A stretch of DNA of 61,564 nucleotides, counting the filler, from Dugesia japonica (lineage: Eukaryota): NCBI GenBank assembly GCA_001938525.1. It is 6 parts of 6 records of this genome, joined end to end, with 100 filler letters (N's around TTAATTAATTAA, not from the genome) between each part and the next. Parts side by side here need not be neighbours in the genome. Positions count along the whole stretch, not along the records: positions 33,584 to 42,233 come from MQRL01551104.1; 5 more parts are not named here. One strand, written 5' to 3'. How positions within the stretch are numbered: position 1 is the first letter of the stretch; every line of letters starts with the position of its first letter. Under the pieces are notes generated by a model. The model did not search any database and was not told where the DNA came from. It saw only the letters and a program-made list of their open reading frames with translations. Positions 1 through 61,564 of the stretch are shown piece by piece. Both the position numbers and the translations under genes were made by a program.

Positions 1-600
1 TATATGTATATATAAAGAAATAATAACTATAAAACCACCATTCTCGGAAGGAGCTAAGTCATTAAATGCTCTCTCATGAAATATTTTGATCAAAATAAAT
101 TTAGATTGATTTTCACTTCAAAAAACCTCAAGTTATTTAAGCAACAAATCTACTTCACCAAAAGCTTTGCTCGCTAATCTAATTTATCAATTTAGTTGTA
201 ACGGATGTGATGCTACATACGTTGGAGAGACAAAACGCCATCTTCGTACACGTGTTAGCGAGCATATGCAAAAAGGAAAAGCTCGGTTTTAGATCATGCC
301 TGTTGCTGCAAAAATAGAAAACGTAAAATAAGCATTGATGAGTTTACAGTTTTGAACAGCGGTTTTGGTAACTATTTTGAAAGAATTGCGTGTGATGCTT
401 TGAGAATTGGATTGTATAATCCGATTTTTAATACTCAGATTGACACACAATCACTTTTAAATTTATTTTAATATCATTTTATTGAATTTATTACGTAACA
501 GGTTTTATTGGCCAGTATATAAACAATTTCTTTCCTTTTTACAACAGTAACTGATAATGGACATAGATTTGTCCGAAACATGTATTAAAAATAAAATTTT
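1..600 (+). mobile_element. Penelope-like retroelement 3' fragment (GIY-YIG endonuclease plus 3' end), degraded
   Basis: Translation LIYQFSCNGCDATYVGETKRHLRTRVSEH (~180-265) matches the PLE GIY-YIG domain. It is followed by a hammerhead-like motif, AATAAA and a (TA)n tail. Confidence 0.8.
547..590 (+). ncRNA. Minimal hammerhead-ribozyme-like motif of the Penelope element (core variant)
   Basis: CTGATAA-T-GGAC(atagattt)GTCC-GAAAC-ATGTA gives a CUGANGA-like box with G>A, stem II, GAAA, palindromic stem III and a GUA site. Confidence 0.45.
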
Positions 601-1449
601 CAAAAAATGGCTTTTTTTATTATATATATATATATATTTAATGTAGTTATGTGTTAAAATATTGCCATGTTTACTTTATTGAAATACAAAGAAAGTAGTT
701 ATTTTAATCGCGGTATAATACTAATTCATGAATTCACTGTTTCCGCCAAAAATGTGATGGAATGAACATGTATGTTGTTTTTGTTTGGAGTCTAATGTTT
801 AAGTAAATCTTATGTTATACAGAAAATATCAAACAAACTTGGGCAAACTGGTTGCCAAACAAAATGGACATCTTTATAAAATCTGAATTGTTCATAGACA
901 GGAATTTAACATATATTAACAAAGACCAAAATGAGAGATTTGCTTAACCTTTATAATTTGTAAGTAAGGTTATTCAAAAATCTAATTTCTGTTTAGAAAT
1001 TAATTTAGTAGTAGCTTAAAACGTTATGGTGAACAGGGTTCACTTCATAAGCTGACTGTGACCATAAATAAACTGGCTTTCATTATGTTGGTGTTATTGT
1101 TCATTTCTTAATATTACATTGATATATTACTCATTTATCTATAATTAATGGACCTGCAAAAATACAACTACTTTTGCTTAATAGAAAGACGATTTTATTG
1201 CAACATTACATAAATATTATTATATATTATTTTGCATTATTATGCATTCGTAAATATATAAATTAGGGAAATTAAAGCTTTTATAATTTTTATTTGTTTT
1301 AGTTTTTAAAATATTGTATTGTAACATGTTTTTGAAATTCTATTATAAATTATCGTAATAATAAATTTAGAACATTAATTGTGGTTTTATAATAAATGAA
1401 TGATTTGTTAAAATAATTATTAATATATATAAAAAGGCAATTTGAAGAT

Positions 1450-2210
1450 TAAAACGTTCTGATAAAATCAATTATTTGGTGTTCACAAAGTGTTTAGACA
1501 GATTTAAAAATTAGTCAAGGTTAATTAAATATGAATGCACAATGTTTTCATAAAATTAACAATAAGTCATTATTAATTGTTTTTTTAATTAAAAAACTTA
1601 AACCGGATTAAAAACCAAAACGGAAGGAATTTGCGATTAGTATTCTTGAAAAAATTGTAAAAGATAGTCTATTCATGAATTACTTTTGCTTCAATGACGA
1701 GGCTACCTATCATCTGTCTAAAAAGATGTACTGCCATAATGCATGAAAATCTATATGTTATCAGGGAAGTTTTATGTGACAGTTCACAAGTTAATGTTTG
1801 GTATAAATTGCTATGTAACAAAGTTATTGGACAATTCTTTTTAGAAAAAACTATACTAGCATATATACCATAATTAAAAGAGCTTAATATCATTTTTTAG
1901 CGAAATGTTTCACCATCTCATTGGAAAAAATGTTCTTGACTTTTAAAATAAATCTTTTCTTGATGATGATATAAAAACACTACTCAATTTTGTGGCTTTA
2001 TATTTTCCCAGATTTTAACACCAATAGATTATTTATGTGGGGTAACGTGAAAGATGTTATGTATCGGACCAACGTTATGGATATAAATCATATGAATTGA
2101 ACGCCATTGATGAAGTCTTGGTAATAAGAACATGGACGGAAATTGTGTATTGTTTGAATATAATCCATTCATCTAATAGAGAACACGTAGCCATTTTATC
2201 TTAAGTTGAA
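1450..2210 (+). mobile_element. Tc1/mariner-superfamily transposase relic
   Basis: Broken frames give NDEATYHLS, SQVNVW, VIGQFF and FMWGNVKDVMY, remnants of the DEAxFH and WPxxSPDLxxxDFFLWG motifs. Confidence 0.7.
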
Positions 2211-5200
2211 TAAAAACTTTGTTAATTTTAATAATATTTTGAAATTGTCTTAAGACTCTTGGTCAAATTTTTAATTTTTTTTTTTGAAAATTTAACAAAG
2301 TGAATTTATTAAAAAAAATAAACATTTTTTATTATTAAATTAATTTCCTAGACTTTAAAATAGAGCACTGTCAATTTAAATAAATGAAGAGAATGAGCTC
2401 CTTTTAAGAATCAATAGAGTTTACTCTAGAAAACATCAGTTTAGATATTTTTAATTATTATTATTGCCAATAAAGAAAGAAAGTTCTACAGTAAATAAAA
2501 ATAAATTGTAATCAAGTCAGTTGTTCAAGGTGTAACAGAAAAGGACATCTTGCGGGAGATATTAATGCAATTAAGATTAAACGAGTAAGTTATCAAAATG
2601 CCCGAGAACCTGAAAAACGAATAATTGGAAATGGAAAACAGAATCATTTTACAAACGATCAAGACAACACCAATCAACTGAATTCATGATATAGTAGATG
2701 ATGAAAAATATTTTAGATGTAAAGAAGATAATGTATACTATTTCGATGAGAACATGAATAAGTATTATGACGAACTAGAAAGAGACGAAAATGTCGAAAC
2801 ATTGAAAATCTTAGAACAAAACTTTTGGAAAAATTTTAAAATTTTTTTTATAAAAATAGGGGATATTAGGGGATATATTTTTAAAAAGCATAAATTTATT
2901 AATAGGTCAAAATTTTAATTGCAAAAAGATTTTAAATGTAAATATTTAGTGTGAAAAATTTCAATATAAATTTTTATTGGTTTTTTTAAAAAAAAATAAA
3001 TGATTAAATAAAATTGAAGTTAATTAATTGATTATTTAAAAGTTTAAAATAAATGGTTTAGAAATATTAAAAAATAATAAAAAAAATATTACAACTTGTT
3101 TGATTTAATTTTATAAAAGATATAAATTGTAGAAGGCAATTTTGAAAACAAATAATTATATAAAGTCAGAAAAAACTTTGAAAGAAATAAATTTTTTTCA
3201 TTGATTAGCTCCGATTAAAATGTTGTTTTGTGTTTTTTAATTTCAATTTATTAGTTATCCGAATTATTTACTCTTGTCTCTTTTAAGAATTCCTGATCGA
3301 CGCGATTAATTTAATGAAATCTCAAATGCGATCAATCGTTAAGTCCAAAAATTATTCTCACAATAATTATAATTGTAAATTGTTGTATTTAATAAAATTT
3401 TAATTTGTTTTTATTTTTAATGAATGAACATTTATTATTTATATTATTATATTCTCACTCGAGAAATAAAATATTATTAAATTATTATTATTAAATTCAT
3501 TCATTATTAAATTATAAATTTTGCAAAATCTTTAAGTTGATATAATTTGTAAAATCTAGTGTAATTTTGTAAGATTTGCAGAATTTATCAAAAAAAAACG
3601 AAATTACTTTTTTTAAAAACTAATCAATTTCTAAAAAAACTTAATTTGTAATTAAGAATAGTGTAGATTATCCGGTTTGTTGTCTGATGAATTCATATTT
3701 TATTAGAACATAATATTTAGAAAGAAATATATATTTTATAAATTAATGGAAATAAAATAATTATTCTTTCTTAACTATAAAGTAATTTTTCAATTGGTAT
3801 TTTATAAATAAAAATTCAGTAATATTTATAAAATTATTATCAATTAAATATTAATGGTCGTCATTTTATCTTTCAAACTTAAATTGAATTGAAAAAATTT
3901 GTTTCAAATTAAAAAGAATTAAACAAGATTCTTTGATAAATGAAATTCGATTTTTCAATTTCTAAATAATTCAAGTTTTCTTTGAATTGATTGTTAACGT
4001 TTTTTTAATGTTTTAGTAAAATAATTTAGTTGGTTAATTTTTTAAATTTTACTTTTAAAAGTCTACTAATTGTTTTTTTTAATATTTAAGGTAAAAAAAA
4101 GTCAGTTAGTGACGAAGACTAAGTCTAAAATTCGAATTATTATCAAAAGAAATGTTTTGATCGAAGCTTTTATTTCAAGGTATTTTGGAAAATGATTAAT
4201 TGTTATGTCTAACAATTATTCTCACAAAAATTGTATTTGTAAAAAAATTTAAGGTTATATATAATCTTATTTCAAATATTGGATATTGCAGAAGAGGTTT
4301 CAGTAAAACTGAAAGAAATAAAATTTCATTAAATTAAAAGCTTCGATGAAAATGTTGTTTTATATATTTTTAATATTTTTGTTGTTGTTAGATTTTTAAA
4401 TTTTCGACTTTTGTTTTCTTCAGCATCTAACGTTTTGATTTATTTAATTACTATAAGAAAATATTTCAACTTTGTTTGCATTTTATTCAAATTTTATTGG
4501 ATAATTTTAATTTAATTCGAATAAAATTTATTGAGATTTATTTTAATTATTATAATTTGTATAAACTATATTGATTTTAGTTTAATCTTCTTTAATAAAT
4601 GATTCTTCACATTTCTTCATGAGAAATGTAGAAATTTAGCCTGTTTCCAATGTTTTTCTGGTGAAATTTTATGTTTATTTTTAAGGTGTTTGAAGACTTT
4701 ACTTTTTTCTTTTTCAGATGTTTCTTAATTCTTGTTCAGATAATTCTGCATGTTTCTACTATATCCTTACGTAAGGTACATTTTATTTTATAAGTGATAT
4801 TTTTCTTATTTCATAAATTTCTACCATCACAAATGCATTTGAGAGCAATAATAGAAAACGTTTTTANCATTATAGTTTCAAAAAAATACAATACAAATTT
4901 AAAAAATCAAATAATTAATACAAAATTTGTCTTTAAATATTGTTGACTTTAATATGTATTCTTTGAAATTTTTGAAATATAAAATTGTTTAATTGAAATT
5001 ACAAAAAATACAAATTTCTTTTAAAAAAATCTTGAAATAATTTTCATTAAAAGTATTCAAATTCAAAGTTTTCTCAAATAAAATGAATTTTTTTATTAAT
5101 TATTGTTAAATAACATGATCAAATCATTATGTTATATTAAAAAATCAAGCAATATTATTAAATTAATAAGTGAATCTAAAATTGCCTAAACGACAACTCA

Positions 5201-5879
5201 TTAATGCAATTTTAATGAAAATATGCAACAAATACAAATCGGGTAAACTAACTGTGATTATATCTGACGAATAAGAAAATAAAACTGGCGAAATAAATAT
5301 ATTTATTGATCAGATGGTTGTAGATATTTCAGTAAAACAAAAAGTAATGAAATCAATAATAAAAGAAAATTTAAGCATTACTGTTTTAAAATGTACAATG
5401 TAAAGAGATTTGGTCAAATTCAATTATAGTAACATAATGAAGAAATCAAACAAAGTCCATTTGTTCATTTTTCTTATTTATAATACAGGATTTATAATAA
5501 ACAAAATTAATCAGAATCCCTAAAGAAGACAAAAGTCAAAAATTTTTATTTTGATTATCGTGTTTAGCTTTAAATTTAGATTTTAATTTTAAAAACTAGT
5601 AATAACAAAAAAAGATAATTGTTTTGATATTATTATGGAATGCAATTTCAAAACAAAAACTGGATAAAAAAATTCGGAATCGATTATTAAGGATTAAATT
5701 GCTTTAATAAACATATTTTCTTTGTAAATACTGCTTTAACTAATAAGTGAAATTGTTAAAATTCTTTTATTTTACTTTTCTCTAAACAATCAACACTGGT
5801 TTCTTTGAAAAAATTAAAATTGACCATTGTTTTTTTTAATTTTTTCAATACTAATTAAAATAAATTATTATTAAAAAAT

Positions 5880-7255
5880 TAAATGAACGCCATTTCATAC
5901 ATTTTGTTATTTACAGGAACTGTTGAAAATAACCTCCACCAGCTAATATGCAGGAATCCAATCTTCTCATCATTGAATGACGCATTATTTTGAATACACC
6001 AGGAATGTTCCTTATAAAATTGCGTCCATTGAAAATTCCTTAAATAATCTTCATTTTCCACTGGAGTCTTATAAACTAAAGATTTTAAATGGCCCCATAA
6101 AAAAATTAACCAGATTTAAGTGCGGTGATCAAGCAGGCCATGCGTGAGGTCCACCTCTATCAATCCATCGATCATGATATGTTACATTTAGTGACCCACA
6201 AGCAAGTCTACTAAAATGCGCCGGTGCTCCATCATGCATAAACCACATTATTTTTCTCATTGGCAATGGTATATCCTCAAGCAACTCAGGTAGCCTATCG
6301 TCCAAACAATTAGGGTATACCTCAGCGGTAAGTGTTCCTGGTAGGAAATTACCCACAATTCCAACCCAAACGTTCAATGAGAACTGATATTGGAAACGAT
6401 CTTCACGTATCTCATGTGGATTTTCTTCCGCCCATACATAATTATTATGGAAATTCATTATGGCATTTTTTGAGAAACTTGCTTCATTGGTAAACAGAAT
6501 TTGGCTCAATGAGACAATGTTTGTTTCAGCCATTGAGAAAATGCGATTCGTATAGAAATCTCTGTGTTAAGAAGTGCTTGAAATGGTATGGGAAAAGCTA
6601 AAGATTTTCCACATAGTGTATTTACTTACATTCAATGCGTTTGCAATTATTCTAGTTGAAGTATGTGATCTTCCTGTACCATATCACACACATCTTCTTC
6701 AATTTCTATTATTCTTCCGGTTTTTGGTCTTCCTGGTCCACCATTGTGTTTAAACGTGCCTGTTTTGAGAAGATGCCGATGAATTCCTTCAAAAGGTTCC
6801 CTATCAAGAACATGACGTTTTGGAAATCGTTCGGCGTACAACTGCTTAGCCTTTAATGAATTTCCATTTGCTAACCCATACATAAAATGCATGTCCGTCC
6901 TTCCGGCGTTTGTATATTGATTCGTGATATGAGATTTAGGCATATTCCTAATATTTATTTTATATACATCTAGATTAATTTTAACAAAAATATTTTAATT
7001 AATGTTGATTGATAATAAAGTTATTATGTATAATAAATGTATTGCAACAAATTATATATGAATTACGGATATTGTTATTGGTATTTGTGTTATATTGATA
7101 GTTAAGTTGAAATTATTTGTAAAAAATATTTGTGTTTTTAAAATCTTTTTAGGCGTGTATTTTTGAAACAAAATCATTTTGAAAAGAAATAATAATGTAC
7201 AAACTTCCAAGGAATAATCCCTTAAATTTTTGTCCCATGTTTTACTAACACCCTG
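5880..7255 (-). mobile_element. Tc1/mariner-superfamily element with a frameshifted transposase and one TIR
   Basis: ORFs 6647-6943 (DMHFMYGLANGNS..YAERFP HTH region) and 6129-6533 (FTNEASF..WFMHDGAPAH..GGPHAWP). TA+CAGGGTGTT TIR on the minus strand ends at 7255. Confidence 0.85.
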
Positions 7256-8283
7256 TATATATAATAAACTTATAATTTGGAAAATATTTCTAAAAACGTT
7301 ATAATTTATTCATTTTTAATACAATAACTAAAATAACAATTAAATAATTCAAAATTCTTATTTGATTTTAAATGGCATTATTGATTTCAAATAATTTTAG
7401 AGATTTAATTAAATTCATGGGGTGAATAGAACTTTATGAAATTATTTAAGCTTTTTCAAATTTAAGTAAAAGTTGATAATTTTTCATAGTGTTTTATTTC
7501 CGGTTATTTTCTTCTAAATTTGTTGAGACTATCTATGAAATGTTAATGCCATAAAAACGGATAACATAAAAAAATAATGAATCTGATCGCATTTATTCAT
7601 AACCTAATATTTAAACTAGTATTGATAATATAAGTTAATAGACGTTCACAGAACTAATTACAAACCAGGCTCAATTTATCTTTTTAAAAATATCAAAAAT
7701 AGTAATTTGATCATAATCTAATTTATTGTTATTGATATTTAGGTAATTAGAATAATCACCTATATAACCAACTATATATTTGATCTATCTAACTTGTTAA
7801 ATGTTTATTAATAAAGACTTTATCGAATATATTACTTTCATTGTTAATTTCAATGAATAAAAAACTAATGCTTTAACAAATTAATCAATAGTTTTACAAT
7901 TATTTTTTAAAATCGATACTACAAATTTTTTTTGAAACAAAATTCTCATGCTTTGAAATACATATTCTAATTAAATATTTATTAAATTTATTGAAATCCA
8001 ATTGTAATATATAAATAACATTTCATTATTATTCAATTTTCTTGAAAAATTAAAATTTTATATATTTGTTTAAATAAGTTAAAAAATTTTATTAAATTAT
8101 TATAAAATGTAAATAAATTAAAATAAAAGATAAATGAAAGAGAAAACATTGTTGTTAAATGTATCCAATTTTACGTTTAATTCGATGTAAAATGTATTTA
8201 TACTGCGAAACTACATTTGGCACAGTCAGAAGTAGTTTATAAATAACTTCAGCACAAAAAATAACCCAACACAGAATTCTTAA

Positions 8284-8383
8284 NNNNNNNNNNNNNNNNN
8301 NNNNNNNNNNNNNNNNNNNNNNNNNNNTTAATTAATTAANNNNNNNNNNNNNNNNNNNNNNNNNNNNNNNNNNNNNNNNNNNN
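8284..8383. other. Artificial contig linker (44N-TTAATTAATTAA-44N); also at 17288-17387, 33484-33583, 42234-42333 and 50512-50611
   Basis: The identical 100-nt construct with stops in all six frames occurs five times. Confidence 0.97.
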
Positions 8384-8638
8384 TCGCTACTGGTATTGAT
8401 GATCGCATTGTTAGAAATATTTAAATGATTTTCAGGCAGAAAGCCACTTCCAAGGTTCAGTAAGGAAGAGGCGAAATCTCATATTATAAAATATGGAACC
8501 GTTAAATACAAATTGTCTGAAAAATATAAATCTGATTCCAAATTGAAATCTTTGATTGATTCTTGTGTGAAACAAAATCCTGATGAAAGATGCCCAATAG
8601 GAAAATTGAAAGAAATTAAAAATTTCATTTCAGATTGA
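8384..8638 (+). CDS. Protein kinase, C-terminal part (subdomains IX-XI), truncated by contig start; intron 8393-8435
   Basis: Splicing a 43-nt GT..AG intron gives ATG|RKPLPRFSKEEAKSHIIK...LKSLIDSCVKQNPDERCPIGKLKEIKNFISD*. Confidence 0.6.
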
Positions 8639-8719
8639 AATTATTATTAATTATTTTTCTTTAGAAATAAGTATTACATTTTCTTTGTTTATTTGTTTTA
8701 ATTAAGTTACATCTACGTT

Positions 8720-9575
8720 TACATCTCAAACATTTTAGCTGGCTGTGTATTTTTCGTTCCTTCCTTCGTTTTTGTTGTCAACATTTTAGCTTTTTGGCAT
8801 GTTATACAGCTTCGGACAACCTCTTGTATTTTACTCCACAAAAGTTTCGCTTAAAATTTATGCTTCATATACGCTGCTACTTTTTCTGTTCCAGAATGAC
8901 ATAATTGATGGTGTATCCTCATTATAACCTCTTCTATTTTATCATCAGATATCCACTTTTGGGATCTTCATGTGATATTAGACATTGTGCACATGCATCT
9001 AATTTACTCCTTGAATACATATCCGTAATTACATGAAGCGATCTTTTTCTATATTACAATGTTATATCAAAACTGGTCAAATAATTAATCCAAGTTTGAA
9101 ACTGTGATGTGAATGGTTTCTTGATATTTAGCATAAAGTCATAGCTTTATGGTTTGTTCTAAGATAAATCTCTTTCCATATAAGTAATGTTTGAAATGAA
9201 TAAAAAAGTAATAAATTGCGAGTAATGCTTTTCTTGTAGTACAATATCCTTTTTCATGACTCGTCATTGCGTGTGACCCATATACAATTACTCTTTCTTG
9301 TCCATTGTTGTCCTTTGGAGATAGTACGGCCCCAATCGTATCAAAACTCGCATCCGTATCTGAAATAAATTTTCTATTTATATCTGAAAAACTTAATATT
9401 AGAAGCATCATTAGTGCTTGTTTCATTCCATTAAAATCTTTTTCTAAGTCGTTTGTCTATTCAATCTTCATGTTACAATGCCCACTATACAGTTGTTCCA
9501 GAAATCTAGCTTTTTTCGAATAATTTTTAATAAACTTGCGATAGTAAATGCAAATTTTCAAAAACCTTCTGATCT
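8720..9575 (-). mobile_element. Ty3/Gypsy pol fragment (RT connection, RNase H, integrase zinc finger)
   Basis: DTDASFDTIGAVLS..YCTTRKALLAIYYF..HFKHYLYG and HHQLCHSG..CITCQ. Closely similar to the element at 58560-61564. Confidence 0.85.
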
Positions 9576-10569
9576 TCTTTTTTTATCTTTATTTTTTTGA
9601 ATTTTTTTTAAATATTTTTTTTTAATTTTTTTTATTAATTTTTTCAAAATTTTTTTTACATATTTTATTTTTTTTTTTAATTTTTAAAAAAATTTTTTAT
9701 TTTCCCCGTCCACTTTTAAATTTTTATTTGTTTTCTGATGAGTTATACTTTTTTTGAACATTTTTTAATCACAAACTAAAATGATGGAAAGTATTGAATA
9801 ATAATTTCTGCATTAGACTGTATGGACATGGCTCATCTCCGATTTATAAAAATGCCCTCAGATTTTGAAGATGGGTATTTCAAACTGGGGAAAAACGGAA
9901 ATTGTACTGCCGAAAAAATTGATTGATAGATTATTTGCCATAATAAACGACCTGAAACATGTCAAAATACAATTTGGGGTAATGGTGGAATTGGTTAAGG
10001 AAATCGAGACAAAAACTTGCAGATTATCGAATCGTGCAGTACCACTTACAAATGATTTTTTCGCGGAGGGCGTGAAACAGTTAAATGAAAAAATAACCAT
10101 CTGAAGTGAGCTGGGATCAAGTTGGATTCTCAGCCGTATATTAGAAATAAATTTAAAAATAACGAAAATATCCAATGTGTCGGCTGTCAGGAAGTGAATT
10201 CATTGAAACACCAAAAAATTTAAATAAAAAACGGGCTTTTGTAAACGTATTCAACAAAAATGGCAACAAGTGTTTCTTGTACAGCATACTTGCTCAAAAA
10301 GGATGAGGTCGATGAAAATCATAGATACAGGGCCAATCAATATGATAGATGCATGTCAGAATTGAAGTATGATGAGGCGGATTTGCTGATGAAATTAGAA
10401 GACATTAGTAAGTTTGAAGAAGAAAATTTGCAAAATGGCTAAAAGAACAAGGGGGATGGGAAACACTATATCCCATTAAAGGAGAGGAAATAAATAGAGA
10501 ACCTGTCAATATTTCTCAGCAAGAAAGTGATGTTAGAAATTTGATTAATAAAAATAAAATTAAAGGCAG

Positions 10570-12180
10570 TCAATCTTTCATTAGTACAGTGATACTGATA
10601 ATAACTCTGTTATTAGATTTAGCAAAAGACACCAATGCTACTATAAGCTATAGCTTATGATTGTAGTAAACCCGTTTGGGGTAAAAATATATATATAATT
10701 GGACATAGAAAATTGTCTCGAAGCTCACCCAGCAAACATAAAAATATCCAATCTCGTAATTATGCAAGTTTATCAAGAATCTGAATTCACTCAAACAGAA
10801 GCAAGAGAATGTATTGTTAAATATTCGGAGGAAGTGTTCTATTGTGATAGTTCTCAATCAGTACCGTTAGTACCAAGTTGGTCACCAGAAGCAGTAATAT
10901 TGTGATAAAGCGTTTGAAAACAAAGAAATAACAGTACATGAAAAACTTTAATTAGAACCGAGAATTAGAGTGAAAGTAAGACAATCAAAAAATATAGTTG
11001 GATGGTCATCCGGAGGAGGATGGTGCAAAGGAGGTAATTACTATTTGTGAGGCAAAACCAACTATAATAGATTATATATATCTACAGAACTTATTAAAGC
11101 CTCTAAAGATCAAGTAGATAAATTAGACATCAAACTAGCTTCATATTTTAATAATAAACTTGATTTTGCATATCATAATTTGATATACCAAATGAAAAAA
11201 CTATATGACGAAACAATATCAAGGGATTGTAAAGTAATTAGAAAATTGTTTTGCACAAAAATGGCACTGGTTTACACTAATCCAGATTTAATGTCTCCAA
11301 TATTGTTCGAGGAAACGGGAACTTTTTGGAGAATTGTAGGCAAAGAACTACTAACGTTTAAATGTAAAATAGCAAAAGTTACTCTAACGGATCACCCAAA
11401 ATGCGCAAATGAACTGCTAGTAATACATAATAATAAAAAGGTCTTTTTATTACCTGTGGCACGGATTTTAACGTATGAAAATTATAAACCTAAAGAAATC
11501 AATAAATGTAGTAATGTTCTTGATTTACTATAGAAACAAAATGATGATATTTAGATCACAGCTTCAGATGGTAAATAGCAAAAAAGCCTGCCGTATTAGA
11601 AATGAGGGAGCTACAAAGAAAAATGACATTTGATAGACAAGACGATATAGAAAATACCGGTATATATACTCAAGAAGACATAGAGAAAGCTAGAAAAAAT
11701 ATTCTTTTCCCTATAGTAAGAGAAAGAGTAATATCAATAATGATTGATAAAATCCATAAATGAGGCAAAGTAGATGATATTCATTTTGAATCATTGTTGC
11801 ATGTAGATTACTAAAAAAGAGCTATACAAGATTTTATTGATAACTTTCTGGGTAAAACACAAGCAATCGGCGGTATATTTTCATTCTTTTTATTAATATA
11901 TTATGTTTCAATATTATTAAAATTAGCATGTCACCAACTAATATCATTAAAACCATTACATTCATTTTTTGGTGTTACATGGAAACTAGGAGCATGCGTA
12001 TGCTCATTTATTGCAAAACATTTAATCATGCAAAAACATCATGTTAAAATCAGTAAACCAGAAAGACAAAATCAAACACACACAATTGATTTATCAAACC
12101 GAGATGAAAACATAGAGTTCAATAATCATGAAAATAAATCCTATCAATCAGAAACACATAAACTTAATGAATTAAAATAA
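10570..12180 (+). pseudogene. env: Chuvirus/herpes-gB-like class III fusion glycoprotein (env), frameshifted
   Basis: Hydrophobic leader FISTVILIITLLL, then IAYDC (10650-10664), QVYQ..ECIVKYSEEVFYC, GGWCKGGNY, LYDETISRDC..NPD..G..KC..KCANEL..FLLPVARIL..C, and a C-terminal TM segment IGGIFSFFLLIYYVSILL. Confidence 0.8.
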
Positions 12181-12242
12181 AATTTTGAAAATGAAAAGTT
12201 AATAAAATATACCGCACCTAAAAAATTGCAAGACATATATAT

Positions 12243-15200
12243 GTGATAAATGGAGATACTCCTAGACCTACTATGATAATATCAATAAATGGATATAACT
12301 TACTTTCATTAATATATACTGGAGCAGCATGCTCAATAATTAAAAAACTATTTCTTAACAAAAAACAACAAGAAAATCTTGATACGAGACTTTCAGGAAT
12401 TAAAATCATTTACGGGTCATTATTACCTATAAAAGGGATAATAGACTGTAATATTACCATAGGAAATGAGAATATACAGCACCCATTCCGAGTTGTACAT
12501 CAAGGAGTACAGGATTGTATTTTGGGAAGGGATTTACTATAAAAATTGACAGGATACGTTATAGATTTACAAAATAATAAATTATCAAAATCAGCCCCAG
12601 TAAATAATAAAAAAGCAAATAACCATTTATATTTAAAGTCTAATGCAAAAATAGAATATTCATGCGAATGTATAATGCCCGTAAAATTAGGGTTCCATAG
12701 TGAAAATACTTATTTTTTTAAACCAAATAATCATTTAGAGAAAATATTTAATATATCAATAGTACTCGGATGTTTTGTGCCAAAAGAGGGAAACATGCCT
12801 ATAAGAATTGTTAATTATAATAATCAAAATGTTAATCTTCGTCCAGGTATGAAATTAGGTAAACTTTATGTAAAAAACGAGGATTGCGAAATAAACGAAA
12901 TTACCATTAAGAATAATAACCCCATAAAACAAAAACAAATAGTAAAAGAAATCAAAATCATACGTAAGCAAACAAAGTTTTATGATAAAACTAAAATAAC
13001 CAATAGTAATCTATCAGCGCTTCAACGACAAAAATTACAAGCAGTAATAGATAAATATGAAGAAGATTTAGCAATATATGAATTTGATATGGGCGAATCA
13101 GATATTATACAACATACCATCGACACAGGTAATGCTAAACTAATTAAACAAAGGTCATATGTTGCACCATATAAATTGATAGAAGACGTTAAGCGGCAAA
13201 AAAAATAAAAAGATTATGGAATAATAGTACAAAGCTTTTCTCCATGGGTATCACCAGTAGTGCCAATAAAGAAATAAATTAGAATGTGTGTAGATTATCG
13301 AAAACTAAATGAAGTTACCAAAAAAGATACGCATCCTTTCCCCAAAATACAAGAGCAATTTAATAAATTAAGTAAAGCACTATGATTCGCTTTATTTGAC
13401 GCCAATTTATTTGTTCTAAAAGTGTTATTACATGATAGAGAAAAGACTGCATTTGTTACCGAAGATGGGTTATACGAGTTTACAAGAATGCCATTTGGTT
13501 TAACAAACACACCATCCTCATTTTAGAGATTGATGAATACAGTACTGATAGATGTGGAACATGTAATAGTATATATGGACGATATTTTGATAGCATCAGA
13601 ATAATTTGAGCAACATTTAATAAACATAGAAAATATAATGTCTTGATTGCAAAAGGCAAATATTAAATTAAAGCCAAGAAAAAGCAAATGGGCGTTAGAA
13701 CAAGTATTATTTTTAGGTCATATTGTCTCATCAAAAAGGTTTACAACCGAATCCAGATAAAATAGAAGCAGTAAAGAATTTCCCAATACCAAAAACAGTA
13801 CAACAACTATAGAGGCCATAATGGATTAGTTGGATATTATCGAAGATTCGTAAAGGATTTTGCTAAAATATCTGCCCCGCTAGTGGAGTTAACGAAAGGC
13901 TTAAAAACAAAAGAAGAAAGTAAAAATGTGATGATCACTGATAAAATCGACGAAAGCTCAGCAAAATTACAAAATCTATGGTGAAACAATCAACAGGAAG
14001 ATTTTGATATGTTAAAAGAAAAACTAATAACAGTACCAATATTGAGATACCCAGACTTTGATAAACCATTTGTAATTATGACAGACGCAAGCGGATACGC
14101 AGCTGGAGCAGTTCTCGGACAAGAGAAAGAGAAAAATGAAGACTATGTAATTGCAAATGCAAGTAAAATGGTAAAAGGAGCAGAAACTAGATATTCAACA
14201 ATTGAAAAGGAGTGTTATGCAACAATATATGCATTGAAATAGTTTCGACCATTCATTTATGGAACAGAGATTTCTATACAGACAGACCACAAACCACTCG
14301 AAGGTTTGTAGAAAAGCAAAGATACATCCAGCCGAATATTTAAATGGGCTATAAAAATTCAGGATATGAAAATAATAATTAAATACAAACCCGGAAGTGC
14401 TAACATAAATGCAGATGCACTATCAAGAATTCCTAATATAAAAGACCTAGAAACAATAGAGTTAATGGCTATAATAACTATATAGATAAATGATAAAAGT
14501 TTCTCAGATGAACAGAAAAAGGATAAAATCATCAAATCAATACGAAATAATCTCAATGAAAATACAAAATACACAATATATAAGAATCTACTTGTATATG
14601 ACAATATGGGAAAATACTTATGGGTTGTACTTGATTCACTGAAGCAGATGTTACTTCTTCAATACCATCACGGTGCCCTTGGTAGACATTTATAAAGTAG
14701 AAAAACAGCATCTAGAAATATTATTCTCAAAATTTGCAGGAAGAAGTAAAACAATGGTGTAAAGCTTGTTCAATATGCGCAACCAGAAAAAACACTGGAA
14801 CCAAAACAAAAGTACCACTTAATTCAATGCCAGTACCAAGTTCACCAATGGAAATATGTGCTATAGATTTCCTAAGCAAAATACCAACTACAATAAAAGG
14901 CAATAAACATATCTAGGTATTTAACGATTACTTTACAAAATAGGCTGAAGCATTCCCCAACAAGGACGAATCACCCAAAACAGTCGCAAAACTATTAGTG
15001 GAAAAGATTATTTTCAAATATGGAGCACCCAAAAAATTACTATCAGACAGAGGTAGAAATTCCTTTAGCGAAACAGTTAAAAGAGTCAACGAAATGTTTA
15101 ATATTCAAAAGATAAATACTTCAGCATACCACCCACAGACNNNNNNNNNNNNNGAAAGATTTAATAGTACATTATGCAACAGACTATCAGTATTTGTTAA

Positions 15201-15285
15201 TAAAAATCAAAACGATTGGGATTTATTTATCAAACCAGAACTATTTGCTCACAATACAACAGAATTTATAGAATTTTTATGGTAA
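12243..15285 (+). pseudogene. pol: Gypsy pol: aspartic protease, dUTPase-like spacer, RT, RNase H, integrase (many stops and frameshifts)
   Basis: LIYTGA (D>Y) and CILGRDLL; RMCVDYRKLN, RMPFGL, YMDD; [18 protein letters not shown]; HHGALG..CSIC, LLSDRG, TSAYHPQ..ERFN. Confidence 0.92.
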
Positions 15286-15399
15286 TGAGAATCTAATTAT
15301 AAATTAGTCTATCCGATAGAGAATTTCATTTTGAGTTAGAAAAACATGGTTACAAATCGTCACATTGTATACATAAAAAGTTATAAAAGAAAAACAAAG

Positions 15400-15960
15400 T
15401 GAAAAAATAGTCACTCATAGGAATCAAACTACCACTGATGAGTTGTAAAAAAACTGCTATTACCATTGGACCATGCAGTAATTGAATATATTTCAAAAAT
15501 CATTATTAATACGTATAAAAAATAATCAAACTTTATAATTGACGAAATAAATTAAAAACAAGTACTAATTATGGGTTGCTCTCATGGATAATTATAGTCT
15601 CTAATGATGAACCATCAAATTTTGAAAAAATAAAANNNNNNNNNNNNNNNNNNNNNNNNNNNNNNNNNNNNNNNNGAATGTTTTACTGATTCTGAATATC
15701 ATCATCTTAAATCACCAAACTTTATAAGAGACTGGTAAAATCCGAAAAAACAGTGTAAAAAAAATGGTCATTCATTGGATTCGAACCCACCACAAATGAT
15801 TTGTACAAGGAAGTTCTTACCAATGAACCATTCATCGAATTAGAATCTTTTGAAATATTAGTATTAATACGAAAAAAGACGTCAAACTTTATCATTAACG
15901 GAATAAAATTAAAACATTACTTATTATGCGTTGTTATTATGGATAATTGTAATCTCTAAT
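15400..15960 (-). repeat. Two degenerate ~360-bp tandem units with a tRNA-derived Pol III core (SINE-like or tRNA pseudogene)
   Basis: Minus strand 15765-15830 has A-box-like TGGTTCATTGG, B-box GGTTCGAATCC, ends in CCA and is followed by a T-run. A diverged copy lies at ~15409-15475, and 15481-15605 aligns by eye with 15841-15960. Confidence 0.55.
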
Positions 15961-16889
15961 TAGCCAAGTTGGATGGTTGGTGAAAATCTAATGAAATCCA
16001 AGAAAGGTTATGGAACTTAAGACAATTTACACATTTTAAAACTTAGTCTTTGTAATTTTTAAACCAAGTCAAATTTAATTTTGAAATTTGAAAAGTTTAC
16101 ATTTATTGCAAACAATGAATATAAACAAGATTTATTAAAAATGTTAATATAATTAACTATTAATTTAAATTAAAATATATGCATCATTCATATTATTTAA
16201 CCATTAATTCAAATTAAAATCATAAGTAACACAATACCAAAATCAATTAAAATTAAGTAAAACTAACCGGATTTGGTTTTCATCATACAATTATTTTCAA
16301 TCTTCATCATAACATTTGGTCGAATATTTCATTTTTTTAAATATTTAAATTAAGTCTGTTCAAAAATTAAAGAATTCACTTATTTTTTATCTGAATTTTA
16401 AAATTATGATGAAATAAAATTTGTTCATATAAAATGATAAAACACATGTTTTTTAATTAATTTGATGCGATTAAACAAACATAAAATACATTAATATTAG
16501 TATAATAATTGTCAAGTTTTTATCTTAAATGAAATAAATCAAAAGGCAAGTACTTCATATATGTAATTTTTTAGTAATAATAAATTATGGGTGATTCCGA
16601 ACAGTAGTAATGTCAAAATTATATATCAGTAATACTTTTTGACTCGTTTAAACTCCTTTATGTGATAATTTATTCTTTATTGGTATTTTGTCACACATAT
16701 TGGTTTTCTCACTGTTCACTGGTCTTCGATAATCAGTGCTCTGATCCCAGTGTTCAGACATCAAAACTCTGATAGCTGTGCACTGGCTTCATTCCTCAAT
16801 ACTCTCCTCAATATGCACTGATCTTGAGTTGTTGATGGTTAGTTATCGATGATAGTGAGAATTGTAAATGTTAGTAGCTGAAAATAGTG

Positions 16890-17170
16890 AGTATTGTGTA
16901 TGTTAAGACATTGATGATAGCGAGTATTTTTAAGGATGAAATACTTTCGTTTAATAATTTCAAAATTGAAGGTGGAAATGGATCTTATCTTTACAAAGCA
17001 ATAATTGAAACTATAATAAATTATAATGGAGATAGTAAGAATATATGTCTTCCAGCAATGGGATATGGATCAGATACAGATAGAAAAAAGTCTATTAAAA
17101 TATCAAAACAATTGGTTCTATGCGGTTCATTGCAACCTGATTTCATGGATCAACCGAAGTACCAATAAAA
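16890..17170 (+). pseudogene. Isolated Polinton/Maverick major capsid protein fragment (different lineage from 23249-24516)
   Basis: IASIFKD..SFNN..YLYKAIIETIINY..DSK..LCGSLQPDFMDQPKY resembles the SLF..YPYRAYIETLLNY..G.LH.DLF.Q.KY pattern of Polinton MCPs. Confidence 0.7.
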
Positions 17171-17623
17171 TATACCAATTCATCAAATTTAATAAAAACA
17201 TTCAATACATTCAACTTATTTGTTTCATCAAGATTACTTGATTAATAAATTTAATGCATTTTATGTATTGATTTTGATTATTTTTCGNNNNNNNNNNNNN
17301 NNNNNNNNNNNNNNNNNNNNNNNNNNNNNNNTTAATTAATTAANNNNNNNNNNNNNNNNNNNNNNNNNNNNNNNNNNNNNNNNNNNNGGTTCCAACTAAA
17401 ATTTGTGCAATTTTTATTCCATCATCGGCGGCGCTTCATTTAGCATAAAATTTTCGGTAGTGTTTTATTTTATCATTTATAAAATATAGGTCATTTTCAA
17501 AATTTTTAATTCTTAGAGATGACAATTTTGATTTTAGGTCTTCAAGTGTATAATTACTTATTTCATGTTGATAATTTTTTAAATCTGGATACAAGGATTC
17601 TTCTGCCATTTTCTTAAAGGTTT

Positions 17624-18909
17624 TTATAATTCATCAAAAAATTTTTTTCTTTGATCTTTAGGACAACCATGAAGAATAATAAGGTTATTAATATAAATAT
17701 TCGCTGGTAAAATTAAATGAATTTTTTTTATTTTAACACTTTCTATTATATTACCAACAACTTCTTCTTTTTTAGTCTCATCAAAGATTTCATAACCGCT
17801 TTTACCTCCCACTAAATTTAGGGTGTTTATTTCTAATTTAAATTTTCCTAGTTTTTCAAATGTAAAATCTACTCTCTCATTAGAACCAATAAAATTAATA
17901 GCAACACTAAATTTAGGTATTTTTGTATATCCTCCAACAAAAACACATATTGGACCAACTTCTTTTTTTGCTGTAAAATAAAGTTTTAAAGGACCACCAA
18001 GAAAAAAAATAGTTTTTCATTATGATATTCCCAAAAACCATTTATTATTACTTTTTCTAATAATACGTAAATTTTTTCAATAGAATAATATGGAAATTTC
18101 TTTTCATTTTTAAGTAAAAAAAACATTTTAAAACATATATATATTTCTAAGTAAACATCACTCCATAGTAAATAATTATCAACTAATTCTTTAAATTTTT
18201 CTAATGACTCTGGAGATTTAATTGTTTTAAATATTTCTAAATTTTTATTAATTTTTTTTACATGTTCTGGGTGAAGAGGATTTTTAATCTTTTGATATTC
18301 CTCTTCCCAAGGAAATAAAGGATCAAATTGTTTTTTTTAAATAAAAATTTGTTTTTTTAAATTTTCAATTTCTTTTCTTAAAACTTCAATTTCTTCTTTT
18401 TTGATTTTAGGATCAATTTTTTTTAAACTTTCAACATCANCTTTCATTTGCAAGAAAAACTTNAAAATAAATTTTTTGAGAAATTTATAATTTACTAGAN
18501 CATCTTCATCTTTAGGGTCATCAGGAATTTTTATTTTCTTAATATTTTTTAAATTTACAGCATCAAGATTGTGTTTAGGATCATCAGTAATTTTTAAGGT
18601 TTTAATAGTGTCACTAGTCACACTTACAAATTTACTTTCACTAAGTAAATCAGCTAATTTTAATTTATCAATTTCTTTTTTTAAACCAGTGTAAAGAATG
18701 ATAATACTTTTTTGCTCGTTTTTGAGAAATTTTAAATTTACTGCATCCTGATCATCTTTAGCTGAATCAATAATTTTTAAAGTTTTAATAGTGTCACCTT
18801 TTTCATTTACAAATCTTTTTTCATTACTTGCATCTTGTATTCTTAATTTTGCAGAAAAAGTATTAATAATGTTTTTTTCATTCCTCGCCTGTAAGCGCTT
18901 TCCATACAT
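17624..18909 (-). pseudogene. Polinton fibre/spike-like protein (repeat stalk plus beta-rich C-terminal part), interrupted
   Basis: Three repeats of the type IKTLKI.D.(A/P)K...DAVNLKFLK in 18337-18909, followed by a downstream beta-rich frame to 17624. Confidence 0.5.
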
Positions 18910-19316
18910 TTATGTTCATTTATTTCAGCAATAATATCATCAAAAGATTTTTCTGGAAAGCTATATAAAAAATAAATACAAAGTACTCCACAAATTCTTG
19001 TTTCAAAAGGTTGAACTTGAATTTCATTAAATTTTTCAACATGCTTCTCAAGATCTTCATGAAATGGTTTTAAACCAAAAGAGTCAAAATAATGTTTATT
19101 CTTCATTGTTACCCAATGAGTTCAATTTTGATTTGTATTTTGATAATTAAAAATATAATTCATATCATTTTCAAAATTATCTGGCAACTCATTTTTCATG
19201 TAAATTTCCAATGGTATTTTTAAAAAGTTGTCAATGGAATAAAGATCAAAATTTGTAGTTGTAGTAATTCCAAATGTTTTTAGAAAATTTAAGATTTCTG
19301 GTTTATCATCGGACAT
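18843..19316 (-). pseudogene. Adenain-like (C5) maturation cysteine protease with one in-frame TGA at 19122-19124
   Basis: QN*THWV (G>stop in GTHW), YFDSFG and QVQ..ICGVLC supply the H/D/Q/C catalytic residues. Confidence 0.9.
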
Positions 19317-19920
19317 TTTCTTAAATGAACTAATAAAGACATTGTTTCATTATTAAAATCAATAGGTTTAAAATTTTCATCGACAACTTCAAATCTTAGA
19401 CCATCAATATAACTAGAAGATATTCTCGAGTAAATAAGTAGTGATGGTCTTTCAATAATTTTATATCCAAAGTTTACAGTGTTTGTTGGAAATGAAAATA
19501 ATAAATTAGTTGGTTTGTTATTTACATAATTTCCTTTAACTATATTACAAATAATGTTAATCATATTTATATCAGAAATGTTAATTTTTTCATTTGAATT
19601 ATATTTTCCAGATAGATACTTACCAGGTTTAAAACCTAAAAGTTTAGAAAAGAAAGATTTTTCATCAAATTTTAAAGTCTTATTTTCGGGAATAACAAGT
19701 AAAGATTTACCAGTTGAGGTATCTGCGGTTATCTCTATTTCTAAATATTTTATTTTCTCTGAAATTTCATCAACCTCATAAGCACTTGGGTGAATTTTTT
19801 CCTCCTTCCCATCAAATGTAAAATTAACATCTTCTTTTTCTATATTAAAAATAATATTATAAACAGAAAAGCAAATTAAACCAATTTCATATTCTTCTTT
19901 CAAGTCTAATGGGTGTCTTA
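19289..19920 (-). CDS. Polinton minor capsid protein (penton, single jelly roll)
   Basis: YEIGL..YN.IFNI, INIICNIVKGNYVN, GYKIIERP..LIY, VVDEN.KPIDFNNE..LHLR. Confidence 0.88.
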
Positions 19921-19979
19921 AATTATTTATTATTATTTATTTATTATTATTATTTATTATTATTTTATTTCTTAGTATT

Positions 19980-20700
19980 ATTTATTTAAAGTATTTTTTT
20001 TGATAAATTTTATATTTCTCATTTGAAATTAATTTCCTTGCTCTTAATTTTCCACAGATTGATTTAATAGCCTCATCAGTATTTTCATGACCGGATTTTT
20101 TAGCTGAAATTAAAACTATTAATTTTTCAAATAAATCTATTGCCGTGCCTTGTCCTTGAATAGCTGGTTGTTGTAGTGGGTGTAATATTGGTTGTGTTCC
20201 AATTTTTTTTTTCTTTTTTTAGGGGTTTTTTCTGGAGTTTTTGGTTCTACTTTTTTTTTAATATTTGATAATAATTGCTGTTGTAGGGGTGTGTAATCTT
20301 TAAACCAAATAAATAAATATTAACATCTTCTGTTTTTATATCATCAGTACATTTCCTAAAATTAAATTCATTGCTCCATCTGAATATGGAATAAGAGTAT
20401 CTGGAAGTATAAAAAATTTTGGTTCTGTATTTACCAAGACTAAATATATGTTTCTAATATTAATTTTTATTATTAAATAGGTTTTTACTGAAATGATTTC
20501 ATTAAAAAATTCTGGGATTGTTGTTGGAGTTAAATTATTAATATTAGGTTTCATTTCAATAGTTGGAATAAATGGATTTTTATTTTCAAATAATGTCTAC
20601 TTGTATTTTTGTTTGAGTATCCATTTCCAAAGTTGGAGGTTTTGGTATTAAAGGTGTTGGTTGTAATTGTTGTAATGCTGAAATTGTTGGTTGTTGTTAA
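19980..20700 (-). pseudogene. Polinton conserved uncharacterised protein, fragmented
   Basis: C-terminal GQG..DLFEKLIVLISAKKSGHENTDEAIKSICGKL pattern that I recognise from Maverick ORFs. Confidence 0.5.
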
Positions 20701-20947
20701 AGAGTTAGTGAAGATAGTAGGTTTTTACATTGGAGAACTTTACTAGAGAAATATTCATTATATTTTTCATCGGCTGCAATTATTTCTTTTAATTCTTTAA
20801 TTCTACTTGATAATATCACTTCACTCGCCACTCTCGCCATTTTAATAAGGTTTTTAATATAAACCATCGCCATAAGGTCGTAAATATATTCCTCCACCCT
20901 TTTTTTAATTCTTTCGATGATTTTAATTTTTGATTTTTTAAATATTC

Positions 20948-21298
20948 TTAAATAGCTTCACCCGGTTGTTTGTTTATATTTTCTATTTCAATTTCTCTTT
21001 CTTCTCGCTCTTCATTTATGTTATCAATTTCAATTTGTTTTTTATGTGATTCACGAGAGTGTGAAACGGTAGATGCAATTTTACTAGATATANNNNNNNN
21101 NNNNNNNNNNNNNNNNNNNNNNNNNNNNNNNNNNNNNNNNNNNNNNNNNNNNNNNNNNNNNNTTTTTTGATGTTTTTTAATTTCTTCTTTTGCTTTTTTA
21201 CCTATCCAATAATTTTTACCATCAATTTGAATAGACTTACTAAGATTTGAATTTAATAATTTTTTTAATTCTTCTTCTGTGATTGTCGCTTCGCCCAT
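20948..21298 (-). CDS. Polinton small core or membrane-active-type protein (centre masked)
   Basis: KKAKEEIKKHQK-[N]-SKIASTVSHSRESHKKQIE; position within the morphogenetic module. Confidence 0.4.
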   Translation of the reverse strand: MGEATITEEELKKLLNSNLSKSIQIDGKNYWIGKKAKEEIKKHQKXXXXXXXXXXXXXXXXXXXXXXXXISSKIASTVSHSRESHKKQIEIDNINEEREEREIEIENINKQPGEAI

Positions 21299-21299
21299 T

Positions 21300-22210
21300 T
21301 TATTTAGCAAATAAATCAGTTGTCATTTCATTTGTTAGTTGATTTAAATAAAAATATGTATAGGGTTCTTTCCAATGAAAATTTACTTCAAAATCATAAT
21401 TATCTTTTTGAAGAAATACATTTGAAAATAAATCACTATAAACACTATCACGATCTTTTTAATTTAATCGAAAAAATATAAAACAATTTGCATTACCTCT
21501 TATTGAATTTTTATCAAGGTGAAAATATGTTTGTGAAATATAAATTACATTACAATTTGAATGNCGACCTCGAGTGAAATAACTTTTTTGAATTTCTTGA
21601 TTTTTTTCCTTTACAACATCATCAAAAATTACAAGATTTTTTTTTATTTTTTTTAATCGATCACAGGGAATAATATCAGTTGGTTTATTACTTAGAATTA
21701 TTTATATTGCTTGTGGTCTTTTTGTTACAAATTTCTTTTCAATGAAAAATTTTATAACTTCTATTGGAGTAGTACATGAATCAGGAATAATCCCCTACTT
21801 ATCAAATATGAATATTATTTCTTGTTTTGTTAATCCATTTAAAAATNNNNNNNNNNNNNNNNNNNNNNNNNNNNNNNNNNNNNNNNNNNNNNNNNNTTCA
21901 TTTACAACATCATCAAAAATTACAAGATTTTTTTATTATTTTTAATCGATCACAAGGAATAATATCATTTGGTTTATAACTTAGAATTATTTCTATTGCC
22001 TGCGGTTTTTTTATTACAAAATATTTTTGAATGAAAAAATTTATAACCTCAAATAGTGGAGTACACGAATCTGGAACAATCGCTTGCTTCTCAAACATTA
22101 GTAGAATTTCTTGTTTTGTTAAACCATTTAAAAATCCATGATATCATAATTGTACTTCAAATTGATAAATTGTAGTCGAGTAAAAAACAAGAGTGTCGTA
22201 ATCGAGNNNN
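21300..22210 (-). pseudogene. A32/FtsK-like packaging ATPase with an internal tandem duplication; Walker A region falls in an N run
   Basis: Walker B LVIFDD (twice), YFTRGRHSNCNVIYISQTYFHLDKNSIRGNAN. Confidence 0.9.
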
Positions 22211-22355
22211 NNNNNNNNNNNNNNNNNNNNNNNNNNNNNNNNNNNNNNNNNNNNNNNNNNNNNNNNNNNNNNNNNNNNNNNNNNNNNNNNNNNNNNNNNN
22301 NNNNNNNNNNNNNNNNNNNNNNNNNNNNNNNNNNNNNNNNNNNNNNNNNNNNNNN

Positions 22356-22830
22356 TAAAGAAGTTTTTTGTAACTCATTCTCATTAAATCTTCCAAGAAT
22401 TTTTTTATCATCATCATCGGTGATTTGATAAGTTAGTGTACGATTAAATCTTTCAATGACAACTGCCTTTCCTTGATTATAAGTAGAATAGCGGTTAATA
22501 CTATTTTCTTTACAACAGGTGTTAAATGATGTGTTGTAAAATTCCTTTCCACGATCAACCCATAAATTATTTGGAGCTTGAAAATTTTTTCTAGAATTTT
22601 TTCAAATGCATTGGTAACCACCCCAGCGGTTTTTTTATCACAAAGTTCTACAAACGCAAATCTTGTATAAAGATCGATAACTGTTAGTATTACTTTTTAT
22701 TATGGAAAGTTAAATCTTCCAACCAAGTTTCATCGGGTTCACTGTTACTTTTAACAATTCTCTCGGTTTTTTATAATCACGATGAAGCTCATCTGCTATA
22801 CCTTGTCAAATTAATATTTTACCCTTTATT
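22356..22830 (-). pseudogene. Retroviral-like (rve) integrase of the Polinton, frameshifted and internally deleted
   Basis: IADELH, LTVIDLYTRFAF, LWVDRGKEFYN and KAVVIERFNRTL, joined directly to the C-terminal TYQITD..ILGRFNENELQKT. Confidence 0.9.
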
Positions 22831-23230
22831 GCTGTTTTTACAAGAGCTCTTTGAAATTTTTCTGCTATTGTAGGATTTTCAATATTATCCAAGTCGTATT
22901 TAATTTACATCCGCAATCTGTCGATCTCTAAGATCTTCTGANNNNNNNNNNNNNNNNNNNNNNNNNNNNNNNNNNNNNNNNNNNNNNNNNNNNNNNNNNN
23001 NNNNNNNNNNNNNNNNNNNNNNNNNNNNNNNNNNNNNNNNNNNNNNNNNNNNNNNNNNNNNNNNNNNNACCGAATAAATGTCTTTCACCTGGATATTTTT
23101 ACCAAGTAAATGGTTTTAAAATATTACTTACAAAACTTGATGATTGAAGATCCCCGCCGCCTTTACAAAGTTTTACATGCCTAGCTTTATTTTTTTTAAT
23201 AAAGTTCTATTACATTTTTCACATGTAAAT
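22810..23230 (-). pseudogene. Phospholipase A2-like (PLA2X-type) virion protein with an N-terminal zinc finger; core masked
   Basis: CEKC..RHVKLC then KYPGERHLF-[N]-EDLRDRQIAD..ENPTIAEKFQRALVKTAIKGK. Catalytic HD motif is not visible. Confidence 0.6.
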
Positions 23231-23248
23231 TTAGTTAATTTAATTATT

Positions 23249-24516
23249 TTATTTATTAAAAAATTTAACACCTCTCACATTTTCAACCATGGCAATTTTA
23301 TTATTTGCTAATTTCATTTCTTTATATTTTTCCTCAACAATGCACCAGTAAAGACTTCCGGTAAAATCTGGATCCTTTGTAATGTGAAGTGTAACATCAA
23401 CATTATTTATATTTAATCTATCAACTTTAGCTGTTACATCAAAACAGAAAATTGGATATAATTCGCCAAATTCTTGAAGGGATAATTGTGGTTCTGTGAA
23501 AAAGTATTGACAACATTATATATAATTAAAATAAGGATAAATCATTTCATTATTTGTCATATCAAATTTACATTCATTAATTGGATAGTAATTATTATTT
23601 AACTGAATTTGNNNNNNNNNNNNNNNNNNNNNNNNNNNNNNNNNNNNNNNNNNNNNNNNNNNNNNNNNNNNNNTTTTTGTTTTCTTTTGAATAAATAAAT
23701 TATTATTATTTGCAAAAGAAATCTCTTCATTTTTTATCACTATAAAAACATATCTTGGTTTATATGAAAGATTGCTGATTTTGTAAGATGAATAATTTCC
23801 AGAATCTAATGACATCTTTTCTGTTATTCTATTTAAAAATATAACTTTGATTGGTTTGTCTGTTGAAATTCTTTCTAAAAGCATTAATTCCATTTTAGGT
23901 GTTAATCTACATTCTGGAATGTGAAGTTCGAGAGTTAGCAATTTTATTTTTGGTGTGACTTCTCTTTTAAATAAAAATTTATCCTCTAATTGTCGATTGC
24001 AACAAAATTCAATCTTTGTGTTGTAAAGAACTCGGTTAAAATTTTGGATGAATCCAAATAAAATTCTCAATGGAAAATAACCTTCAAATTTTTTACTTTT
24101 GTATAATTTTTTTCTTCGCTCTTCATCTAAAACCCATCCTGATAATTCTCCATATATTTTTCTGTGAGTATAACTTGTTGTAATAAAATTTAACATTGTT
24201 GATATTGTGCAAGATCATTAATAGTTTCTACATNNNNNNNNNNNNNNNNNNNNNNNNNNNNNNNNNNNNNNNNNNNNNNNNNNNNNNNNNNNNNGGTTGC
24301 TGTTTTATCAGCTTCATTTTCTGTTTCTATTTTAAAGTATAACATTGCATTACAAATATCTAATGGATTCGTGGATTGTAAAGATTGAAAAAATATATCT
24401 CCACCTCCTATCATATTATTTATTGAACCAGATGTTGGTGAAATTTTTAAAATGTCATTTTTTAATAATTCATGAGTAAAAATAATATTATTATCAAGAT
24501 TTATTTTTCCTTCCAT
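23249..24516 (-). pseudogene. Polinton major capsid protein (double jelly roll), frameshifted
   Basis: ORFs 24190-24516 and 23516-24196 plus tail: FPLRILFGFIQNFNRVL, KPRYVFI, QIQLNNNYYP, YPIFCFDVT. Confidence 0.88.
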
Positions 24517-25223
24517 TTTCTATAGCAATTTTTTTAAACTGTTTAATAGTTTTATTGCGTCACTTGCTCCCACACATTTTCTTCTACAATTACCATCACC
24601 GTCACTATTCCTACTATTACAATTAGCATCACTATTACAATTCCTACTATTGCTATTACTATGGAATTTTTTTTCAAGCCTATCTTCTAATGAAATAAAT
24701 CTTCCATTTGAATCTCCTTCCATTAAAGTTTTTGTTGTTCTTTTGTTGAAAGGAATGTTAAATTTAATTATATGTTTTTATTGTTTTTTCATTAAATGAG
24801 TTAAGTTTACAAAAAATCTTTTATTGAATTTTTTTTAAAATTATAATTTTTCATCATTGTGTGTAAAACCGTCTCGGGCATTTTTTATAATATTTTTTTG
24901 GCTGATGCTCTAAGTATTCCTAGGCATGTTGTTGGGACTTTCATACGTTTAAATTTTTCAGTAATTTTTTCCTTCCCTTCTAAATTATTAAAAAAATTTA
25001 TAATCTCTTTTTGTGAAAGTCGCTTTCTACCATCTTTTAATGTAAATGAAAAAGTAATATCCTTATAATTAGTTATTATTGGTTTTCTTTTTTTAAAATT
25101 AAGCATTAAATACATTCCCTACATTCGTTTTCTATTTTTTGAAAAATAAAAACATTCATTTCTGATTTAAATGCCTTCTTGTCTTTTTCTATTATTTTTT
25201 TTTTCATTTAGTTTTTTATATAT

Positions 25224-26026
25224 TTAATTAAGGTTAATTAAGGTTTCTTCTATTATATCTTTTGTTAATTTATTTTTTCTATATTCTTTAATTTTATCAA
25301 GATTTATATCTTCATCAATTAAATTATTAATTGTCTCAAGTAAAACATCTAACCCTATTTCTTTTTCTACTGTCATTTTCTAAAGCTTAAAAACCACTTA
25401 CTTCAAAGGCAACTTTTGCTCCCACACGTTTTCTTTTCTTTCTTTAAAATTTTAAATCAAGGTCTTGATAAATTATCTTTTCAGATTTTAATTCTTCATT
25501 TAATTTTTTTAAGGCTACATTATGTTCATCTCGCTCTTTTTGTGCAATTTTTTTTACTTTTTTATTTTTCGGCTAAAAACAAGATTATATCACCCTTACA
25601 CTTGCCATCTGTTAATGAAGAAATAAAAGTTGTTGCTAGCGCATTAAAGTTTTTCTTTTCATTTTCAGCTATATCTTGTTGATTAATTTTCTTTTGCAGC
25701 TCACAAAGATTTGCTAAATATTCATCTGCTATATCTACTGTTAATTTATTTTTTCTATATTCTCCAATTTCATTTAAACTTAGTGCTTCTATACCTCTTA
25801 AATTTTTAAATATATTTAAAATTAATTCTACCCCAATCTCTTTTTTATTNNNNNNNNNNNNNNNNNNNNNNNNNNNNNNNNNNNNNNNNNNNNNNNNNNN
25901 NNNNTCTCTATGCTTTCTAATATTTCTTTGAAATTGAAAACCAAGCGCTTCATAAGGTATTTCTCCACCTCTTAAATTTTGATTTAAAATTATTACCAGC
26001 CTAACTTCTTTTTTTCCCGCTGCCAT
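25224..26026 (-). CDS. Two paralogous uncharacterised Polinton ORFs (25562-26026 and 25224-25376)
   Basis: KKEIGVELILNIFKNL..KNKLTVDIADEYLANL versus EKEIGLDVLLETINNL..KNKLTKDIIEETLINL. Confidence 0.45.
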
Positions 26027-26125
26027 TTTCTAAAGAAATAATTCAGCAATAAAATACTTTTCAGGTATGTTTAAATATTTTGTTTTTAGTTTGGTTTTTT
26101 CCAACACACTAAAAATATGAAAATA

Positions 26126-26568
26126 TAGAAAATATAAAATTTTTAATCGATAAAAATGGCTGCTAATAATATTATTGAAAGTGACTTTATAAATTCTTTT
26201 AAAATGAGTTAATACAAACTAAGAGTGAAAATAAAAATTTGAAGAAAAAAATATTGGAATAAATTTGTTATTATTATTAATATTTTAGTAATCGTAATCT
26301 TATATTAATCGAATACTAATCGAATAGTAATCGAATAGTAATCGTAATTGTATAGTAATCGTAATCGTAAAGGTATTGTAAAAATTTTTATTAATAAAAT
26401 GGTTAGTAATAAAGAAAGTGATTTTTACTCTTAAAAAGTTATAATTTTATGGAAAACCCTATTTCAAAGTTTTGTAAAGAAAATAATTTNAATGAAAAAA
26501 CAGTAACAAAATATTTAANAGANTTTAACATTCCTTATAATAGAAAAAATTATATTAAAATTTCAGAA
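26126..26568 (+). repeat. Internal inverted copy of the subterminal segment 31418-31852, including an 11-nt tandem array
   Basis: Reverse complement aligns along ~440 bp, from TAGAAAATATAAAAT..ATGGCTGCTAATAAT to ..TATTAAAATTTCAGAA. Confidence 0.93.
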
Positions 26569-26569
26569 T

Positions 26570-29500
26570 GTCTTTTATCTAACTTATTAATTTCTCGATC
26601 AGTATCGCTTTCGGCTTGAGCTTCCCGATATTCATAAGCATAACTTTTTGATTTAATAAAATCACATTTAATTATTTCATTATTAGGTTTTTCATCTTTC
26701 ATTCAACTTTTGTTAAATTATTTCTACCTATTATTTCTAAGAAAATTGAATATGTATAATGTATTTGTACAATGTATCTGAATAATGTATTTTATACTTA
26801 TTTGGAATTGCATTATCTAACTGATTATAAATAAAATCATATTTAACTTCTTTGGCATATTCTAAAATAGTAAAACCAATGTATGGGAATTTATTATATT
26901 TTAATTTAGATTGTCTTAAATGAATAGCTGATGTTTCTGCGATTCCAGTTTCTGTACATATAAATATTTTACTAGATCTAAAGTTTATTTTTGAAGCAAA
27001 CCTTTGATAATCTTTGTCTGTTCCAACTATTTCTACATTACATCTTTTCTAATATCTTTTAATGTTTTACCATAAAAAGCATTATTTAATAATTTGAAAA
27101 AAAAGAAATCTCCAAATACATTGTTTGTTCTTTTTGATTCNTTTCTCTGACCAATGTTAAATTGTTTATAATCTTTTAACCAAGGTATTGTAGAAAGGAT
27201 ATATTTCGAATGTATTTTCTTAATTTTCATTCCTAATTTTAAATATAAATATAATGTAGAACCCAAAACAATATAATTTTGTTTATTAAATTGATTTAAT
27301 GTTAGTTTAATATTTTTCTTACTTAATTTTTTTAAAATGATAATTGATATGGTCCTAACATTTCTTCTTTAATATTTATTCGATCTGGAGCTAATAGAAA
27401 GTATTTTGTCTTTTCATGAATTTCAGGTGGATATTCTAAATCAACTTCATAAATGTAATTAATTTCTGCGTTTGATTTTCTATATATTTAATCTTTTGAT
27501 TCAACTATTTCTCCTGTAGGTGAAGGTTTTGTCATGCAAGATACATATAAAGAATTCTCATCTAAATATTTTAAAAATGTATCTTCAAAATAATCTTGTG
27601 AAAATATTTGTTTTCCTTGTAATAATAAATTTAATAAATCATTCATTTCACCTTGATTTACTCTTTTATATTTTGGATTTTTAATATTATTATGACTAAA
27701 TACTTGTCCTTCTGCACAAACTCCTGAGAAACCACCTTTAACACCTCTTTCTATTTTTAGGTATAAATTATATGTATTTTCTTGAGCATATTTTAATTTT
27801 TGCTTTGCCAATTTCATTCCTGCCGCCCAAGTTAGACCTGGAGCTGAGTAACAATAACATGGATCTATGTTATAATTAATTAAACAAATATCTCTAAAAT
27901 TTTAAAAGAAATCAGCTAAAATAATTACATCTAATCTTATATAAAACATCATATAATCAAACAAATTTCCAAATTGATTAAAGTCTTGTAATAATTCATT
28001 GTATTCTTGTTCAGTTATTTTTTGTTGTTTTAGTTTATTGTTAAAATCTTCTTTTGTAGGAACCTTTTGACTTTTTAATAATTTAATTACTTGATTAATA
28101 TCATTTCCTTTTACATATTCATATGGAAATGATATTTTCTTTGGTTTGAGATTAAATTATCTTAAATGATTATATTTTCTTGATTGATTTAATCAATTGT
28201 GTCGATCGATTTAAATGGACACATTCTTCCCGAATCTAAAAATCTGATGTATCGCAATTTAAAGGAAATGTAAACTTCATCTGTATGTGGAACTATTCTT
28301 TTTACTACTGTTGGATATTTTGTTAATAATTCTTTAAAAAATAGATGATTATCATAACCAAATGCATTGTGAAAATAAAAAGGTATAAATAATTCTTTTA
28401 TAGATTTATCTTGTAAATTACAATTTGAATGAGCATAACCTCTGAATTCCCCATTAAAATGGTCATGATCTATTACTAGATTTTCAGTTATATTTTTATT
28501 ACAATATCTTATTTTGGATATTCTTCAAAAGTATTGTAAGATTGGCCACCTCTAAAATATTTAATTAATTTATTTTCTTTTATATCAATTAATTTATTAT
28601 TAATATCTTCTAAAAATTGAAAGAACTTGTGGTGTATATTCTCTCCATAAAATTCTTTATATTCATTTTGAATTAAATGTTAATATTTACTTTTGATATA
28701 AATTCCTAGAGATAATGGTTTTTGTTTATTGGTAATTGTACTAGTCCAACTTTCGAAATCTGCATAAATTACAAAAGGTAATTCATTTGAAAAATAATTA
28801 TTTTTAAATGAAAAATATTTATCATTTTTAAAATAACTCTTTAGATGAATCATGATTACTACATTCTTTTTGATGATTAATTAATAAATCTTTACTGTGA
28901 TAACAACTCATAGAGCATAAACACAAATGATTATTATTTTTATTAGTATTTGCAAAAACACTAACATTTATACATAAAATATAATGTCCTTTGTAAAATA
29001 ATAAATTACATTTATTTATTTCTGGTTTAGTATTACTATCATAATGAGAAATATAAACTGGATAGATTTTAGCTTTTTCAGTTACTTCAAATAAGTTTAC
29101 TTTAAAATCATTTAATTTTTCAAATAGTTTAACATCATCAATGCTTTTTGGGAAAATTCATTTGGTGTGGTTCGTTGGATTTTATTTTTAATTCGTTTAA
29201 ATAAGGAGTGTAATTTGAAACTCTATTTGGATCTCGTAATACATGTTTATGAGCTGAAATCGAATATAAAAAACAAAAATCATCTTTATTTTTAATATTA
29301 ATTACACCTGGTTTTATAAATGGTAATTTTTTATACGAAGAACCAACTTTTGATTGATATTTTGAAAGTTCAATTCCATCAACTTTCATTTTGATCTTCA
29401 TCTTCCATAAATCTNTGTAGTTGATTTAATAACTCTTCCACTTTTGATAGTAATTCTTTCATTACTTGAATATGAATTAAATACTCTTTCTTCATCTTCT

Positions 29501-30134
29501 TTAGTATAATTACAATTTACACTCAATCGTAACATCAACTTTTTTGAATAATCAAAATAAATATCAACAATTTTACTAATTTTCTTTTAAACCATGTTAT
29601 TAATTTAAAATTTTATTTTTGTACATGTCTAGTTAATTCAATTTTACTTTCTTTAAAATATTCAATTTTATAATACTTTANNNNNNNNNNNNNNNNNNNN
29701 NNNNNNNNNNNNNNNNNNNNNNNNNNNNNNNNNNNNNNNNNNNNNNNNNNNNNNNNNNNNNNNNNNNNNNNNNNNNNNNNNNNNNNNNNNNNNNNNNNTT
29801 GCTTTTTATGTAAATCGCTGTTGAAATGAAATTTTGCATGATTTTGTCTAGTGAATGTTAAGTTACAGATATTACAAAATAATGGAACTGTACCAGCCCC
29901 AACAGAACAATTTGTGGAGTTTTTATGTAATCTCAAACCTTTTTCACTTACTTATTTTTTGAAACATAAACTACATTCATAAAACATGTTTCTTACTCTT
30001 GTACATGTTTGTGATTGAATATGCGACGACAACCCCACGTTATTTTTAAAAGTTTTGCTACAAACAGACCATTTAAAAATTAACGCCGAAAAACTCATAG
30101 GTCTTTGAAAATTCATTTTATTTGAAGTATTCAT
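26570..30134 (-). pseudogene. polB: Protein-primed family B DNA polymerase with N-terminal C2H2 fingers and an EndoVII/HNH insert; C-terminus truncated
   Basis: INIKNKDDFCFLYSI, VIYADFES (ExoI), DHDHFNGEFRGYAHSNCNL, FHNAFGYD (ExoII), FPYEY, YLDENSLY (motif A), FKLLNNAFYGKT (motif B), KDE..IKSKSYAY. Confidence 0.95.
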
Positions 30135-30169
30135 TTTATAGAGAAATAATTTGATCGATTAAAAAAATA

Positions 30170-30553
30170 ACTTCCTTAAAGGTTCTATATTTCTTTTCTT
30201 TGAGGAATTTCTAGTATTTCAAATGTGTTTGTTTTAATATTAAAAACATAATCACCATCATTATTTTTAACATATTGTTGAGAATGTTCATGAAAAGAAT
30301 ATTTAACTCTAGGATATCTTTTTACTGGTGGTTTTAAATTTAATTCGCTTCAAGTTTTATTTAATGTTCGAATACTTATTCCCATTTCTTTAGCAATGCT
30401 AGAATCTTTTAACTTTAGATTTTCAAAACTTAAATCTTGATATTTTACTGCTAAACAAATCTTTTGAAATTTAACAAATAGTTTTGGATCAAAGTTATGT
30501 GCATAATTAATATAATCAACTACATTATCACTCAAATCATTTTCACTTTCCAT
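30170..30553 (-). pseudogene. Polinton helix-turn-helix DNA-binding protein
   Basis: KDSSIAKEMGISIRTLNKT* followed by in-frame SELNLKPP. Confidence 0.5.
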
Positions 30554-31417
30554 TTTTTATATTTATTATTTAGAAAAAATAGTGAACTTAACTTAGAATG
30601 AGACCCTATTTTGAGCTAGAAGTTTTTACTGTATAATTTGGCAAATAACTTTTGGCTGCATATACTCTTTTAATTTCATCTTCATATTCTTCAGGTACTT
30701 TTACTCGAGTTAATCTTTCACATAAATTATCAGTATTTTTTTTAATTTCATTTGCTATATTTATAAAATCCAAATTTGAAATAATTAAGTCATCATCATC
30801 TTCATATTTTTCTTTTCACTTTCTAATCACTTTCTAATTGTTTTATAATTTCTACATTTCTAAGTGCTTGTTTAGATAAATTATTTATTTTTACATTCTG
30901 ATTCACAAAATTTTAAAAACATTACTGTTAATAATGTTTTAAACATTTCACTATCTTTAAAGTTTTCTACTTGAGAATACATGTCTTTTAAAACAGCTAA
31001 ATATTTCTTTGCTATTTTACTTGTAATTTCACATTTAGCAAAATTATTAATTTCTTCAAAAGTAAAATTTTCAACCTTGGAAAAGTTATCTATACTATTA
31101 TACAAAGTATNNNNNNNNNNNNNNNNNNNNNNNNNNNNNNNNNNNNNNNNNNNNNNNNNNNNNNNNNNNNNNNNNNNNNNNNNNNNNNNNNNNNNNNNNN
31201 NNNNNNNNNNNNNNNNNNNNNNNNNNNNNNNNNNNNNNNNNNNNNNNNNNNNNNNNNNNNNNNNNNNNNNNNNNNNNNNNNNNNNNNNNNNNNNNNNNNN
31301 NNNNNNNNNNNNATTGATTTGATTTTGATTTTGTTGAGGTCTAATAGGGTGGGAATCATTTGAATTAGTTTTATCAAATCGTTTTATTAAAGATTTATAT
31401 TTACCGGTAACATCTCT

Positions 31418-31852
31418 TTCTGAAATTTTAATATTTTTTTTCTATTATAAGGAAAATTAAATTCTCTTAAATATTTTGTTACTGTTTTTTCATTTACATT
31501 ATTTTCTTTACAAAACTTTGAAATAGGATTTTCTATAGAATTATAACTTTTTAGGAATTTAAAAAATCACTTTGTTCATTGCTAACCATTTTATTAATAA
31601 AAGTTTTTACAATACCATTACAATTACGATTACTATTCGATTACTATTCGATTACTATTCGATTACTATACGATTACGATTAGGATTACTAAAATATTAA
31701 TAATAATAACAAATTTATTCCTATATATTTTTCTTCAAGTTTTTATTTTCACTCTTAGTTTGTATTAACTCATTTTAAAAGAATTTTTAAAAGTCACTTT
31801 CAATGATATTATTAGCAGCCATTTTTATTGATTAAAGATTTTATATTTTCTA
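31418..31852 (-). repeat. Subterminal segment (TIR-like) with a (CGATTACTATT)n array; inverted partner at 26126-26568
   Basis: Direct sequence comparison; tandem array at ~31620-31690. Confidence 0.93.
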
Positions 31853-31877
31853 ATCTAAAAATCCAACCATTAACTTA

Positions 31878-32011
31878 AGTAGATGTAAAACTACGGTTTC
31901 CACGCGGTTATTTGCCTTATGATATTTTACTATTTAATTTACGAAAGTAAACTGATGCATGTACGAGCGTAGGGTACAACCTTGCGTGGAAACCGTAGTT
32001 TTACATCTACT
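31878..32011. repeat. Terminal hairpin: perfect 28-bp inverted repeat with a 78-nt spacer
   Basis: AGTAGATGTAAAACTACGGTTTCCACGC (31878-31905) pairs with GCGTGGAAACCGTAGTTTTACATCTACT (31984-32011). Confidence 0.95.
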
Positions 32012-32319
32012 ACTGTGTCCACTTGTTTATTGTAACATATGGGTTTTACTGCACCTATTTGTTTACTCTATGGATTGGTTTTACAGTAACACATTGGTTT
32101 ACTGTGCCCATTGGCTTTGTTGAAACACATGGGCTTACTACAGCTATTTGCTTACTTTATCCATTGGTTTACTATAAAAATAGGGTTTACTGTAACACAT
32201 TTTATTATTTTATCTATTAGTTGACTGAATACATTAACTTATTGTGACCATTAATTCATTGTTTTCCACTAATTTACTATAACCATTAGCCCACTGTATG
32301 ATGAACTGTATAAAACAAA
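32012..32319. repeat. Degenerate ~19-nt minisatellite (ATTGGTTTACTGTAACAC-like) flanking the Polinton end
   Basis: Recurrent CATTGGTTTACT motif at ~19-nt spacing. Confidence 0.75.
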
Positions 32320-33172
32320 NNNNNNNNNNNNNNNNNNNNNNNNNNNNNNNNNNNNNTAAACCTATTATATTCGATAAACTTTAGAGAAATTAAAGAGAGA
32401 CTTTGGGAAATGATCGAAATTAAAGTGATTTAAGTGTAATTAATTACTTTTAATTAACATTACGGAAATCGATGAAATTTCTGAAACTTAATAAAATTAA
32501 GGCAATTAATTGAAATTTAATAAATCTAAATGAAATTAGTCTATATTTTAATTGTTGGTCTATACATATTAATGAAACTACTTATTGACTTAGTATATAT
32601 TTAGTAATATTTTCTGAAAATCTAAATGAATTTATAAAATCATGTTATCGAAATAGAAGTTGGACTTGAAAAATTAAAAACTAATGTTTCAATGTACAAT
32701 AGATTATGACAATTCACACACAGGGTGTCGAAATTCATGTACACGTAATCGTAATTTACGAATAAGTTATAATTTATTCATAGCTTACTATAATTTGTAC
32801 AAGGCTTGCTACAATTTACACATATACAAAAATAATTTTGTTGTAAATAAATATTAAAATCTTTGATGATTTAAGATTAATATCTAATTTATTTCTTTTT
32901 TGAGAGTCTAGAATAATATATTCCTATCATAAATAATTTATTTGAATTCAAAAATTTATTGATTTAATTTAAATTATTTTAATTAATAATAATAAATGAG
33001 AAATGAAAAAGATTTTCAAATGAAATGAGTTGAAAAAAGTTAAAAATTAAATAGCATATATATGTAACCATGTAGATTTGATAGTAATGTATTCATTATC
33101 GAATATTGATTTATTCAACTTCATCGATTAGATTTTATTTTCATCTATTATTTGGAGAGGAAATTTTTAATT

Positions 33173-33296
33173 ATGACTGCTGAGGATAAAAATGGCCAAA
33201 ATATTAAATTAAAAGAAACACCACATTCTACCCAACAATTGCACGAAAAGTCTATTTTACGTGAAAATGAATTGGAAAATGTTCCCAAAGAAACTA
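33173..33296 (+). CDS. Possible first exon of an unknown host gene
   Basis: ATG-initiated 41-codon open stretch ending at a GTAAGT donor (33297); no recognisable homology. Confidence 0.25.
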
Positions 33297-33727
33297 GTAA
33301 GTCAGCATAATATTATTTATATTAGCATTTATCTTATCAAATTGTTGCAAGCGATTTATAATTAAGTTAATAAATAAAAATTTAATTTTAAAATTGTTTG
33401 TTTGATTTTCTTTTAATGTTACAATTTAATATACAATTTTTGATTAACTTTATGCTGATTGTTTCGGAAAATTTTGAGATCATNNNNNNNNNNNNNNNNN
33501 NNNNNNNNNNNNNNNNNNNNNNNNNNNTTAATTAATTAANNNNNNNNNNNNNNNNNNNNNNNNNNNNNNNNNNNNNNNNNNNNTGATTTTTGTTTAAATT
33601 AACGAAATTAATGATTCTTTGTTTAAATTTAATGAAATTAATAATTGAGTTTCTTGGAAAAGCTTGTTTGTTTTAATTTAACAAAATTAATCGAATGTGA
33701 TTTTATCGAATTTCCCCACCCCCCCTT

Positions 33728-34240
33728 AGGAGCCCATTGCCTCACATACTTTTTTTATATGTCCGCACTGCCTTACATGCTTTTTTTATAGGTGCGCACT
33801 GCCTCATTTTTTTTCTTTTCTTCAGGAGCGCACGGCCTCATATTTTTTTTAATTGATGGATTTTATTTTATTTAAGTTTTTTTGTTTAAATTAAGTGAAA
33901 TTAATGATTTTTGTTTAAATCAAGTCTAATTATTGATTTTTTTGTTTAATTTAAATGAAATTATTGATTTCTTGATTAAAGTAATGAGTTATATTGGAAG
34001 TAAATTACCCCGGGTAATATTAACAATAATTTTCAACGTTCCCCGGGCAATATTAACATTAATTGCTCAGGTTTCATACTATTGGTTGTTCAATAGTTCA
34101 TACTATTAGCTGATCCAGAGCTCATACTAGTGTATTCTCCCTGGCTTATACTATTAGATGGTCCCTGATCAAACTATTTAATGCTCTGGACATTGAATGT
34201 TCACAGTTCCATTTAAACTAGCTGCTCAACCGAAGAATCG
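33728..34240. repeat. Short tandem arrays: ~33-nt GCACTGCCTCA-polyT units (33728-33850), a CCCCGGG dimer (34005-34070) and ~22-nt CATACTATTAG units (34075-34240)
   Basis: Units are visible directly in the sequence. Confidence 0.6.
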
Positions 34241-35352
34241 ATTACTATTCCAAGGAAAATCATTCTTAATATTTATATTTAAGAAAAATTACTCTTTGCC
34301 TTCGTATAATTTATGAAATCAGTATATTATTTGTATTTAAAGTAAAAATAATATCAAAAGTATCATTAAAATTATTTTCATTTTCAGTTTTGTTTGAATT
34401 CCATACCATTACATTACCTTTAAGATTGCCTTCTTATATTTATAGACAATAATTTTTGTTTTGAATTTATAGCACATCTGCAATGTCTTGTTTTATTTAT
34501 TAAAATTTTACTAATTTATCGCGCAAACCTTGTATATATAATAGTTTGAGTAACTGAGTAATTAATAAATTATTAAATCTGTGAGAGGATTCGTGGTTAT
34601 AGTTATTTAATTTATCAATTATCCCCAGACAGTTAATTTTTAGGGTCGTTTGTGTTATTCGTTGGTCAATCCACCGAAGTCAATTATTACTTGTAAAATT
34701 TCAGTACTGTGAAATAATTGTTACTTCTAGATGAGTTGATTTGGCGAGCGAATGGTTAATTTTAGTCCAGCATATAAGTCGACAGAATGTAACATTATTG
34801 AGGTCCACCCGGTATTTAGTCATTCATTCACGTAGTTAAACTTACTAGCTTAATTGTCTAAATTTTTTTAGTTGTTTATTAATTTGATAGTTATATTTTC
34901 GAATTTATTTATTAAATTTTAGCTAATTAATTTTTAGATAGTTATTTCATTGATTTTAATCAACTCTCTTAGTTATGGATTTTTATTGAATTTAATTGTG
35001 ACTTTCATTTAATCGGTTTTTTAGTTATTTCACTGATTTTGATTATGACTCTTAGTTAATTGATTTTTATCGAACGTAATTTTGACTTTTAGTTAATTAA
35101 ATATTAGCTTGTTATTTGATTAGTTTTTAAAAATGACCCTTATTAAATAAATACCATAAAATAAAGAAAATCCAAAGAAATCATAGAATTATTATATATA
35201 CTGTTTGCTATATAATCTGCGTTTATAAATTAAACGTTACGAAAATTAAATTTACAATAATAGTATTTTTTAAAAAAAATTTAACAATTAAATTTAATAA
35301 CTTTAGCATAAAAAAGAGTAACTAAAAATTCTAAAACAAGAAAATATATTTT

Positions 35353-35658
35353 TTAATTAACAGTTAATTCTCCTCCATTTAATTTTGCAAAATTGAATTT
35401 TGAAGACTCATTATCAATGGTGCAACCAATTGATCTGGCTGTACATAAAATTTCTTTAACAGTATCTTGTAAAGTTTTACCACATGATCGTGATCTCATA
35501 ATCTTGGCAATTTCAATGATGGAATCAAAATTGATATTACCATCATGTTTAATGTTCTTGACCTTTTAACTATCAGAGTTGATTTTTCAATTCTTTCACC
35601 AATAGAGAAGCTGCATTTGGCACAACAGAAATTTCAGCTTTTATAGTTAACTTTTTAT
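35353..35658 (-). pseudogene. RPL12: 60S ribosomal protein L12 (uL11) pseudogene, 3' part
   Basis: AEISVVPNAASLLVKELK, then a frameshift and stop, then KVKNIKHDGNINFDSIIEIAKIMRSRSCGKTLQDTVKEILCTARSIGCTID. Confidence 0.85.
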
Positions 35659-37119
35659 NNNNNNNNNNNNNNNNNNNNNNNNNNNNNNNNNNNNNNNNNN
35701 NNNNNNNNNNNNNNNNNNNNNNNNNNNNNNNNNNNNNNNNNNNNNNNNNNNNNNNNNNNNNNNNNNNNNNNNNNNNNATTATATAAATTCACTATAAATT
35801 TTCACGCATTGTTGTTAGTAGCAATTTAATTAATGCATTGTTTAGTATGCACAATTGTTCACAGGATTAAATTATTTATTATTCTTAGAATGCCCATTTG
35901 CCGTATTTAGCTTTTACTTATTGTCTCTATTAACTATTTATATTGTTGGGATACAACACAACCATATTTATTTATCTCCATCAAAACAATTGAGGAAGCA
36001 AAATAACTAACGAATAAGTAAAAAGTAAGAAAATAAAAGTAATTATTCAAAATAATCTGATTATTATTGATAAAATTAACATCAGCCGCCAAATTCGAAT
36101 GGTTATTTAATATGAAACAAAAAAATAACCATATCACCAAAACATATTCGCAAATTATTAAAGAAAAATTCAGAAAAGAAACCAGCTAACTGAAAATATG
36201 GAACGAAATATAAGGAAATAAGCAAATTATTCCACCGAGATCCACGAATCCGTGGCAGATGAATACGGAAAGAAAAGGTATAAAAGAACCAACTACTTTA
36301 TACAAAAAAAANNNNNNNNNNNNNNNNNNNNNNNNNNNNNNNNNNNNNNNNNNNNNNNNNNNNNNNTGTTAATTAAATCGACATAATTCTTCTTTTTTTT
36401 TTGCTCCAAACTCAATTTTTATCAGAACAATTATCCCAATAATTGCGATCGATTCTCAACCGATTTTCAGCTTATCAATCGCTAATTATTCCCAGAATTA
36501 ATATTTAACCGAGCGTTAGAAAATCCCTGAAGAAGAAAAATTATAATCAGAAGACAATATTATTATCCGTCGCGACAATCGATCATATCCTAACAGTTTA
36601 AAATCGTTCCAATCTCAATCCTAGTGAGAAATCTCATCTGCTCTCAGTCATGTCCTGCAATCCAAAGAATGAAATCATTAAATGTAACGTACATTATTGA
36701 ACTTGTTATGGTGTATTCAATGATAAAATATTTAGAACTATAATTGGTAATTGGATAACTTTTATTGTATATTCATTTAAAGTTATTTCAAACGCAGGAA
36801 CGAGAGAAAAGGTTGGGATTGTCGATATGAATTTAATTGTGCAATAAGGAATCACCCTTGAACTTCGCTTGATTATGTTGGTACTACCACGCCAGTGTTA
36901 TCAATACATGAGTGGTCAATTTATTGTAGTTGACCCATTGAGACTGTGATCAGTGAGCGTTCTGTCAGAATCGCGATTACGGTACTGGAAATTCTCAATC
37001 CCGGAATCCCGATGCTAGCACCGGGAATTTAAATATTTGAAGAAATATAACGATATAATTTAATTTAATTATAGATAATATAAATATTATAAAAATACAA
37101 GTAAAATAAAATAAATAAA

Positions 37120-37395
37120 TTGAATACAAATCAAATCTCAAATGGATATATTTCTCAAGAACTGGTTAAAAATCACCACTCTAAAGGATCTAAACCAGCA
37201 AAACTATATCGTTTACCTAAAGTTTATAAGAATGGAGTTCTTATGCGACCGGTTTTTTCTATGGTTTGTAAAGCACAATATAAGATCATGAAATATTTGG
37301 ATTCTCAATTAAAACCACTAATGAATTCAAGCTTTGAATGTAGTACCTTTGAAAGGAGTACCTTTCGGATAACAAACATCAAAAGGAAATTCTAA
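37120..37395 (+). mobile_element. Penelope-like reverse transcriptase N-terminal fragment
   Basis: GSKPAKLYRLPKVYKNGVLMRPVFS..YKIMKYLDSQLKPL resembles LYGLPKVHK..P.RPI.S. Confidence 0.8.
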
Positions 37396-38861
37396 AGAGA
37401 ATAATTGTATAAATACCCGTTAAACCCAGAGGTGGACATCAAATAGTGCAAATAATAAAATATAACAGTACTTGTGTTTGAGGTAAATACTGTTACACTT
37501 CAAGTTATATAATCAATAAAATATAATATTATTGTAAAAATTTTGATCCGAAACAAATCAATATCATTACTTCAACATTTTCTTATTCGATTTGAACATA
37601 AAAAATTGTTATTTTGTTTATAAAATTGTTAGGGTGAAACACATGCTCAGAAAGGCAACAAAGCCTAAACTCAAAGTCCACAAAAAAGAACAATAAAACC
37701 CGTAAAATTACTATCAAGAGAATTCAAAAGAAGAAAGTAATTATGATTCAGGAGGGTTATAATGAAAATAATCAGGAATAAAGAATACAAGCAGAGGGAA
37801 TACCACGAACCAGTGACCTAAAACAACATACATTCATATCAGAATTAAAAAGAATTAATGAAAAATTATTTTAAAATTCAAGAAAATTAGTATAAGGAAA
37901 TTGCTAATTAAGAAAAGAAAATATTAATTAATTTGGAAATAAAAATCGGAATCGAACCGAAAATCAGTTTTTCATGATTAACTCCGTTCAGGAAAGTCGG
38001 AGAGAATCCGGTTAAGAAAATTCAAGAAGAAAATAACAAGGGGCATTGAGATTTACCAGGAAGAAAAACCTACCATCACCCAGAAAGCTGCTGCAGTGTC
38101 CACAAGATTGAACCAATAGGAGGCCTAAAAATAAAAATAAAACAAAGAAGGAACCATCACATGGCCATCTAAAAATACTTACCAATCAGAGCTCTAAAAC
38201 TCTGTAAAAATTCTGGAATCATGGANCTAGCACCAATAAGACACTGGTATTTGAAAATAAAAATACCCTCCAATAAGAATGATGCCGAGTAGCATCAGAA
38301 AATCATATAAAAGGACCCCTAACTTTAGCAGAAAAAACAACAATTTTTGCGAAAAATTATTAGTATTAAATTGCACCGTATTAATTTCTGTGGATAATTA
38401 ACCTTGGTGAAAAAACGTTCAGAATATTACCATTTTAATCAAGCGTAAGGCAGAACCATTTGCAGTTGTTAGTTCTGAATTCATTCTAATTTTATAGGAG
38501 AGAGCTACTCAGTCGGTAGAAAAAAGAAAAAAAATCAAAGTCGGAATTGAAATAATAGTTGGAACTTCAAATTACGTTTGTTTAGCCCGTTGCAGAATTA
38601 CCACTTGATATTAAAAGTAAAAATTTGTTGTTATTATTATATGTCAATTAGATAATAAAAATGTCAAATAAATATCGTTTTTAAATTTAATAAATCCTCG
38701 ATAATAAATAAATAATCATGAAAAAAATTAATAAAAATAAACTCAAATTTTTATTTAAGATAGTTATTTATTCTACAATCAAACTCAACAAAATTTTTCT
38801 ACTAACCACTGAACAAATAGATAACCGCAATAAGAAGTATTTTCTTTTTATTCACTTCTGA

Positions 38862-39484
38862 CAGCACAATGAGTTCAGAATCCTTAAGACACCCCTATTA
38901 AGCGACGCAGAGCAAATTCAGAAAAATCTGAACATCAAGAATCGAGAGATAATAACTTTACCCAGCCCGACGAACTCACATGCTACGGTAGATTTATATA
39001 TTCCCTTATAGTAATATATTAATGGAATGTTAAAATCTATAGATTCAGTCTTTTCAGCCATGGATAATCAATCCCCAAAATGTGTGCGAGATGTGCATAG
39101 TCCTGGACGAATTGGAGACCGAACTGCTGATGAATCCACAACTAAATTGGACACAAAATATGAAAATACTGATTCATCTAATACACATCATGAGTTCACA
39201 GACATATCATCACTTGTCAAGTTTAAGTGCTCAACAAATTCCCGACATCGCAATTGGCATGTCAGTTTATCGTACCGACAATATACTCAGAATGTGTAAA
39301 GATATAATGAACTGTTCAAACAAAGTGGGCTCCAATATGCTCTCGGTCAAGAAGAAATGTCTCCTTCAGGTTTTATATATTTCAAATTAAATATTAATTA
39401 ATAAATAATTAGGCTACAGGCATCTACAGCTGTATTTTGAATTTAAGGAGAGCATTCACTTCTCCGTGGCCAGAAATCGCCTAA
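38862..39484 (+). CDS. Overprinted alternative-frame ORF across Rep introns 1 and 2 (174 stop-free codons; first in-frame ATG at 39091)
   Basis: Exons 38862-38987, 39043-39369 and 39413-39484 join in phase 0 with no stop until TAA at 39482-39484. Confidence 0.55.
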
Positions 39485-40356
39485 TGGTACCATTCGCTAC
39501 AGCTATCCACGAAAACGATAAGCAGCGGATACGGGATTATGTGACAAAAGCTGAAACTCGTGTGCATAATGGTGTTGTAATTAATTTCGGAACACCCAGT
39601 AAGTGCAAGATTAACAAACAGGATATTTGGAATAATTTATTAAACTGTTCTAATATGAATGAGGCAATCGATCTATTAAAAAAAGAGATCCATTTACATA
39701 TATCACTAAAAAAATGTATCATTGAAAATTTAAAAAGCGAGTATGGTGAAATTATTGATGCTAAATATTTAAAATTCAAACATCCGTTTTTTGACGTGTA
39801 CGATAATATAACACACGTATTTATCGGCAAATCAGGCATTGGAAAGACTAGTTTCGCACTAGCTCATTTCACACGTCCATGCTTAATAACAAACAGGCAA
39901 AGCTTTAGTCTTATCACAGAGAATAATAATGGATTGGTGATCGATGACATAGATTTCCGCAAGTGGCCTGTCACCGAGCTCATACATTTATATGACTGCG
40001 AGTATGACAGTATGATTGACATCAAGTATTCAACAGCTCGTATCCCAAAAAGAATGCCGAGAATTATTTGTGTAAATGACATAAGTATGATATTCCCTTA
40101 TGATGTTATTCAATCTACTCGCGAAGCATTAGAACGACGATTACAAATACACTATTTAAATGATAAATTATTCTTTATGACTGATTTAACACCAGTAATT
40201 AAATTATATAAATCAATAATAATATTTATTTTATTTCAGCGGAAAGTATCGAAATTAACAAATCCGTATCGTCAACAAATGCAGGATGTCAAATTAAGAA
40301 TGTTAACGGACAGCAATTCGACTCCTACAATTCAAACCGTTGATTTGGACGAATAA
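38869..40356 (+). pseudogene. rep: Spliced CRESS-DNA-virus-like Rep (HUH endonuclease plus SF3 helicase); predicted introns 38988-39042, 39370-39412 and 40195-40239; one in-frame TAA at 39297
   Basis: Motif I-like RNWHVSL, motif II GQEEMSPSG|YRHLQLYFEF (restored by splicing), motif III DYVTKAETR, Walker A GKSGIGKT, Walker B LVIDD, motif B' IDIKYSTARIP, motif C IICVN, Arg finger ALERR. Confidence 0.88.
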
Positions 40357-40542
40357 AATGTCCAGGCTGCCATTCGGAACTCTCTCTTAGTATTTATTCG
40401 AATATAAAAAAATTTGAATAACTTTAATTTAGTTGATAGTGATTGGATGTCATGTGTGTATTGATTGTTCCGTTATTCATATAAAATAAATGTTTTAATC
40501 AGTTTATTTATTCTTTTATGGATTTTAATAAATTTATAGTTT

Positions 40543-41151
40543 ATGAAAAACTTTATGATTTTATATGAAAATTTTATTAGTAGTAATACTTTTTATTTTA
40601 ATAAGCAATTTACTGTCATTCTCAATAATTTTATTAAAAAACATAATCTCAATATTACGGAAGAAGCTAATCCCATCAATTATCGTATTTGTGCAATTGG
40701 CCTTGTTCTATTGCTACAATCCGGCAAGACAACTTGTATATTACTTGATGGGGTATCTAATGCCGGTAAGTCCCTTTTCCTGAAGATTTTCTCAGCAGGT
40801 CTAGATATCGGATCATTCAGTCTCATTCATATGCAAAGCGAATTTTGCTTCGATAATCTCATCAATAAAACAATAGGGATCGGTGAAGAAGTTACTCTAG
40901 ATTTCAGAGTCGGTGTCAAAAATGGACCAAAAGCTATGTTAAAACCAATGCCATTCATCGTATGTGGAAATCTTCCTATATGGACATATTTATCCAGTGC
41001 AAAAGAGGCTATACTCAACAGATGCATATATATTCCTTGCACCAAAGAAATATCCATTGACATTAATGTTAATCTAAACAATTATATTGATGAGTTCAAA
41101 AAAGTAAAAATAGATGTACTTAATCGTGTTTTTAAAAATATAATTATTTAA
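40543..41151 (+). CDS. Parvovirus NS1-like SF3 helicase domain (no HUH domain seen; short deletion after Walker B)
   Basis: KTTCILLDGVSNAGKS (Walker A), FCFDNLINKTIGIGEE (Walker B, EE type), RVGVKN (B'), PFIVCGN (C), AILNR (Arg finger). Confidence 0.82.
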   Translation: MKNFMILYENFISSNTFYFNKQFTVILNNFIKKHNLNITEEANPINYRICAIGLVLLLQSGKTTCILLDGVSNAGKSLFLKIFSAGLDIGSFSLIHMQSEFCFDNLINKTIGIGEEVTLDFRVGVKNGPKAMLKPMPFIVCGNLPIWTYLSSAKEAILNRCIYIPCTKEISIDINVNLNNYIDEFKKVKIDVLNRVFKNIII

Positions 41152-44100
41152 TGTATGACTCATTTCTAAACTTCCTAAAGTAAATGTAATTATATAGAAA
41201 ATTTCTATAATATAACTTTCAGATAGAATCAACCAATCAGATTACGAGTGCTTAAGTAACAAACAAACCTATAATTAAGCATTCACTTATAAAAGTTATA
41301 CGATGACTCATAAATTATTGAATGCCCGGGGTTTGTTGAGGCTTAAGGAATAATTAAATGATCTATATAGATGCTTCAAGCAGCCATGGCTGCTGATTCA
41401 ACGACCCATGGGTCGTATACGCATCTATACGTCCTACGATAAGATAAAATTCCACCAGGATAATTTCACTGAGATCTACCATCAGGTCATAATCTGCTAA
41501 AATCCCGTTATATGACAACGGCATGGAATTTTGGGGAGAGCAACGAGTTTCACTTGACAATAACAGCACGTAAATTGATCCTCCGTTGTAACATAAAATG
41601 TTGAATATTATAATTTCCTCTCTTACAACGTTGCTAATCATGATTCATAGCAAGTGTGTAACGAATTCAGTAATGTCCACTAATGAAACCCAGTAATGTC
41701 TACTAATGTCCACACATTGGACTCTAATAACAATTCATTTACGCTGCAGTTGAAACCGGATAAACAAATTAAACATACCCACTTAGGTAATACACACCGA
41801 AGATGACAAAGTCCAATTTAACATACCGTAATCTAATTCGTTACCATGGGGGGGANNNNNNNNNNNNNNNNNNNNNNNNNNNNNNNNNNNNNNNNNNNNN
41901 NNNNNNNNNNNNNNNNNNNNNNNNNNNNNNNNNNNNNNNNNNNNNNNNNNNNNNNNNNNNNNNNNNNNNTTATTATTATTACTATTATTATCATTAATAT
42001 TATTATCATTATTATTACTATCAACTTCATAGTTATTATAGGTGTTTTTAATTATTAATGCGATCTTACTTGCCATTGCCGTTATCAAGATCATTGCCAT
42101 TGAAATTATCCATATTATGGGTATTATTCCTATTATTCGTATTGCTAGTATTATAATTTTATCAGTACCCGTTTATGCATTTATATTCTAGCGTCATTCT
42201 CATCATCATCTTTATTATGGTATACAGCCCTATNNNNNNNNNNNNNNNNNNNNNNNNNNNNNNNNNNNNNNNNNNNNTTAATTAATTAANNNNNNNNNNN
42301 NNNNNNNNNNNNNNNNNNNNNNNNNNNNNNNNNAAAAAAAACTGCTACAAAATTTAAAAGATAAACAAATTAATTTTCAAAATTTCTATTTTTTTTATTG
42401 AACCAAAATTTTTGACAGAAAACAGTAATTAAATGGGAAAAATAAAATAAATCTCTTGTATAATATTCTAAAATATTTTTTATCCAAACAGCCATTTGAT
42501 GCAAACAATTTCCACAACCGTTTCAAATGTCCAATTTTTGATTTTTTTGGTTTTAACATTTGTTCATTCTACCTAAAAAAAAATTTTTTTAAATTAATTA
42601 AAATAAATAATTTAAATTGTTTTTTGACTAATCAAGTTTTGTTAAAAATAAATTCAAATAAAATCGCGAATATTATTTTAACAGAATTTCCCAAGAGTTT
42701 TCAAAAACAACTCTTGGGAATTTGCATTTGAGAAATAATTATTGTTTAATATTACATTTATTTTCATAAATAGTAATAAATGATAAAATAATGAAATTAT
42801 GAATTAATATTTGTCTGGATTAAAATAAGTTTTTTAATGTCGATAAGAAATTTAAATTTTAAATTAACAAAATTATTACTTTAAAGATATTATTACACAA
42901 AGATCTATCTATCTATATATTTATCTATCTATCTATATGTCTATAAATGATTTATAGTCCAGTTCAAAATAACCTTGTTAAGACCAGTTTTATAAAAAAA
43001 TTTTACGTTAAATAACTACTAAATAACTAAAATATTTAGAATGCAAAAAGAAATTAAAGATTATATAAAACACAAATAAAGGAGAATAAACAGCAATCAG
43101 CAAGTTATTCATAAATAATGTATTCGCTTTTTTCTCAAAATGACTGGGTACCTTTTACCAATTTTATTTGAAATTGAACAGAAATAACTAATTTATTAAA
43201 ATCATGAAATTTATTAGAATAATTCCCAGTCATTCGGTATTTATTTGGTTTGATTAAAGAATTTTCTTATAGATTTCCGATTAACTATGATTAGATATTG
43301 GAAATTATTTAGCATTTCAGTTCTAACACCATGTAGGTAGTATAAATTAATTAATTTCTACCGATATTTTGATATTGATATATTTTTATGTATTTAAATA
43401 GAATGATAATTGGTTTCCTTGATAAATTGCTGATTCACTGTTATGTACAAACCAGTACAAATTTTAGGTCAAATTTATAATTAATTTTTCATAATTAATT
43501 TACTATTTCAAATTTATTAATTCAATTTTTTGTTAATTAATTTAAGAATAAAATGTTTATCAAAGTTATGAACATAATTTGTAAAATTCAAACTTTCTTA
43601 ATTTCATTTATAAAGTAACTGGTAATATATTCTTGTTCAAATCTTTTTAAATATTTTATCTTACTAAAACACTTGTTAATCAAACAAACAAGTTAATATA
43701 TTATTCACAGCTTTAAAATTTAGAGTGGGACATATTTTACGAGAAATAGAATTTCGTATTTGTAATAATTTTAAATAAACTCCGGTTCAATTCGATATAT
43801 GAAAAATTAGGCTTTTTCCACTTTTCTATATGAACCATTTTCATTGATTTCAACCTTCGTTGTTAATCACATGTTTTACATTTATTGTCATACACTGTTG
43901 CACTGAGTATTTCATTTCATCTACATTTTTTATAATGTTAATAACAGTCAATGGAGTTAAGTTCTACTTAAATAGAGACGTCTACAATTTTTTATTGATC
44001 GATTTTCAGTGATTTTTTATTTTGTAAATTGTAGTTTGTTTAATCACACCATTTTCATTATTGAAAAATAACATTTATTTGAAATATATTTTTGCCCACT

Positions 44101-44164
44101 AGAAAATCTCAATAACTTTTTTAAATCAATTTTTTTATTTAAATCTCAGAGATTTTAGAAATGC

Positions 44165-44990
44165 AATGTCAAGTAGATAAAAAAAACATTTTAAGTTGCA
44201 GAAGTGGACCGAGAAAAGTTTGCTGATTTTGCGGAACGTTCAATACCCTGAAGTACTGCAAACGATTTGTTCACCAAGTTATGAAATGGCACATTAAGTT
44301 TTCAAGATAATGGCTAACCAATCAAATTCGATGAGGACCATTTGATTGTTTTATTAAAATAGGATGACTGTCAGACATTCAAAGAATTTGCCACAAAAAC
44401 GAACAGCAATTCAATGAAGGAGAAAAAATTGTTCTAAATAACAGTTTTAAATTATCATTAAAAAATCACGAAATATTGTGTTATAACTCAATAAATTAAT
44501 TCCAAAATTGTTTTTAAGAAAGGAATTCATTGTATAATTTTGGCAGTGTTAAGATAACTTGATTTGATTTTATCTGTTTGATTTTATAGGAAAATAACCT
44601 AACTTTACTTTGTTATCCATAATTATTTATACATTTGAGTATTTATTTATTTTTTTGATTTTAATATTAAATTTAAAAAAATGTATACAATATTGAACAA
44701 ATAAATAATTTCAATAACGAATACATAATCACGTTGTTGTGACTCAGAATGATTCTCAAATCCATAAAAAAATATGCTTTATTGACGATGAAAGTTCTGC
44801 CTATGACTTCACATGTAATAAGTTGTTCAGAAATTCTCGCCCGAAATATCAACATCTTACCGATACACCACGTTCCGGACGTCATATTCAGATAGGTAAA
44901 GACGAAAGATCCATACTTATTGAGAGGACATTAGATATTTGTATACAAAGCTTCTGTATTAAAACGGAGAGATTAATAACAGAACATAAT
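44165..44990 (+). mobile_element. Two mariner transposase N-terminal relics (~44165-44420 and 44739-44990)
   Basis: LFTKL*NG..QDNG*PIKFDED and LTDTPRSGRHIQI resemble the D.PRSGRP motif. Confidence 0.5.
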
Positions 44991-45359
44991 CTTAAGCATA
45001 TATAGTTTATAAAAATATTTTGATTTTCAAAATATGTTGTATCTCAAGAAGATGAAACACAAGATATTTCAAAGTTTTTCATTCAATTTTACCATTTTTC
45101 ACTATATTCTGCAATATTGTTAGTTCTGTATTGATCCAAACTTTCAACCTTTGCAATCTTTACTCTAAATACGACGAACTTTCAACTTTAAATTTCCAAT
45201 TATGTGATTCATTTTCAATACAAAACTTTTTAATTCAATTATTTTTCTTTCACTGGAACCTTTCTTTTTTTCAAAATCTCTTATTCATTTTTTAATATTA
45301 GGTGTAAAAGTATGATTCTATTATTAATACTTATATATTTCTTAATTTTAGGGAATTTA

Positions 45360-46650
45360 ATTAGATGCATTCCAATTATTCAGCCATTGTTTGACATTTT
45401 CATAATTCACGAAATTCTTCTCCGACAGACCGTCAGCTATCAACCAGAACAAGTGGTAATCCAACTAAACAAGTCTGGTAAGTACGGCAGGTTTGGTTGT
45501 CACTTCCAATTTAAGCTAATTTAAACTATTTTTCTAGGTTTTGCAATATGAGCCCAGACGTTTTCATGCAACAAGATAACTTTCCCATGTCTGAGTATAC
45601 ACTTTAGTCGTTTTGTTGAAAGTTAATTATTTAATTTCATTATTTTCTGTTCATAACGACTAACAGTAATTATTTCTTCTTGTTTCAATAACTTGTGGTA
45701 CAAAAAAACCCTTTTTTATCCCACCACACATAAAATAACACTTTTATCCCTGAAAGTTGTGTTTTGTGGTCAAATTTGTCTGCTGGTCTGGATCAAAAAA
45801 CGGTATTTTCCGCTTAAAATTACCACAATAAAAGATTTTCTCATTTCCAGTGACTATAAAATGCACAAAATACTATTTTTTATTAATTTTATAATTAGTT
45901 TCTTTCTGTTAATTCATAACGTACCAATGTTCCTTTCTTTTGAACCTTTCATATATCATCTGTATAAACCATTGTCAGCAAATTCTATCAGTCAATGAGG
46001 CGATTGCATCAATAGCACTTTTATATTTTACAGAGGCGTAGCTAGTGTGTTTGGCGCCCGGAGACAAGAATCATATTTGAAAACCTTCCACTGAAAAATT
46101 AAGAGTCATCCAATGTAACGGTTACTAAAGTAAAGACTAAAGAAGAAACTAATGCAGACAAAACATGTGATTAGTCAAGCAAGAAGTAATACAAACGAAA
46201 TACAATATCCAAATAAGATGTATGTTTCTCGTCATAGGTTACGAAATCTGTAGTCTATAGACTAGGTTTAGCAATATTAAATTCACACAATAAGATTAAT
46301 AGTGCATAACAAAAAGTTGATTGCAAGAGAGTGACGAACCTTCAATCTTTATAGATATCATAAAAAAACGATACAAAGATACACAATACAAATATTTTAA
46401 AACCCATTTTGGCGCCCCCTGGTCTGCACCCGGGGAAACTTGTCCCCCATTGCTTCCCTAGATACGCCACTGCTATTTTAAAAAGTACGATTATATGATA
46501 TAACACACACAAACCCGCATACAAAGTTAACAACAAAATATCTTAAATGAATGATGTTGTGATAGATTATTGAAGTAGTTTTATTACGACTTCATTTCTC
46601 CCTAAAACAACACTGACATCAAAGCTATCGCAATATCTCTGAACTCAATT
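45360..46650 (-). mobile_element. Mariner (DD34D-type) transposase relic interrupted by a hAT MITE
   Basis: LHFIVTGNEK, LLHENVWAHIA, LDYHLF..FVNYENVKQWL. Confidence 0.7.
46031..46472. mobile_element. Non-autonomous hAT-type MITE
   Basis: 15-bp imperfect TIRs CAGAGGCGTAGCTAG / CTAGATACGCCACTG and an 8-bp TSD ATATTTTA / CTATTTTA. Confidence 0.85.
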
Positions 46651-47498
46651 GAAATTAATTGAAAAAAATCACAAACTGAAATCTTAATTTAGGGAAATTC
46701 TAAATTCATCTTTCTTTTATATTATATTTACGATTATTGATAAATAATTCCATGGAGAAATCCAACAATATCAAAACGAAGTTGAAAATTAAAAAAAAAT
46801 TCAATTCTATATCATGTTGCATTTCCTTGAAGACCATAAAATTCAATTTAAATTAGCATAATAACTTAGTATAATATTACATTTATTTCAATCATTTTTA
46901 AATTTATAAGAATTTTTCTGAAAAAATTTTTCATTAATAATTAAAATCTATTTTTCTGAAAACTTTTACTAATAATTTCGATTAATAATCGATTTTATGA
47001 TATAAATTATCCCATTTTCAAATGAATTTAGATTTATAATGGGATCATGATAAAATATATTTAGATTTGTATTTCTTGAATTCTTTCATTAAATTTTAAT
47101 ATTTATTAATAAGAATTATTTTATTAATTTAATTGAATATTTTTTAAACTAAATTAATAAATAATATTGTAATAAATATTAAGTCTACAGAAATATAATC
47201 TAAATTTTTTATTATGTTATTATTAATAAGTTCAAAATAGGATTTAAACAATAATTCTGTCATCAATCCAACTTTAAATAATAAAAGTAAAAAGGATAAC
47301 TTTAATAAAGTTAATTAATAATTATTATTAAATTATTAATTATAATTAAGTGATTAATTTTAAAGGTGTGGAAATTGATTGTCTTATTAGTATTATTTTA
47401 CATCGATCAAAATTATTGCCATCCTCCTGCCCAATAAACATTACCTGACTTAAGTTTTCAGTATGCTTTATTAAAATATAATGTAATATTTTTTCATT

Positions 47499-48463
47499 TT
47501 GTCAAAGTTTATTCCAACAAAACGCAATTTGCAAGAAGCTTCGATTTTTTGTTTCCATTTGAAAATGAGTATTATGGAAAGTCAACAAATGCTCTCAGAA
47601 GCGGTGGCAGTTCATTGATTTAATCGTATCAGTACTGGTTTGCCGTTTGAAAATTGGTGTTTTTGACACCGATGGCAAGGAACTTTCATGACAACCGAAT
47701 CAATTGAAATAAGGGAAATTAATCAGGACTCAGTTGTAAGTCAAAAGGAACTGGAGAAATCATTTTATGTTACTCAATCAACAATTCAAAGACGTTTGAA
47801 TGCTATTTAAATTATTAAAATGCAAGTAAACTGGGTTCCGGATGAGTTAAAGTTGAGAGATGCGAAAAGACGTAAAATGAATTACAAATCAATTCTTAAA
47901 AGACACAAAATAAAAATCGTCTTGCATTATATCATAAATGATAAATGAATACGATTTGATGAACCGTAAAAATCGATTGCAGAGCCAAATATTCGTCGTA
48001 CCAAACTGATGCAATGCATTTGATGCAAACATGTGAAGTGTTATATTTTGAACTGATCAAACCCAACGAAACCGTTACTGCTGAATTGTACAAATATCAC
48101 TAATACAACTAAGTGAGGCATTACTCGAAAAACAGGCAATTTACAAAAAAGACAAAATTAAGTAATTTTACAGCGCTTGTTCACAGATTCCAAATTTTTT
48201 TCAAAGAAACGTTTGATTTACTTAACTGGAAAGTCATATCACATCCATCTTATTTACCAGATATTGATCCTTTGTGTTTCCATCTATTCCGATTGATGAA
48301 ACATTCCCTGTCTGAGCAGCGTTTCTACTTCTATGATGATACCAGAAATGAGTTGAATCATGGATAGTCTTAAAATACGTTGCGTTCTTTTGCCTTGGAA
48401 TTCGCCCTTTTCCAAGAAAGATCTAAAAAAGTAGTGAACAGTGATGGACAATATTTTGAATGA
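47499..48463 (+). mobile_element. Mos1-like mariner transposase pseudogene
   Basis: SKFIPTKRNLQEASIFCFHLK, NWVPDELK, HPSYLPDIDP..HLFR, VVNSDGQYFE*. Confidence 0.88.
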
Positions 48464-51400
48464 GTTATTTGTAATCATTTTCTATAATAAATGCCGTAAT
48501 TTATCTACTTTTTATGAAAAGAAATTTGTGTTAAAACTCTTTAAAATTAACGAATCCACGTAATATAATGACTTATTGAAAAGAAAAGTATTGAATTTTA
48601 ATTGATTAATTTTATTGATTCTCGCTAATCAGCGTTTTGCTAGATGCTTAAATGAACTGTTGACGAAATCATTAATAGGTGTCAATGTTGCAAGTGCATA
48701 CTTTGATTAATTGTGCTGTAGAATTGTATAGATATGATCATTTGAATAAAAACTATACATTTCATTTAAATTAATTAATTTGTTTATTGGTTAATTAATT
48801 CTTTTTACAATTGCAATTATTGCGAGAATTATTGTTCGACATAATCATTGATCTTTTTACAGAATTGACTTTTTATTCCTGGTAAAGACAAGATCGAAAT
48901 ATCGAATTGTTATCAAATATCAATAAAAAAACAAATATTTCGATCGAAGCTTTTATTTTAAATAAATAGTTAATTAATTCACTTATTATTTATTTATTTA
49001 TTTATTATATATTATTAATTTTTTACTTTTTAGTTTGTCGAATAAAAAATGAAATATTAAAAATTACATTTATATATTGTTTTAAATAAAGAATTTAATA
49101 AATATATTAATAAATTAAAACTAAAAGAAAATACCAGAAATTTGAATATTTTCTTTAATTTCATTAATTTTTTTTTCTTAATTTTCATTGAATTTATTAA
49201 AACAAGAACTGTTCAACTTTGCATGTGTTACATGAAATAGTTATAAAAAACATATTTGTTTAAATATCTAATAATAATTTTTAATTAAATAATTTTTAGG
49301 AAGTGATTGTCAAATAATCAATAACTAATAAATATTACTAATAAAAAAGAATAAAACAATAAAATACATTTTCAATTATTTTTTTATTACAGATAAAAAT
49401 ATAGTTTAAAAATTCAAACATATAAAATATATTTTATTTCGATTAAAGTTGTCAAATAAAAAAAGTAAATAATCAAAATAAAAAGTAATGTAAAAAGTAA
49501 TCCCATTAAAATGATTTTAGTATTGAAAAAGAAAATAAATAAAAGAAAATGAAATAATCGAATTTTCAAAATCATGAAATAAAAAACAAATATGTTTTGA
49601 AAATCAATAAATTTTAAAAGAATTAATAAAAAAAAGTTAGAATGAAAATTATTGTAAATATCTCTAAATATCATTATAGATATCATTATAGATATCATTC
49701 CATAATAAATATTTACCATGTTTTTCTTATACAGTTGTTTCCATTAAAACAAAACGACAGAGCTAATGAAATAAATATCAAATTCAGGCGGTGTTCTTTG
49801 AATCTTTTTTTAGTAATTACAAATAATAGTTTCATTATTTTCGTTAGATTAATATCAAAAGTAATTAATTGGTTTTTGCACGATTATCAATATAGTCTAC
49901 GGAACAGTATTGATAGTTTTTATTAATTTTTTTACGTAAATTAAATATGGGTAAAAATTCTCTAATCGCTTTGAAAAAAAGGAATAAAATAATAAAATTC
50001 TAATTTACAATTATTGGATATTAAAACTTTTATTTTTACAAATTAGAAATTAAATAATAAAAAGTTTAAAAGAGAATTACAGACTTTATTTAAAGAAATA
50101 ATTAGCATGTACAATTTCATTAATTAAAACAAATAATCAGAAAATATCGATAAGTTAATTTATAGAAAAGTAAAGTGTCATCTTTCATTAGACTAAAAAA
50201 TGTAAAAAGAAACAAGAAAATGTATTGAATTCTTTTAGATATTTGTTAATATTTAGATTTTAAAGGATTTTGTTGTTAGACTTTCGTTTTATCTTGAAAA
50301 TTCATTTTTTTAAATTGATTTTTTAGAATGCAAAAAAATAAAAAAAAATATCACGGATCAAATTTAAAATTTTAATTAATTAATTAATTTTAATTGAGTT
50401 AATTTAAAATATAAAAATTAATGTAATTAAAAAATTGATTTTTACAAATTTGATATTTTTCTTTTAATATATTTAAGCATATTTTAAATAAAATGTGTGT
50501 GCTTGAATTTTNNNNNNNNNNNNNNNNNNNNNNNNNNNNNNNNNNNNNNNNNNNNTTAATTAATTAANNNNNNNNNNNNNNNNNNNNNNNNNNNNNNNNN
50601 NNNNNNNNNNNAACCCTCTGTCATACTTCTGAGGAAATTTAAGAACAAAGTTTATTAAATATTTATTAATAATATTTATTATTTACAGTAAAATAACAGT
50701 ATTTAATTAATCAGAACTAATACTTTATTTTAACTAAAACACAATTATGATTACAAGTGCAAATAGTTAAAATTTAATAAAAATTAATAATAATTAACTT
50801 TTTAAATATACTAAACTTTACGATTCTAAAATAAAAATTACAAATACCTTTAGAAGAAAATCTAAATAAACTCAATCTTTGATCGTCCAATATTTATAAA
50901 ATAACGTTATCCCAATTGTAATACTTAACAGTTACTCCAATAATAATTACCAATGTTTTCAGTATTTTTAAATCTAGGTTTTCTATTTACCGTTATTTTA
51001 CGCAATATTAAAACACATAAAATAATTAATTATTTTATTCTTAACTTTTCCTCACACTCATATTATTATTGTTGTTAGTATCGTTGTTGCTGTTACTATA
51101 ATTTTTATTATTACGATTGTAATTGTCATGATTACCTTTACAAGTAGTAGTATAATTATCACTGAGTATTATCTATAATTTTATTATTATCATTACCATT
51201 CTTATTATAATTAATATCATCATTGATTATTGTCTTATTTATTCCGATCCTAAATTCGCCAGAATAAGTCAGCTGGTCTACTTACTCATTGTTATTAATC
51301 GAGCAAATAAATTTTTTCTACCCTCATCTGACGATTTATGTATCTACGCAGAATAAGTTTAAATAGATGGCATTCTAGAGGGAACTTATGGTATCCATCT

Positions 51401-52531
51401 TTTGTAAACTGATTAACCACAATTGGTGAGTCATCATTACTCCTTTATAAATTTCCAAGTTAACAACTTCTAATAGTTCTTTCTATTATTTTCGCTGAGA
51501 TTATTTTATTTAGAAGGATAATTGTTTCTAACGTTGTCACTGTTATTATTTTTCTAGTAAATTCTATAGTAAATTAATTTTTATAGTAAATTTTTAATTT
51601 GCGGTGAAAGTTATGACTATAGGGTATTCTAAGTCATCACTTAGCTATGAATATTTAGAAAGTTATGTTATTATGTGGTCCACAGTTAAACTTTTTAAAT
51701 TAAGGTAACCAGGGAAGTCTCTGTTTTACATCATTTTTGTATAGCGACATTTGGCATGTTAGATTTTACAAATTAACAATTAATCACTCTTTCATTTTCT
51801 AGATAATACCAAGCACCCCTTATATCATATTTAAAAAGGGATTCCCGAGAATTGGCACCAATTGTTAAAACACCTGTTAAATTCTAGTGAGGTAGAAAAT
51901 CCAGACAATACCCATCTGGCATATTTCGCGGAGATGTTTCTCTTAGAAACGTTGCCAGACACCAATCGGTCTACATAAACTTTGTTTTGTTATTAATAAA
52001 AAATTTATATTAATTCATTTGATATTATTTACTTTATTCTTATCTCTTGTAACATGACAAAGCCACATCGAGTTTGAATGCTTTTCCCATTAAGAAATGG
52101 CACGGTAGTTTTTTAACGTAGGAATCCCGTTCCGCTGGGTTGTATGCATTCTGGTGGACCGTCAAAATATTCCACCACAGGACCAAATCCAGCCAAGGGG
52201 TGATAACAGCCTAGAAAGGTACTTTCACTGTAACCGACCACTTCAAACAATCACGCATATAATTTCACCAGCATCCCCCAACTCCGTTCTTAACGGAGGT
52301 ATTTGAAAACCAACCACTGTAAGAGCGGTTTATCAAATGACACTGCAACTCTTTATGTTTTATGTACCTGTGTTTGTGTGTCAAATATTATCGTTCATAA
52401 TTTTTTCATGCAATATTTTCATTATTTTATTGCTTAATGGCTAATTCTACTTTTAAGTGAACCGACCAAGAGTTGAATAATCCATGACTAATAGAGGACG
52501 CCAGGCTGATAGTGAAGACTAAGAGATGACT

Positions 52532-53302
52532 TGTAACATATATTGCCTCGAAAAACGCAACTTGAAAGCCCAAATCACAGCCGAGAAAACGAAAAACAGA
52601 CTATACGAAAAGAGGTGTCGAGAGTTCCGCAAGGAGGCCACCCAGTAACATAGCCATAGTAGACAAAGCTACTCAGTCAAAATATTGACTTTACATAGTC
52701 ATTTTTAAATAAATTCCTTTGCAATTCTATTATTGATGACATTTTAATTTTTATGATGCTTATAATAAAACCAGCAATTAATCTTAGTATATTTGGTACT
52801 TACCTCTCAATTACCACGATCAATCCATAAATTACATCGTCTCTTGAGAGATTACTAATGGAGCGCTACTATTACCAGCGTGGGGAAAAGATGCTGCTAT
52901 CACACATAGAAAAGAAAAATAAGTTTATTCGTCAGCTCGATACCGTTTGTTAAAAACAATTGATCATCGCCAATGCGACAGTGAATCGTCTCTTTCGTAA
53001 AGTGGCCTTCCTTACACAATATATCTCTGACCTGGCAGTGCGCCACAGCACGCAGGCTATAAACCAATAGAATGATTCCGACGACGAAGCAGCATTTAAC
53101 TTCTACGAAGAATAAATAAATAGTTGATAGTTCTCATGTAAATAAATCTTAGTATCGAAGCCTTGTCGTGTTATTTTCTTAAAGTTAGGGATATATTGAA
53201 CCCGAACTAAAGGGATACGAGTATGCACTCAAGCTGCGAGTCACCGACCCTACCCTGAATATCTAGTACAGGACGCTAGATTAAACAGATTATTATATTA
53301 CA
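52532..53302. mobile_element. Possible solo LTR
   Basis: GC-elevated block bounded by TGTAA..TTACA with internal AATAAA; no TSD match. Confidence 0.25.
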
Positions 53303-53910
53303 AGCATAATATGTTNNNNNNNNNNNNNNNNNNNNNNNNNNNNNNNNNNNNNNNNNNNNNNNNNNNNNNNNNNNAATCTTAAATTATCCTAAAAGAAAAT
53401 TAAACTAGAATGTGGTAAGTATATTACGAAAATTTTTAAAAAAAGTAATTACTTTCAAGATTTCTCGTGGGCATATAAATCATATTATATTCTTAAAATT
53501 TTTCCTTGTTTTATTTTTTGGTTCATTTATTTGGATAAGTTCTCATTTAGACAATCTATATACAAATGATATTATATTTTATAAATTCCAAATCGTTTAC
53601 CAAGTTTATATATAAATCATTATTAATGATTCATACCAAATTAAATTTCTCATTAACATTGGTTTCAAAATATACATAAGTATTATATTTAAAATGTTCA
53701 TTTGAAAACATTTAACAATCTTTTAAAATTCAATCAAGACCTAAATGTATTTACTAAAACTAATATTGCGTTGTTTCACTTTTACACTTTAAACCACGTT
53801 AATACAATCAAATAAAAATAAATTATACACAAACAAAATTACATTAACAAATATATTAATGAAAAAATCAATTTAACAGTCATTATGAAAATAACTACTG
53901 ATGCTTTTAA

Positions 53911-54329
<419 letters not shown>

Positions 54330-55724
54330 AATTCCTAAGTCTTTATAAAATTCAACCGACTAAATTCAAAATTTAAAACTAAATTGAATAAACTTAAACA
54401 ACTATAAAACATTATTATTATTATTTATAAATTCTTAAAATTTATATTCCATAGAATTTACGAACAAATCGATTCTTTAGAATATTGAAAGCGTTTTTTT
54501 ACTTCAAATATGAATTATAAGCCTTTCGAGATTACTTTGTTCTTGATGAAGACTGTGTTGAGATACTGAATAATTTCAATTATACCGAAAATAGCAATTT
54601 TGATCAGCTCATTTTGAAAATTTTATTTGTTATTCTTTTTTGGTTAAAATTATTTTCTCAATTTAATTAATTTTGACATAAAATTTATTTGGAAAATTTT
54701 CTTGTTTTTATAATTAAATGAATTGCTTTATCATTTATTATTATTTAACATTCATACATATTTAAATATAACTCACATTTTCGTGAAAAACATTAAATCT
54801 AAATTGTTATCGAATAATTTTATTTGTTTATTACTGCTTATTAGTTTTATTAGTTTTGTGTTAGTGGACTCGCTGAGAAACTCAAAATTGATTAGAATTT
54901 AATTAACTAGCCCAGTAGTCAATAGCTGAAAAAGTGTTAGTGAAATTCATACCTATAGAAGTGAATGTACATCTTTTTTGATTCTGGTTCAATCAGAACT
55001 CGTGTATCTTAATTTTAATTTAATGCACTCCGTACTTAGAACCTACATAGCACAACTAAGACCTAAAGTCTACATCTTAGTATATATATATAATTTATAA
55101 ATCACAGAAATTAAAATTGAGCCTCGATCAAATAATTTTTTGGGGGTGAAATACTAAAATAAATTGAAGGCTAAAAAATAATCAGAAATTCGCAAACGTT
55201 CACTTAGTAAAAGTTGCACCGAAGTACTAAATAAGAGAATTCGTTTCAAAATAAATAATCTTTAAGAACAAACCTTAAATAAATTAAGAAAATACAGGAA
55301 GTAAGTTTATTAAATTAAAATAAAATATTTAAGAAAGGGTGAAACGCCAACTAAGTTACAATTTATGAAAAATAAAATACAACAAAGAATATTTATTAAA
55401 ATCAAATTATAAAATTAATTGAGCTTTATTTATTTAAAAAGCAATATCTCTGATACAAAATGCCATAATATCGTGCAGAAAGAAAAATCAGATAATTGAA
55501 ACTAAGAGGCAAAAAGTTTCCACGAAAATAAAATCCAAAAACCTTAGCTTCAAAGGCAAAAATGAGTTAAAGATGCACCAATGAGAAAACCTACAAACAT
55601 CTTGTCATATTGAATAAATCAATTAAAAAAGGTTATATGACCCTTTCGTCAATAAAAACAATTAAATAAGTAAAATTTAATTTATATCTAATATCTTATA
55701 ATATTGAAATTAATTTTTGAACAG

Positions 55725-55905
55725 TATGGAGCTCATTACTCGCTTTAGGTTAGACATTTTTTGAACAGCTCATTTCCAGGAAGGTGAATTGGATGACGTG
55801 GACCATTCAGTTGGGCTACGAGATCACTAGACCTTTCGCCAATGGATTTCTATCTTTGGGATACCTGAAGACAAAGGTTTATACGCGAAAACCAAAGACT
55901 TATAA
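55725..55905 (+). mobile_element. Tc1/mariner transposase C-terminal relic
   Basis: GPFSWATRSLDLSPMDFYLWGYLKTKVY. Confidence 0.75.
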
Positions 55906-56319
55906 AAACCTCAGTAATTTGATGATAAATTAATCTTAAAACCCGTACATTAGACTTAGATTTTCAGACTTAAAAGCTCTAAAGATTTAACCTCAAGCAT
56001 TCTAAATCTTGTGTGGTCAAACTAATTATAATTAAAACCAAAATCCACTAAATAATCGCTTGGACAGATATTCTATCTGGCCCTAAAATATTGAAAACCA
56101 TTTATCTACACCTGCTCAAGAGACATCTAAAAATTTGTCACCGTAGTGAGAATTTCATTTATTTACAAGTTCTGATCACATGCTACGAGTATGGTTTGGA
56201 ATTGTCTCATTTATTATGATTAAAATGCATTATATTCTGAAGTAATAATAATATATTTTATTTTACCTAATTATGTATAATATCGTTCAATTTTTAAATC
56301 TTATTATCATGTATTTTTA

Positions 56320-56695
56320 CAAATGCAATTATTGCGAGAATAATTGTTGGATGTAACCATTGATCATTTTTCAGAATTAATTTAAAATAAAAACTTCGAT
56401 CAAAATTTTTGTTTTTTGTGGTTTTTGATAACAATTCGATATTTTGACAGAAGTCAATAACTCAAAAAGACAAATTCAAAATATCGAATTGTTATCAAAA
56501 ACCAAAAAAAAAATGTTGATAGTAGCTTTTATTTTAAATGAATCACTTATTTTATTCGAGGAGTTTTATTCAATTAATTTTAAATTATTCGTGTGATCCA
56601 GTTTAGATCATTTTGACACTTTTTAGTATACATTTAAAATTTGTTTTTTTTTGGTTTTTGATAACAATACTATATTTTGACTTTGTCTTTTTAAT
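56320..56695. repeat. Fold-back/MITE-like dispersed repeat with a perfect 28-bp inverted core; related copies near 4110-4420, 5525-5640 and 48810-48970
   Basis: GGTTTTTGATAACAATTCGATATTTTGA (56420-56447) pairs with TCAAAATATCGAATTGTTATCAAAAACC (56476-56503). Shared AATTATTGCGAGAA and CGAAGCTTTTATT motifs occur elsewhere. Confidence 0.7.
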
Positions 56696-58559
56696 GAAAA
56701 TATTTTGCTCATATTTTTTTAAAAGTTTCATGAAATCTCATTTAAGTAATGATAAATCTAATTAATAAAAAATTTCAACTTAATTTTATAAAAGTAAGCT
56801 TAATTTCATTTGATTAGTACAAATCTTCAAATCAATTTCGTTTTACCAACGCTTATCGCAACTATGAGAGAAAAGTATCAATAACCTTAATTGGCATCTA
56901 CAATATTAATTTGCATAACAATCCCGTTACTCAACGAACATCACTAATCAATTATAGAGCAGATCCAATTCCAAAAATCTCATGATTTATCCATATCAAG
57001 ATTTTAATAAGCACAGTGAAGTGGTCAATAAGTAATTGAAATGTTGCGTAATGTTCAAAACTACGGGTATAGTTTTATTAAACACAACATACTCACAATA
57101 TTATTTCCTTTGGTGCAAAGGTTTATTTGACTTGTCATCCGTCAATGTGTAAATTCTGAAGTGTAAATGGAAGTTAAATAATGAAATTACTATTTGTATG
57201 GATTTTGATTGGTCATTGAAATTAAGTTTATGCACATGACAGAATTTATTGGATTTATTTATAATAAATATTACATCTTTGTAACGAAATGTAACATTTT
57301 CTTTGGAAAATATATTACATATTGGTAAAATATTTGATTATAATATTCTTAAAGAGTGTTAGGAGTTTTCAAAGAAGCATATTCAATGAGATGTTATTAA
57401 GTTAATTGTATATTTTGGATTTCATATTAGGTGATGAATTCATAAATTTATTTACAAGGGACTCCCATATAACCAACAAAAAGCAGTGATGAGGTCAACT
57501 GATTACTACTTAGTAATGTATATCCCTCAATTACTAATAAAACATAATTTTATTAAATTTCCTCAATTGACAATTTGTTGATGAAATTGAATTAAAGTTA
57601 TGTGATATCAACTGGAGATCGTAGTTTATGAGTTATGGCAGTAACTGAAATTTTTTAAATTTTGTCTGCTGTTTTAGTAGTTAGATTTCGGGATTCCATA
57701 AGTCGGGTACAAACGAAATAAAAGAACTATGGGGTGATTCCTCCTATTTATGAGCAAATTCATACCGAGGGTTTTTCTCACTAGTGGTACCCGATATTAT
57801 ATTTGAAAACCCAGAAAATATGAATTTCTAAACGCGCGTTATTGTCAATTAATACTCTATATTTATATTTGCTCGTCATATCTATACATTTAGGTATGGA
57901 TCACGATGCTTGAACTAAGTTTACTTCGTTATTTGTTGAAGCAATATTGCAGTTTATGTGTATTAGCAAGAAAAACGCTATCTTCATCCAACATTTATTT
58001 ATGACAAAGTTTCTATAAATTGAAAAAGCTGACTTGGAATAGTTTTAATATTTAAACAAATATACGTAATAATTACTTCAATAATTTTCTTGAAATATTT
58101 TAAATTTCAAAAACTTGTTAAATATTTTAATTGTGCAAATAAATTTGAAATCAAACAATTCAAATATTATTCTCATGTTGGGTATTTCTACTCAACAAAG
58201 AATTTTATGGTTCTGATTTTAATACTATAATATGAAAACAAGATGTTGATTTTATGGAGGATAAATTTACCCTTGTGTATATGTCACTACAATTATTATA
58301 TAATAATATATTTAAGCAAAATATAGATAAATGATATATGTAGTCTCCCTTATTTAAATAAAAACACAAAACGTACTTTTATAAATAATATTTTTGGTAT
58401 AAATACACTATGCTAATTCTTATAACGCTCAGTTTAATTTTAAAGGAAAAAAGCCAATCAAAGAGATAGGTTCTCTCGATATATTTCGTTTTTGGAAAGT
58501 TTCTGGCTATGGTCCTGCTTTATCAATATATATTCTCTCAAACGGCCTAGCTAACTCGG

Positions 58560-61500
58560 ATTATATAGTTTCTTCTTTAGTCTTAATTGTTACCACCTTC
58601 AAACGCCGATTTCCTTTACACTGCCCCACAACCTAGTCATGTCATAATGTTCTCTGATATATTTGGAAACTTTTTCTGTTCTTGCACGTGCTAGCAACTG
58701 ATGCATTTCTCTGATCATATCGGATTTTCTATCTGTTGGTATCCAAATCTTTCCGTTTTGTGTTAATATCTGACCATCTTTCCATTGTAATCTCTCTTCT
58801 TTACCAAATTTAATCTGTTCTCGTATAATTCGTATCTCTTCATTATCTCTTTGCCATTTTGATGTTTACGCTATTTTATTAAATCGTTTCGTTTTTAATT
58901 TGCCCCCTATAGGATCTTGGTGTCACATTGTGCATTGTAAACATGTGCCACATGCCTGCCTTGAGAGAAAATTCACATTGGCATGTTTATCGCCTTTCCG
59001 ATACTGTATATCAATGTCTAATACACTTAGGTAATTGATACAATTTTGAAACTGCGCCGTTATAGGTTTCTTCGTAGTTAACATAAATGTAATCGCTTTA
59101 TGGTCTGTTCATAGAATTAATCTTCGCCCATATAAGTAGTGACTGAAATGGTTGCAGAAATATAATATCGCCAACACATCCTTTCTTATTATACAATACC
59201 ATTATTCGTGGTTATTCATTGCGTGTAATCCACATGCTATTACCTTTTCTTGTCCATTGTTATCAATTTGTGATAATAACACACTAATAGTACTGTAGAT
59301 TGCATCTGCATCCTATATGAATTGTCTTCTGACATCCGGGAACACTAAAATTGGTGACTTCATTAACGCTTCTTTCATATTTCTGAATGATTGTTCGCTG
59401 CTCTCTGTCCATATTAACTTCTTATTATTTATACTGAACAGTTTTTCCAGTTCTCTAGTTTTCTTTGCGTAATCCTTTATAAATCTTCTATAATAGCAAC
59501 ATATCCCTAAGAAACTTCTCAATCTTTTCATGCATTTTGGCCTTTCGTATGTCTGTATTGCAACAAAGTTTGCTGGATCGGTCTGAACTCCTTTATCACT
59601 TATGATGTGTCGCAAAAATTTGATCTCTTTTCTTAGTAATTGATATTTTGACGGACTCAAACGTAGTCCTGCTTGATGCATTTTACTAAATACCTCATCC
59701 AGTGTTTTGTAATGCTCTTCCAAGTTTTCTGAATATATAAGAATATCGTCTAAATACACTGTTGATCCCTTTGTTGCACCTAAAACCATTGTCATGAGTT
59801 CCTGGAATGTCTCATGCGCTGCAGCTATGCCAAACGACATTCTATTGAAGCATTATTGACCTGACTTTGTTGAAATGGCTGTTTTATCTTTGGACTCTTC
59901 TTCTAGCTCAATTCTAGAAAGTATGACTTAAATATAATGAACTGAAGAATTTTGACCCGCCTAATCTATCCATAATCTCTTCTACATTTGGCATTGGAAA
60001 TGCTTGTCTTTCCGTTAAAGCGTTCAACTATCAAAAATCAAGACAGAAACGAATGTCTTTCTTTTCTTTTTACCAGATACATATCAATGGGGTGTTTTAT
60101 GTTGAATTGCACCTTCGTATAATTCCATTTTCAAATAGATTACNNNNNNNNNNNNNNNNNTTATCCTTTAGGTTCATAGTTGTTCTCCATTGCTTAACAT
60201 TTATAGGTACTCCTTTTGTTACTATTTTATGCTTCACCAGTTTTGTGCATCCTATATCCCATTTATCTGCTTTCAAGATATTTGAATGTTTTCTTATTAC
60301 TCAAGGCTTTTTGACATCTTTCATCATCGGTAATATTCCTACCAAAATGCGGCTGGATATTTCAAATCAGATCTTGATTATCTTTTTCTGCTCCATCTAT
60401 CCAATGTACTTCTAATCCAAAACTGGTCTGCAACTCAATGCCACCAATTATGCTAGGGATTACCTTTTTCACAACGAAAAAATTAATCCATCTAGTCATA
60501 TTGTCGATTTTCACTTCCATCTCAAATCTCCCTTTGGTACTTAATGAACTTTCGTTAGCGCACCGTAGTAGGTTCTTGGTTGTTAATAACGGGATATCAT
60601 TGAATTTGTTAAACACATCCATACCCATCACATAAATTCTTGCTCCGGTATCTAGTAGGCATTCAAACTCCATGTTTTGAATCTTTAACTTAATACTTGG
60701 TTTACTTGGTCTACCCTGCATTATAACATATCTAATCACACCTTTTCCCCATTCTTCCGCTGTTGCGATTGTTGGTTCCACTGATATTTCTTCTTTGATT
60801 ACTGATATCTTTTTCTTTAAAAAATTATAAACGCGTACCTTGACATCATCCTCTATATTATTGACATGACTACCTTTACTATAACTATCGATATTTTGGG
60901 GATCACCCATTAGATTTGGAGTTCTAGAGCTCCTATCGTCTCCCCTGTTGGTGCAGCCTCTCCGTTTGGGTTTCTCCTTGATTCATATACGTTTGCGTCA
61001 TATCTGTTGTCACCATATCTAACGTCTTCATTTCAGTCGTCCTCATATTCCTTGCTACTTGTTTCATTATTTTCCACTGCATTGATGTTAATATGCCTAC
61101 CCGAAAATGGGGGCATTTTTACCTCATATTTCTTATATTCAGAAGGATACTCGTTCCATCTCTTGTACTTCATCTTTGTTGATCAATCTTTGGTTTTATG
61201 ACCGTTCTTCTTACAATTTCCGCACTTTATCTTGTTGCACTGTCTTCTTATATGCCCTACATTTCCACATGCATAGCATGTAGGAGGCTTTCTGTCTCGG
61301 CACTCCCGACTTATGTGTCCCAAATTTGTGACAATTTCAACATTCTACTTTCTCTGTTCTTAACTCTCTTCTGATATTTAGCCCTTTGTAGATTGGTTCC
61401 TGCATCTTTGGTACCGTTCTTTTTGGTTTCGCGTATAATGCCACCTTGTAGCTACGCATCATGGTTATTCCTTCTGTCTTTTTCGCGATTCATGAAAAGT

Positions 61501-61564
61501 CTCTGATTATCTCTTTTATTTCTTCCGGTTCGGAAACTTTTTTCATCAGAATCTCTTTTTTGTG
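58560..61564 (-). mobile_element. Ty3/Gypsy retrotransposon, degraded gag-pol (zinc knuckles, PR, RT, RNase H, partial integrase)
   Basis: CYACGNVGHIRRQC knuckles (~61200-61340), LLDTGA, RMSFG..YLDD, FLGICCYYRRFI, HYLYG..TDHKA. Confidence 0.92.

Follow-up and report, generated by a model that had tools for sequence, protein, structure and literature searches.

Retrotransposons with env ahead of pol have been described in two groups that come closest to the element reported here. According to the available text of PMC6431247, the Burro/GYPSM1 elements of Dugesiidae planarians are giants of over 30 kb in which env lies in frame between gag and pol, specifically between a BCL2-like domain and the protease (PR), an arrangement termed there the first in-frame env interposed between gag and pol. 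The Burro env matches fusion proteins of mononegaviruses, and the elements bear MATH, BIR and ankyrin cargo and a dUTPase-like domain between PR and reverse transcriptase (RT); this PR-RT linker is kept in Burro, of which decaying fragments lie in Dugesia japonica (PMC6431247). The second group, the GAG-ENV-POL errantiviruses with an HSV/gB-type env, is reported from Platyhelminthes, Nematoda and Bryozoa in the available text of PMC13524379, with six such elements in Schmidtea mediterranea.

We analysed a window of 61,564 nucleotides (filler included) from Dugesia japonica, in which short AT-rich contigs are strung together with N spacers. One 8.9-kb contig, at 8384-17287 with N spacers on both sides, hosts an env-pol copy on the (+) strand that extends from ~10427 to ~15265. 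With a probability of roughly 85%, we read this copy as a decayed and truncated Ty3/gypsy element with a gB-type env before pol, likely descended from a Burro-like ancestor that encoded Gag-Env-PR-RT-RH-IN in one ORF. Pieces matching Pfam-type profiles follow one another in the order env, retroviral aspartyl protease, RT, RNase H (RH) and integrase (IN) core, and the PR-RT-RH-IN order of Ty3/gypsy pol is present. The preliminary description had confined the element to 10570..12545; env and protease do lie there, but the element is wider. Its surviving features are as follows.

10427..10462, +, BH2-like W-x-GGW motif at the 5' end of the surviving part, in the env-leader frame with no intervening stop (probably the final helix of a BCL2-like domain, see below)
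10577..10650, +, hydrophobic segment in frame +2, the internal signal sequence for env, with a counterpart before AYDC in intact ORFs
10650..11053, +, N-terminal part of the env ectodomain (AYDC, domain I), with frameshifts and stops; its 3' end lacks ~126 codons
11054..11874, +, central helix and C-terminal domains of the env ectodomain, broken (PF24664 277-421, 453-508)
11875..11919, +, env transmembrane (TM) anchor, frame +1
11920..12243, +, cytoplasmic tail of env with the linker that leads to the protease; TAA stop at 12178-12180, frameshift break at the end
12243..12548, +, aspartic protease, catalytic Asp lost (PF00077, PF13975, PF09668)
12603..13064, +, PR-RT linker, where Burro has its dUTPase-like domain
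13131..13815, +, reverse transcriptase with YMDD at 13572, stops and frameshifts inside
13823..14420, +, connection and RNase H (PF17919, PF17917)
14560..15264, +, integrase zinc finger and core, by profile match and alignment to relatives

The copy is dead and would yield none of the element's products. We counted 22 stops in six pieces and about eight frame changes along its length, and alignment to relatives showed that ~126 codons (125-127) of env are gone at 11053/11057. At the 3' end, homology ceases inside integrase at ~15265, and none of the 276 proteins of our collected set matches 15266-17287. A repeat search of contig 8384-17287 found no LTR pair, the copy being cut off at both ends, and none of the 276 proteins matches 9700-10620, where gag would lie upstream. 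The search for LTRs and gag suggested in the preliminary description thus found neither on this contig, although gag is present 5' of env in the relatives P0005, P0014, P0022 and L002. The surviving part holds no MATH, BIR or ankyrin domain. We call the element Burro-like and not Burro, since size and cargo lie beyond the reach of an 8.9-kb contig. After the truncated integrase, a pair of ~220-nt repeats, 76% alike, occupies 15390-15605 and 15746-15960 with an N gap between them.

We then examined the glycoprotein. The motifs named earlier are all present, namely the leader at 10577 (+2), IAYDC at 10650 (+3), the TM segment at 11875 (+1), TAA at 12178-12180 and QDIY at 12229-12240 (frame +1). 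The run of motifs from leader to TM therefore stands, but not in a single frame, for four frame changes precede the TM and eight stops fall in the env pieces counted. Profile PF24664 matches the env pieces in order, at profile positions 56-87 (E 0.013), 277-421 (E 2e-20), 453-508 (E 4e-8) and 533-638 (E 1e-9). By tblastn the N-terminal part aligns with relatives at 39-45%, and the best env match, P0002, stands at 43% over the env piece used as query. A model of P0002 (pLDDT 82, from an 83-row alignment) gave herpesvirus gB as its top PDB match (E 4e-14, TM-score about 0.3) and chu-like glycoproteins as its top match in BFVD (E 5e-41, TM-score 0.53). This agrees with the fold proposed beforehand and identifies env as a class III fusogen, the fold being predicted for this relative and not for the broken copy. 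Beyond the TM lies another stretch, mildly hydrophobic, that could alter the topology.

The closest published env that we found, judged by sequence within the available part of PMC13524379, is that of Smed_errantivirus_3, in which 26 of 48 residues of domain I are identical to the copy by eye. This points to a planarian as the likely host. The only VGWS motif in the available supplementary file 2 of that paper is that of Smed_errantivirus_3, and the window has this motif as well. An identity of about 54% indicates a related family and another element, and unlike it our copy is broken. With the GAG-ENV-POL errantiviruses in general the copy shares the env type (PF24664) and the position of env 5' of pol.

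Two further systems bear comparison. Nematode NERVs, reportedly described by Sacco et al. in 2022 (J Gen Virol 103:1739), are said to have a 'continuous gag-env-pro-pol ORF'; as cited in PMC13524379, they too are metaviruses with env before pol, in another host phylum. Mosquito BEL/Pao elements, reportedly described by Dezordi et al. in 2020, are said to carry a chuvirus glycoprotein with env 3' of pol; the glycoprotein family is the same, whereas the pol is of the BEL/Pao type.

At the junction, the frame of the env tail and that of the protease, marked by VINGDTPRP at 12243 and LIYTGA at 12309 (both frame +3), meet at ~12222-12245 beside a short AT run, just where the preliminary description had placed a frame break. 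This meeting point is a frameshift break. Repeat searches found no LTR or other repeat between env and protease, which had been named as a sign of tandem elements. P0282 is collinear with the copy over 11575-12228 and 12222-12632, and a contig of another copy (run X3), about 84% alike, bridges 11908-12344. The protease matches the retroviral aspartyl protease profile at E 2e-4, its motif being without the catalytic Asp; RT gives E 0.05 (a short piece), RNase H E 4e-22 and the integrase core E 0.005. The PR-RT linker is recognized at iE 2e-12 by a profile built from the linkers of relatives, and it yielded no dUTPase match in Pfam or among PDB sequences. From AYDC to YMDD the copy has 973 codons plus ~126 missing, and 1094-1138 codons separate AYDC from YxDD in P0022, P0008, P0288 and P0287, each with a single protease ahead of RT; the spacing from env to RT thus fits that of one-protease relatives.

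To learn how env and pol are joined elsewhere we turned to relatives. A HMMER search with a 160-aa env piece gave 168 matches. Among the 150 listed, 14 exceed 800 aa, of which 11 have a protease, five RT and three Gag, and the other 136 measure 800 aa or less. Since these 136 are short and three of the 14 longer ones lack a protease, the env family occurs alone too, and stand-alone or partial forms make up most of the env matches. In the best 11 env matches among 50%-cluster representatives, a protease follows env in eight, and the remaining three stop within env or shortly behind it. A word-index search with the same env piece found no match, and an Atlas search gave scores of 0.80 only. We searched secondly with the env region of L002, a metagenome locus, against proteins of 2036-6481 aa. 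In all 15 matches, env is immediately followed by a protease within one ORF; RT and integrase are also present in 12, and several start with Gag. In each of the 21 long relatives that we examined, env runs on into protease with no stop between, though this set was selected by length and so favours fused forms. L002 itself is one frame of 3703 aa with Gag (two CCHC knuckles), env, PR, PR, RT, RH and IN; L001, another metagenome locus, is a single frame of 3426 aa open at the 5' end, and no LTRs were found on either. Downstream of the polyprotein both have a DEDD exonuclease ORF (PF00929; L001 10617-12107, L002 12085-13473), which the available text of PMC5408684 also records in rotifer LTR elements. 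One env-pol polyprotein, P0008, is labelled by NCBI as a Flavobacteriaceae MAG protein and is likely animal DNA in a bacterial bin.

Intact ORFs are collinear with the copy from env through integrase, and the best matches of its pol parts (seven for PR plus linker, seven for RT, nine for RNase H, seven for integrase) are without exception env-bearing ORFs or members of their clusters. When PR-RT served as query, a word-index search brought up generic gypsy pols and overlooked the true relatives, as env is present in none of the 120 listed. The RT phylogeny suggested in the preliminary description left the copy unplaced on a long branch when RT was used alone, whereas a tree of RT+RH+IN (51 of 91 rows after removal of near-duplicates; quick search, SH-aLRT only, no bootstrap) put it inside a nine-row env-pol group with an SH-aLRT of 97, and none of 500 shuffles was as clustered. 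The other 42 rows are without env. The tree flags the letter make-up of the copy, and its rows are unnamed ORFs only.

Sequencing runs also bear on the pairing of env and pol. Three runs of organism A yield contigs by the thousand across the whole stretch, with similar summed depth for env and pol (in run X1 a mean of 6,599 for env vs 6,938 for pol, figures that are depth sums and not copy number); other copies thus carry env along with pol, and env-less copies, the finding that would have spoken against the element, did not emerge. RNA run X10 placed 395 reads, of which 356 are below 90% alike and none reaches 99%, so these reads stem from other copies. The copy itself has env and protease in different frames and no gag, so its fusion is inferred from relatives only 30-50% identical to it in sequence; env was very likely fused to pol in the ancestor. 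The ancestral polyprotein proposed earlier is thereby upheld in having env 5' of pol in one ORF, but it likely began with Gag, as Gag-Env-PR-RT-RH-IN.

The alternative that survives best, though improbable, is that env and pol were separate adjoining ORFs, with Pol expressed through frameshifting or splicing where they meet. The two do lie in different frames here, a stop falls 65 nt before the protease, and PMC13524379, in its available part, permitted ENV-POL gaps of up to 2000 nt without stating fusion. Yet with about eight frameshifts and 22 stops throughout the copy, a break at the junction is expected decay, and the uninterrupted passage from env to protease in all 21 long relatives, length-selected as they are, argues for the one-ORF ancestor. 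Far less probable, and largely refuted, is a chuvirus glycoprotein EVE or BEL/Pao env that came to lie beside an env-less gypsy pol by chance or nesting. The contig is indeed a patchwork, with RNase H of another gypsy on the (-) strand at ~8820-9564 and a Maverick-like piece at 10080-10427, but env and pol share the same best-match relatives in collinear order, no LTR was found between them, and another copy bridges the junction. Weakest of all is an assembly chimera at the junction: the assembly is fragmented with N gaps and no listed run contains half of the words, yet the independent X3 contig spans 11908-12344 and the geometry fits intact ORFs. A plain chuvirus EVE, that is, a glycoprotein that stands without any retroelement pol or next to N or L genes, was rejected, for gypsy pol stands directly after env.

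At the 5' end, a BH2-like motif lies 50-85 aa before AYDC in P0002, P0004, P0021, P0278, P0279 and L001, and in P0002 a weak Bcl-2 match (E 0.001) falls at this place. Three such 12-residue motifs occur across all six frames, and the profile score of this one (iE 0.5) is not significant; from its sequence and position, W-x-GGW at 10427-10462 is likely the last helix of Burro's BCL2-like domain. Abutting it, 10080-10427 (+) is identical at 23 of 63 residues to a Maverick protein piece on another contig, with a score of 69 where 2000 shuffles reached 50 at most, and has high summed depth in organism A. We take this piece to be Maverick-like, a label based on motifs and a jelly-roll match on nearby contigs. 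Since it stands directly upstream of the BH2-like motif, gag of the copy was likely lost at this junction.

The other contigs of the window carry Maverick-like, gypsy and further mobile-element pieces. Decayed Maverick/Polinton-like genes fill 17624-31441, with a jelly-roll capsid (PF21738) and, by eye, integrase-like and PolB-like pieces; inverted repeats on these contigs lie at 26126-26549 and 31436-31852. Pieces of a different gypsy family without env, 55% alike in RNase H, are found at 8818-9564 (-) and 58608-60982 (-). On the (+) strand at 39409-41151, a 315-aa Rep/helicase-like ORF without a Pfam match and an SF3-helicase-like ORF (PF00519, E 0.007) are possibly pieces of an endogenous ssDNA virus. 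A Tc1/mariner-like transposase remnant, recognized by eye without a Pfam match, lies at 6129-6994 (-).

Compared with Burro/GYPSM1, the copy likewise has env before PR and a PR-RT linker, and its BH2-like motif before env is a putative counterpart of the BCL2-like domain; it differs in its short distance from TM to PR, its single protease and its lack of gag or LTR. The env-before-pol layout, regarded in the preliminary description as atypical, is thus real but already published in the available texts of PMC6431247 and PMC13524379, and the copy is a previously undescribed decayed member of that published kind.

How would an intact element work? Its one ORF would encode Gag, an internal signal, the Env ectodomain and the TM, followed by Pol on the cytosolic side. 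Gag would be made in the cytosol, whereupon the internal signal would direct Env into the ER and signal peptidase would cut Gag from Env-Pol. The TM would bring the chain back to the cytosol with PR-RT-RH-IN hanging on the Env tail, so that Pol would enter the budding particle via Env and not via a Gag-Pol fusion, and the protease or proteases right behind the tail would free the enzymes. Synthesis of all parts would be 1:1:1, with neither frameshift nor splice. From this topology we infer that Pol would be tethered through the Env tail. In many relatives, two to five protease-like domains stand immediately behind the env tail, an arrangement that would suit cleavage at that point. Repeated proteases reach seven in P0275 and also occur in P0011, P0004, P0006 and P0280-P0286, and several multi-protease relatives have one protease-like domain after integrase.

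The relatives also extend beyond the point at which the copy stops, short of the post-integrase region. Two or more hydrophobic segments follow integrase in 15 of the 18 relatives that reach it, and nine of the 18 match an FN3-like profile, six of which helped to build it and three of which are independent. The cassette consists of a signal, predicted FN3 domain(s), a stalk and a TM, within the polyprotein and after integrase. In the metagenome loci the predicted cassettes lie as follows.

L002 10006-10932, predicted FN3 cassette after integrase
L001 4754-5326 and 9062-10036, predicted FN3 cassettes, one of them between two proteases

A predicted cassette is also present in P0006, P0008, P0273, P0275, P0279, P0281 and P0283, and P0289 has a precomputed Ig domain (PF13927). 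The cassette has no Pfam name. An Atlas search pointed to FN3 at 0.87, and a model of the L002 cassette (four-row alignment, pLDDT 64) matched tandem FN3 structures at E 5e-8 with low TM-scores. A second membrane protein thus appears to end most intact relatives, predicted in L002 to comprise two FN3 domains. A literature search found no Burro-type env retrotransposon with fibronectin, although Grohme 2018, Sacco 2022 and Lee 2026 may describe one, and the word 'fibronectin' is absent from the available main text of PMC13524379; an FN3-type membrane protein after integrase may be new.

In herpes- and paramyxoviruses, binding and fusion are carried out by separate proteins. Tentatively, and with the odds against it, the family polyprotein might be a two-glycoprotein entry machine, in which the predicted class III fusogen precedes Pol and an FN3 membrane protein of host-like type follows integrase. 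The FN3 protein would then act in attachment or as a decoy for a receptor. The chain would pass through the ER membrane four to six times, and packaging of Pol would go by way of the Env tail.

By itself, the copy is one dead fragment among many. The repeated proteases and the predicted FN3 protein of its relatives find no mention in the available texts of PMC6431247 and PMC13524379. An env before pol in one ORF departs from the usual Gag-Pol packaging route and raises the question of how Pol would reach the particle when an ER-translocated Env stands between it and Gag, a question for which the intact ORFs P0006, P0008, P0273, P0277-P0289, L001 and L002 offer material.

Follow-up and report, generated by a model that had tools for sequence, protein, structure and literature searches.

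The window, that is, the whole 61,564-nt stretch of Dugesia japonica DNA under analysis (assembly GCA_001938525.1), carries a Rep gene in its part from record MQRL01551104.1. This gene belongs to an insertion that interrupts a multi-copy gene and that further holds a short CxxC frame, the remnant of a second SF3 helicase and a pair of palindromes (Table 1). An RBX1 gene of the host, located in another part of the window, was used as a control for intron size.

Table 1. Features of the Rep-bearing insertion, its target gene and the host control gene (positions along the window)
Feature	Position	Strand	Remarks
Whole insertion	38884-41430	+	2547 nt in a multi-copy target gene, 6 letters of which it replaces; no target-site duplication seen
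Rep exon 1	38888-38987	+	5'-cut, without ATG; N-terminal extension without homologues
Intron 1 (likely)	38988-39042	+	55 nt, phase 1, GT..AG, 80% AT
Rep exon 2	39043-39369	+	Low-complexity leader, then motif I region and the stretch leading to motif II
Intron 2 (best supported)	39370-39412	+	43 nt, phase 1, GT..AG, 93% AT
Rep exon 3	39413-40194	+	Motif II HLQ, motif III YVTK, SF3 helicase
Intron 3 (possible)	40195-40239	+	45 nt, phase 0, GT..AG, 91% AT, stop-free in frame
Rep exon 4	40240-40356	+	C-terminal tail, TVDLDE and stop at end
Possible overprinted frame (+1)	38886-39484	+	Stop-free across exons 1, 2 and 23 codons of exon 3; uses introns 1 and 2
Short CxxC frame	40344-40421	+	Overlaps Rep stop, without ATG; weak zinc-ribbon matches (E 0.016 and 0.064)
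Second SF3 helicase remnant (E1/NS1/D5-like)	40540-41151	+	Pfam PPV_E1_C E 0.005-0.007, below cut-off; Atlas DUF5906 clusters 0.95
Two perfect 16-bp palindromes	41379-41394, 41401-41416		14 nt inside right end; fold z -3.2
Interrupted target gene remainder	41431-41835	+	First codons 38870-38883; multi-copy, decayed
Host RBX1 gene	53920-54329	-	Introns 54163-54122 (42 nt) and 54050-54010 (41 nt); intron-size control

The three GT..AG segments of the Rep gene are present exactly where the initial annotation had placed them, and its count of the joined frame is reproduced: taken from position 38888, the four exons add up to 1326 nt, or 442 codons, with one in-frame TAA (39297-39299, in exon 2). 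The AT content of the exons is 58-65%, compared with 80-93% in the three segments. The first ATG in the Rep frame is found at 39060, exon 1 having none in this frame, and retention of intron 1 brings stops into both open frames. The +1 frame has 0 stops in exon 2 and 23 in exon 3, and exon 2 stays stop-free at +1 in 2% of codon shuffles; judging from sequence, this frame over exons 1-2 may be an overprinted gene. Two candidate features were dropped. A ciliate-type code for the internal TAA does not fit, since TAA ends Rep in the window and in a paralogue and the host RBX1 gene reads by the standard code. The same holds for a fourth intron from 40390, as paralogue reads keep the reading frame through this region with silent changes.

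Exon 3 sits in a 315-codon open frame and is stop-free for 260 codons across profile columns 48-298. Used as a query, it finds one environmental CRESS Rep at E 6.5e-16 and the CRESS Rep clusters in Atlas (0.96), while a Pfam scan at E 0.1 leaves it undetected. The suggestion that ORF-based virus screens would miss this gene thus does not hold beyond Pfam: with exon 3 detectable by itself, such screens would pick up the gene, albeit as a truncated Rep. A profile built from 120 Reps, relatives of the environmental match, reaches from the motif I region of the window Rep through the whole of exon 3, with exon 2 aligned to columns 4-43. HUH motifs I, II (HUQ/HUH) and III (YxxK) of CRESS-DNA Reps all appear at the expected columns (8-14 RNWHVSL for motif I, which is degenerate, 49-51 HLQ and 87-90 YVTK, respectively). 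The fused SF3 helicase of this class is recognised by both alignment and fold, with Walker A (GKSGIGKT), Walker B, motif C and Arg finger in exon 3. The predicted fold is SF3 helicase-like and matches the PCV2 Rep ATPase 8xms as well as E1; profile A1 matches 7lar (E 3.5e-23). A comparison of exon 3 with phages gave no match, a single-protein scan of viral contigs gave no relative, and profile scans of environmental contigs returned 67 and 42 loci, all distant, with no close relative among them.

According to the spacing of conserved columns, intron 2, which lies three codons ahead of the first His of motif II, is the best supported of the three. Its removal leaves 9 residues between columns 38 and 49 (the junction being scored as X), and 105 of 114 homologues have 9 or 10, which bears out the proposal that splicing here builds the motif II context; the remaining 6 of the 120 Reps lack an anchor. 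With intron 2 kept the spacing is 24, a value seen in 0 of 114 homologues. The profile score is 187.9 bits for the spliced form vs 182.1 or less unspliced, a gain of only ~6 bits, and the profile covers intron 2 only, introns 1 and 3 being outside the homologous core. If intron 2 were kept, translation would end before the catalytic motifs, so its removal would be required for any active Rep. Taken together, intron 2 is very probably real.

Among 110 environmental Rep loci, 0 are split at motif II, 48 being whole, 41 partial and 21 split elsewhere or at contig ends; these loci are distant relatives, 24-43% identical. Four of the environmental loci (L010, L021, L032 and L044) are split over two frames at profile columns ~85-110, 183 and 197, where introns or frameshifts are possible.

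As for composition, the locus contains 111 GT..AG segments between 35 and 70 nt long, of which intron 2 has the highest AT content and intron 3 the second highest, with intron 1 tied for seventh to eighth place; on the opposite strand, the best of 105 such segments reaches 83% AT. A blind 40-nt AT scan of the locus likewise returns introns 3 and 2 as the top two islands (97.5%), with intron 1 as one of three islands at 85%. In shuffles of the island letters, GT..AG edges in the right frame arise in 12%, 3.5% and 3.1% of cases for introns 1, 2 and 3, respectively, the product being ~1e-4 for islands that were picked post hoc. The donor of intron 3 (GTAATT) is identical to the donor of both RBX1 introns. 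Host introns had been put at 41-43 nt, with which the two measured here, both from RBX1, agree; short introns of Schmidtea mediterranea, at 45-85 bp, are slightly above this range according to the available text of PMC13594981.

Contigs were drawn from four runs (X1, X2, X3 and X11), of which X1 and X3 are RNA by guess; the contigs considered are the best-supported ones, beyond which there are a further 28 joints, 652 loose ends and 1678 pieces. One X1 contig of depth 2 joins 39366→39412 with 2 other letters between, so that a net 43 nt, the length of intron 2, is absent. Its flanking letters differ from the window, which means that it comes from a relative, and this single contig of a run that is RNA by guess could instead derive from an intron-less DNA relative. 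No joint of this type occurs among the best-supported contigs of the deeper run X11. X1 record 3 matches the window with 0 differences from 39042, the acceptor of intron 1, after 20 loose letters, a break that splicing of intron 1 would give, as far as the contig sequence tells. In X1, unspliced contigs span intron 2 (record 4) and intron 3 (record 6), as they do in X3 (records 27 and 29, respectively). Near copies in X11 (records 11, 13 and 14) hold all three segments ungapped, with 10 differences each in 309-442 nt; of these, record 11 aligns from 38888 and is preceded by 65 other letters. Among the differences listed between copies, 4 of 5 are silent in exon 3 and 1 of 5 in exon 2 when read in the Rep frame.

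The initial annotation had proposed a search for junction reads, and its outcome is mixed: the X1 contig of a relative lacks intron 2, and raw reads of four RNA runs (~7,060 million letters) give 41 partial matches, none with at least 95% identity, and no joint. This Rep copy is not seen expressed in these four runs, and none of the runs holding the stretch is recorded as RNA. Two poly(A) runs from the same study contain reads of a divergent relative at 40335-40373 (4 and 9, first mate minus), which is also read at ~40480-40512, so some member of the family is likely transcribed on the plus strand. Paralogue reads preserve the end of exon 4 (TVDLDE and stop), followed by a CPxCH frame and SELSLSIYSN with silent changes; since a divergent relative keeps both frames, both are likely coding in the family. 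A loose end before 40571 in X2 (2 contigs, agreement 0.77) reads like the Arg-finger stretch of Rep (EALDRRL) and is noted as a lead only.

The insertion is delimited by joints across the empty site (38880→41432, 38881→41432 and 38883→41431), found in contigs of 3 of the 4 runs with the same net size of 2541; three sequence variants of the empty site occur in three runs. Both ends of the insertion fall in one empty site, which argues against an assembly chimera, and among the contigs considered none bridges either junction. ATTACA at the empty site resembles the CRESS nick site but may simply belong to the coding sequence of the target gene; it is a lead only. Pfam assigned no family to the target gene in 12 frames of the two flanks. 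The nonanucleotide motif (NANTATTAC) that marks the stem-loop origin of CRESS-DNA viruses has 44 matches in the AT-rich window, 2 of them within the insertion (40583 and 40651) and none at the palindromes. The latter are the only GC-rich perfect 16-bp palindromes in the window, and viral contigs contain no exact match to the two together. Terminal inverted repeats pairing both ends were not seen among the 25 longest of 160 pairs, the left end being cut, and the frames scanned in this truncated copy contain no capsid-like family.

A gap of 180 nt separates Rep from the second helicase, which is on the same strand, and in other copies internal deletions (40014→40570 and 39824→40386) bring the helicase region next to Rep. 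For the second helicase, a single-protein scan of viral contigs found no relative, a search with the longer protein gave 0 of 1626 candidates and a PDB sequence search gave 0; its single-sequence model has pLDDT 34, which is unusable, and the fold search is empty.

In the Foldseek comparison of the exon-3 Rep with viral structures, the PEVE type 2 Rep (Q910M2) is second of 500 (E 2.3e-19), with 30% identity over 268 columns of a 272-aa protein; the first rank belongs to an unrelated CRESS Rep. PEVE and PIVE, the latter integrated in Schmidtea mediterranea, were described by Liu et al. 2011 (PMC3198968), in the accessible text of which the PIVE_3p Rep groups with Reps of the PEVE large segment, and the NS1-like helicase PIVE_1p with the small segment. 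The window element shares with PEVE/PIVE a CRESS-type Rep near Q910M2 in fold and sequence, integrated copies and, possibly, a second helicase of SF3 type that is E1/NS1-like. The same pairing of Rep with an NS1-like helicase makes the window element a likely relative. Unlike PEVE, in which the two genes are on the large and small segments (PMC3198968, accessible text), it carries both on one strand; terminal inverted repeats, a PEVE/PIVE feature, are not found among the 25 longest repeat pairs of this element, the left end of which is cut. The insertion thus likely belongs, in decayed form, to the PEVE/PIVE lineage already known, with a second helicase remnant that neither sequence nor fold ties to a PEVE protein, and no new kind of element is revealed. 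The annotated PEVE Rep has approximately the length of exon 3 and aligns nearly throughout, so the same intron is perhaps unrecognised there, a reading that comes from lengths rather than sequence; the word 'intron' has 0 occurrences in the main text of Liu et al. (PMC3198968). A cheap prediction follows, namely that the recorded PEVE Rep of 272 aa has been annotated without its complete N-terminus.

Introns are also found in other Reps. In geminiviruses, the unspliced form is itself a protein (RepA). The initial annotation had referred to mastrevirus and genomovirus Reps with one intron, which agrees with the available text of Zhao et al. (bioRxiv 10.1101/687855). According to this source, removal of a spliceosomal intron likewise yields the full Rep in Genomoviridae and in mastre-, becurto-, capula- and grabloviruses, the geminivirus/genomovirus intron having one origin and the porcine circovirus Rep intron a second. 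These geminivirus/genomovirus Reps have one intron at one shared site, whereas the window Rep has up to three, one of them inside the endonuclease, and the single intron between endonuclease and helicase is absent from it, exon 3 having no stop between motif II and the Arg finger. Because the sites differ, the window introns likely represent an independent gain. In the available part of PMC7468197, 36 crucivirus reps are predicted to be spliced, with helicase motifs mostly in the predicted second exon; for these and for the porcine circovirus Rep/Rep', the passages covered describe no multiple mini-introns and no motif II intron. Intron-marked Reps are known from arthropod CRESS sequences as well (PMC6186406, in part), and the Rep-type transposon Replitron-1 carries two introns (PMC10288648, in part); along with spliced cruciviruses, these cases indicate that Rep introns recur. 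The literature covered (excluding most subscription journals, the original PEVE description and Repbase) offers no case of several mini-introns or of a motif II intron, and the accessible parts of PMC9615429, PMC9241645, PMC4040987 and PMC10433990 contain nothing on such Rep introns. Replitrons and Helitrons are likewise chromosomal Rep-type elements with terminal hairpins and no target-site duplication, as stated in the available text of PMC10288648. Replitrons, however, are without a helicase, in contrast to the SF3 helicase fused to the window Rep, and Helitrons combine a two-tyrosine Rep with an SF1B helicase, in contrast to its single YxxK and SF3 fold.

Considered as a whole, the evidence makes it fairly probable that the locus holds a chromosomal copy, decayed and cut at the 5' end, of a likely PEVE/PIVE-type element, and that the Rep gene of this element likely had two or three spliceosomal introns of host size by the time the copy was inserted. 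Of the initial proposal of an intronised viral-type Rep, the CRESS-type Rep and the host-sized intron before motif II stand, and what it overlooked is the context, namely a decayed, two-helicase, palindrome-ended insertion. The age of the introns is the point at which an alternative arises, in which they arose only once the element had become chromosomal and transposon-like, the free virus-like ancestor having had an uninterrupted Rep. The two introns of Replitron-1 (PMC10288648, in part), the multi-copy family with internally deleted members and the absence of any split at motif II in the 110 environmental loci would suit such a course. The last comparison, however, involves sequences of low identity, and the Rep annotated in the extrachromosomal PEVE has, by its length, the size expected if split at the same place; this alternative is improbable. 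Since one decaying copy is unlikely to have gained three introns, and the segments recur in near copies, the introns likely predate this insertion, whether they arose in a free or a chromosomal phase. A chance origin of the segments, i.e., AT-rich insertions acquired during decay with accidental GT..AG edges, is in keeping with a copy broken in several places, the modest edge test of intron 1 and the lack of spliced raw reads. It must nevertheless accommodate the low joint probability of the edges, segments that are host-like in size and donors, a relative's contig lacking exactly 43 nt at intron 2 and near copies that hold all three segments, and is very improbable.

A narrower reading accepts only intron 2 (and perhaps intron 1), takes segment 3 as AT-rich coding sequence and places segment 1 in the leader of a Rep whose start codon is the ATG at 39060. 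As the initial annotation had pointed out in naming intron 3 its weakest call, segment 3 is in frame and stop-free, and the profile does not distinguish its spliced and read-through forms (188.1 and 188.4 bits, respectively). Also, it is covered only by unspliced contigs among those considered, and the ends of the window Rep extend beyond the aligned core, while homologues have a median of only 4 residues on either side. At the same time, the 40-mer with the highest AT content of the locus lies in segment 3, which has GC contents of 13/7/7% by codon position vs 30-42% in the adjoining exons; the segment begins with a host donor hexamer and ends in TTTCAG, edges of a kind obtained in 3% of shuffles. 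The narrower reading is rather unlikely. Intron 1 is probably real, and the composition of intron 3 makes it reasonably likely to be real as well.

This copy is likely dead. In active relatives, the Rep gene would be transcribed in the host nucleus, the host spliceosome would excise the short AT-rich introns and so join motif I to motifs II and III, and the resulting Rep would nick and copy the element from its hairpin ends, with the second helicase presumably assisting. Should several host-sized introns at new sites hold, they would represent an independent origin of Rep introns beyond the two in the genealogy of Zhao et al. (10.1101/687855, available text). The element would then be a small DNA replicon fitted to the minimal intron size of one host, which could serve host prediction. 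A bolder extension, rather doubtful at present, regards PEVE/PIVE as one lineage of nuclear replicons that have two helicases and stand midway between virus and transposon. Their Rep gene would be as rich in introns as a host gene, one of these introns lying within the HUH nuclease and being obligatory, and it would be accompanied by an overprinted frame that is spliced and by a frame for a zinc ribbon. What has been published as the PEVE Rep would amount to the third exon only, and insertion without target-site duplication would be the work of the element's own Rep.

Other parts of the window contain further remnants. Upstream of the insertion, positions 37620-38600 hold a decayed membrane-protein-like frame on the minus strand with no Pfam family, for which depth in X11 is up to ~10,000 vs ~13-38 over Rep. 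A decayed coding stretch at 51700-52480 (minus strand), also with no Pfam family, includes an AT-rich GT..AG segment of 53-62 nt, and a decayed fragment of 60S ribosomal protein L12 lies at 35353-35646 (minus strand). Tc1/mariner-like, gypsy-like and GIY-YIG (Penelope-like) remnants were noted by eye at 6100-7000 (-), 58600-61564 (-) and 130-470 (+), respectively, as were frames at ~17600-31400 (-) resembling a decayed Maverick/Polinton (DNA polymerase B, capsids and integrase). Finally, a viral fusion glycoprotein fragment at 11051-11533 (+), within ~10000-15300, matches Pfam Monjiviricetes_fusion at E 2e-20 and, given the protease- and integrase-like frames seen by eye beside it, likely belongs to an env-bearing LTR retroelement.

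What the first reader, a model, noticed from the sequence alone, without database searches (positions are those of the whole stretch)
38869..41151. Endogenous ssDNA-virus-like cassette with two unrelated SF3 helicases: CRESS-type Rep followed by a parvovirus NS1-like helicase
Seen: a full HUH+SF3 Rep ends at 40356, and 186 nt later a second same-strand ORF carries a separate complete set of SF3 motifs (GVSNAGKS, IGEE, RVGVKN, IVCGN, AILNR). Established: CRESS viruses and parvoviruses each encode a single SF3 helicase. The EE Walker B and RVxVK motif are parvovirus NS1-like, whereas LVIDD/IKYSTARIP is of the gemini/genomo/CRESSV6-like type. Inference: this is a chimeric CRESS-parvo replicon or a Rep-based mobile element with an accessory helicase. 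I do not recognise this architecture from described families. Both genes lie on one contig.
Basis: partly seen in the sequence, partly recalled or inferred. Interest (0 to 1): 0.88.

Follow-up and report, generated by a model that had tools for sequence, protein, structure and literature searches.

The report
Decayed planarian-type two-helicase virus relic
This stretch is a decaying genomic copy of a little-studied but already described kind of flatworm DNA virus-like element (PEVE/PIVE) that carries both a circovirus-type replication protein and a small parvovirus/papillomavirus-type helicase, so the odd gene pair is real but not new.

Summary
Two same-strand ORFs lie 186 nt apart, and each carries its own complete set of SF3 helicase motifs. 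The first is a CRESS-type Rep: a profile of its relatives matches the solved circovirus-type Rep over its full length (E 5e-21). The second is a 202-residue helicase-only protein. A profile of its relatives matches parvovirus NS1 (2e-27), AAV Rep40/68 (4e-26) and papillomavirus E1 (1e-20). The two share only remote SF3 kinship, so this is not a duplication. The architecture is already described. [quoted passage not shown] The Rep model's sixth-best viral fold match is the Rep of the type 2 element. Liu et al. 2011 record an integrated relative, PIVE, in Schmidtea mediterranea. The copy here looks decayed. The Rep gene is not one ORF (one in-frame stop, one frame change that may be a short intron). 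The helicase lacks about 17 residues that all 12 aligned relatives have. A T-shaped palindrome sits 215 nt downstream. Verdict: an endogenous PEVE/PIVE-like element, a new member of a known kind, of moderate to low interest.

The parts
39192..40356 (+). Rep gene of CRESS type (HUH endonuclease plus SF3 helicase), broken: one in-frame stop and one change of reading frame. The frame change is flanked by GT..AG and may be a short intron. The longest open part is the 296-codon ORF that ends at 40356.
   Evidence: frames. (4 relatives, E 9e-26 to 4e-13). (32 relatives with the profile). (profile positions 47-300 of 305, E 1.7e-60). (outer bounds 39192-40173, two frames). (solved circovirus-type Rep 7lar, E 5e-21, full length). 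(CRESS Reps, and the Rep of planarian element type 2 at E 1.5e-18).
39811..40155 (+). SF3 helicase core of the Rep (residues about 116-230 of the 296-codon ORF). It keeps all 17 columns that are invariant among 33 aligned relatives, including the P-loop Gly/Lys/Thr, the Walker B Asp-Asp, the sensor Asn and the Arg finger.
   Evidence: invariant columns. (AF2 pLDDT 90-97 across this stretch).
40357..40542 (.). 186-nt A+T-rich spacer between the two genes.
40543..41151 (+). Helicase-only gene (202 codons): an N-terminal three-helix bundle plus an SF3 core of the NS1/Rep40/E1 type, related to the PEVE helicase. It has one in-frame internal deletion of about 17 residues relative to all 12 aligned relatives.
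   Evidence: 26 relatives, best E 3.2e-22. [quoted passage not shown] (BLASTP 1e-21, 28% identity, residues 9-183). (alignment and invariant columns). (Pfam hits of the relatives). (PDB profile hits). (model pLDDT 85.7 and fold matches).
40726..41040 (+). SF3 core of the second helicase (residues about 62-166). The P-loop Lys, Walker B Glu, sensor Asn and Arg finger are kept.
   Evidence: invariant K62 G70 G75 K76 F101 L106 E116 K126 P137 N143 R160..
41366..41429 (.). T/Y-shaped palindrome: a 9-bp outer stem enclosing two perfect palindromes (41379-41394 and 41401-41416). It is a candidate terminal hairpin or origin structure. That it belongs to the element is inferred from position only.
   Evidence: DNA fold -17.3 kcal/mol, z -4.24, 0 of 200 shuffles as stable. 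(most stable of 987 windows of the piece). (each palindrome unique in the window, about 0 expected)..
41668..41708 (+). Two 18-nt direct repeats (94% identical, spacing 23) that give a short word recurring every 11-12 nt. Iteron-like, but weak evidence.
   Evidence: family D8. Tandem Repeats Finder does not call it.

Best explanation
The cassette is the replication module of an integrated, decaying copy of a PEVE/PIVE-type element. These are DNA virus-like elements of planarian flatworms that carry two SF3 helicases of different origin.

Gene 1 is a CRESS-type Rep. In live relatives, its HUH endonuclease would nick an origin and stay linked to the DNA through the motif III tyrosine, and its own SF3 domain would unwind.

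Gene 2 is a small helicase-only protein built like AAV Rep40: a three-helix oligomerisation bundle plus an SF3 core, with no nuclease or origin-binding domain. By analogy it would form a ring and act as an accessory motor, either as a replicative helicase or, as Rep40/52 do in AAV, to thread single-stranded DNA.

Shown here: the homologies, the domain make-up, the retained catalytic residues, the adjacency of the genes and the counts of breaks. Inferred: the biochemical roles, and that this copy no longer works. The inference of decay rests on one stop and one frame change in Rep, and one internal deletion in the helicase core of gene 2.

The T-shaped palindrome 215 nt downstream may be a terminal hairpin or origin. 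That is an inference from its shape and position.
For: - Gene 2: of 26 hits among 1.84 billion representatives, the six with E <= 1e-10 are short proteins of 122-244 aa. One of them is the named PEVE type 1 helicase. Pairwise with it, E 1e-21 over nearly the full length.
- The best viral fold match of the gene 2 model is an unnamed 227-residue entry, Q91S73, the same length as P0010. Parvo/denso NS1 proteins follow.
- Best solved fold matches of gene 2 are AAV2 Rep40/68, then E1. Profile against PDB: NS1 2e-27, Rep40/68 4e-26, E1 1e-20.
- 22 of 26 relatives of gene 2 match PPV_E1_C and 20 of 26 match Parvo_NS1.
- Gene 1: 32 relatives sit on contigs of 1-3.6 kb, and 15 of 33 match Viral_Rep. 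Solved circovirus-type Rep, E 5e-21.
- The Rep of planarian element type 2 is the sixth-best viral fold match (E 1.5e-18, 29% identity). It falls within a top group of nine that is set apart by five orders of magnitude.
- The two genes are 186 nt apart on one strand in one gap-free block.
- Literature: PIVE, an integrated relative of PEVE, occurs in Schmidtea mediterranea (PMC3198968).
- From my own memory of Rebrikov et al. 2002 (BMC Genomics 3:15; not held): PEVE carries a circoviral Rep homologue and an E1-like helicase.
- Context fits a cellular A+T-rich genome. Flanks are 18-30% G+C against 32-38% in the cassette, and an RPL12-like exon with a Ribosomal_L11 domain (E 1.3e-11) lies on the same scaffold.
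Against: - Identity to the named planarian proteins is low (28-29%), so this is a distant member at best.
- The host was not identified. Exact look-ups of both ORFs found nothing.
- I could not compare gene order or termini with PEVE or PIVE, because their DNA was not fetched. Only my memory of a paper I could not read says that PEVE holds both genes in one molecule.
- No long inverted repeats flank the cassette in this piece, and no second copy of the hairpin exists.
- The cellular gene lies beyond N gaps, so integration rests on scaffolding plus 2.5 kb of ORF-poor A+T-rich DNA in the same block.
- The closest Rep relatives whose contigs I had read (L001-L007) carry no second helicase.
Confidence: 0.8

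Rival explanations
1. The locus is one copy of a repeat family that multiplies inside the host genome (a Rep-bearing transposon-like element, as Liu et al. describe PIVE) rather than a one-off viral integration. The two proteins would then serve intragenomic spread.
For: Liu et al. 2011 draw PIVE with terminal inverted repeats and report 'numerous' NS1-like sequences in S. mediterranea. A strong T-shaped palindrome lies just downstream.
Against: No terminal inverted repeats, target-site duplication or second copy was found in this piece. Both genes show decay. Copy number could not be measured with these tools.
Confidence: 0.3
2. Two independent integrations, a CRESS Rep fossil and a parvovirus-like NS1 fossil, landed next to each other by chance.
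For: Both kinds of fossil are common in invertebrate genomes (PMC3198968). The closest Rep relatives with known contigs are ordinary Rep-plus-capsid genomes without a second helicase.
Against: The genes share a strand, lie 186 nt apart and have similar G+C. Each has a planarian virus-like element among its best named matches. Gene 2 is a complete helicase-only protein like its relatives, not a fragment of a long NS1.
Confidence: 0.05
3. The block is an episomal element, or a contaminant, joined to host sequence by scaffolding. It would then not be endogenous.
For: N gaps separate the block 36367-41856 from the only clear cellular gene. PEVE itself is extrachromosomal and was 'not found to integrate'.
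Against: The block holds about 2.5 kb of ORF-poor DNA at 25-30% G+C upstream of the cassette. The Rep gene carries an in-frame stop and gene 2 an internal deletion, which is unexpected in a replicating episome.
Confidence: 0.1
4. One or both genes are domesticated host genes still in use.
For: The helicase cores keep every invariant catalytic residue. A GT..AG stretch at the frame change, and a second in-frame one near the 3' end, would fit host-type introns.
Against: There is an in-frame stop in the Rep endonuclease part and a deletion inside the core of gene 2. No identical gene call is on record.
Confidence: 0.07

Closest known systems
[quoted passage not shown] 2002; NCBI taxid 159252 for type 1, unclassified viruses)
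   Same: It has a helicase-only NS1/E1-like SF3 protein of about 227 aa (P0010; E 3e-11 in the library search, 1e-21 pairwise, alignment over nearly the full length). It has a CRESS-type Rep (type 2 Rep, fold match E 1.5e-18). From memory of the paper, one element carries two helicases of different viral ancestry.
   Different: Identity is only 28-29%. PEVE is extrachromosomal and was not found integrated, whereas this copy sits in A+T-rich, ORF-poor DNA and is broken. From memory, PEVE has two unique regions flanked by inverted repeats; none were found here. Gene order could not be compared.
PIVE, the integrated virus-like element of Schmidtea mediterranea (Repbase 2008; Liu et al. 2011, PMC3198968)
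   Same: It is an integrated relative of PEVE in a planarian genome, with an NS1/E1-like protein (PIVE_1p) that groups with the PEVE small segment and the parvoviruses.
   Different: It was not available for comparison. Whether this locus is a PIVE copy, or a related family in another flatworm, is open.
AAV Rep40/Rep52 (small Rep proteins of dependoparvoviruses)
   Same: The build is the same: a short helical bundle plus an SF3 core with no nuclease domain. These are the best solved fold matches (E 1.4e-06, TM about 0.57) and score 4e-26 with the profile.
   Different: In AAV the small Reps are made from the same gene as the large Reps through an internal promoter. Here the protein has a separate gene beside an unrelated CRESS Rep. 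Identity is 14-19%.
Circovirus-type Rep of Cressdnaviricota
   Same: It has HUH motifs II and III and an SF3 helicase. The profile matches the solved circovirus-type Rep 7lar over its full length (5e-21), and relatives sit on 1-3.6 kb contigs, some with a circovirus-like capsid.
   Different: Neither the long ORF nor the two upstream pieces that I scanned reaches any Pfam Rep model. No capsid gene and no nonanucleotide stem-loop were found nearby. A second helicase gene follows.
Parvovirus-derived endogenous elements of invertebrates (the acorn worm repeat and DENSOV_HM of Hydra, in Liu et al. 2011)
   Same: These are NS1-like helicase sequences fixed in animal genomes, some with a terminal hairpin.
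   Different: Those carry a full NS1 and a parvoviral coat gene. Here there is no NS1 nuclease domain and no coat gene, and a CRESS Rep is present instead.

Membership tests
PEVE/PIVE-like planarian virus-like elements | A small helicase-only SF3 protein related to the PEVE helicase | tested here: met
   P0010 (the named PEVE type 1 helicase) is hit at E 3.2e-11. BLASTP gives 1e-21 and 28% identity over residues 9-183 against 21-211. The top viral fold match is a 227-residue entry.
PEVE/PIVE-like planarian virus-like elements | A CRESS-type Rep related to the planarian elements' Rep | tested here: met
   [quoted passage not shown] This is a structure-plus-sequence match only. No direct sequence search returned it.
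PEVE/PIVE-like planarian virus-like elements | Both genes carried by one element | tested here: met
   In this window they lie 186 nt apart on one strand in one gap-free block. For PEVE itself this rests on my memory of Rebrikov 2002, which is not held.
PEVE/PIVE-like planarian virus-like elements | Unique regions flanked by long inverted repeats (TIRs in PIVE) | tested here: inconclusive
   Only A+T-rich, low-identity inverted pairs were found. One T-shaped palindrome is present, without a partner. An N gap starts at 41857.
PEVE/PIVE-like planarian virus-like elements | The host is a planarian flatworm | not testable with these tools
   No eukaryotic genome collection is at hand, and exact look-ups of both ORFs found nothing. 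The composition (18-38% G+C) is compatible but not specific.
Cressdnaviricota Rep | HUH endonuclease motifs I, II and III with the catalytic Tyr | tested here: inconclusive
   Motifs II and III with the Tyr are in the long ORF; Y25 is nearly invariant in 33 sequences. Motif I lies upstream in another frame and is only weakly supported. The gene has one stop and one frame change.
Cressdnaviricota Rep | A C-terminal SF3 helicase with Walker A, Walker B, motif C and an Arg finger | tested here: met
   All 17 invariant columns are kept. pLDDT is 90-97. Solved circovirus-type Rep 7lar, E 5e-21.
Cressdnaviricota genome | A stem-loop origin with a nonanucleotide in the loop, and a capsid gene | tested here: not met
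   The pattern has 7 matches against 3.3 expected, none in the loop of a stem. The one long ORF in the 0.7 kb downstream (92 codons, - strand) has no Pfam hit, and I saw nothing capsid-like in the six-frame translation.
Parvoviridae NS1 | An SF3 helicase domain of the NS1 family | tested here: met
   This is met at the level of the family profile and the fold: NS1 2e-27, 20 of 26 relatives match Parvo_NS1, and viral fold matches are NS1 proteins. The window's ORF alone reaches only PPV_E1_C at E 0.0068, below the cut-off.
Parvoviridae NS1 | An N-terminal HUH nuclease / origin-binding domain fused to the helicase | tested here: not met
   The ORF has 202 residues, and only three helices precede the core. 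A stop lies two codons before its ATG. Its closest relatives are also 122-244 aa.
Parvoviridae genome | Terminal hairpins and a VP coat gene | tested here: inconclusive
   One small T-shaped palindrome (64 nt) is present downstream. No second one and no coat-like ORF were found.
Papillomavirus E1 | An E1 helicase domain together with an origin-binding domain | tested here: not met
   There is helicase similarity only (E1 1e-20 with the profile; 22 of 26 relatives match PPV_E1_C). There is no room for an origin-binding domain.

The most novel reading that the evidence does not exclude
This is a distinct, deep-branching lineage of two-helicase elements (only 28-29% identical to PEVE). In it a CRESS Rep, a Rep40-like motor and a parvovirus-style T-shaped terminal hairpin belong to one replicon. 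That would be a natural link between rolling-circle CRESS elements and rolling-hairpin parvoviruses, possibly with a spliced Rep.
Probability: 0.12. Interest if true: 0.7.

Novelty: new member of a known kind. Interest (0 to 1): 0.35.

Why it matters
PEVE-like elements are the only described DNA elements that pair a CRESS Rep with a parvovirus/papillomavirus-type helicase. They have hardly been studied since 2002. A further, distant, integrated copy shows three things. The pairing is old and conserved enough to be found at 28-29% identity. Such elements do enter genomes. The pair can sit head to tail within 200 nt. The locus also offers a dated fossil for the history of SF3 helicase exchange among small DNA viruses. 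It does not reveal a new kind of system.

Tried and rejected
- Single-sequence searches were nearly blind. Pfam, PHROGs, NCBIfam and PDB gave nothing significant for either ORF. The word-based protein search found nothing for the second ORF. Only the exhaustive representative search did.
- Scans of viral contigs with each ORF found no relative.
- Exact look-ups of both window ORFs, meant to name the host, found nothing.
- No tRNA and no Rfam family was found in the piece.
- The bacterial promoter/terminator scan is not informative for this DNA.
- A ciliate genetic code as an explanation for the in-frame stop was rejected. The long ORFs are free of TAA/TAG and end at TAA, and the frame change would remain.
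- A second structured region at 36880-37025 was tested as a possible left end. It has z -1.7 and no similarity to the right-hand palindrome, so I rejected it.
- Nonanucleotide origin: no match sits in a stem-loop.
- The 92-codon minus-strand ORF 41363-41641 as a capsid remnant: no family hit.
- The PEVE paper itself could not be read.
Full report
WHAT IS THERE

The piece 33584-42233 is A+T-rich, at 18-38% G+C. It has three runs of N. Its two longest ORFs lie on the + strand: a 296-codon ORF ending at 40356, and a 202-codon ORF at 40543-41151. At this composition a stop is expected about every 13 codons, so neither ORF is a chance frame (my arithmetic). Both sit in one gap-free block, 36367-41856.

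GENE 1 IS A CRESS-TYPE REP, BUT IT IS BROKEN

- The long ORF has 4 relatives by single-sequence search (E 9e-26 to 4e-13) and 32 with a profile of these. All lie on contigs of 1-3.6 kb.
- 15 of the 33 aligned sequences match Pfam Viral_Rep and 2 match Gemini_AL1_M.
- The profile matches the solved circovirus-type Rep 7lar over its full length (E 5e-21).
- The ORF keeps all 17 invariant columns of the alignment, including the P-loop, Walker B, the sensor Asn and the Arg finger. It also keeps the nearly invariant motif III Tyr.
- The AlphaFold model has mean pLDDT 80.7, and 90-97 in the helicase core.
- A profile built without the window's row matches the long ORF at positions 47-300 of 305 (E 1.7e-60).
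- The first roughly 45 profile positions (motif I and what follows) are found only weakly, upstream and in another frame: E 0.001 in one pairwise comparison, E 0.037 and E 0.95.
- The outer bounds of all similarity are 39192-40173.

I count one in-frame stop and one change of reading frame. The frame change is bordered by GT and AG. Read by eye against relative P0001, the distance between the motif I Trp and the motif II His equals that of P0001 if that stretch is skipped, so a short intron is a fair model. No tool predicted this intron and no relative shares it. I therefore searched the pieces apart, by reference, and left the joined step out.

GENE 2 IS A HELICASE-ONLY SF3 PROTEIN OF THE NS1/REP40/E1 GROUP

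- On its own the ORF reaches only PPV_E1_C at E 0.0068, below the cut-off. It has no PDB hit and no word-based hit.
- The exhaustive search of 1.84 billion representatives gave 26 hits. The six at E <= 1e-10 are all short proteins of 122-244 aa.
- Of the 26 aligned sequences, 22 match PPV_E1_C, 20 match Parvo_NS1 and 12 match DUF5906.
- Their profile matches parvovirus NS1 (2e-27), AAV Rep40/68 (4e-26) and papillomavirus E1 (1e-20) among solved structures.
- The model (pLDDT 85.7, pTM 0.82) is three helices followed by an alpha/beta core.
- Its best solved fold matches are AAV2 Rep40/68, then E1. Its best viral matches are a 227-residue unnamed entry, then parvo-, denso- and bidnavirus non-structural proteins.
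- The ORF keeps all 11 invariant columns of a 13-sequence alignment. It lacks one run of about 17 residues, inside the helicase core, that all 12 relatives have. The model's confidence dips there.

THE TWO HELICASES ARE NOT DUPLICATES

BLASTP between the two ORFs gives E 0.32. The two family profiles align at 96.5% probability but with 15% identity over 114 columns. That is the remote kinship of all SF3 helicases.

IDENTIFICATION

[quoted passage not shown] It aligns with gene 2 over nearly its full length (1e-21, 28% identity).
[quoted passage not shown] It falls within a top group of nine that stands five orders of magnitude above the rest.
- Liu et al. 2011 (PMC3198968) state three things. 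This element (PEVE, of Girardia tigrina) had not been found integrated. An integrated relative, PIVE, is recorded in Repbase for Schmidtea mediterranea. PIVE_1p and the PEVE small segment group with the parvoviruses.
- From my own memory of Rebrikov et al. 2002 (BMC Genomics 3:15), PEVE carries a circoviral Rep homologue and an E1-like helicase. I could not read that paper here.

CONTEXT AND ENDS

- The cassette is richer in G+C (32-38%) than its flanks.
- Upstream in the same block lie about 2.5 kb without long ORFs.
- Beyond N gaps, an RPL12-like exon (Ribosomal_L11, E 1.3e-11) marks cellular DNA.
- No convincing terminal inverted repeats or duplications were found.
- 215 nt after gene 2 lies a 64-nt three-way palindrome, 41366-41429, made of a 9-bp outer stem and two perfect inner palindromes. 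Its DNA fold has z -4.24 and no shuffle of 200 is as stable. It is the most stable of 987 windows of the piece, and its arms are unique in the window. Its shape recalls parvoviral terminal hairpins. I treat it as a candidate end or origin, not as shown.
- A pair of 18-nt direct repeats follows at 41668-41708.
- The contigs of the Rep's closest relatives (L001-L007) are ordinary CRESS-like genomes, some with a circovirus-like capsid. They hold no gene 2 relative.

MECHANISM

In live relatives, the Rep would nick and prime rolling-circle or rolling-hairpin synthesis. The small ring helicase would act as an accessory motor, on the model of AAV Rep40/52. Both roles are inferred from homology. This copy is most likely a fossil.

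RIVALS

- It may be a genomic repeat family that spreads by itself (0.3; this does not exclude the main reading).
- Two independent insertions may lie together by chance (0.05).
- It may be an episome scaffolded into host DNA (0.1).
- One or both genes may be domesticated (0.07).

VERDICT

This is a new member of a known kind, with interest 0.35.

LIMITS AND SLIPS

- I did not fetch the DNA of the named planarian element, nor of the unnamed contigs that encode the closest helicase relatives. Fetching a virus of animals is barred by any road, and I cannot tell what those contigs are.
- Loci L001-L007 (relatives of the Rep from metagenomes and sequencing runs) were fetched before the planarian link was known.
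- Profiles, not sequences, were built for searching.
- Early in my reasoning I noted the place of one break.
- In my reasoning I counted residues across the frame change by eye, in a short string that held letters of both frames.
- Notebook entry 1 describes the frame change by its neighbouring residues and gives approximate coordinates for a second, in-frame GT..AG stretch near the 3' end of the Rep ORF.
- The references given abut a break.
- The ORF coordinates cited as references in this report also bound the breaks loosely.

Noticed in passing
window 41366-41429: A T/Y-shaped palindrome: a 9-bp outer stem around two perfect palindromes (41379-41394 and 41401-41416) that share the same 6-nt centre. 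It is the most stable 96-nt fold of the whole piece and has no second copy in the window.
   Followed up: yes
window 41668-41708: Two 18-nt direct repeats (94% identical, 23 nt apart) that give a pentamer recurring every 11-12 nt. They look iteron-like but fall below the Tandem Repeats Finder threshold.
   Followed up: partly
window 35356-35565 (- strand): An RPL12-like exon (Pfam Ribosomal_L11, E 1.3e-11). An earlier part of the same protein seems to lie just upstream (about 35575-35658) in another frame, next to an N gap. It is either a cellular gene with a short intron or a pseudogene.
   Followed up: partly
window 37120-37395 (+ strand): A 91-codon ORF whose middle looks to me, from memory only, like the N-terminal part of a retroelement reverse transcriptase. 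It has no Pfam hit at E <= 0.1.
   Followed up: partly
window 33587-33968 and 33735-33796: Tandem A+T-rich repeats of about 30 nt (4 copies of a 60-nt reference) and a 31-nt pair ending in a T run. This is ordinary satellite-like DNA at the left end of the piece.
   Followed up: no
window 40190-40240: An in-frame, stop-free stretch with GT at its start and a pyrimidine run plus AG at its end, near the 3' end of the Rep ORF, just after the point where all relatives end. It may be a second intron, or simply read-through into a tail that is not conserved (pLDDT below 50 from residue 272).
   Followed up: no
L003 88-993 (+), also L004: A Tara Oceans CRESS-like contig that carries the Rep relative P0004 and a circovirus-like capsid. 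It also has a 301-residue ORF with a weak match to the N-terminal (endonuclease) part of the Rep profile (E 7.8e-08), so it may hold a second Rep-like gene.
   Followed up: no
window 41970-42040: An ATT/ATC-rich simple repeat directly after the N gap. It reads as poly-Asn/Ile in several frames. This is low-complexity DNA, not part of the cassette.
   Followed up: no
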